Positions 1 to 64,000 of a DNA stretch of 64,000 nt are shown in pieces. The first letter of the stretch is position 1. The number at the start of each line of letters is the position of its first letter. Position numbers and translations under genes: made by a program. This DNA comes from Bugula neritina (taxonomy: Eukaryota; Animalia; Bryozoa): NCBI GenBank assembly GCA_964035545.1, contig OZ037767.1:21654628-21718627 (forward strand), in the 5' to 3' direction. The notes beneath the pieces are model-generated. The model made no database searches. It had not been told where the DNA came from and was given only the letters and a program-made list of their open reading frames with translations.

Positions 1-1
1 T

Positions 2-2281
2 GTCAGTCGTCTGCAGGAGGTCTTCGAGAGACTCCGAGGTGCCGGTCTTAAGCTCAAACCTTCTAAGTGCGCTCTATTGCAGCCAGTGGTTAAGTACCTG
101 GGGCACGTTGTCGGTCGAAACGGCGTGGCAACGGATCCCGAGAAGGTACGGGCAATAGAAGACTGGGTCACCCCCCAAGACTTGACCGGACTCCGGGCTT
201 TCTTGGGGCTGGTAGGGTATTACAGGCAATACATACCAGACTTTGCGGGCATAGCACAGCCGTTAAACCGGCTCACCGCAAAGGGAGTGACGTGGCAGTG
301 GACCCCAGTCGAACAAGGAGCGTTCGACCGCCTCAAGGGCTGCCTACTAATGGCACCCATCTTGGCCTACCCAGACCCCACTCTGGAGTACATCCTTGAC
401 ACTGACACCAGTGACCAAAATGTTGGCGCTGTGCTGTCACAAGTGCAGGAAGGCCGAGAAGTAGTAGTAGCCTACTACAGCAAGTCTCTCTCTCCCACTG
501 AACGAAATTACTGCACTACCCGCAAGGAGTTGCTGGCAGTAATCAAGTCAGTGAAGCACTTCAGACCATACCTATATGGCAGGAAGTTCCGGCTGCGTAC
601 GGATCATGCCTCGCTGATCTGGTTGTGCAAGAGAGCAGAGCCCTCTAGTCAGGTCGCCCGGTGGCTCGAAATCCTAGCTGAATTCTCATACCGGATCGAA
701 CATCGACCGGGCAAGAGACACAGCAATGCGGATGGTTTGAGTCGCCGACCTGATGGAGGTTGCAAACAGTGTCTCAACATCGAGAGGAGGGATGGAGGTC
801 CCCCGCGATGCGAGTTGGAGACGCTGGCTCACCACGGAGCACTGTTTGACTGGGACCAAGGTCAACTCAGACAGGAAGTTGATGAGTCCCCGGAGGGTGT
901 ACAAAACCTCCGCGCCAACCCTGTACTGGCCGGTAATGTTCGAGAGCTGAAGAAGCTCCAAGAAGAGCTGCCTGGAGTCGTGGCAGACATATATCGGGCC
1001 AAAAGGGAAGGGCGACGACCCAGCGAGGAACGCATACGACAGGGATGCGCCGAGTTCCGGCTATACTGTCAGCGTTGGGACTCGCTGCGGATCGGGCAGG
1101 ATGGGTTACTAACCATCTCTCTAGCCGCCGGCGGCAGACAACCGGAGAGGAAGAGGGTAGTCTGCCCCACTGCCATCCGCCGTGAGTTGATTTGGGATAC
1201 TCACAAACAGGCCCACGCAGGGGTCAAGAGAGTGATATCCAAATTACGACTCCGGTGGTATTGGCCACAAATGGAGCGTGACGTCCGGCTCAGAGTCAAA
1301 CAGTGTGAGATCTGTCAGGCCAGTAAGGTTAGCCGTCCCCCTGGTGAGGCAGGACGGCGGAGGCTATATGCTGGTAGGCCCTGGCAAGTAGTCGCTGTAG
1401 ACCTGGTCGGACCCATGCCCCTGACCCCCAGAGGCAATAGTTGGATCTTAGTACTAACCGACCACTTTACTAGGTGGGCGGATGCTCTGGCTATCCCAGA
1501 TGCGTCAGCCCCAACAGTGGCCAGGGCACTAGACCAACATGTATTCTGTTATTTTGGTCTCCCCGAACAGATACACTCTGATCAAGGCGCTCAATTCCAG
1601 TCTCAACTGATGAGCGACCTTTGCCACCTCTGGGGAGTAAATCAGAGCCGGACCACCCCCTACCACCCTCAAGGTAATGGGGTGGTGGAGCGCAACAACC
1701 GGATGCTAGGTGATGCGCTCCGGAGTCTCCTCCTTGGACGAGGCCAAGAGGAATGGGATACGGTGTTGCCGCAAGTCATGCGTGCATACCGTAGCACCCC
1801 ACACACCAGTACTGGTGAGACCCCAAACCTCTTGATGCTCGGGAGAGAGACTCGTGTCCCTGACCATCTCACCTACCACGTTCCAGAGCAAGACAACTCG
1901 GTTCACGAGTATGCCAGTGAACTAGTGGAACGGATGAAAGCCGCACACGATATACTGCGCGAACAGCAGTGGAAGGTGCGGCACGAAGATTCCGATGAAC
2001 CACCTCTCTACCAAACGGGAGATAAGGTGTGGCTGGTCAATTACCGTAGGCGTCGCGGACAGGCTGATAAGCTAAAGCCTAAGTTCGTAGGACCCTACAT
2101 GATCGTCGAGGCTATGCCCAATCATACGTACAAGATTGAGCGCTCAGGACAGGTGTCTATCCAGAATGAGTCTCGCTTGAAACCGTATTGGGCTAGCCCC
2201 GACGCAGTGGGAGAAGCCCCCCCCGTTGTTGGAACCCAGGAGGCAGACAACAACGCGCGGGCGACGGCGGCATGGACCTGA
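2..2281 (+). CDS. pol: Gypsy Pol polyprotein, partial: RT C-terminus, RNase H, integrase
   Basis: Frame is open from base 2. RT end (LKLKPSKC...YLGHVV; LRAFLGLVGYYRQYI). RNase H (LDTDTS..VGAVLSQ; NYCTTRKELLAV; RTDHASL; NADGLSR). Integrase HHCC (H-x3-H...CEIC), DDE (VAVDL, HSDQG, VVER) and GPY/F module (FVGPY). Confidence 0.96.
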   Translation, partial: VSRLQEVFERLRGAGLKLKPSKCALLQPVVKYLGHVVGRNGVATDPEKVRAIEDWVTPQDLTGLRAFLGLVGYYRQYIPDFAGIAQPLNRLTAKGVTWQWTPVEQGAFDRLKGCLLMAPILAYPDPTLEYILDTDTSDQNVGAVLSQVQEGREVVVAYYSKSLSPTERNYCTTRKELLAVIKSVKHFRPYLYGRKFRLRTDHASLIWLCKRAEPSSQVARWLEILAEFSYRIEHRPGKRHSNADGLSRRPDGGCKQCLNIERRDGGPPRCELETLAHHGALFDWDQGQLRQEVDESPEGVQNLRANPVLAGNVRELKKLQEELPGVVADIYRAKREGRRPSEERIRQGCAEFRLYCQRWDSLRIGQDGLLTISLAAGGRQPERKRVVCPTAIRRELIWDTHKQAHAGVKRVISKLRLRWYWPQMERDVRLRVKQCEICQASKVSRPPGEAGRRRLYAGRPWQVVAVDLVGPMPLTPRGNSWILVLTDHFTRWADALAIPDASAPTVARALDQHVFCYFGLPEQIHSDQGAQFQSQLMSDLCHLWGVNQSRTTPYHPQGNGVVERNNRMLGDALRSLLLGRGQEEWDTVLPQVMRAYRSTPHTSTGETPNLLMLGRETRVPDHLTYHVPEQDNSVHEYASELVERMKAAHDILREQQWKVRHEDSDEPPLYQTGDKVWLVNYRRRRGQADKLKPKFVGPYMIVEAMPNHTYKIERSGQVSIQNESRLKPYWASPDAVGEAPPVVGTQEADNNARATAAWT

Positions 2282-2817
2282 ATACGAAGTGGTCATACCG
2301 CGGGAAGAAAACTTGGTGAGAGAGGAGCGACAGCTTTTGCCAACGGAAGCGTGTCCGCCACCGCCAAGTTTAATTCCATCACTTCCAGAAACCGAGCCGG
2401 TTCCGGAAGTGCAAAACCCCACGAAGGGAGGGGCTCCATCCGGAGAACAAGAAGAGGTGACCGCTAACGGTGAAGTGGAGACGCCATTAGAGGCCCCTAC
2501 TAACGAACCGGCGAGCGTGTCACCCCCCCTAGAAAGGGGACAGCGTACGAGGCAACCCCCCCGCATACTTAAAGGACTTCGTATGCGACTGCGTTAAAAG
2601 CGGCGCGTACGAAAGTCTAGGGGAAAACCGTACGAGGAAAGTATCGAGCAAATGTGGGAGTTGTCAACACCACGAAAATATCAACTTTTGTATCGGCGGA
2701 AATAGAAACAAAATTCATCCGCCGGGTGCACAAAGTCTTAATCACGCACCCCAACCACGTTGCTCGATCTTTTCATACGCTGATGCAGTCAGGAGTAGAC
2801 ATGTTTCTAAGCAGTAG
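2217..2817 (+). pseudogene. Frameshifted C-terminal extension of Pol
   Basis: Removing one C from the C8 run (2217-2224) and one from the C7 run (2556-2562) gives a continuous frame EAPPLLEPRR...RGQRTRQPPAYLKDFVC... to TAG 2815-2817. RxRxPPxYLKDF/YV is a typical Gypsy integrase tail motif. Confidence 0.75.
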
Positions 2818-2841
2818 TTCAAACCATTTCACACATTCAGT

Positions 2842-3913
2842 ATGTCTTACGACAACAGATCGTGGGGTGAGTTAACTATATCTTAATATGAAACTAGATT
2901 GCATCGCTCAGCTCCGACTCACTGAGTCAATCGAGCTGGAGATAGGTTAGTGAAATACCGTAGTAAGAACTCAGTTTGACTTAGAGATTTTTATAATCTC
3001 ATTGCAATACGTGTTCTATCTGACTATTCACTGCCATAAATCTCTACGAGGTAACTGAATTAGGAGTTGCCAAGCTATTCAAGCTGACAACACGGCAGTG
3101 TACTGTATTAACACTGTTGAAACTTTTTCAGATTACACTCGACCCGCTACAACCAGGGTACGGGATAGAGCACTTCCCGCTCCGCATCCTGAGGAGTATG
3201 CCAATGGTGACCGGCCCGAGCCACTACGCCGCCGTTGGCGGTGGGTGTTTCCAGAAACAGAGGAAGAAATAGAAACGGCCTGGGGGTCCAGAGGACGGAC
3301 GAGATGCCAGATTTGTGGCGAAGAATGTGCCTCTCACCGCTCCTTGAAGCTACATGTTAACGCCCATCTCCTACTCACATTCTGCCCCTGCGGATACAAT
3401 GATGTGTACCCCTACCCCGTCACCAGACATCGAGCGGCGGGCTGTTTCTCTGGAGAGAATTATGTGGTTGACGTCAAGCTCTATCCGGAATTCCTCACCC
3501 TGATACGACCCCTAGTAAAGAAGGCAATGTTGTTGGCCGTCCTGACCTCGGGTTTCCAACGCGTATTAGACTATGCCAGACAACAATCCCCATTGGTATC
3601 TGACCGCCCTCAGATGGTGTACACCCCCGACGAGTTTGCCTATCCAGAAGAAGGAGAGGTCTCCCCCGCCCCGATGAAGAGACGAACCAGGTCTCCCAGT
3701 CCCCCTTTGCGCCGCAGACGGACACCGTCCCCAGACCCAGTTCGCCTGGCCACAGTAGAGGAACGCCTCCTCCGACTACAGGAGGAATTCACCCAGTTAG
3801 CACCGGATTTACTTAATACTACGACGGGGCTCTTCCAACTAAAAGGATCAGTAGGCCGGATGAAACGGAAATTGCGTACATGCCAAGCCAAGCACCGGCG
3901 TGCCCAACAATGA
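2842..3913 (+). CDS. Retrotransposon accessory ORF3: spliced zinc-finger / basic / coiled-coil protein (~268 aa; exons 2842-2866 and 3132-3913)
   Basis: ATG 2842 (MSYDNRSW), then phase-1 donor G|GTGAGT at 2867. Acceptor ACTTTTTCAG at 3131 restores the frame of ORF 3098-3913. Canonical C-x2-C-x12-H-x3-H finger, then CxC-x12-H-x4-C, KRRTRSPSPPLRRRRTPSP, and a Leu-rich heptad-like C-terminus. Confidence 0.72.
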
Positions 3914-4174
3914 CTCTAGTTCTGCTACCCGGAATAATCCACAACTTCGTCCTCTTGGGAGACCCAAGAAGGTCCTGCAAATGCTTGACTGCTCGACAGG
4001 CCTACTCCTTGTCTAATACCACAGCTAGCCGGTATTCCTCCTCTATAGCTGGTCAATTGTATGTAACCGGCTGTTATAATGACTCTGTCTGTTATTATGT
4101 ATCTTTATATGTGTTATGTATTATTTTGGTCTACTGGTGTATGTGGTTAATAATGAACGTTTTTTTTATATATC

Positions 4175-4204
4175 AGAAAGAGGGCTTTCTGCTGGTGGGG
4201 GCGG
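4175..4204 (+). other. Polypurine tract (plus-strand primer site)
   Basis: AGAAAGAGGG...GGTGGGGGCGG immediately before TGTGG at 4205. Confidence 0.6.
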
Positions 4205-4519
4205 TGTGGTGGCTCGTGGAGCTACCAGCAGCACAACATGTAGGGTCGCGTAATTGACCCGGAACAATGGATAGCCAATTAGCGTGTTTGATAGTTAGCA
4301 GCAATTATAGTTTCCCGCTGCTAACTCAGTCGAAGTTAGAGTGCTGAATAGATTAGATGTGTAAATTGTCAGATGTATTTGTATCGTTTTTATAATGTAT
4401 TATTGTGTGTAAAATATATACTCGTTCACTCGACTTATCCTGGTGCAGTTCTATAGCAAGTAATTAGACTCTCTGGATAGCATATCAACCCTAAATCTGA
4501 AAAACATAACAGTATTACA
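4205..4519 (+). repeat. Probable 3' LTR (~315 bp)
   Basis: Starts TGT right after the PPT and ends ...TATTACA where composition changes. The 5' LTR is not in the window, so the ends cannot be verified. Confidence 0.6.
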
Positions 4520-5440
4520 TTTACTATTAGTATTACTATTAGTATTACTCTATTAGCATTACTATGTCTATTGTCGATTAGTAATACTAATAGTAATAGT
4601 AATACTAATAGTAATAGCAATAGTAATACTAATAGTGCAAATCCAAATTGAAATTTAATTTGAACTTGTGGCTGTGCAATTGCAATCGCCAAACACAATG
4701 ACAATCACAATGACAATAAATATTATATTTAATGTTATAATACACCCATTATCATTATGATTACATCTAGATATTCATATTGGCTATTACTGATAAAGTC
4801 TTTTTTTTGTATAATTTAAAATCAATGAGACAATGAGTGTGACTCAGGAGCTGGCAGTAGCCAGAGCTTTTCTATATTTTTGTGCTAAGCCTAATGAGTA
4901 ATGACAGTAAGCGCTCCAAGTCAAATATATGAATAATTCTTCAGTAAGTTTCGCGATCCTGTGTGTGACTGAACTCGGACTAAACCAAAATTTCACCATT
5001 AATTAGCATTATTGAAAATCTATAGATCTTAAAGTTTTTTATTTTCAATAATTATGATGTTTGGAGATACATTCACAAAGTGCAGTAAAATTATTTTTTT
5101 TCTACTATTATGTTGATAATCATAAATTATTATGAATAGGGTTCAACCATTAAACTATAACCTTCTATAGTTTCAGTTCAGTGGGTTCAACTGCAATACA
5201 TAAAATGCCATAGAGTTATCCTCTTTTTAGGTTACACATGGAGTGTTGTGCAAACGACTCTGTTTATGAATTATTCCGCTATAATTGGTTAAAAAAATTG
5301 ACGGAAAAGTGTTTTGTTTATATATAACTCTTACTAATATGTTTTTAATTGCAATAAAAGTAATTTTAAACAAACTTTAGTTGTTATATACTATTTATAA
5401 GTATGTGGTTTTTATATTATTTTTCTATCGCGGATCATCG

Positions 5441-5447
5441 CACGTGA
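5441..5447. promoter_or_regulatory. E-box / CLEAR-like (MiT-TFE) site upstream of GABARAP
   Basis: CACGTGA (TCACGTG on minus) about 115 bp upstream of the ATG, in a local CpG-containing patch within very AT-rich DNA. Confidence 0.45.
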
Positions 5448-5523
5448 TCATCAATTACATCAGCGTACCAAAACAAATAGTAATACTTTCGCACAGCTGA
5501 TTGATACTTTGTGGTACTGGTAA

Positions 5524-7779
<2,256 letters not shown>

Positions 7780-8794
7780 AACTGAAATACCTCTCATCAA
7801 ATCAGCTTCATTGGTTCTCCAAGTACTGAAAAGCTGGTATTGTGATGTATTGAATGCTAAACATGGAATATGTTACAGTCTTTGAAGCTAAAATAGTGTG
7901 ATATTATCTCCTAGAACTCAATTCATGTTTATCCTTTCCGAATTGCACAGCATGCATATGTTGAGGTCATAGCTCCACTAACATGATAGTGTAGCAAGAT
8001 ATCTCTTTCTTACCCATTTAGATATCATTTTCTTATGCTTTTATTTAATATGGTCTTTAATAGAATATGGTTTTCATATATTTGCTTGGTTGTGGATTTA
8101 GATAACAATGAACATAAAATTGGTATATTTTGTGCAAAAATGTAAAAAAAACAAATTGTTAAAGCATTTAAAAAACAGTAAACCCTGCATACTGTTATCG
8201 ACTGTTGTAATATCACACAAATTACTCCGTATTGCTTATAAATAGCTGTTTAATATTATGTGTTGTACACCTTATATTTTTACTGTTGCAAATTTTAATA
8301 AAATTTGTATTAAATCTTTCTAAATTAGTATATATCAAATTAGCCAAATGCTCACTCCACTCAAATGCAACTGAAATGTTAGAATAATAAGACTCAGCCA
8401 GCATAAAATATTACTGGTATTTCAGGAGGCAGAATGACTCAACCCATAAGACAAATAGTAGGCATAATATTGAACATGTATAGACAATGTGCAGCTCTTG
8501 AAGTCTCAACTTGATATATTACTTTAAAATTAGTCATTTTGCTTCAAAGTGATAAGCCAATCAACATTTGTGCCATAGTAGGACAAATTTATTACACATA
8601 TTGATATTACAGCAAATATATATATATAGTAGACAAAAACAACAGTCAACAGGTGATTATGATAATAAATTATTAGCTAAGATTGTATGTACACAAGGAG
8701 GAAAACTAAATATAATAAGACTTTCATTCTAAATGAAATGGTAACAGATTATGAAAGAAAAGTATCTTAAAATCCACATTGATTTGTACAATAT

Positions 8795-26331
<17,537 letters not shown>

Positions 26332-26438
26332 TGTGGACAAATAGTATTACTACTTTGAGAGACTATCAAAACTTCTGAGTGACAATTTTCATGGAGTGTT
26401 GATCGCGTTAATTCAAAATGAAGAAAAAAGACCTTAGA

Positions 26439-26450
26439 CACGCATGCGTG
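26439..26450. promoter_or_regulatory. Palindromic NRF1/EWG-like element upstream of Mi-2
   Basis: Perfect palindrome CACGCATGCGTG about 110 bp upstream of the predicted ATG; CGCATGCG core. Confidence 0.4.
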
Positions 26451-27740
26451 ATGTTAATTGCTAACAACGTCATATAACCAAAGACCATACAAACGTATAC
26501 AATAAAATGCTATAATTATATATACTCTTTGTAACTGTAGTTGTATGTGTCATGTCCCTATGTCAAAGATTGTAGTTGTAGATTAATAGCTTTGGTAGCT
26601 CACTGTACAGCATCTAGCAGTAACAAGTAGAACACTGCACATAGCTCAGCAGCATTTACATTAATTTAATTTACCTTTAAAGAGGACAGAGTCACATATA
26701 TGCTAAATGCAGCCTGACCTAGTTTAACATCAATTTATTTTATTGTAGCTTGCCTTCAAAAAACTATGTACAGCAACCCACCACCACTACTACTATATTA
26801 TTATTATTTATATTATAGGCCTACTATTTTGGGGTGCTTCAAACTTCTTGTACCGTAGTGACAAACAATTAATTTTGTGTCGCATGATGATTATTTTAAA
26901 ATAGTTTTATATTTTATTGATTATATTAATATAGTACAGTTCTAGTTCTAAATTTCGCACATATAATATAATTATATAAATATTTTAATTCATCATTTGC
27001 CCTCAGTTACAGAATTTTTTTTCAATATTATGATGACCACAACAAATGTACTATGTTAATAAATGAATATTCTTCATAATATTTTGCTTACATTGAGATC
27101 GATGCTCTAAGGAACTGTAGCATTTTGTTATGCAGTGCCGCAGATAAATTATCCTATATTATGGGTGACTTCATGGGATAAAACATGAAACAAATAATTA
27201 TATTCTTTGCAAATGTTTAAAACTGTGTATCAACAATGGTTCTATAAATATGACTAAAGTTCCATCTTTCCTAAGACTTTGTATGGGTTCTTTCAAGCTC
27301 GAGAGAGATTTTCCTGCATTTACTCGAAGAATAATTTTTACCCATGGTGAGGTTTTCTCAATTATTCATTTGATTTCCGGTTTTTCATTGTTTTCCATCT
27401 TTTTATGAAGCCCTGATTTTAGCTTGCATGTGCTCTGTGTATATGAAACGAAGAACCTCAAAACGTCATCATTACATTACCTAACTTATTGCATCATATA
27501 GCTACATTGTCACGTAATATTCATTAAGTTCATACTGTGATATTGATTTTACACAAACGTAGGTCAACTGAGTTGTACTTGACCTAACGACATTGGCAGG
27601 AGTACTGTGCCCTATTTCTTACCTGCTTTCAATTGAGTTCAATGACCGGCTAGAGTCTGTAAAGTATAATAATAATATTATTCAACGTAAATAATTCAGA
27701 GTTTCTTGGAAGTTGCACAATTCATGCTCACTTCCTGTCA

Positions 27741-27899
27741 TAGTGGAGAAATTGAAATAGCCCAAGTTCATTAATTTTATTTTTAAATTTTGGTTTGGGG
27801 CTTGGGTTGAAATTTTTGCGAGAGCAAATGACTTTTTTGCTTCATTTTTAATCTAGAACACAGGGCTTTTCTCAATTTCTTCATTATTGCACCTACCTC
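27741..27899 (+). mobile_element. MITE family A, copy 1
   Basis: TIR GGAGAAATTGAAATAGCC...GGCTTTTCTCAATTTCT. Internal TTTTGGTTTGGGGCTTGGGTTGAAATT is shared with three other copies. Confidence 0.8.
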
Positions 27900-29696
27900 T
27901 CCTACAGCCAGCATTCTGCCTCAATCATTCTAAAATATATGTTGGATTTATTACTAAATTACTGAAACCACTATAAAATATTTAACCCAGTTTACATTAA
28001 ATTGCTAATGTCTATTGGGCTGTGTGGGTGTGTTTATGCTACTTTTATAGCCTTTAACCTTTTGAACCTGATGACATAATTTAAGGGTAATCTTGCATAG
28101 TCCCAGTTTTTCTACTCAGAATGAATTGCGCCAGACAAAACAAAATAGGCATTAGTTTGAACAATTACGACCATATGAAGGGTGGTTTAACTGAACTGTT
28201 ATGTTTACCTTTATTAACCCCTTCGGAACCTAAACTGATCAGAATGGAGACTATGAGAGAGTTGTAGGAAGATTTAAATATCTTATGGATATGGTAGAGG
28301 ACAATAACAGATGTTGAGTGTTACTCTTGTGAAACACATGATACCTCTTATACAAAACATTCATTGCAAGGTCCCCCCCCTCCTCCATATGAAAAATGAT
28401 ACTTGGTCTATCAGTAAATAGCAAGAGGCAAAGGTTGGGGCTTTAAAAAGTTGAGAATAATATGATGCATCCAATAAATAGAATATTAGAAAAAAAGAGC
28501 CGTGCTATAACTGGTGTCCATGTATATTGTAAGAGGAGGATGAAGCAATTTGAAAGGTTGCAGACGTCCTAAGACTACTAGAATAGAAAAGAGAGAAGCT
28601 AAAAGATCGTGGTAGAGAGACACTTATATGAACTTTGGTTTGAGAAAGTATATGGTATATGGACAAGAGTGGTGCGAATCCGATACAACAACTGTCTTCA
28701 CTAACTGAGTGAGTGTCATGCAGGACAGCAACCCTAACAAGAGCAAGAAAAGCAAAAAACATAGTTATTTTCATAAATATAGACCAGCAGTTATAGCTGT
28801 AGTGAATGGGAGGTTATACTTAAAAAGTCCACAATCGTAATTTGATCACCATTTATCTTATAAAAATTTTTTATAGGCTATGTATTGGTTATTGTTTATA
28901 TTATAAAGGTTCACCACCCCCTCCCCCCTTTCTATAAAACTGCTAGCAATAATCTATCAAGTAGTATGATCTCTTGAGAAGACAACTCTCAATATGATGA
29001 ATAAAATATTATAATGTACTGAAATGCTTTTTAGGTAGACAACAGTAACACATTGGAATAAAACTGAACCTTACAGCAACTGAAACACTCCTGTGAAATG
29101 GTTAGCAGGTTGTGCAAACCATTTTTGGTATAAGTGCTACAGATATAACACTAGAATAACATATTAGATGAAAGTACTCTGGAATGCAAAGGCGTTATGT
29201 GAAACAGCTTAATAAAAAGTATATATTTGAAAAAAGTATTTCAAATGTCATAAATATGCAAATTATGGAATATTGCTGCACTGCAGCATCAATGTGTTGA
29301 TCATTTATGTAATATTTTACCTTATTTTATCACAAAACCATAGTATCAACTTACAATACTTAACAACAAGCTATTGTATATTATTTATTTATTTTCAAAA
29401 GCAGAAATATGTTATTTATTTTCCAAAGTATAGATAACAAACAACGATGTGCTGCCAAGAAACGAAATAGCTGAAGACCAAAGAGGAGTGAGCAGGATGG
29501 CACTACCTTGCGTTTACCCAGATGAATAGACTGTGAGTCAGATTATTGTGATTATAGCATATATACAATAGTTTACATATAATTATTATACTATACTTGC
29601 AGATTTGTATATACATCAAACTTGATGCCTTCCTGTGAAACCCATGCAAGTGAAAGTTGTAGTGCACATAATCCATAGCATACACAGCACACATAA

Positions 29697-30938
29697 TGAC
29701 TAGTAGGGGATATACAGCGACTAAAAGGTGATATACTGGGACTAATAGGTGATATACAGTGACTAGTGAGTGATATACTGGGACTATTAGGTGATATACA
29801 GTGACTAATAGGTGATATACAGTGACTAGTGAGTGATATACTGGGACTATTAGGTGATATACAGTGACTAATAGGTGATATACAGTGACTAGTGAGTGAT
29901 ATACAGTGACTAACAGGTGATATACAGTGACTAGTAGGTGATATACAGTGACTAGTCGGTGATATAGAGCGACTAGTAGGTGATATACAGTGACTAATAA
30001 GTGATATTCAGTGACTAGTGAGTGATATACTGGGACTAAAAAGAGATATACAGTGACTAATAGGTGATATACAGTGACTAATAGGTGATATACTGTGACT
30101 AATAGGTGATATACAGTGACTAGTAGGTGATATACAGTGACTAGTAGGTGATACACAGTGACTAGTAGGTGATATACAGTGACTAGTAGGTGATATACAG
30201 TGACTAGTAGGTGATACACAGTGACTAATAGGTGATATACAGTGACTAATAGGTGATACACAGTGACTAATAGGTGATATACAGTGACTAGTGAGTGATA
30301 TAGTGGGACTAATAGCTGATATACAGTGACTAGTAGGTGATATACAGTGACTAGTAGGTGATATACAGTGACTAGTAGGTGATATACAGTGACTAGTAGG
30401 TGATACACAGTGACTAATAGGTGATATACAGTGACTAATAGGTGATACACAGTGACTAGTGAGTGATATATAGTGACTAATAGGTGATATACAGTGACTA
30501 AAAGGTGATATACTGAGACTAATAGGTGATATACAGTGACTAGTAGGTGATATACAGTGACTAATAGGTGATATACAGTGACTAATAGGTGATAACACAG
30601 TGACTAATAGGTGATATACAGTGACTAGTGAGTGATATACTGGGACTAATAGCTGATATACAGTGACTAGTGAGTGATATACTGGGACCAGTAAGTGATA
30701 TACCGGGCTAATAGGTGATATACTTCAACTAGTAGGTGATATACAGTGACTAGTGAGTGATATATAGTGACTAATAGGTGGTATACAGTGACTAGTAAGT
30801 GATGTACAATGACTAGTAAGCGATATACAGTGACTAGTAGGTGATATACAGTGACTAATAGCTGATATACAGTGACTGTTAGGTGATCTACAGTTACTAT
30901 TAGGTGATCTACAGTTACTATTAAGTGATCTACAACAG
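29697..30938. repeat. 21-bp minisatellite (GGTGATATACAGTGACTA(G/A)TA), roughly 59 copies
   Basis: Directly visible; it generates the repetitive ORFs (VTVYHLL)n and (SHCISPI)n on minus. Confidence 0.97.
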
Positions 30939-33765
30939 CCATAACAAATACTAGGATTATTAGTAGATAGTCTATAACAAGTATAAGCTTATTTATAATG
31001 ACAATTTTTCAAGTCTGCTGGCGATACCAATTTGTTTTTAACTCTAAGCAGCCTGATGCCACAGAAGCAAGTAGCCTAAGGTACCTGAATCACCCACCTC
31101 TCTTCCTCTTCCAGACACTTTATTTTTTTTATTTTATAAAACTAAAGCTGTTCTTCTGCATGTGGCCACTTCAAAAGTTTGTAATACACAGTATAGTATG
31201 AAGAAAAAGAAAATTGTAAGTATTATACAAACATCTTGGTGCAAATTTCTTTCCAGGGCTCAATATTCAATAGAATATTTACAACCAGATTTACTATAAT
31301 TGTTTATTATTGCAATAGGAAAGCAGTACTAGCTACATAGATGCATCCATCATCACTTTCCAATGTAATTGGTTTTACCTGTTGCTCCAGGTTTCACATG
31401 GTAGTGTATTTTATCCACTCAATACTCTTTTTCTGTTATTGTAAATGAAATTGAGCCTTGAAAGCGTTGAGGTCAATAATCTTTCTTACCACAACATTGC
31501 CAATCACATACTAGGCTTTGTACAAACATTTATATGAGTTTCATCTGAGCAATGAGGCACACGGGAAGATAACTCTGTGTACTACTTCTGCCATGCCAGC
31601 TTCATCGGATACATGGAAAGCTGCAGAGGAATGTGCCAACTTCTCTTCCACTAAATTCATCATGTAATTGTTTAGTGTAGGCTGGGCATCACTTGCAGAA
31701 ACACATGAATGCAACTGGCCCGTATGTTTATTCTCTTTAATCACCCTGGCAACCTACCAACTGCAATTAACAAATTCTTCTTATACTGCAAATTATATTG
31801 TTCCTGGAAGGTAGGGAGCGTCTGCAGCTAACTAGGATGACATGACCTGTGTTACCAGAACTCTTCCTTGATGATATAGGCTCTGTGCTATGCTATCTTT
31901 GGCCAAGGTGGGATCTTTTCAAGCATGAAGTGTAAGAGGCTGACGACTGGGAGGGCATTCCTTCCATATGATGAGGTTATACAACTGTGCTCTTACAACA
32001 TATGCCCATTTAATAGCTTTTAGATGAGACTGAATGGCAGTCTGCCATCTAACTCTATGATTCCTTATTTCTAGAAACTTTGCACAAAGAAGTTTATTAT
32101 GCCGTTAGCCATGTCAGGCGAGCTGGTTGCTGAGCCAATGTCAAAGTTATTATTTTTGGATAAGCTGGATTCCTTTCGTGGAAAATATGCTCTACTGAGA
32201 AGTATAAGCAGTTATCGAGAAACTCAATTTTGTATGCTTATAAACCGGCAGTCTTTGAGAATCTGATTCATTCGATAACTGCATCTACAGCTTAGCACAT
32301 CTGACTTTTAGGTAAGTTGCTTTATTATTTGATCCGCTGAAGTACTCAATACTAAACATAACCTATACTAGCGTACACTGGCATGATCTTATCTATAGCT
32401 ACATTACCTTACTGCAATGCTGAAAACTGCTTTCTCTGTTATTGTACTGTACTTGTTATCACATTAGTAGTTGTCTATCCAACAAATACTTCTAGCCTTT
32501 TATGCTGAAAAACTATTATTGTAAATTTTTAACTCCAAATTATGCACAAAGCTCAGGTGATAAGCTTCCTAAAATATTTATATTACTTTGGTAATATAAA
32601 TATTTTCCATGTCTGAACATTTATACTGGATTATTATAGTAATACATGTATTTCAATTTTAATCACTTACAAATAATTATACAACAATTGTAATTTATTG
32701 CTGCAAAAGTTTTTCTTAATTGCTTCAAAACTACACCTCCTTAGAAATGTCATAAATCAATTCTAATTTAATCCTCGAAATATCTTGTAAAAACTATGCA
32801 CCTATTTCAGAGTTAATTTTCGCAACAGCTGAAGCCTCATTCAAATCTCTATCTGTTTTTATCCTATTTATAACTCTAGCACTTTTACAGGTCACACTTT
32901 GAATAATGACAAAAACAGTTTTTATAAAAACATTAAATGCACTTTGTGTGTTTTTCTGGAATATTGATTGAAGACCATGTTGTTCAATAATCTATGTCAC
33001 ATCATTGACCAATGAAATATTAGAAAATATCTATAAACAACCCTAACATAGTTTAATAGTGCAAGTTCCTTTTTAATTTGGAACATCCCATTTCCAAGAA
33101 TACCCTACTTGCACTAATCGTAATGTGATTGCGAATAGATGGGGCCTCGCCAGCCAGCAATGTGTTAATGAGACTGTGTCATCGTCGTTGCGTGACGAAT
33201 GATGACGTCAGAGCAGGATCAGTTCTATAAACAAAACTTTATTGTAAAATGCCCTTTAGCCAGTCTTTCTGACATCATTTTCTTTTGCAAAACTGTATCT
33301 GAAGCAGTGTACCCAACAGGTCCATCAACATTTGTGCTCATAGGTTTTAGCATCATGAAGCGTTTTTAATGTTCTGTAAATTTTGTAATCAACTGTTTGA
33401 AGTTACCAGACGAAATTTATTTTCATTGAAATACAAATATTTTAGTTCAGTCATATTTATAATTAGTGTACTATAAAATACTTTCACATCAGCCTTCTAG
33501 TTTAATAAAATCCTCATTTAGTTTATAAGAAAAACCTGTAAACACATATGACGTTGATTAAACATATTTTGCTTCATCAGAATTATATTATTTCCTACCA
33601 GTTTACATTACTTTGTTTTTTTGCTTTAGCTAGCCAATGAGTTTTCACCAAGTTTGAACTAAGTTTAAAAATATAAAACGCATACATTTATATGGCATTG
33701 CCAAAGTTAAAACTACCTGCAACTGTTGACTAATTTTTTTTAGAACTCAATCAATCAAACAGAAC

Positions 33766-36649
33766 ATGGAGTTACTTGAAGGTAAAGACGCCTGCATGAC
33801 TCTCAGTGCATTTGCTGTGCTCCTCCTAGTCGTCTACTATATCAGGACCCACTGTAAGAGATATCCGGCTGGGCCCAGAGCTCTTCCATTTATTGGCAAC
33901 CTCCACCAGATCAGACGCTCTAAATCTATCGTCAACTTCTGTGAACAAAACAGGAAAATCTACGGAGATGTATGTTTATATTGCACACACTTAATAAAGA
34001 ATACTGGACTAAACCATTCCTAGTTTTTTACTTACTACACTTTTTATGCTTTATTAAAAAAATACTTATTTAGGTGTTGAATATAACACCAGTTTGATTT
34101 TGAAATGATATTTATATTTTTTTAAATTTATCGCTATTTATTGCTACTTACAGGTATTTACCATAGAAATTGGCGGTACTAAGAGAGTGGTGGTCTCTGG
34201 CTATAAAGCTATGCATGAGCTACTAATACTACACGCAGACTGTACAAGTACCAGGTCAATAAAAGCCTTCACCAAAACTATCCAGGAAGATTCTAAGGTC
34301 AACCCTGGTAAGATATTGTAGTGTACGTGTAGATATAATTAGTTTGCATATTATTTACTGCGAAATCAAATCTGTGTTGTTAATTTAATTGACAAATATT
34401 AAATGGATTATTCAATTTAACTGTAACCAGTGGTTTTTACTCTCCAGGATTGGTATGGGCGCCATTTCCTCAGTGGAAGAACATCAGGAAGTTTGCATTT
34501 ACTGAGCTGAAGAAAGAAGGAATGGGGAAATCCATAATGGAGCTCCAAATCTTAGAGGAAATTGACCAGTACACAAGTACCTTTATTCAACCTAACCTCT
34601 CTAAGCCAATCAACATGCACCTAACACTTCCACAAGCTACTTGTAACATCATCTCCCAACTAGTGTTTGGCCGACGTTTTGAGTACAATGATGAAGAGTT
34701 CAACCGAATGATAAGCGCTCTAAATGAGTCCATGGGCCTCATCTCGCAGGCAACAACTCTCCGGAATATTCCGTTCATCAGCTTCCTCATGAAGTCGGTT
34801 ATTATGAAAGAACAACACTTGAAACGAGATGTCATGATTCCAACTATCCGAAAATACATTGAAGAACATAAGATGAGTTTAGACCCAGCCGCACCCCGTG
34901 ATCTTATTGATAAACTACTTATTGCTGCTAATTCACAGCATGGCTTTTCAGGTAGATAAATTATTGAATTGATAGAAATGCATAATATTGTATCATAAGA
35001 ACTATGCTTTATTTTGTCAAATTTTGAAAGAAAGGTCTATTCTTGCTTGTACATTGTAATAATTGCTTTTGCTAAGGATTGCTGACTTTAAACACTTATG
35101 TATTTGAACACAAGAAAGTATGTTCAACTAAACTTGCACAATTGTAGAGAGCAATGCTGCCTTTGTCAGTTTCCACCTGTATGCTGCTGGATCAGAAACG
35201 ACTGCAACGACTCTTAGATGGGCTCTGCTCTTCATGTGTAAACACCCTGACATTAAACGGATTGTTCAGCTAGAGATTGATGAACAAATAGGTAAGTCAT
35301 AATTCAACCAATTAAATATAACATCTACTGAATTTCTTACTTGCAATAATTACATATACAAAAAAAATTGTGTACTCAAATTCATTATGCACTGGTGCAG
35401 AATCTATTTTTTGCAATTGATGTGAACAGAAATTTGCTGTCTATGATTAATGGGCATGATTGTATTTTGTCTTTCTAATTGCCACTAGTTAATATTTTAT
35501 TAATTACAAATTTTATGCACAATGTTCAGGCCTGGACCATGCAGCCTCCTACAAAGACCATCTCCATATGCCGTATACAGATGCAGTGTTGATGGAAACA
35601 ATGAGAATCAGTAACGTCGTAGCTACGTCACTTCCCCATTACACTAGTGCCGATATCTTCATAGATGGAAAAGTAAGTCAATATTCAAAATGCTATATAA
35701 TTACTATTTTTTAGATTTGAAAATTATTTATAAAATTTCTTATTTCGTTGTTTTTGAATAATTAAAAACCGGTCGGAAACTATTTTCTTTTGTAACCAAA
35801 TCTTTTGTCTTTCCAGATGATTCCAGCAGATACTGAAATTCTATTAAACATGGCATCTGTTTTACACGATGAGACGGTGTTTGAGGACCCTACAAAGTTT
35901 AAACCAGAAAGGTACCTGACTGGAAATATAGCCTTGAAGAAGCAGAGAACTATTCCGTTTGGCATTGGTGAGTGCTACTTCTACCATACAAGGTGCAGCT
36001 ATGCTTTCATAATCACCATGGCAGGCAAATGTGACACAAACCTGATAAAACTGAAAACCGGACACCGATTTTAAGATAAACAAAATTGTTTTTGAACATT
36101 TCAAATGATGATGATTTATGAAGCATCGGAAGTATGTTCAATAATAAACCGTATGCACTATGTGTGGTTTTAACCTCTACATATGTATTTTTCTTGAACT
36201 ATTAATGGTCGCGCACAACCTAGCAACGGCTATTTGTCTTTTTAATAATGTTTTTTTGTTTCCTTTTTTTATGTACTTTGAAATCAGCTTCATGCTGTTT
36301 AGTTAGTAATTATTTATCAATTATCTCTGAAGCTATAGTGCATTTGAGCAACGGCTAAGTATTCGAGCAATCCGGTATTTCTTTTGTCCAAACATACAAA
36401 CTTCTGGCATATCGACACTAATAGATCATAGAATGTCTGTTTACAATCTATTTACTGTTTACAGGTAAAAGAGCTTGTCTGGGAGAGAGTTTAGCTAAAA
36501 TGGAGTTGTTTCTTTTCTTTGTGACTTTGATGCAAAAGTATGATGTGTGTCTGCCTCCCGAGTCAGCAGTAACAACAGACCCAGTTACAACATTATTAAA
36601 TATGCCACAGAGCTACGACATCCTTTTCTCACCTAGGGGTTACTTGTAG
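33766..36649 (+). CDS. Cytochrome P450, CYP2 clan, copy A, 494 aa (exons 33766-33969, 34154-34307, 34448-34951, 35148-35291, 35530-35672, 35817-35967, 36465-36649)
   Basis: N-terminal TM anchor, [13 protein letters not shown] hinge, WKNIR (C-helix), AGSETT (I-helix), ETMR (ExxR), FKPERY, FGIGKRACLG heme motif. All introns GT-AG and phase-consistent. Confidence 0.95.
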
Positions 36650-39600
36650 CTTTGTTATTCAAATCATTTTGTAATTATTTGTAAATGTTTAAATACTGAT
36701 ATTTCTAGTTCTTTTAACAATGCTCATTGTTGCATCCCATTCATGAATGTTATTTATTATTTTGTATTTTCTCCCCTTCTATTTTAAATGTTATTGCTGA
36801 GTTGCTAGGCAACTTCTAAATGTGACAGTTTTGTAAAAAATTATTATAGATTTACAAGTTTATAAGGACAATATATTTATAACTTATTTGTACTTTTCAA
36901 GTTTCACTGCGGTGTTACAGTATGAAAAGAATTAACACCAACTACAGTTTGCAACTATTCATAAGAATCTATTTGTATATACTTGATACTATACTATTAT
37001 GGAACTTTAATGTTATTCGCAGACATCTGTACATTTAGTTATATGTGATTATCCTGAAAGATTTACGTGGGAGTCTATTTTGTAAATATTATACTACAGT
37101 AATAATGCAGTAAATACAGACTCAAGAACGAACCACCATTTCTTTTGATTTTTAGTAATGCATGAAGTTCGATGCTACAACATAGCATTGTGACATGGGT
37201 GCTATTTATATCAGAGTTGACATGCGCCTAATGCATGATGTGTTGTATAACTTGACCTACTAAAATAACATTATAATGACATTTCAAACACAATTTACTA
37301 GGTTAAATGAGAGTTGCTGTCCCCTTGTTATGCTGATGATCCTATGAGTTAATTGGCTCAGTCCTATACAGAACTATCTCTCAGTAGAAAGTCGCTTTAC
37401 CTAAACCTTGGTGGACCAACATTGACTAAAGCAGCTACCAGCAAATAACTCCCTGAGAACATCTTTGCTCCATAAAGTAATATAATCACATAATATAATA
37501 TAATCAAATAATATAATATAATCACATAGTATAATATAATCACATAACATAATATAATCACATAGTATGATTACGTAACATATTATGATAATAATATAGC
37601 ATAGAGAAATAACTAGCATAATAACCTAACACAATTACATCATATAATATGTAACAGAGTATGATAATATAACAGTATGCAAAGCTTTGCAGACAAAGAT
37701 ATAAGCGAGCAAATCATTCATAAAAAATACACCAGAAACAAAAATCACAATCGCAAAAGGATGTTCAGAACAGCAAGTAAAGGAGCAAAAAGTGCCAATA
37801 TAATATACATAACATGGTTTAGTGTTTTTGGCATTAAAGTGTCCAATTAGCCGGATTCAGGATGTGATGGGTATATGTTGAATGCACGACTAAATTTTTT
37901 AAAGTTGTTTTTAATAGGAATAGGTCTGTGATTTATACTTCAAATTTTGACACCACACTGTAAATAGTTGGATATAATAGTATAACATAGTATAATAATA
38001 TAATATACAAATATAATAACAATTATATAACAGTGTAATAGTATAATGACATAACCATATAGTATAAAAACAATAGTATAATAATTCTGAAAGCTTGGAC
38101 TATGGTAATGCGATGTTTATATATGCACCATGACCTGCTTGAAAAGTACTGTGATGTTATATTGTATACAACCAAGTGTTGGACATTTTCAAAATAACTG
38201 TAGCATTAAGCTTTACAATTAGTTGTAAGCACCATAAATGCAAGGGAGGGGGGAGGGAGAGGATTAGGTGGGAAGAAATGATTTTGTCTTTTGGATAAAG
38301 AGCGAGGGCATGAGTTGAACTAGGCACTGAATGCAGAGGTAAAAAGGCAACACAGACTTGAATGATGAGACTGATACTTGGGAGTGGCTTCTAGATTTAT
38401 TCTCATGATGGTGTTGATGATGTAACTTCTTATCAGAATATTATTCCTTGCATTTATAAATTTTGTTTTTCAAAATATGCATGTAGCAAATACTGTTGAA
38501 AGAGCAGAAATAATAGTGAAGCCAATAAATAATAGATTAGATTTCAATCTATACTGAAATGATTTTGACCTGATTGATAAAAGCCAATAATATTGGGTAG
38601 GAATGCATTTGTTTAAAATAAGGAAGGTAACTCCAGTTTTGGGTTTTTCAATGTTTAGAATTGTAAAGGGAGTTCTGTTTGTCAGGGTAAAGTAGAAATT
38701 GATGCAAAATATTAGAGCACTATAAAGGATCTACAGACTAAAAATTACCATTCTAGATGCTAAAACAAAAAGTGGAAGCTTGGAGAATACCAGGTATACT
38801 AAAAATAGCAAATGCACCGTATCATAGGCTCCAATCATTTGTCAATTATAAGTTAAAGTTTCATGGGTGTAAAACATTCCCAAACATAATTATTTTGATA
38901 TCAAGTTAATATATTACCCACATAATTACATATTTAAAACCCCATGATGCTCCCTGCAAAGCACCCCCTTCAAACAATGAGCTTTCCCACCCCAGATGCA
39001 AAAAAGGTGCTTGAATATATTATTTGAGATCAGTTTAATGTTGGCTTGCATATATGGCAACAAAGTTTTATAGTATTAGTGTGTTTCACATATTGGCACC
39101 CCCCACTACCTCTCGTATCAGCTATATAATAGCCTCAGGCTATCAACAGTCTACAGTTGCATTCAATTGGTTGCTTTACCCTGAAAAATATTGATTACCT
39201 GCTGACCACTGACCCTTATACCCCGCTGCTTAACAGATAAGGATACAATCTTTAGGCTCATGAAATAAACATAGTATTTGTAACGGACTGCACTATCGTA
39301 CATAATTTCATTATTGCATTGTTTATAGATTTACAAAGTATTACTTAATTGACTTATGCAAATTTGTCTGATGACCACCTGTTTCCATGGCAATTAATTA
39401 AGGTAAATGTAAAATTATATTGTTTTGTGGGGTCATTTTTTGTAATTTACAACATTTATGGTCAACAGCCTCTACTTATCAAAAATAAATTTACATATTG
39501 AACAATTTTACTAATTTCTTTGTTGGTTGAAAGCTTGGTAAACTCCAAAAATGGTGTGTTGTGTATAAAATTTTAGTTTGTGTTGTTTCGATGGGGTCAC

Positions 39601-40085
39601 CATTGAGTTGGAGATAACAACAAGGTTAACAATCAGTGAACGCCTTTTCTTGACAGGACAATTCTTATTCCATTCAATACACTTCATAGACATTACTCAG
39701 TTGATGCAGAGTTTGATCAGTTTGGCCAGAGAAATGCTGAATAAAACAGGTAAGAGAATTTCATGTAATGACTCATACAGCACCACCATTAAAATATCAT
39801 ATTCATTGAGTTAACTTAAGGGAAAATTTATGTTTGTATAAAATATATAACTTTTTATTACTTTACAGCAAAATATTCACCATAATAATAGTATGTTTGA
39901 CAACTGAAAAAATCTTGAATTGTTTCCATAATAATTGAAACTTGTAGTACAATTTCCCAAAATTTAAATGACTTTTGCTCACAGTGCATTTTAAAGCGAA
40001 TCGTAATTTTTAGTATAGTGTAATATGTTACTCTTTTTCTCTGATTGTGTGCCGTTGTGTGTTGACAGTGTGCAGTTGGTGGACC

Positions 40086-43000
40086 ATGGAGCGCATCACT
40101 GACACATTGCAGTGTCCCAGCACTCTTCTCCTGTCTCTCATTGCCAGCCTTGTATTTCTCAATCTTTATAAGAGAGCGACAAGCAGGTATCCAGGTGGGC
40201 CAACACCCCTGCCGTTGCTAGGTAACCTTCACCAGATCTTTTATTGCGGCTGCCTCATCAAGTTTTGTGAGAAATACCGAAGGATTCATGGAGATGTAAG
40301 TATAGCCTAATATTTACAAATTTGTCAACCTAAAGGTGACCGCCAGACGGCACCCTCAACATTTCTGAGTTCTGTTCACCGATTAACTGTTTTAAATAAT
40401 AATAATCAATATATATATAAATTTTTGTAGCAATGAAAATTCTATTACTATAGAATAAAGCAATTACTTTTGAACACAAATTTTACACTTGAGCTAAGCA
40501 AAAAGCTGCATACCTGCACCTAAAAGCAATTGCTGAAATTAAGTGCAGATCTTTGACTGTGTATGAAATTATACGGAAATTGAATGGCATCTTAACTTCA
40601 GAAACCAATTAGAGCATAGAATGCTAATCATGATAATGATTTGAGACAGAGAAACATAATTAAACCCTTAGTTATTGAAATAGAACCAAAATATGCATAA
40701 AACCTTATTTTTAACCAAATGTGTTATTGCAAAAGTCTATAATAATACTACGACCTCATATGCTGTTACAGTCACAGTTTAATATTACAATCCCACAAGT
40801 TATTACAGTCATAGTCTATAACTTTATAAGACAACTCTTTTTTTTCATTTGTTGTCTAGGTTTTCACTTTTGAAGTGGGAGGTAAAAAAAGAGTGGTGAT
40901 ATCAGGATATGATGCAATAAAAGAACTACTCGTGGATAACGCACAATACACAAAAACTCGCTCTCCCGCGAGTAGAGGGAAGTTGTTGACTCGTCATTAC
41001 AAAGATACTCCTGGTATTATATATAAGTTCAGTATTGTAGATTCTATAATTAGGCAGCAGCTGTGGTCTAGGGGTTAGAGCATTTGCTTAGTAAGCATGA
41101 AGTCATGGATTCGAACCCCGACAAAGGCCATTGGTGATGTTGAAAGGAGCATCCAATCATAACTGCTCCTGTGCCCCATCTGAATAATTGTCCTTAGCCT
41201 GATTCAACAAAAACCCTTCCATCAGGGGTTTCTCACAGAGATGGCGACTATAAACTTGCGTGATTTTATTGTAGAATCTATAATTGTAGTCATATTGTCA
41301 TTTATATATTATACAATCATACTACTATCTCATATATTTTGGTTTATAATATGCTTAGTGAAACTAATTACTGTGTCACCAAAAGATTAGATGTGACATT
41401 TGGTTGACCAGAAATGAAGCTCATGTTAGCTATAGATAAAACCCACCTGTTGTCCTAGCAACAGTTTTAATTATATTGTATACATAATATAACACGTAAT
41501 TATAAAATGTATTTTATATTCATAGTATGAAAGGAATGCCTTATATTTCTTGACTCCTAAAACTTTAAAAAAAAGTCAAGTCTGCTATTAATAATTATCT
41601 ACATGCATTGAGATCTATCTTTTTCAAAGCCTGACTCACTAGTTTTAAATAATTCTTTCTATTTGAAGTAAGCACCTCATATGTCAATACATAATTTACT
41701 ATATTATTATAATATATGATAGTGTTATGTATCATTTCTTAATTAAATATTGCAAGAAGATACAGGACAATATTATGTATTATGTAAAGTATTATAGCAA
41801 AGGTGACCAACTTTTTCAGACCTAGGGCCACTGAAAGGGAAAAATCAATTGACGAGAGCCACATTGTAAACTTTAGTTTGGGCTGGAGGGGGAGCCACAT
41901 CATTAGTAATTTTCAAAATACTTTATTCCGAAATTCTTATTAATAATTACACAATTAAGCCTTGATAGTTACTGCAGGCTGCATGCTTTGTGGCAGGTGT
42001 ATAATTTATAAGACATTTAAGAAAAGTTTTTCACTCTAATTCATATATGTGCAAAAATAATTTTATTTGCTATACCTTTGAGGGCCGCATAAATGTAGGC
42101 TGGGAACCACATCCGGCCCTGGGGCCGCCTGTTGGACAGCCCTGTATATTATAGAATAAAATGCAGCACAAAGCGATTTAATATACTGTAGCATAATGCA
42201 ATATACAATGTATTATAATGAAATATAGAACTATGTAGTTTTAATGTTGTAATTCAGTATTTTAAAGCATGCGCTATATAGTATATATTCTATAACATAT
42301 ATTACTATATAATAGAACACAACAATAAATACATTGGCCAACAGTGTAATAAAGCACAATGCAATTGCTATATACGAGTAAAGCCTACTGCTGTAAAGAA
42401 TGTGAGAATATTATTATATATAAAAGATTCTTTCTCTACATTAAATTACTTTTTACCATACATGCATGTATACCAGCTCTTAATAAAGATATATATATAT
42501 AAATTATCAGGGTTGTAAAGAGCTATAATAACTTGTTTTGCTAGATCTGGTTATCTCTAATTCAACATAAACATGTGGATGTAAAGCTCCCACGGTGAAA
42601 ATTGATAACAAATTTCTACGCTGACCGACTATTTTATCTGAAAAGTCTATTCTTAACCCTTACGGATCAAAAGACTATATATGTCCCTTTGACTTATATA
42701 CAAACAATAGCGCTTACTTTAAACTTCGAGCTTTTTATAAAGCTTTTGTTGGCCATATTATATGTTTCACTACTTGTGAACATCACAATATACTTGAGCT
42801 ACAGGGTTTTATTTCTTAGGTCGCAATTAGAGCTTCTTGTTCCATGCATAATTTCATTTGCCTGTGTTTTAAATTTCAGGCATAATTTACGCTTCTTACT
42901 CAAGTTACAAGAGACTAAAGTCTATGCTAATAGCGACAATCAAAGACGAAGGTCATGAACTCGAGGCTAAGATGCTGCAGGAACTGGAAGACTGCATGTC

Positions 43001-45977
43001 TCACTTTATAGAACCAAGTCTAAATAAGCCTGTTAATATAGAACAATGCATAGCCTTAGCTACAAGTAATATCATCAACCAACTCACAATAGGCAAGCGC
43101 TTTGACTACTGCAACCAAACCTTCATCACTTTACAGTTGAGTCTACAAGAATACCTTCGAGTGACCATACAGTGCGGGTTGGTAAGCAGCCTTCCTTTGA
43201 GTGATGCCTTCTTAGGACCAATGGTCTCTCGGTTCAACCACCATTACGAGCATTTCTCACTGCCAACAATCTCACAGCTCCTAAAGGAAATGAAAAGTAC
43301 CATGAATGTTGAAGACCCACACTATGTGATGGAAAGGTTTCTGGCTCATTCTCAGCGTCCAGTAGAGATTCAAGATCCAACTTACAGCGGTAAACATAAA
43401 CTGGAGTTATCTCAACGTGCAGGGTACATGCTGCAGTTATGGTGCTGTAATCAGCCTGTAGTGTGCAGACTGTACAATGTTTGGGAAGCTTTAATGTGAC
43501 TAAGCGCATGCATTATGCGCTTTTTCTCATATTGTTCTTCCTGAATAGCAAAAACTTACGGAAGGTGAATATAATACATGAAACATTGATGGATGACACA
43601 GTATCAGCATTAGAGCAAACTATACACAGTTTACAAAATAATGACTTAATTCTTTGCACAATCTCATTTAGCCATCTTTATGTATATTTTTGTATACCTA
43701 CATGATCCATAGACGTTTTAACAATTGCAAGCACTCACTATCGCCCACTATTGTGCACTACTGCTTGTTGTTCATGAAAGTTATGTTTCGTTTAATAACT
43801 TTTAATTTAAGAAAGTACACAGTTTTAATACTCATTTGTGTTTGTAATCTGTTTTAGAAGCCAATGCTCCATATTTCCTCTTCCAGCTGCTTTTAGGAGC
43901 CAGTGACACTACCTCCGCAGCCTTGAGATGGGCGTTTCTTTTCATTGGTTCTAACTTAGAGGTCAAGCTGAAAGTTCAACAGGAAATAGATAATGAATTA
44001 GGTCAGGTGTAACACAATTATCATCCCACAATTAACTTAAACACCTTAAAAGATTTCTAGCAATGCTTGTAACTGTGTAAAATTTAGAATATAAATTATA
44101 GTTTATTGATTATCAAAAATAATGAATAGAGTTAACCTAAATAACAGGCAGTAAGTCTAAAATCAATTAATTATTTTATATGTTACTAGTAAAAACACCA
44201 CTAGAAAGCAATTGTTCTACAGATTATTTTATGAATCATTTTAAATATATATTCTTTAATTATTTATAAATTATTCTATAGATCATTTTACGGATCATTT
44301 TATGGATTCTTCTGCAAATTATATTGTATTTCGCAGGTCAGGATCGGCTGCCCTCCTTCAATGACCTCCAACATATGCCTTATGTAGAGGCTGTGTTACT
44401 TGAGACTCTTCGTAGAGGCAGCATTGGCACTTTGTCTTTGCCTTACACGCTCACCGCTGACTGCGTTGTTAAGGGAAAGGTGTAGTAAACCAATAGTCAT
44501 CACTCTATTAATAGTTGTCACTATATTATTTTATAAAATTTTCAAGTGTGGATGTTTAAGGAAAATAGGAAAATCATACAGTGCAATAGGACTAATTATT
44601 GGAAATCAAAACAATTTTTTATCAAACTTATTCTTTTCTTAAATGATGAGCATTTGGTGGCGAATCCAAGTGATATAATTAAAAGTTGAAATTTTGGTAA
44701 AAGTCGAGTTTATTTGTTGGCGTTGGGCATAAAGGACGAATTACTGCTTTCATTATTATAAAACATGATCTTAAGCAGACTTTGTATAATCTTGATTTAG
44801 TCAAATTAAATCATTTGCAATAATATTGATTTTCAACAAAAGCAGAGCAAACATTTTGCTATTTTTACAGTTGATTCCCGCTGGATCTGATTTGATGATA
44901 AATTTCCTTTCTGTTTTACACGATGAGACAGTTTTTGAACAGCCTTTGAAGTTTAAACCAGAAAGATACCTGACTGGTAATATAGCTTTGAAGAAGCAGA
45001 GAACTATTCCATTTGGCATTGGTGAGTATTGAGTGTATCTTGCATAGCACTTACTGAAATAAAGAATATACACAACTACGTAATATGTACTCTATAACGA
45101 TGAAAGGCTGTATCAAAGATACTTAAATCTATCTTCTTTATTTATTACTTAAATTTCTACTAAAACACTTGCACTTACTAATAATAATTTTTTAATAAAC
45201 ATTTACCCCTGCAGCTACCTACATTTTGACCAATCATAACAATTGGTTTTACTTACATTTTGGTCAAAACACTTCAGATTGAATAAAAAAAGTAGTAGAT
45301 GTACCAAAAACAATTTGCTTCTAATACAATTTTTCATCATAATTCTGCCTGATAAAGCCAACACATATATCAGTTTACACCGTATCACAACACAGCTGTA
45401 CATGTGATCTTTTGGACTGTATTGCATCTCACTTTTCACACTCAGCATTCGAACTGAAATAGCTGCACCATATCATAGCTTGTTATACCTTACAGCTAGT
45501 GTTGTTAACTTCTATTGTGATGATGTTGTACCTCAAGGTAATAATATAGTATTACTATATGTTTTATTAGTATAACATAATGTAATAACACTATAACATA
45601 TTATATATATATCATATTATGTAATATTATACTGTATTACACCATATTTATATGGCTATGCAATTGCTACTATATTGTTGTTATTAATTATTACCATGCT
45701 TGCTAAATATATATAAATTGTGCTGCATTGCTCTATGTTTTTGCCTATTGTGATATCTTGAATACTACCAAACTATAAGATATTTTAATTACCTTTAGGA
45801 AAAAGATCTTGCCCTGGGGAGAGAATTGCTAAAATAGAATTATTTCTATTCTTAGTTAGTATTTTACAGAAGTATGACTTCACCCTAGTAAATCCACTAG
45901 ATTTATCCTACCCTGCTATTGATGTTGGCTCAGTATGCAGTCCATCACCTTATGACATCATATTCACTCAGAGATAA
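40086..45977 (+). CDS. Cytochrome P450, CYP2 clan, copy B, 496 aa (exons 40086-40295, 40860-41013, 42880-43389, 43858-44001, 44337-44479, 44871-45021, 45799-45977)
   Basis: Same 7-exon architecture as copy A, with identical lengths for exons 2, 4, 5 and 6. PGGPTPLPLLGNL, GASDTT, ETLR, FKPERY, FGIGKRSCPG. Confidence 0.93.
41056..41268 (+). mobile_element. tRNA-derived SINE, copy 1 (CYP-B intron 2)
   Basis: Pol III A box TGGTCTAGGGG and B box GATTCGAACCC. Body (GGTGATG..GAGCATCCA..GCCTGATT..GCGACTATAAACT) is shared with 59940-60152. Confidence 0.8.
41797..42144 (+). mobile_element. hAT (Charlie-like) MITE
   Basis: Right end GGCCCTGGGGCCGCCTGTTGGACAGCCCTG; degenerate left end CAAAGGTGACCAAC. 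About 130 bp match 52053-52187 in reverse orientation. Confidence 0.75.
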
Positions 45978-47166
45978 CACAACTTCTCAACTATATGTTC
46001 TACGCAAATATTTGCGTAAATAAAGTGACTGAACTTCACCTATGTTTTACCAAGAAGCACAAATGAAAGCATTGCGTGTTTCTACTAAATCATATACTGC
46101 TCTGTGCTTAGAGGTGCTAGATCGTTATTTTTCTAGATGTCACTTAATTTAACACGGAAAAATAAAAAGCTTTCAACACACACGTGCAACCCAAACAGTA
46201 AATACATTGGCAGATTTCAACAATGGCTATTTTAGTGGACGATGGTGTTATTATTTTTTCCTACTGTATAAGTTTCAGCAGCTTTTCACAACCTACTAGT
46301 TTGTCATGCGTATGGTTTATTAGATTTGATGTTGTATTTAAAAGATATATTTGGATATTGCACATATTATTGTAATAACTGCATTCTTTATTCATCTAAT
46401 ATATAGAAATACATTTTAAACTAAATCTTATAATTTATGATAAACTCAACAAAAATGACATTTTATTCTCAACATTAATTATGTTGACTTCAATAACAGA
46501 TATTGTGGGCTAATAACATCACAATACGAGAAAGAGAAGATAATTGGTTTTTCCAAAACATTAATGCTTTTAATGTTTATTGGTACTGCATGGTTACAAA
46601 ATAAAACTGTATATTTTTGCTGGAGAACATTTATTTATTTTTGTTATATATTAAAAATTGATTATAATAGTTATTTTAAATATATTTATGAAACTATACC
46701 ATTCTATGCCACCCGCTGTTGTCTCCAGTTGATCAAATTGTGCAAATTTTCATCATATTCTTTTTTGAGCAATAGTTTTTCACATGCTACACCATAAAAA
46801 ATTGAGATCACTTTTGTATGGTGCAGCATGTGAAAATTAACTATTTACAAGATGTTAAATCTTCCATGCTATAACTAGTGCCAACTAGTGGTCAACTTTT
46901 CTATTATTCATTACTTTTGGCCTTCACTTCATTATACTCAGTGCATTATAATGTCATCTTTTTTTAGACAATTTTAGAACTACTCTGAAAAGGAATTTCA
47001 TTCTGCCAAACTAAACTATAATGAGTGAGGAACTCATAATAGTTCTTAATCTAATTTGTTTACGGACCCGCACAGCTCATATTTTATAATTAGGTTTCCA
47101 CGGAGACTCTGGCTGAGCATAAACTTGTATGCACAGGAAGATATTTATCTACAACAGAACATGACA

Positions 47167-47187
47167 TAATATATATATACATATATA

Positions 47188-47264
<77 letters not shown>

Positions 47265-47407
47265 TATATGTGTGTGTATAAGTGTATGTACATGTATAAT
47301 ATGTGTATGTATGTGTATATATATATGTATTTGTGTATATGTGTGTGTGTATATATATATGTATATGCGTGTGTGTGTGTGTGTATATATGTATGTATAT
47401 ATGTATG

Positions 47408-47493
<86 letters not shown>

Positions 47494-47512
47494 CATACAT
47501 ATATATATATAT
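47167..47512. repeat. Compound (TA)n/(TG)n microsatellite
   Basis: Directly visible; a further (TA)n tract lies at ~47678-47721. Confidence 0.98.
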
Positions 47513-47675
47513 ACTGCTGGAAGAGAACATAATCTTGGTAATTAAAAAACTAAGTATGAGAATGTGGCAGTATGTTTCGAAATATTAATAGTACTAGTAG
47601 AATTTCCACCATGCTGATATGCTAAATACTATGTATTTCACGAGCATACAATGTAAAATTCAATTTACATTAGGA

Positions 47676-47725
<50 letters not shown>

Positions 47726-47985
47726 AAAGCTGTAATACAACAACTAAATATGATACAGAATGGAAACATGATTATAATAAATCTCCGACTTTCAAAAGAA
47801 AAAAATGTTATTTGCTTATAGTGACGCTATTATGAGATAACGCTTCATATTATTTTTAGTTTTTCCAGTTTTATTATAATTCTAAAACAATATATTTGTT
47901 ATAGCTATAGTATATATACAAAGAAATATCAAAATATTATTTGCATAAATGCTCGCACACAAATGGAAACCCCCTATTGCAATTA

Positions 47986-50900
47986 TTACTTAGGAGCTAA
48001 GGCTGTTATCTTGTTCATCCCCTTTGCACCCTTAGAGTCAACATAGTAGTGCTGTCCATTAGGGTGTCTTCTCATGCCATCTGGGAGTTGTTTGTTGTTA
48101 GGGAGTTTTCTCTCTCTAACGGAATCAACTCTCTTTGACTGGGCTCGGTTTCTCTTGGGCACACCTATGTAGCACAAAGCAATGACTAAATATGCTCGAA
48201 GTAGGAAGAAAAATAATTGTAGTTTGTCAAATATAATGTCAAAGCTATTTGAATTCATAATTTATTCCAAAAGGTTGTCTGACCACACAGCGAATTGCAA
48301 AGTTTTAGCCGTTGACACCAATCATTCTTTTATTTGCAAAAGCAAAAAATTGCTAATAATTGCCGAGATAAATATAGAATCAGTATAGCTCAATGGGGTC
48401 TAGAATTTCTGCAGAAGAACTTAGTAATATTTACTGTAAAATTTGCACCAGCTGTAGTTGTAATTTGCATACAAAAAAGCAATCCGCTGTACACAAAAGA
48501 ACAACATCAATTACCTGCCTTTATTAATTACTTTACCTAGTTATTTCTTGCATTTATTAATTTAGTTAATACATTCAATAATTACCTGCAGGATTTTTAT
48601 TAGTCTTCACTTCTTTTACAACCTTTTCTCGTTTTTTCCTGCAACAAAAATATTTTTAGAAATTGACAACTAGAAATGAATAAATTTACATGTGTATATG
48701 ATATGAAAGTATGTCTGATAGAGTTTTCTTCTCTTATATTTAAGCACACTGTCCTCATACTGTTTTGAAAAGAGTTGTATTTGCCATCTAATACATGATA
48801 TTTATAAATTTTTTACAACATTCTGCACTACAGTGCTCCCCCCCCCATATCTCACGGTTCCATTTCTCACGAAATCTTATAGGTCACAAGAAAGGCTTGC
48901 ACCCCCATTTTGTGGCTTATGTATGTGTGTATAGGAACAGAATGTTATGAATTGAGATTTTGAGACCCACAGCCTCGTGAAATATGAAGGGAGCTCTGCA
49001 CTTGCATTTCTCACCATCAGCACAATTCATAGTGCATAGACGCGCACACTGCACACAAACGGGTGTAAATCAAATTTACAAGTAAGCCAATATTAGAGAG
49101 TGGAGGCAAATACCCACATGTTCTCCTTGCCATGAGTTGGTTCTTTCTTACAGCAAAAAGAAAACTTAGCTAGACACAACTCATCAGCCACGATAGTTGG
49201 GTCAGTGATGGACCCCTGTTCACAGTCACCTTCCGGCATGCTCTTTCTGTAGTCCTTACCAGCCTGACAGCATTTTCCTACAGCACATCAACATAAAGTA
49301 ATGCAAATCAGGAACTAAGCTAACAAGTACTTGCCAACAATTTGAGTAAGAAGAGAGGTACAATCAGGTTAGCCTACTATCTTTCAAACACTTACTAGAG
49401 TTTTGCTTATTAGATTTTGATTTGGCAAAAGTCACTTCTAGCTTTGCCTGCTTCTCGTGTATTTCAATCTGTTGGCCAGTTTCATCTGGTATTTCTGGTA
49501 TTTCCTCATCCAGCTCAAGCTCAACATTCCTGTTAATTTAAATATCAACTTTCAATAACATTAATTGCTATCAAAAAGGGGCGGAGAGGAGGGAACAAAA
49601 GTATGTACTGGACATACCATGAAATTCCCTCACTATACTAAACTTGTTCATATAGCCAAGTAGATACATAATACTTACATAGATAAATCGTCCAACTTAA
49701 TGTTCTTTCTGCTTGATTTACTATTCTTGTTTTTGGTAAACTTCTTGTTACTCTTTTTAGAATGAGACAATTCCTTTTTGGGAGTTGTCTTCACTTTACT
49801 GACTGCTTTTTGCCCATGAGTCATCTGTTTGTAGCTTGACTTTTTATTCAAAGCCTTCTTCATTCCATGTTTTTTGCCCTTTCCCCTGGAAATAGAAATA
49901 ATGACATAAGACACACTAAATAGAATATACTCCTGCAACCAGTTGATAAACGATTTATAAATGCAAGTTGCCTACCCCCATGGCCAAGTAATCCAGTCAA
50001 AAGTAAAAATTAATATCTAATAATCACATATCTTGATCTATACCCAGGTTGTGTGACAAATTTAAACAATTTGATTTGCTGAGATATTAATAAGTTTATG
50101 AATGTTGCAGCTACCTGCAGGTGTCAAAAGATGTCATTATAGAAGCACTGATTGGTTAAATCATATTCACTATCTCCAGTAGACTAACCAAACCTAGTAG
50201 TTTATTTATGTTGACTTCTTTCAGTAAACAAATTTATTTATACAGGCTGGCTGATGTTAGGGAAGTTTTGCTAATTTTAGCAAACAACCCTAAAGCTAGA
50301 TTTGGCTTGTCTCCAACATTTTCATCACAAGACATTAATTTTGCAAAAATAGACACCATAAATACATTGTTACCATGCACCGTATTGATAGTAACAGAAG
50401 GTGAGATTTTGATTCGTGGCTATAAAAATTGAAACATATCAAAGCATCTAAAATCAACCAGACACCCTAGAGCAGGCAGGGGTGGGCAAGAGAAGTAGAA
50501 ACTGTTTTGCACATTCTGATTAGCACAGCATAGGCTTGATGGAAAATTACTTTATTATAATAAAATTTAATAAGTGTACAATCTTGTGGCCCTTCGTTTT
50601 GTCCGACTTCTAAACTTGATCCCCATGCAAAAGAAGTTGCCCCCCCTGCCCTAAGTTGAATTATATTAGATCTTATCTCATATTTATGACTTAATTAGAG
50701 TTTACTAATATAGTGATAACACTAACAGGATCTGCGTACAAGCTATTATTTATACTGTAAATTAAGTAGGCTACACACATACAACACATTAAGTATACAC
50801 ACCGCTTCTTATCTCCTCTGATTTTTTCACAACACTTGGCATGTATTTGCATGCACTTCTTGGAAACAGCAGAGCCTTTGAAATTCTTAAACACTGCGCG

Positions 50901-53697
50901 TGGCAGATAACATCTTTTCTCTGGCATCATTTCCCCAAAGATTATTCCAGTGGAGCAGCACAAACTGCTGTTCTTTTGATCTAAATAATAGTATGCACTT
51001 GGACTTTGGAATTGACTGTACCACAGTAAAATGACTCATTGCTCAGATTTGAAGAATAAGGTCAAAAAAATTGCAGTGCAAATAACGGAAAGGTTCAACA
51101 AAATCTTAAAATGTATAAAACTTGGGACATTTGCTGAATTCTGCTGATATTTGGCAGCATAACATAAGAGGTGAGATTGCTTGATATCTACACATGCATT
51201 ATTTATAAGACAAAGCAATCATATATGTCTCTAGCAAGTGGCAACTATAAGTACTTTGCTGCAATTGGATGGAGGCACCAAGAATCTTCACTGCTTAGAA
51301 TCTAGATTGTGCAATGTTGCAGTAACTAGATAGATAAAAATAATTAGCTAGATAAAAATTGTTGGTTTGCTCTACTTTTTTCCAGTGTGTCTTTAGCGCA
51401 TATTTTTTCTTAGGAGAATTATTCACCCCTTGAGCTTTTTCCTGTTGTACTCATTAGGCCTTGAAACAAGCCATTAAGGAGTACCACTGCCTGCTACTTC
51501 CTTGTTATCAGTAGAGAGAGCAAATTTTGAAGTCATGTGTGGTGTACATAATTTAAATATATTACTTTCTATTTAAACTTTGAAAGCAGTTTTCTGATTT
51601 GATGGTTAAAGTGCTATGAATTTTGAGCTTTTATATTGGTATGCAAAAAGATTGTTAAATAATCGAAATTCAATATATTTATCATAATATATCACAGCAT
51701 TAAAAATGAATACATAATTTTTGCTTAGCACTCCGTATTTTTTGAAGTTATCATTTCTTTCTTGAATGGAACAGCAATATAATATAGATGTGCCAAAATA
51801 TGAATTAATGCAGACTTTGAAACTTTTCAGACAATAAATGCTGACTTCTCCAACACATGTTACTTTTTATTCAAAGCAAAGGTTTTAGTGACATTGGGCT
51901 TTGAAGTTATAATACGATAGAAATTTATTTATTGAATGATTAGACTTCAACATCATTATCACAAGATGAACACTAGCCAACTTCGACCAGGAATCTTGTA
52001 TGCAGAAGGTTAGTCAGCTGTGAAATGAAAACTAGAGTTGGCTTTATCTAAGCCTGGGCTGTCCAACAGGTGGCCCCAGGGCCAGATGCGGGCCCCCAGC
52101 CTACATTTACGTGGCCCTCAAAGGCATAAGAAATAAAATTATTTTTCAAACATATGAATTAGAGTGGAAAACCATCTTTTAAATGTGCTATTTATACTAG
52201 TGTGTCACTTACTGGTGCACTCTGGAATTCACAAAGTTTTTGATTGTAACAGCCTTAAGACTTTAGACAAGAAATTTACACGTTACTCACCTTCAATCTC
52301 CTCAACTGTTGAGTTGGAAATCAGACTATCGGCCAAGTCACTTATTATTACATCATCTAAGTCAGTTTTGTCATCTTTCAAGGCTACAGCCACACGACTC
52401 TTTAATTTCAACATAACCATGTTAATCTGTAAATACAACTTTTTATATACGTACATCAACTATAACTTCAATATACTTCTATTATCTACAGTAGGTAGGT
52501 CTCTATAGCTTAGTTCAATTTAAATTTTCAACAGATTTTGTTTAAACATTAGTCAATCATCAGCAAGGTTTAATTTGTTGGAGCTGATGAAGAAATATCA
52601 ACATATATGATCTGTAAATTGAAGCCAGGGTTGTTTAGATGACAGATCCAGTTCTAAGTGACACTTTTACTGCTATTATACTGATAAACTAAGTTATTTT
52701 GGTTTATTCAGTAATTCATTTAAATGAATTGATTTTTAAGCCATTAGTTGTCAAAGGTTTATGCCAAGTTCCCAGCTTCTCCAGGAAAGTAAACCGACTC
52801 ACAGCGTCGTCATCAGTCATGTTTGCCAGGTCCTCCATTTCTATCACTTCAGGGGCTGCAGGTTTGGTTAGTTTGAAAAATTTCGTTCTCATTCTGGCTC
52901 CATCAGAAAGTTTGCCACTTTTAGCTTTGCCTATAATTTAAAAGAGAATAAATACGTATTCTAATTTTATGTTAAAAAGAATTATCAGATAGACTGGACA
53001 AATCAAACTTCTTATTTGAGAAAAAAATTAGACTCCCAAGTGTTTTTTCCATTGTACTACTACCAGTTCTATCATAATCGCAATTCCAATTAATAGCAAG
53101 AAATGATGCAGCTGTATCAAAAATAAAGCCAACAGATTCTAACCTAGCATTTTGACACACTGATACAATCAAGTTGATAATCAGAAGTTTAAGGTTTGGC
53201 TGAGCAAAACATTATGATTACACTGTTTTCATTGTGTTACTATAGAAGAACCTATAATACTAATTCAGTAATTGTAATACTAGTGGACAATTTTTGGTAA
53301 TCACTATAATTAATATTATAATAATAATAGTTCAACTAGATTAAATTTTATGTTTTGAAGATATCCAACATCCAGGAAAATAAATGATAGTTTATGAGGT
53401 AGGTGCTGTAAAACTAAATCAAAATGTAATGGAAATATTGAGAAAGCCTGTGTTCTAGATTAAAAATGTAGCAAAAGTTACGCTCTAGAATTCTCTAGAA
53501 TTTCAACCCGTGCTCCAAACCAAAATATCTGCAATTTGCAATTTGGTTGACTACACTTACAGCCTACACTTTCACTATCACTATGACTATCAAAAAACAT
53601 AAAATAATATCTTGGACTTACCCAACTTTGTGGAATCTTTAGAAGAAACCACAAACAGTAACAGAGAAAGTGTGAAGAGAATATAATACCCGCGCAT
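47986..53697 (-). CDS. Predicted secreted Lys-rich protein with two anaphylatoxin-like (fibulin/C3a-type) modules, ~416 aa (exons 53697-53622, 52930-52803, 52426-52291, 50980-50803, 49885-49679, 49529-49396, 49277-49118, 48638-48586, 48164-47986)
   Basis: Nine exons join with GT-AG introns and consistent phases (1,0,1,2,2,1,2,1) with no stop. Signal peptide MRGYYILFTLSLLLFVVSS. Two CC-x2-G-x11-C-x15/18-C-x6-CC modules. The last exon is uncertain (possible further exon 46984-46954). Confidence 0.8.
48831..48998 (+). mobile_element. Tc1/mariner-like MITE (a truncated relative lies at ~54157-54288)
   Basis: TA-CAGTGCTCCC...ATATCTCACG / CGTGAAATATGAAGGGAGCTCTG inverted ends. Internal CTCACGGTTCC and TTTTGTGGCTTAT are shared with the 54.2-kb copy. 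Confidence 0.7.
50476..50648. mobile_element. hAT-type MITE
   Basis: TIRs CAGGGGTGGGCAA...TTGCCCCCCCCTG. Confidence 0.7.
52053..52187 (-). mobile_element. Truncated hAT MITE, same family as 41797-42144
   Basis: GGGCTGTCCAACAGGTGGCCCCAGGGCC...CCCAGCCTACATTTA.GTGGCCCTCAAAGG matches the reverse complement of 42010-42144. Confidence 0.8.
53396..53527 (-). mobile_element. MITE family A, copy 2 (partial, inverted)
   Basis: TTGAGAAAGCCTGTGTTCTAGATTAAAAATGTAGCAAAAG...AATTTCAACCC...CCAAACCAAAAT. Confidence 0.75.
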
Positions 53698-55930
53698 TGT
53701 GTAGGAATCTGTTATCGTTAAAACACTGCAACTTCAGTGTAACAAAGCCGTGAGTGTTATCAGAGAGTAAAACAGGCTCCGCTGATGTGCCGCCTGTGAC
53801 TACAGCTCTGAACGAATAACTGACACTTTCATAGAGTTCACTCGCTACGTCACAGTTTATTTACACAATAGTGTTTATGATTGGTTGGTGCTCTCCGTCT
53901 AAAATACACTGCTTATACGGAACTGCTCCCTTGTATGCTATCTAGCTCAGCCACTACTACAGGCTGCAGTTATAAGAAACCATTACTAAATCAATTCAAC
54001 ACAAAGAAATCATTTTTCATGATTATATGGATGGTTTTCAAGTGTTGGATCACAGCAATGATACAACCAACATTGTTGATTAGGATGTGCTCCTTTTGTC
54101 ACTCTACAATTAAATACCAAATGTTGAATTTTTAGATGTTTACTGTAAAAGCTGTAAAAGCTCTCCCTCTGTACCTCACGGTTCCTTTCTTGCAAAATTT
54201 CTTAGACCACGAGAAGGGCCAAAACCTGTTTTGTGGCTTATTTATGTGCGTGTGTGTGTGTGTGTGTGTGTGTATATAGGGACAAAATAACCAAATCTAA
54301 TAGATCCACCAGTTAAATCTGTTATTTTACTATGAAACGAATTGGGGTGAAATCTGGAGTGAGTTTGCACTAAGTATTTCAAAATCTGAAATTGGTTGAA
54401 TTCAAAGATTTGCAGCAAGCCAACTAACTTTTTTAAACTTTTGTAATTCAATAATAACGGTATAACCACTGCTTACAAACTATAACATTCAGAATTGTTA
54501 TCAAAGTTTCAACATAATTTAGTAAATTACTGTCTCAAGTCAATGTAATTATACAGTCATACTCTTGTCAGATAAAGAATTTGCTGATAACAAAACCATG
54601 TTTGTAGAGTTGAATCACCAACTTGAAATAGCTTAGGAAAAGCAGGAGTTGGCCTTACGAAACAATAGATTCATGCTTCAACTGCACACCATATGAGCAA
54701 TCGTATTGAACTAGTAATTTGCCACCCACAAACTTATGTCACTGGTAAAACTATCCAAGATTTTATTACTTGCGTCTGTTTTCAATCAGAGCTGTTGCTT
54801 TGAATTAGTTACTTATTTGCTATCTAAATTTCGAGTGGAAACAATACTACCCTTGAAAGATATCTTTATAGGACCTTATGCCATATCTGGTTACTGAATT
54901 ATTCAAGTAATAATATTAATCAAAAGTGGCACCATCTGTACTAGTCTCTTTCAAATAAAATCTTGTGAGTACAGCTTTGATGAGAGCTGAGTGCATCCTC
55001 AGCCTGTCTTGCTAAGTTAACTCTAGCAAATAAGAGCAGAAAACGAGGTTTTCGAAGAATTATTCCCAAATGAAAGTTTGGTTGCAAATAAACGGAAAAT
55101 TGAAGCTATGCTTTGTTCAGTGTTATACTTATAATAGATTATTACGGTACGTATACAATACAGCCTTAGGTGATAAGCCTGCACTTGTTGAGCTGTAGAA
55201 AGCCAGTTTACGGTTGCAACTTAAATTAATAGAAAACACATTTGTTGCCTATCATTCATCACATATGCATAGCCTTCAATTATACACTCCAGCTGCTAGC
55301 TATGCTAAGAACTGGTAAACAAAGTATTATATAACTATATCAATTTTGAGAAGACAACTACCACCATAATCAAGTTAAGGTACAAATAATATAGAACACA
55401 ATCTATAGAGCTATTGCGTATTATAGCTATATTATACTAGGGTGTACGGTGTACCATATATTTGTATATACATGTATATCACTCTAGGGTAGGCTACCTC
55501 TATCAGACCCTATTAGTTGCCCTGTAATTACAATGTTACGTTCATCACCAGTAGTTTATGGTCAAAAACTCTTTCATGTGTACAAGCATCTATTCTATGC
55601 TATTCATACTCCTCATGATTCTACTCACCATGTATACAAGTTGCAATGGTATACTCTGCTACAAATTAATGTTATATTAAGCTACACATTGACCTTTATG
55701 CTTTAGATATATTCTGGAGATGACATAGCAGGGTGTTGGGAGTATTTATACAGGTCAGATAACTTTTGCAGCCTCTGTTAATCCAACATCATATACCTAT
55801 GATGGCTTGAGAGCTAGACAAAGTGGTGAGGTAAAGATAAACTTGAAGAAAAGCTCTGTATGCCAGTAATTCTTGGTAAAAATGCAATGCTCTCTTTAAA
55901 ATGAACAAATAATGAGACATTAATCTTAAA

Positions 55931-56087
55931 GAGCAGTAGCAGAGAAATTGAGATAGCCTAAATTCTTTAAATTTCTTTACAAATTTTGGTTTGGGGCTCG
56001 GGTTGAAATTCTTGCACATGGCATAACTTCTGCTACATTTTTAATATAGAACACAGGCTTTTCTCAATTTCTCCATTACTACACCTA
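55931..56087 (+). mobile_element. MITE family A, copy 3 (best preserved)
   Basis: Left GCAGTAGCAGAGAAATTGAGATAGCCT versus right AGGCTTTTCTCAATTTCTCCATTACTAC: imperfect TIR of about 27 bp. Confidence 0.82.
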
Positions 56088-57489
56088 ATGAGAAAGCTGC
56101 ATGGAGTAAAAAGAGACATGATGCGGAGGTAGGAGCAGGTGCAACTTGCCTTCTAAGTTTGAAGATACCAAAGTTAATGCTTTTCTCCTTAGTTTACGAT
56201 ATAAACTATATAAAGGGCTAAAAGACATACCACGCTATTTACCCTCGTCATAGCTGTCAAGTTTGAGTACAACGTGTACTATCAGATGGAACAAACATCC
56301 TTCAGCTGGCAAAAATTGCTCTGGTTTTATTACTTGGTAAATGGTTATCCAGATGTAATACCATCTGATAGAGCAGTGTTGGCAGCGGTCACGACCTTTT
56401 ATTTGATGTTTGTGGTTTTTTAGTGAATCATTGCAACAAAGACCAGCCTGATTTTATTCAAAGCCCTGGATAAAAAAAGAATAGCCACAAATTATACATT
56501 CTGTTTGAAATTTTTCTTAGCAGAATGGGGAGTGCAGTTACCCATCTTCTCCAACCAGTTTCATAGAAGGAAACTATGCAATCTGCTTTTCAAATCATCC
56601 GATTGTTTTTCTGATATCTGCAATAAAAGTTAGAAACATGCAAGTGAAGAGATTTAAACTCTTCAATGTGGTCACTAGTTTGTAGCTGACAATGACAAAT
56701 CAGATTTCCCCACATGTGATGTTATTGTAAATAATAACCCTATAAGTACTCCGAACATATTATATTATGGGGCAGAAAAATTTTCCGTTGAGTACAAAAC
56801 TGGTGGTGTCCATTAAACTCAGCTTATGGTCTGCCACTTAGATGTACATTGTTTTATTTCACAGGTGGGCAGCTCATGTTACAAATATTTGATGACACTA
56901 CGCTGACATATGCATGTGTGCTTTTAAGGATTGAGGACTTAATTGCACATCTCATTCTTACTCTACTCATTTTCATAGAGTTTGTTGTGGCAAAGAAATG
57001 CAACAAGTACTTCTCTTGCTATATAAATTCTCTATTCAAAACAACTGTTGAAAAGCTCAAAATTTGGTCAAATACAATATTTAGAAATTTTTTTTGAGGA
57101 GTCAAAACAAACTCGAAACAGTGACACCCGACAGCATGCTTTGTTTTTTTGATATCTTGTGTTTCCAATATTGGAACCAAGCAAGGACTCTACATTTGTG
57201 ACTATCTTTTGTCTCAAGTCTCACTAAAACTGGTATATTATAGAATATAGATCATGGACTGATCAGTCAGAGTAGATAAATTCGGAACATGTTGGTGACA
57301 GCCAGACACAATTAATGTATTACATTGCAGATACACTAAAAAGTAAAAGTCAACCCATGCATTTATTTCATTTTTATTTATTCAATTTTTCATTTTTGCA
57401 AGTATACCTCATTACATTCAGCTGCATTAATGAAAACATGTTACTAGCCTAAGTTTTTTGTTTTTTTTTTTCATTGTCTTTGGCTGTAG

Positions 57490-57647
57490 GTTGAAAATTA
57501 AAAAAGTTAAGATAAGCCTGTGTTCTAGATTAAAAATATAGCAAAAGAAGTTATGTCCTCTCGAGAATTTCAACTGGCGACTCAAACAAAAATTTAAGAA
57601 AAAAATTGAAGAACTTAGGCTATCTCAATTTTTCTACTACTGCTGCT
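57490..57647 (-). mobile_element. MITE family A, copy 4 (inverted)
   Basis: AAGCCTGTGTTCTAGATTAAAAATATAGCAAAAGAAGTTATG...AGGCTATCTCAATTTTTCTACTACTGC. Confidence 0.78.
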
Positions 57648-58737
57648 AAATGTAAAAATAAATAATAATGTAAAGATGGATTGAGGTGTATGATTGAACT
57701 AAATTGAAAACAGTCACTGTCACCGACAGACCGCTATATGATGATGATAATGATGATGAGGGGTTTTACTCAGTAGACTATAACAGTTAACTACCAAGTA
57801 AATTTGTGTAAACATTTGGGTAAACTGTGGGATTTGTAAACCACTGCTTATATATTCAACATGTTTATATGAGTCATCAGCTGGAAAGAGCTTTATAAGT
57901 TACATGTAAAAACAGTTTTCTATCATCAAATTATTGCATCAGCTGGGAGAATAAGTTTTATCTAAAGAAAACAAATTTTTCTGTTATAATTTCATAATAA
58001 CTAAACCTGATGAAAGTTTGTATACGCAGGAAATGTTGTTAAATCCTCACTTATTATTGCAGAATTTTCTCTCCTTTTGATACCATTTTATAAGCACATT
58101 ATTGTTAACAATAACATAAGATCACACTCTGTGTGCTGCCACCACATTATATTACCTCTGGTTATAGGTGTGAATAAAGTGTAATTCTCTGTTAACTTTG
58201 GTTTATAATATAGTTTATTGTATTATATTTTAGACAGACAACTTCTCATGGTGCGAAGTTCTGACTAGCCAAGTAGAAAACTGAGTTACATTCTATTCTA
58301 TGCAAATATGGCTGGTAGCTCACTTGTACAGTTTACTAGTATAGCTGCATCCTGGCCTCTATGTTCAGCGGTAGATACAATACAAATCTGTAGCTTTTTG
58401 TAAAGTGCAATTTTTTTTGGCAAAAACTAGTAAAACTATAAAATGTCTGATCAACAAATACATCCCACTGAAAATTAGAAACTTAAATTAAATACAGATG
58501 CTCACCGGTTTACCTGCTAGTTGTGCCAAACTCAAAGCTAGATTATATTAAGGATGCTGGACTTTAACACAGCTGGGAGCTTTTGCTTATTGAATAAAAA
58601 TCAAACTAAATTATGAAAACTTGTAGTACAGCAAAGCAGACATGAATAAAGACAGTACGTATGTATAGTATCATAATTGAAAATTTAAGGAATACCACTT
58701 GTATTTTGTTCATGCTTACATCACAATAACACTGCTT

Positions 58738-59030
58738 TGCTGAGAAAGAATGGAAATGGCTAGCAGATGCTAGTAAAGTTCAAGAGTAGATAACTGCTAG
58801 AAAGAAAGTTGTTATAAGCAGCTCTGAGTTGGGGGTGACTGAGTGCAGTAGTTTGGGGTTTTCAAGTTTGGAGTTGAGAGTTTAAGTTGGAACTTTGAGC
58901 CCCCCAAACTATGTCACATTCAGTCAACCCCAACAGCTACTTATTGCAAATTTTGCTAGAAGCAGCATTTAGTTACTCATGTACTAGTGATGACCTTGTA
59001 GCTGGTATTCCTGGTTTTGCTGTTCTCAGT
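58738..59030. repeat. Foldback / palindromic element
   Basis: TAAGCAGCT..GTTGGGGGTGACTGAGTG..TAGTTTGGGG (58816-58868) is the imperfect reverse complement of 58891-58943; weaker pairing extends outward. Confidence 0.75.
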
Positions 59031-59424
59031 ATCAATATTTTGGTATTTGTTTTTGTAGCCTCAGCTCATCAACGTTAAAATTGGCAGTAGCTTTGGTAAT
59101 CAAACTGCACTAAGTTTCTTCTGTTGTTGAATGAAGGCATGCAATAAGGTATAAGTCATCCCATAATATTGTACTGACCAACATAGAACCAACAAATTGG
59201 TACCAAATTATATAATATAATTATGCAGACAATTGTTATATCTGCACATATGTAGGTGAAGTTTCAGAATCAAATGATTCTTTTGCATGAGGGCCGAGTT
59301 TAGAAGTCAGCCAAAACAACCGGCAATATGATTGTACACATGATTAAATATTATTGTAATAAAGTAATTGGTTACCAAACTTATATGCTACTGTGCTATA
59401 ATCCGTTTTTACTCATCTTAAGCA

Positions 59425-59497
59425 TCAAAAGGGCCGGCCACTGAACAATGGGTAAAGGGCCACGGGCAGCTCTGGGGCTCCCAGTTGCCCACCACTG
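59425..59497 (+). mobile_element. hAT MITE right end
   Basis: AAAGGGCC...AAAGGGCCAC...GGGCTCCCAGTTGCCCACCACTG. Confidence 0.6.
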
Positions 59498-59939
59498 CTC
59501 CAGAGTGTACTGGTTTCAAAAAAATAATTTATTGTCACCATTGACTGCTTTAAGAACTCTTGCCTCCTTAGTCTAGAAAACTAAACTTTGGCTTGCTAGA
59601 TTGGCTCCTGTAGCTGATTGGTAAATTTTTTATAGTCCTGACACTTTTATATATATTTCTAAAATGATTTTGTATATTATATAGAATAGCCAGAGAACCT
59701 CACTACTAAGCTTATGCAACCCACTGCAAGTGAGCAACCCACTCAATGCTAAGTTAACCAAAAAGTCCAAAAGCTATTACAAATCAAAGCATTGCTTACT
59801 GTTTGTTAATGTAAAATCTTTAGTTTTTTAGACTTATTATTCAGAAATTTTGCTTCAGTTAACACAGCACTGAATTATGGAAGTAAAGTGCACCAAGCCA
59901 AGGAATGTGAGAGTTGTTCTTTTACATTAGGTACATCAC

Positions 59940-60152
59940 CACCATGCTATGTCTATGGAAGAGGCAGTTCGAGTGCTGACCTAATAAGCACAAAGTCAGT
60001 AGTTCAAGTAGAAATACCAGAGGTGATGCTAGGAAGAGCATTCAGTCTTAATTACTCCCGTGCCACACCAGAAAATAGCCCTTTGCCTGATTAAAAAAAC
60101 CTTTATACCACGGCCTTTTGCAAGAATAGCGACTATAAACTCTCATGAATTT
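59940..60152 (+). mobile_element. tRNA-derived SINE, copy 2 (diverged)
   Basis: TAATAAGCACAAAGTCAGTAGTTCAAG; GAGGTGATGCTAGGAAGAGCATTCAG; GCCTGATT; GCGACTATAAACT, as in 41056-41268. Confidence 0.72.
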
Positions 60153-63100
60153 TTGTCTATTTTTCAAATTATTGGGAGTTGTCTTACTAGAAAAGTTGTG
60201 AGCTAATTCACAAATTCCCTACATTTTAAAATTGCTAAAACAGCATTAAGTTGTTACATATTTTTCCCTAAATTTGTTGATTGTGTAGCATCCCTAAGTA
60301 TAGCTCTCTTTATTGAATAAATAATTAATGTGAGCATGTTTTACACTTTAGAAACATCTGTAGCAGTAAAATAATAGATTTCACAATTCCAATTTATAAG
60401 ATAATTCTTAATGACTTAATACTCTTACGATTGTAATGATGCATATTTGAGAAAATAGGTTAAGAAACAATGTTTTCTGATTGCTATAACTTTGAAGGAA
60501 GAATATGTCTAGAGATACCCATGTAATAAATCTTAAAACAGTTTCTATCTTTTACTCGGAAATGGTAAAAAGCAGCGCGTATGAATAGCCTTCAAGATAA
60601 TAAAGTATATGCTTTTAGGAGTTGTTTTATTTTACAAGTGTATTTACAAATAAGAAAACAACTCCTAATCAGAGCTAAAATTGCCACAATTATGAATTTG
60701 CAAAATAGGTTCAGAGCTGCACGATGTATTCGCATTTGAATGGCTGCATTTACATCTGTACATGTCGTACATAATAAATCTTATTGAGAAATGAATGATA
60801 CACCAACATTTCGTTTGTTGGAGTTACTAAATGTTGCCTTTTTCTCAAACTTGGCTGCCACGCAAGGTTAAATTTCCTATTTCACTTGAAGATATTATAA
60901 CATAGCATTTCACAATAAGTTACCGATGTTATTCACTTCCAACTACTTATAACCATCCCTACAAGAGTGTGTCATTTTAACCACTACCTCCTACTATCCT
61001 ACTAGACTTTGCCAATTTCATCAAATTTATTTTTAAAAAATGATTTGCTGTACAAACAATGGTAGTTTGTTGTTGATAATGAATACAATGACTCCATTTT
61101 TGGCAATTGCTCATGTTTTGTCAGTTAACAGTGCCAACATCTCCCTGCCTGCCAGTTGTTGTTAAGTTACTAGAGGTATAACTAAAGCAAGCATTCAGAC
61201 TATGTAGCTAGATAGCATAATACATAGACATAGAACTAAGGTATTTGTGTTGGAAATAATCTAGCTAATCCGGCTATAATCCCACCCATAAGTGTAGATA
61301 TTACTCTGATCTCTTCCCTCGTACACACACATAAAACTAATTGCTACGTCGTGTATAGCTTCATCAGTCTTAGTACTTTCATAGCTTCTACCTATCTAGA
61401 TAGATATCTGGTATAATATAGGCTATAACTTTCTTATTGCCAGCTTACATGTACTAGATAAGTGTTTTAACCTCAAAGTTTAATGTACTGCTATCACTTT
61501 TTCTATCTCCTCCTTATGAGCAGTTACGGACAGATTTGAGGCCCATAGAATAACCACCCAAAAACCATTTACAAGCTAGTAAAAACATTATGGCCATTAT
61601 GATTGCAATAATACACTTCTCCTTGCTTTGATAAGCTGTTAAAGACACTGACTGGGCAAGTGTTGTGTATCTTCAGTTTACACCTTATTTAATTGCTTGA
61701 CTTCTGTTTGTGGCTTGTGATCCCCATTAGATACTTGTTGGTCTGAAACAGTATCTTTCTAGTCGACTTAGCTTGAGATCTAACCAATACTGCCCCTACC
61801 ATTTTTCACTTACTTAAAACAACAGAATCAGAATCTATAATAGCACAGTTTTCAAGAAGCTCCTACACAAAGAAGTGTTGATTGTGTTTAATAGAATTAA
61901 GTTTAGTGTTATGATAAGGGTCATGCTGTCATGGGATAGATGCCAATGGTTTACAACAGTTGTGCTTATTCTACCACGAGTTTCACTTCTCTTCATATCA
62001 TTTTATGACTTTACATGCTGGACTAAATTCTAAAACAACACTTTTTCCTGTCTACAAATTACCATTTTGAGTTCAAACACATTCAACAGCTGATTTCTTT
62101 TCATATGCTAATTTCTGCTAATCATTTTCATAGCTCAAAATTACTGCAGTTCTCTTTGGTTTTGCTGAAAGTTGCACTGCAGATTAAAGGTACAGGAAGA
62201 GCAATTGTGTCTGAAAGACCAACTCTCTTTTTATCCATATATACTAATCAGAAACACCATAACTGAGTTGTATATTTTTAGATGTTTAGGGAAATTTTAT
62301 GCAAAGGAAGTGTATAGAAAGCTATGAATATTATTGCAGATGATTTTGAATTTAAATGAAACACTAACAGCAATCAGTAAAGCTGTGTTGAAGAAACATA
62401 TAGTGAGCTGTTTGAAGTCTCTTTACCAAACCTATAAGGAAAGTATTCTTAATATCCAACAATGATGCATTATAAAAAATTCAAATCTGCCAAAAGAGAT
62501 TAGGATAATTCACCATCTTTATACTTGATTTCTACATAGGGTTGCAGGGTGATATGAGAATTGAGACAATTGATTAAACTTCTGGGTTAATCTCTTCATC
62601 TGCCAGAAGTTATCCTATTGTGTGTCCGCCATCACAAGTCTTCCTTCCACGTGTTGCATCAACATTACTTACGGCTTATTTGGTTTTAAACAGTTAATAC
62701 CACCATATATTATTCTTGATTGAGATAAGCCTCGTGGCAAAGTTCTTAGAAAGAACATTAATCTGCCTGCAGATATAATAACAGAGCTACGGCTGAATAC
62801 CCTCTCCTTGTACAGCTCTTCAGTTCAAGTTGGATTATCTTCCCTTCTTGAAGTTACGCTTCATCTGACGTCAATCTGATCAATTAAAATTAATAAATAT
62901 TTCCCCTTTGATTTATTTTGATATATTATTATTATTTGGTAGTGAATTGTTTAGCTTGGCAAAATTCCTAACTATTTTTTGGTAACTGTCAAATTCAGGT
63001 TAATTAATATTCTATATTTACCACACTAAATAGTTTGCTGACGACATAAAACTTAAATGCATTGCATAATCTGTGTGGAATTTGTGTCACATTTAATTAA

Positions 63101-63564
63101 AGGTAATATTGTTATAAATTTATAACTTTTGACCTCTAGTTGGACAACAAATTTAAAAATTGTGATTGATCAATAATCATTAGCCAACTTAGTTTTAAAA
63201 AACACATTCTGTTAACTTTACTGTGCATGAACTGGCACATTTACAGACCAATCTATATATTATGGTAAACGTTTTAGATAATCATTATCAAAAAGTTTTT
63301 CTAGAGGCAAAAATAGGATTTTGACATGGGTCTTGTTCCAAGGAATTAAAGATAATTTTGTTTAAATCAATAAGTACTTTTAAAGTATAATTTTATATAA
63401 TCATATATAATGTCCACCCTTTATAATTGAAATAATACATACCCACGCCTAGTTTAACTATATAACATATTTTGCTGTCAAGCGTTTAAGGATTTTTAAA
63501 ACTGCTATAAAACATAACTTGTGTGCTTATAGATGTCTATAGGTGCAAAGTTGTTCAACCAATT

Positions 63565-63770
63565 CATAGTCAAGTGGTTAAAGCCGGGGAGTAGCCATAG
63601 TAGCTGACCTAACATGGCACATGTGTCCTGAGTTCAAATTCTAGCGAAGACATTTAAGATCTCAGGGTTGTTCAAAGACGAGAACTGGTGAAAAATACAA
63701 GCGGTGCTAAGCCCACCAAAACACACTCATCACTTGGTTTTGTACAGGGATTTTGACGTTGAACAAGCAT
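63565..63770 (+). mobile_element. Probable tRNA-derived SINE of a second family
   Basis: A-box-like TAGTCAAGTGG, B-box-like GAGTTCAAATTC, tail GACGTTGAACAA. Confidence 0.45.
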
Positions 63771-64000
63771 TATATTTGATTTTGAAGCTCTTAGTAAGTT
63801 TCGCGATTGATTTTTGAGTTTGGTTTATTAGCAGACGATCTCTATAAAGCAAAATAAACAATATTTTCTAGCTTAATTTTAGTGAGCAAGAATTTAATTG
63901 TTTTTGCCTGAAAATTATATATACATCAAAAACTAAATGTTTTACTCTGGTTGTATGTCAGCTAATGATTTTATAATTACAATAAATAAAAACTGTCGAA

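Follow-up and report, generated by a model that had tools for sequence, protein, structure and literature searches.

The 64,000-nucleotide stretch of Bugula neritina DNA analysed here (hereafter the window) begins inside a retrotransposon that carries a long open reading frame (ORF) between its pol gene and its polypurine tract. The preliminary description of this locus read that frame as the main part of a spliced, non-Env accessory gene encoding a zinc-finger/coiled-coil protein, and proposed a nuclear regulator as its product. The questions raised by the locus are consequently whether this ORF is a gene of the element, how it is expressed, and what its product might do.

A Gypsy LTR retrotransposon, represented by its 3' half, takes up the first 4.5 kb of the window. 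The window opens inside the reverse transcriptase (RT), and the 5' portion of pol and the 5' LTR lie beyond it. Pfam matches in the pol segment comprise RT_RNaseH (4e-34), rve (5e-17), Integrase_H2C2 (6.5e-15) and SH3_Tf2-1 (4.6e-6), and the element has the Ty3/Gypsy domain order of RT, RNase H and integrase with H2C2 and a GPY/F-type C-terminus, as well as a polypurine tract (PPT) followed by a TG...CA LTR (Table 1). The pol reading frame is disrupted near 2.2 kb and 2.55 kb in this copy, and the two further frames that make up the probable pol tail are matched by the homologues P0042 and P0073. Sister-copy variants over this tail are synonymous in 9 of 20 cases in the frame of 2533, versus 4 and 6 in the other frames. 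The pol tail of this copy probably ends at the stop at 2815-2817, which is just 24 nt upstream of the ATG at 2842 and in the same frame. Both the sister-copy variants and the depth were taken from contigs of one public run (X1) covering the region, the variants being counted among the best 40 of 156 rows in one listing and the best 40 of 43 in the other. Within pol, 17 of the 24 listed variants are synonymous, compared with ~0.30 expected (p <0.001). Summed contig depth is ~17,000-176,000 over the internal region and ~140-680 on the flank at 4.6-5.6 kb, climbing over the 3' LTR and dropping to flank level past ~4.6 kb. This excess over the flank indicates that the Gypsy element is a multi-copy family, although the depth figures give no copy number. 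Depth is several-fold higher over pol than over the third ORF, but such figures cannot rank genes.

Several features of the host sequence beyond the element were also observed. A host Atg8/GABARAP gene with introns lies on the same strand ~1.05 kb past the 3' LTR (5560-7000, ATG at 5560). The sequence TCAG directly precedes this ATG, suggestive of an intron in the 5' UTR, and the element may therefore sit in or near the Atg8 5' region. Further along, exon-sized ORFs on the minus strand at ~9400-24000 resemble parts of a CHD3/4/5 (Mi-2) chromatin remodeller (chromodomain, helicase motifs), and exon-sized ORFs at 34393-34959 and 42873-43499 resemble cytochrome P450 fragments. The sequence at 35810/44864 is a direct repeat of 164 nt, as a tandem pair of genes would give, and a tandem array of ~50 copies of a 21-nt unit occupies 29565-30700.

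Table 1. Features of the retrotransposon and its accessory gene, in window coordinates
Feature	Position	Strand	Basis and details
Gypsy pol, 3' part	2..2281	+	RT end, RNase H, integrase (H2C2, core, SH3/GPY-F-type C-terminus); ORF and Pfam
Probable pol C-terminal tail	2181..2817	+	two further frames, 2181-2597 and 2533-2817; stop 2815-2817
Possible weak upstream splice acceptor CATTCAG	2834..2840	+	sequence only
Putative first coding exon	2842..2866	+	25 nt, MSYDNRSW plus 1 nt
Putative GT-AG intron, phase 1	2867..3131	+	265 nt, GC 0.38
Exon 2 of accessory gene	3132..3913	+	259 whole codons from 3134; stop 3911-3913
Folded double-zinc-finger domain	3221..3601	+	exon-2 residues ~30-156; AlphaFold2 and ligand counts
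Finger 1	3305-3367	+	within folded domain
Finger 2	3383-3445	+	within folded domain
Basic RS/SP-rich stretch in disordered linker	3677..3733	+	subfamily-specific; pLDDT ~50
Long amphipathic helix (predicted coiled coil) and Arg/Lys-rich tail	3746..3907	+	helix residues 205-258
Polypurine tract region	4175..4204	+	sequence; frameshifted tail of homologue P0065 matches 4119-4208
Probable 3' LTR	4205..4511	+	307 nt, TG...CA, Inr-like TCAGT at 4326; boundary inferred (5' LTR outside window)

The gene model proposed in the preliminary description consists of a micro-exon that begins at the ATG at 2842 and is joined to the long ORF across an AT-rich intron, and all of its coordinates check. The donor reads GGG/GTGAGT, with its GT at 2867, the acceptor TTTTTCAG ends at 3131, and the two exons join in phase to give 268 codons. 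The GC content of the putative intron compares with 0.56 in exon 2 and in pol, and the intron contains stops in all three frames and branch-point-like sites at 3084 and 3108. The stop-to-stop ORF that holds exon 2 spans 3059-3913, and its earliest in-frame ATG, at 3527, falls past both fingers; in this copy, translation must therefore begin further upstream. Among the ATGs present in 2590-2866 (2652, 2783, 2801 and 2842), solely that at 2842 is in phase through the intron. A possible further acceptor, CATTCAG, had been placed 2 nt before this ATG. The sequence is present, but the gap is one base; its pyrimidine tract is weak and a consensus scan did not pick it. A second donor-like site, GTAAGA, is found at 2963 inside the intron, and the read-through of homologue P0025 has Gly-Glu-Ser near the matching place; this site may possibly act as an alternative donor. 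Listed sister-copy variants are synonymous in 7 of 12 cases in exon 2, versus ~0.30 expected (p 0.04-0.05), and in 2 of 3 cases in exon 1 (p ~0.1).

A search with exon 2 identified 65 homologues at E<=1e-3 and 46-92% identity among 1645 candidates. Among representatives of 50%-identity clusters, 105 matched at E<=1e-3 and 50 at <=1e-10, reaching down to ~25-30% identity. Among twenty distant representatives that were looked up, just two carry a name, each being a protein of the bryozoan Watersipora subatra; a third is labelled 'hypothetical' and the rest are unnamed entries from ENA, Logan or JGI. In an alignment of 57 sequences, mostly 16-33% identical, the zinc ligands are kept as follows: C58 in 54/57, C61 in 57/57, H74 and H78 each in 56/57, C84 in 57/57, C86 in 55/57, H99 in 53/56 and C104 in 47/54. 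At seven of the eight positions the ligand is thus retained in 53-57 of 56-57 rows, and this, like the number of homologues, exceeds what chance would give. W37 and V112-D113 are also near-invariant, and the dominant spacing in the family is C-x2-C-x12-H-x3-H-x5-C-x-C-x12-H. Mean identity within the close family is highest in the predicted coiled coil (0.82 for residues 201-240), intermediate in the fingers (0.66-0.67) and lowest in the linker (0.35) and N-terminus (0.31). Furthermore, a heptad signal follows the fingers in 14 of the 25 distant homologues long enough for the test, and the profiles of two distant subfamilies can be aligned over the whole span between the fingers and the C-terminal helix, with a probability of 99.65.

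Some of the homologues retain other parts of an element. P0042 starts with the pol tail (E 2e-7), P0073 starts with the end of pol (E 8e-6), P0065 ends in the PPT and LTR start (E 6e-4), and P0145 has a retroviral-type protease in the same ORF as the double-finger domain (E 4.5e-6). Judged from the protein sequences, these four acquired element parts through deletions or read-through, and they document the link to Gypsy for the close family and two distant branches, though not for the family as a whole. P0145, which represents a cluster of 4 from ENA, is a 1145-aa ORF with an aspartyl protease at its start and the double-finger domain near its end; an RT or integrase match was not found in it, and it is likely a non-autonomous, internally deleted element that retains the accessory domain. 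Longer fused forms were not seen among 6149 candidates of 1044-2980 aa, which is weak evidence, and homologous loci were not found in metagenome contigs, viral contigs (also with a pol query) or prokaryote genomes. Two double-finger copies precede the C-terminal helix in P0072/P0165 and in P0116. P0072/P0165 are RefSeq 'uncharacterized' Watersipora subatra proteins with annotated isoforms, and they could be either element genes or domesticated copies. The family, its ligands and the Pfam matches in the adjoining pol uphold the central claim that this Gypsy element has, in its env slot, a conserved accessory gene for a zinc-finger/coiled-coil protein that is not Env, and the accessory gene is almost certainly real.

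Splicing has been probed through these homologues. The stored proteins stem from gene calls of the bacterial type, which run on into intron sequence, and 15 of them matched the motif at the acceptor position; P0105, whose match to the motif comes from a distant family and is of uncertain homology, was left out, which gives n=14. In 13 of these 14 close homologues the residue before the acceptor Asp is either Ser (10) or Leu (3), the products of a retained CAG or TAG and hence compatible with a YAG acceptor. In the 14th, P0024, an unrelated Met-started peptide of 14 residues is joined exactly at the acceptor Asp. P0026 and P0174, which are 66-68% identical to P0024, have the same residues after the Asp and intron-like sequence upstream of it, and the P0024 joint is suggestive of what a spliced transcript or a processed copy would look like. 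The first peptide of P0024 differs from MSYDNRSW and is without a match in positions 1-4600 of the window, suggesting either that first exons vary between subfamilies or that P0024 draws on an exon further upstream, in the leader or gag. P0025, which is 47% identical over exon 2, opens with Val-Ser (GTG-Ser), at a distance of 88 codons (265 nt) from the acceptor Asp. This upstream stretch equals the window intron in length and frame, the window intron also opens with Val-Ser, and pieces from the interior of P0025 fall at the corresponding places of the intron, 2893 and 3047, with a frameshift between them, which suggests that the intron is homologous but not coding. The arguments from P0024 and P0025 each come from a single protein that is known from its protein sequence. 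The proposed intron thereby receives indirect support from homologues, through the residues at the acceptor, the joint in P0024 and the 265-nt register of P0025, and splicing at the 3131 acceptor is very probable.

Among the sister copies, both of the listed indels within 2842-3300 lie in the intron. No intron-less joint (2866/3132) was found among the contigs of run X1, which show presence, not absence. No listed variant falls on the ATG, GT or AG, and this is uninformative, as there are 43 variable places in 761 nt and the seven critical splice and start bases would escape variation by chance about two times in three. Use of the micro-exon at 2842 is probable. Its ATG is in phase in this copy, but as the sole start of the family the micro-exon is weakened by the different peptide of P0024 and by an in-frame Met ~16-18 residues into exon 2 in 20 of 32 aligned close rows (missing in this copy, P0001 and P0002). 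With an internal Met in so many close rows, most subfamilies may be able to do without the micro-exon. The first exon may differ by subfamily, being the micro-exon here, another Met-started peptide in P0024 and possibly an internal Met elsewhere. On these comparisons, the ORF belongs to a conserved third gene that a multi-copy Gypsy element carries between pol and the 3' LTR, and this gene is likely expressed from a spliced mRNA.

The predicted protein contains two zinc fingers of the types that had been proposed, and both are confirmed on sequence: finger 1 is C-x2-C-x12-H-x3-H and finger 2 is C-x-C-x12-H-x4-C. While a first AlphaFold2 model made from close homologues only was poor (pLDDT 57), the model made with a deep alignment has a mean pLDDT of 83, with values >90 for residues 31-150 and 211-259 and a disordered linker between them. 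In addition to the fingers, the folded domain holds a conserved Trp-helix, a V-D strand and helices. The residues of the finger-2 helix are subfamily-specific on a fixed scaffold. Prediction of a homodimer gave a score of 0.02. The peak 19-residue hydropathy is 1.51 and falls in a lysine-containing helix of the folded core, so there is no transmembrane (TM) segment; the N-terminus is polar. No signal peptide, TM anchor, F- or gB-type fusion ectodomain or Env Pfam match was found, the model being a zinc-finger domain plus one helix, and the assertion that the product is not Env therefore stands. The same is not true of the proposal that the RS/SP-rich stretch is a conserved nuclear localization signal (NLS) or RS domain, as KRRTRSPSP is present in just 3 of 61 close homologues. 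An Arg-rich tail after the coiled coil is present in 54/61 of them and carries a net charge of +8 in its last 19 residues here; from its sequence, this tail appears the better NLS or nucleic-acid-binding candidate.

Comparison of the fingers with known folds gives weak matches. Finger 1 has the PF00096 pattern C-x2-C-x12-H-x3-H, with its conserved Leu in 47/57 and Phe in 32/57 rows, and scores 13.7 bits, below the curated cut-off of 25.2. Six of 57 family members match PF00096 at E<=0.01, and Pfam gives sub-threshold C2H2 matches only. PDB profile matches are almost all to DNA-binding C2H2 proteins, on finger 1 only. No match at E<=1e-3 was obtained with Foldseek against PDB and BFVD; the fold searches used the whole model, and the finger domain may yet have a known fold. 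With a second aligner, residues 52-106 superpose weakly (Z 3-3.8) on tandem C2H2 pairs, including those of ZNF217 (Z 3.8, rmsd 3.2, 51 aligned) and Kaiso (Z 3.7, rmsd 3.0, 57 aligned). Finger 1 shares the C2H2 pattern with the ZNF217/Kaiso/BCL11A pairs, whereas the accessory protein differs from them in its five-residue linker to a CxC second finger, its conserved flanking helices and its sub-cut-off Pfam score. A wide VIA fold search returned generic coiled coils only (Z up to 6.4), and the homologue P0133 matched unnamed clusters in the Atlas at 0.93-0.94, with nothing named above the bar. The CxC spacing of finger 2 is similar to that of the plant BIRD/IDD-STOP finger pair. The structure rows for P0133 in the Atlas have TM 0.2-0.3, under the bar, no PF22995/PF23115-type model appeared in Pfam scans of the family, and the PDB profile matches included no IDD structure. 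The helix ahead of the fingers slightly resembles the zinc domain of integrase, but at a probability of 0.7% this relationship was rejected.

The protein is probably a nuclear, nucleic-acid-binding regulator. More tentatively, we propose that it is a dimeric, DNA-binding nuclear self-regulator of the element's transcription. In this mechanism, the third gene would be expressed from a spliced mRNA from which the intron 2867-3131 is removed, the coiled coil would pair two two-finger heads into a dimer, and the basic tail would provide nuclear import. The dimer would then bind DNA of the family that encodes it, either in the LTR or in the internal region, and switch the element on or prevent its silencing, like the spliced transactivator of a complex retrovirus. 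Spliced regulatory genes 3' of pol are found in other complex retroelements, namely Tas/Bet of foamy viruses, Rev of HIV, and Tax/Rex of HTLV. The PDB profile and the PDB and BFVD Foldseek searches found no sequence or fold link to these proteins, and the parallel is a functional analogy only. The lean toward DNA is drawn from the PDB profile matches to mostly DNA-binding C2H2 proteins, the tandem-pair superpositions, and the basic residues at two finger-1 helix positions (46/57 and 43/57 rows). Against it, the structural matches are weak (Z under 4 and no Foldseek match at E<=1e-3), a shared finger fold shows no function, and position +6 of finger 1 is mostly Val/Leu (37/57 rows), which is unusual for a base-reading finger. 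The additional conserved helices point to a module packed for interaction, and the sole tested Gypsy precedent, the CERV protein, acts on RNA export rather than on transcription. Overall, we rate action at the level of DNA and transcription rather than RNA at somewhat below even odds.

CERV, which regulates its own element, Cer1, a Gypsy/Ty3 element of C. elegans, is a nuclear protein whose function has been tested (PMC10309623, accessible part). A factor of the CERV or Rev kind would use the fingers and Arg-rich tail to bind unspliced genomic RNA and the coiled coil to oligomerise, such that intron-containing RNA leaves the nucleus. Any element that contains splice sites needs a route out of the nucleus for its unspliced RNA, a need that Cer1 meets with CERV, and the retention of the Arg-rich tail in most close homologues accords with this reading. 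CERV itself, according to the available text of the same source, is made from a spliced mRNA and has a leucine zipper or coiled coil, a candidate NLS and a Cys-rich loop that is a putative zinc site. It differs, by that description, in having 517 aa, five exons (three of them in the gag frame), H, M and G domains and a possible C4 finger, while the accessory protein has 268 aa, lies 3' of pol and carries a C2H2 and C2HC pair. The predicted model accordingly has neither the H-M-G architecture nor the gag-shared exons of CERV, and with the two proteins compared by description only, no sequence or fold link was found. Furthermore, a simple nuclear export signal pattern gave two matches, both within the folded core, and finger 1 has classical H-x3-H spacing. 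An RNA-export role is the main rival reading, though somewhat unlikely.

A protein that counters host silencing or restriction (piRNA/RNAi, a chromatin repressor) through protein-protein contact is less probable still. The fixed scaffold with subfamily-specific finger-2 helix residues suits such a role, and small zinc-binding viral silencing suppressors are known (PMC555535, in the part available). The case is an analogy only, as no homology to such suppressors was found in Pfam, PDB or BFVD. It is improbable that the protein is a particle or integration cofactor, that is, a tether for the integration complex or a structural or RNA-chaperone protein. The combination of coiled coil, basic tail and nucleic-acid-type fingers fits a tether, and the domain is in frame with pol-derived sequence in P0145 and P0073; these joins, however, look like internal deletions, the protein lacks a TM segment, and what retroviruses express from a spliced gene of its own is Env or a regulator. 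Equally improbable is an unspliced or differently started gene, in which an internal Met or promoter serves most subfamilies and the micro-exon is a chance or private feature, or a captured host fragment that is drifting: the internal Met, the lack of an intron-less joint in the one run and the donor-like site at 2963 favour it, but this copy, P0001 and P0002 retain both fingers without that Met, distant subfamilies share the position of the donor, the length of the intron and the acceptor, and the ligands are invariant in the alignment, which argues against drift.

The dimeric DNA-binding regulator may be set against what is already known of third genes in LTR retrotransposons. Gypsy-like elements of bdelloid rotifers carry non-env ORF3s that are on the sense strand, in the env slot and family-specific, and that are typically expressed from spliced messages; these, however, are GDSL esterases, DEDDy exonucleases, and TM or coiled-coil proteins, and the word 'zinc' does not occur in the available text (PMC5408684). 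The extra ORFs of plant LTR retrotransposons are likewise conserved, placed between pol and the 3' LTR, in some cases spliced (Bagy2) and mostly of unknown function, whereas those in sense orientation are env-like with TM segments and others are antisense, a double zinc finger not being described in the accessible portion of that source (PMC7264820). In Gypsy elements from a wide range of animal phyla, this slot is occupied by errantivirus Env (PMC13524379, in part). In contrast to the accessory protein, which has no signal peptide, TM segment or Env match, it is a membrane fusion glycoprotein. No description of a double-zinc-finger/coiled-coil ORF3 was found in the open literature (including the available parts of PMC8556966 and PMC2774666), Repbase, GyDB and subscription journals being outside the scope of the search, and the domain family was not found in Pfam or PDB. 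Cer1 CERV and the non-env ORF3s are earlier examples of a gene in the env slot, of its splicing or of a regulator encoded by a Gypsy element, while the protein family appears to be uncatalogued. Nor is the concept of a 'complex' LTR retrotransposon new, as Cer1 CERV precedes it (PMC10309623, as far as available).

On the broadest interpretation, this is a widespread, old lineage of invertebrate Gypsy elements that are 'complex' retrotransposons, each with its own spliced regulator built on an undescribed double zinc finger and coiled coil, with subfamily-specific recognition helices tuned to the DNA or RNA of each element, as an independent parallel to Tas and Rev. We regard this as rather doubtful in its entirety. 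The uncatalogued zinc-finger domain explains some of the 'uncharacterized' invertebrate proteins in RefSeq, and as the protein is small and well folded, its target, whether LTR DNA, genomic RNA or a host silencer, should be findable by standard assays. CERV is the sole animal Gypsy accessory regulator with a tested function found in the literature. If the present reading is true, the gene described here would add to CERV another family of third genes that are spliced and do not encode Env, unrelated to it and apparently widespread, and LTR retrotransposons would have repeatedly gained regulators, like complex retroviruses.

Follow-up and report, generated by a model that had tools for sequence, protein, structure and literature searches.

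In the 64-kb window of the Bugula neritina genome analysed here, nine exons on the minus strand assemble into what is, judged from its sequence, a real and selectively maintained protein-coding gene of this cheilostome bryozoan. We consider it roughly 45% probable that the product is a lineage-restricted, secreted polyampholyte that serves as a matrix, cuticle or adhesive component and carries disulfide-locked helical modules. The reading of these modules as anaphylatoxins is only weakly supported; because the sequence tests were all negative and the fold test was weak, the locus is described here as an orphan gene, not as an anaphylatoxin system shown to be new. The peptide-releasing 'complement-independent anaphylatoxin system' that the first-pass annotation of this DNA had raised is speculation.

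Gene structure and coding status

The gene runs from position 53697 to position 47986 of the window (at about 21,702,613-21,708,324 of chromosome piece C3), and its exons sum to 1251 nt, equivalent to 416 codons plus a TAA stop codon. The phase-consistent nine-exon model proposed in the first-pass annotation is borne out at its original coordinates, every donor being a canonical GT and every acceptor an AG, with phases that agree across introns, and both module sequences quoted there were found exactly, each inside a single exon (exons 4 and 7). Exon 1 (53622..53697, minus strand, as for all features that follow) starts with an ATG at 53697, 12 codons downstream of an in-frame stop, and ends in phase 1 at a GTAAGT donor; inspected by eye, its beginning resembles a signal peptide (MRGYY, a hydrophobic core of 13-15 residues, and VSS before KD). 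Exon 2 (52803..52930) encodes a basic and then acidic segment (KAKSGK...EMEDLANMTDDDA) with a possible N-glycosylation site (NMT), and exon 3 (52291..52426) an acidic, amphipathic-looking one (…KDDKTDLDDVIISDLADSLISNSTVEEIE); a Pfam scan of these two exons returned no family. Module 1 is encoded by exon 4 (50803..50980), which passes from phase 1 to phase 2, and is followed by EKIRGDKK(R). The Lys-rich block of exon 5 (49679..49885) and the acidic block of exon 6 (49396..49529; NVELELDEEIPEIPDE… then KSKSNKQNS) lead to exon 7 (49118..49277), which also passes from phase 1 to phase 2 and encodes module 2 followed by KKEPTHGKEN. The short exon 8 (48586..48638) is basic (KKREKVVKEVKTNKNPA), as is the tail encoded by exon 9 (47986..48164), where the stop codon occupies 47988-47986 and an AATAAA polyadenylation signal (47870..47875) lies 111 nt 3' of it.

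The base composition of the introns predicts one stop every 13.5 codons, and under this model each of the larger exons would be open by chance with a probability of 0.5-4%; GC content is 0.40 in the exons versus 0.33 in the introns. Exons 5-7 were compared with a 981-bp genomic contig from a close relative (L003), which revealed 17 synonymous and 7 non-synonymous changes (9 and 4 in exon 5; 5 and 1 in exon 7); dN/dS is 0.08 in the model frame and exceeds 1 in either alternative frame (Fisher p 1.6e-8). Neither exon 5 nor exon 7 contains an indel, as against 4-9 in each intron; all changes in Cys codons are synonymous, module 2 retains its six Cys, and 7 of the 8 splice sites covered are conserved. 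The dN/dS of 0.08 in the model frame, the values above 1 in the other frames and the restriction of multiple indels to the introns together show that exons 5-7 are protein-coding; the comparative support is confined to these three of the nine exons. What the locus offers for now, in practical terms, is a gene model that is well supported and evolves under purifying selection.

Exon 6 of L003 lacks its 3' end and its donor because of a 19-nt gap. What is left there is a GTGAGA donor that is out of phase, and a TGA in frame, so that this copy is broken, spliced differently or mis-assembled. The inability of L003 to join exon 6 to exon 7 in frame is one of three observations that would suit a decaying or mis-modelled locus, that is, a recently dead gene or a partly wrong chain that takes in exons of another transcript. 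The second is that, among public sequencing runs, the sole one covering the locus consists of genomic DNA contigs, in which the introns are covered, splice joints are absent and RNA support was accordingly not found; the third is that protein searches found no homologues elsewhere. Given the low dN/dS, the purely synonymous change in Cys codons, the good splice sites with matching phases in 8 of 8 introns and the 416 codons free of stops, we regard decay or mis-modelling as very improbable.

Searches for related sequences, for which single exons or modules served as homology, family and folding queries (the composition statistics given below refer to the joined CDS), returned little. The 216-Mb genome contains no paralogue, a scan of 1.84 billion representative proteins found as its sole match the exon 7 fragment of the relative itself, a word-index protein search with the 114-residue open frame of exon 4 yielded no candidates, and scans of metagenome DNA with exons 4 and 9 found no relatives. 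On these sequence searches, the gene appears to be confined to the Bugula lineage.

Layout of the product and its six-cysteine modules

The product contains 70 K, 19 R and 53 D/E residues in alternating charge blocks, 7 Tyr, and 12 Cys that are confined to the two modules. The order is a putative signal peptide, a mixed to acidic region, module 1, an RGD motif (residue 168, adjoining module 1) with the Lys-rich block, an acidic block, module 2 and the basic tail, and about 125 residues of charged linker separate the modules. Much of the architecture described in the first-pass annotation is therefore upheld, namely a charged protein with a hydrophobic N-terminus, K/R and D/E blocks and predicted secretion, a Lys-rich segment (22 K in the 68 residues of exon 5) and flanking basic clusters. 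KKR lies 8 and 14 residues past the final Cys of modules 1 and 2, respectively, and RK directly N-terminal of module 2. A processing model would account equally well for the KKR that follows each module.

Module 1 has the framework CC-x14-C-x18-C-x6-CC (Cys 121, 122, 137, 156, 163 and 164) and module 2 the framework CC-x14-C-x15-C-x6-CC (Cys 289, 290, 305, 321, 328 and 329), with CC-x2-G-x6-MPE-x2-C…C-x6-CC common to both. A BLASTP alignment of the two gives an E value of 0.002 over the first half and aligns all six Cys; together with the identical phases of exons 4 and 7, this confirms the earlier proposal of two related six-cysteine modules, which by their sequences are old duplicates of one exon. 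A wider duplication of an acidic-module-basic unit was rejected because neither exons 3 and 6 nor exons 5 and 9 show significant similarity. The modules are probably the only parts of the protein that fold, and most likely do so as small helical hairpins or bundles locked by disulfides.

The modules in comparison with anaphylatoxin domains

The cysteines of both modules follow the CC - C - C - CC order of the anaphylatoxin (ANATO) family (PF01821), whose disulfides pair 1-4, 2-5 and 3-6, and the modules share a CC-x2-G start and a C-x6-CC end; module 2 also contains C-x3-F-x2-CC and, after Cys3, CEQ, which we take to be features of C3a, C4a and C5a. The assignment of the modules to ANATO domains in the first-pass annotation was nevertheless not sustained. 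In the HMMER comparison with Pfam proposed there, a Pfam-A scan (hmmscan) with the two module exons matched no family, PF01821 (gathering score 21.4 bits) included, even at E<=10; a six-frame search of the whole genome with PF01821 gave 0 matches, as did, at E<=10, phmmer with each module and hmmsearch with a two-module profile against all PDB sequences. In module 1 of fibulin-2 the cysteines (C435/436, C449, C462 and C469/470) are spaced 12/12/6 (PMC11220139), the canonical pattern, whereas the loops measure 14/18/6 in bryozoan module 1 and 14/15/6 in module 2, so that only the final C-x6-CC agrees and the other loops are 2-6 residues longer.

The fold test was weak. The AF2 model of module 1, which is of low confidence (pLDDT 62.8, pTM 0.44), has three helices (residues 3-17, 27-32 and 40-54), with the CC pair on the first, Cys3 in a loop and Cys4-6 on the last, an arrangement that has been described for fibulin-2 module 1 (PMC11220139). 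Against 48,161 chains, this model placed both the fibulin-2 AT structure 8r5w (Z 3.7, rmsd 3.0, 44 residues aligned, 20% identity) and the C3a structure 4hw5 (Z 3.2, 49 residues aligned, 22% identity) within the top 50, with the highest identities (20-22%) among the matches listed, but Z scores of 3.2-3.7 are in the noise range for helical models and tie with those of unrelated helical proteins, all being below 5. Foldseek against the PDB, a VIA second look and an ESM Atlas shape search with the same model found nothing meaningful. For module 2 the AF2 model is non-helical and unusable (pLDDT 52), and a wide VIA search with it gave no match at Z>=2, a result that from so poor a model does not count as evidence; ESM Atlas feature searches with exons 4 and 7 returned nothing usable.

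True ANATO descent, with the modules as highly diverged copies of a domain that a C3-like or fibulin gene once supplied, would be a claim about ancestry, namely a new stand-alone ANATO architecture compatible with either of the functional models discussed below. The shared cysteine order with its characteristic start and end, the two motifs of module 2, the helix and cysteine placement in the model of module 1 and the ranks and identities of 8r5w and 4hw5 all point in this direction, and we hold such descent to be possible, if somewhat doubtful, in view of the empty Pfam, genome-wide and PDB sequence searches, the longer loops, the tied Z scores and the empty Foldseek result. The A2M-family genes of the same genome, which sit on other chromosome pieces, also speak against it, in that the one inspected (L004) has no CC…CC exon in the stretch between its A2M_BRD and A2M domains.

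In comparison with the AT modules of fibulin-1 and -2, which provided the best ANATO match of the structural search (8r5w), the bryozoan modules show the same CC…C…C…CC order with a final C-x6-CC, in the low-confidence model of module 1 a predicted succession of helix (CC), loop (Cys3) and helix (Cys4, CC), and more than one occurrence in a secreted protein. They differ in giving no Pfam or sequence match, in loops of 14/18 and 14/15 versus about 12/12 residues, and in their separation by about 125 residues, where those of fibulins are fused head to tail; moreover, cbEGF repeats and the fibulin C-terminal domain are absent. With C3a, C4a and C5a the common features are the cysteine framework, a cationic module 1, basic residues downstream of each module and the weak match of the module 1 model to 4hw5. 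Unlike those peptides, the bryozoan modules lie outside any thioester or alpha-2-macroglobulin-type protein, have no detectable sequence-level similarity to them, lack a convertase-type site and an effector C-terminus of the LGLAR/MQLGR kind, and include one (module 2) that is not cationic.

That the modules lack a thioester or cbEGF context, as noted from the outset, was corroborated: the reading frame ends at the TAA of exon 9 ahead of the AATAAA, and 3' of the gene the minus strand of the window is free of EGF-like and other Cys-rich exons, the nearest downstream genes observed being P450 exons on the plus strand. Continuation of the transcript into EGF or fibulin domains is rejected on the same observations. 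If the modules do have the anaphylatoxin fold, theirs would be the first known case of such domains on their own, separated by charged, disordered linkers. It would broaden the range of uses known for a fold that otherwise belongs to complement and fibulins, and would do so in the Bryozoa, where immune and matrix proteins have barely been studied.

Peptide precursor or extracellular polyampholyte

A different account of the protein is that of a peptide precursor, in which, once the signal peptide is removed, proprotein convertases would cut at the KKR after each module and at the RK before module 2, the acidic blocks would act as neutralising pro-regions, and the products would be two disulfide-rich helical peptides, one cationic and the other near-neutral, antimicrobial or signalling and C3a-like in function. 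C3a is itself cationic and antimicrobial, and module 1 has a comparable net charge of about +6; each module is preceded by an acidic block, basic clusters lie after both modules and before module 2, and the cysteine framework and weak structural match to C3a can be read in the same way. Several features are at odds with this account. No basic site occurs within about 30 residues N-terminal of module 1, the R-x-K/R-R furin motif is absent throughout the 416-residue product, it is hard to see what the 68-residue Lys-rich block would do as a spacer, module 2 is near-neutral, and the ANATO sequence signal is missing from the Pfam and PDB sequence searches. We therefore consider a precursor unlikely, and far less likely still the conjunction by which genuine anaphylatoxin-fold modules are cut at KKR and released as C3a-like peptides, constituting a complement-independent anaphylatoxin-type system.

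The role that we favor, that of a polyampholyte acting outside the cell in matrix, cuticle or adhesive, is assigned from composition alone. The long, presumably disordered basic and acidic blocks would bind partners of opposite charge, or each other, electrostatically, and the RGD beside module 1 could contact integrins. The cysteine modules may serve as stable knots for self-association, by analogy with fibulin-2, an extracellular matrix protein whose AT region mediates dimerisation (PMC11220139); for the bryozoan modules, such a role as dimerisation unit is suggested by this parallel.

The composition invites comparison with the adhesive and matrix proteins of other marine invertebrates. This class includes the barnacle cement proteins cp19k and cp20k and the polybasic and polyacidic cement proteins of the sandcastle worm. 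As is generally the case for such proteins, the bryozoan product is secreted (by prediction), lineage-restricted and rich in Lys and Ser, with separate basic and acidic blocks, few aromatic residues and cysteines confined to small modules. It differs in showing no apparent sequence similarity to them and no repeat motif typical of known adhesives, and in having no DOPA-type richness in Tyr and no runs of phosphoserine. Should the modules prove not to have the anaphylatoxin fold, the protein would be one more lineage-restricted, secreted cysteine-module protein and as such no surprise, yet it would still be a candidate for the biology of the bryozoan cuticle or larval adhesive.

Exon structure and product of the minus-strand gene

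Rebuilt from sequence, the minus-strand gene at window 53697-47986 comprises nine exons (E1-E9), which are consistent in phase and join into 1251 nt, or 416 codons followed by a TAA stop. All donors are GT (seven of the eight beginning GTA or GTG) and all acceptors AG, an in-frame stop lies 12 codons 5' of the ATG, and an AATAAA is found 111 nt 3' of the stop codon. The predicted product combines an N-terminus of the secreted type with low-complexity blocks that alternate between basic and acidic, and with two conserved cysteine modules, each carried by a single exon (module 1 by E4, module 2 by E7), to which all 12 cysteines of the protein are confined. Both modules are preceded by acidic blocks, Lys accounts for 22 of the 68 residues of E5, KKR occurs downstream of both modules and RK ahead of module 2, and an RGD stands immediately after module 1. 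The segment-by-segment description in the first-pass annotation is correct throughout. Approximately 165 nt upstream of the ATG (window 53850-53870, minus strand), a TATA-like TAAATAAA adjoining a CRE-like TGACGTAG can be picked out by eye, and these elements upstream of E1 may represent the core promoter.

Constraint on the predicted reading frame

The exons are richer in GC than the introns (0.40 versus 0.33), and at intron composition, where one stop per 13.5 codons would be expected, each of the larger exons would be open by chance with a probability of 0.005-0.04. Among 1.84 billion representative proteins, only one matched a profile built from both modules, a 41-residue fragment (P0001, E 2e-16) encoded on a 981-bp JGI metagenome contig (L003). 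This contig is genomic and colinear with window 50111-49103 at 86.8% identity, and its source is therefore a diverged relative (dS ~0.2). Indels between the two sequences are absent from E5 and E7, while partial intron 4, intron 5 and intron 6 each contain 4-9. In the frame of the model, 17 differences are synonymous and 7 non-synonymous (dN/dS 0.08; Fisher p 1.6e-8), as against a dN/dS exceeding 1 in each of the other two frames. Module 2 of the relative retains all six cysteines, one of them through a synonymous TGT-to-TGC change. Of the splice sites, conservation extends to the acceptors of all three exons (E5-E7) and to the donors of E5 and E7. Together, the comparisons of indels, substitutions and splice sites and the chance estimate establish E5-E7 as protein-coding in the frame of the model; the gene is genuine and subject to constraint.

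At the end of E6, 19 nt that include the GTAAGT donor are missing from the relative (L003 690-700 versus window 49387-49405, minus strand), giving the junction GATAA/GTGAGA. The remaining GTGAGA donor is out of phase with E7 and is followed by an in-frame TGA, which indicates that this copy is broken, differently spliced or mis-assembled; the exons flanking the gap are nevertheless under strong purifying selection. Metagenome scans with E4 and with E9 yielded no relatives, so that the support for E1-E4 and E8-E9 is that of sequence logic alone. The only public run in which the locus is present consists of DNA contigs, which span the introns and contain no splice joints.

The cysteine modules and the anaphylatoxin fold

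Modules 1 and 2 are mutually related: BLASTP gives E 0.002 across CC-x2-G-x6-MPE-x2-C, 6 of 6 cysteines align, and E4 and E7 share the same exon phases (1 to 2); no duplication of the blocks flanking the modules is detectable. The first-pass annotation had proposed that both are anaphylatoxin-like, a claim that failed every sequence test applied. With single exons used as input for sequence searches, family scans and fold tools alike, Pfam-A contained no family for E4 or E7 even at E<=10, and the PDB sequences (C3a, C5a and fibulin-2 included) gave zero matches at the same threshold, either by phmmer for each module or by hmmsearch with their profile. A six-frame search of the whole 216-Mb assembly with the Pfam anaphylatoxin domain (ANATO, PF01821) also gave zero matches. 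The cysteine spacing is 14/18/6 in module 1 and 14/15/6 in module 2, in comparison with 12/12/6 in fibulin-2 module 1 (PMC11220139).

Structural evidence, although weak, leans towards the anaphylatoxin proposal. The AlphaFold2 model of module 1 (pLDDT 62.8, pTM 0.44) has helices at residues 3-17, 27-32 and 40-54, with the CC pair on the first helix, the third cysteine in a loop and the fourth to sixth on the last helix, a layout of helices and cysteines that is also that of fibulin-2 module 1 (PMC11220139). Exhaustive comparison of this model with 48,161 chains produced no match that reached Z 5, and the top identities in the comparison were the fibulin-2 AT modules (8r5w, Z 3.7) and C3a (4hw5, Z 3.2), among the top 50 chains. 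Foldseek, a second look at the Foldseek list and the ESM Atlas provided no match for module 1, and the model of module 2 is poorly folded (pLDDT 52) and has no structural match. We place the probability of an ANATO-type fold in module 1 at about one half, and regard common descent of the modules with ANATO as less likely than not. The anaphylatoxin label denotes a resemblance of cysteine frameworks with weak structural backing, membership of the family is not established, and the notion of a new anaphylatoxin system is unsupported.

The likeliest reading of the product is an extracellular polyampholyte, in which disordered blocks would bind by charge and disulfide-locked helical modules may serve as stable points of contact or self-association. 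Such self-association has a precedent in fibulin-2, a matrix protein that dimerises through its anaphylatoxin-like region (PMC11220139), and the RGD beside module 1 could add cell contact. The main rival is a precursor cut at KKR, from which the modules are freed as peptides; however, module 1 has no basic site upstream, a furin motif occurs nowhere in the product, and the 68-residue Lys block has no clear role as a spacer.

Genomic surroundings and distribution

The protein terminates in E9, and the minus strand downstream within the window contains no EGF-like or other cysteine-rich exon, which rules out a continuation into EGF/fibulin domains and places the gene outside both the fibulins and the thioester proteins. 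Several A2M-family genes are located on chromosome pieces other than that of the present gene (C2 at 17.63 and 20.13 Mb; C4 at 4.53 and 4.55 Mb), and the one inspected has no CC…CC exon. With these genes present and the genome-wide ANATO search empty, bryozoan thioester-type proteins either carry no anaphylatoxin domain that can be recognised or have one interrupted by introns. No paralogue of either module was found in the genome by single-sequence or profile searches, and large protein libraries gave no match besides P0001. Restriction of the gene to Bugula is accordingly likely on these searches, if unproven, since short queries limit sensitivity.

The window consists of animal DNA (~33% GC) in which a Gypsy-type retroelement and exons of cytochrome P450 lie near the gene. 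The Gypsy/Ty3-type element has a 734-residue open frame with RNase H and integrase domains (77-2281, plus strand), followed by a 271-residue frame (3098-3913, plus strand), and its stretch has a GC content of 0.52-0.56 versus ~0.33 elsewhere. The next genes downstream are represented by P450 exons on the plus strand, of which two long ones (34450-34959 and 42924-43499) match the same part of the Pfam p450 profile (positions ~93-252), suggesting two tandem P450 genes on the strand opposite the present gene. A long tandem array with a 21-nt unit (29503-30598, minus strand), two frames of which are open and read as YHLLVTV… and SPISHCI… repeats, looks like a minisatellite, and a TA/TG-rich microsatellite (47090-47588) lies just downstream of the gene. 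Within introns 7, 4, 3 and 1, respectively, summed contig depth in the public DNA run rises at 48780-48979, 50380-50779, 51980-52179 and 53380-53579 to as much as several hundredfold the level of the surroundings, indicating high-copy repeats inside these introns, which are probably transposon fragments.
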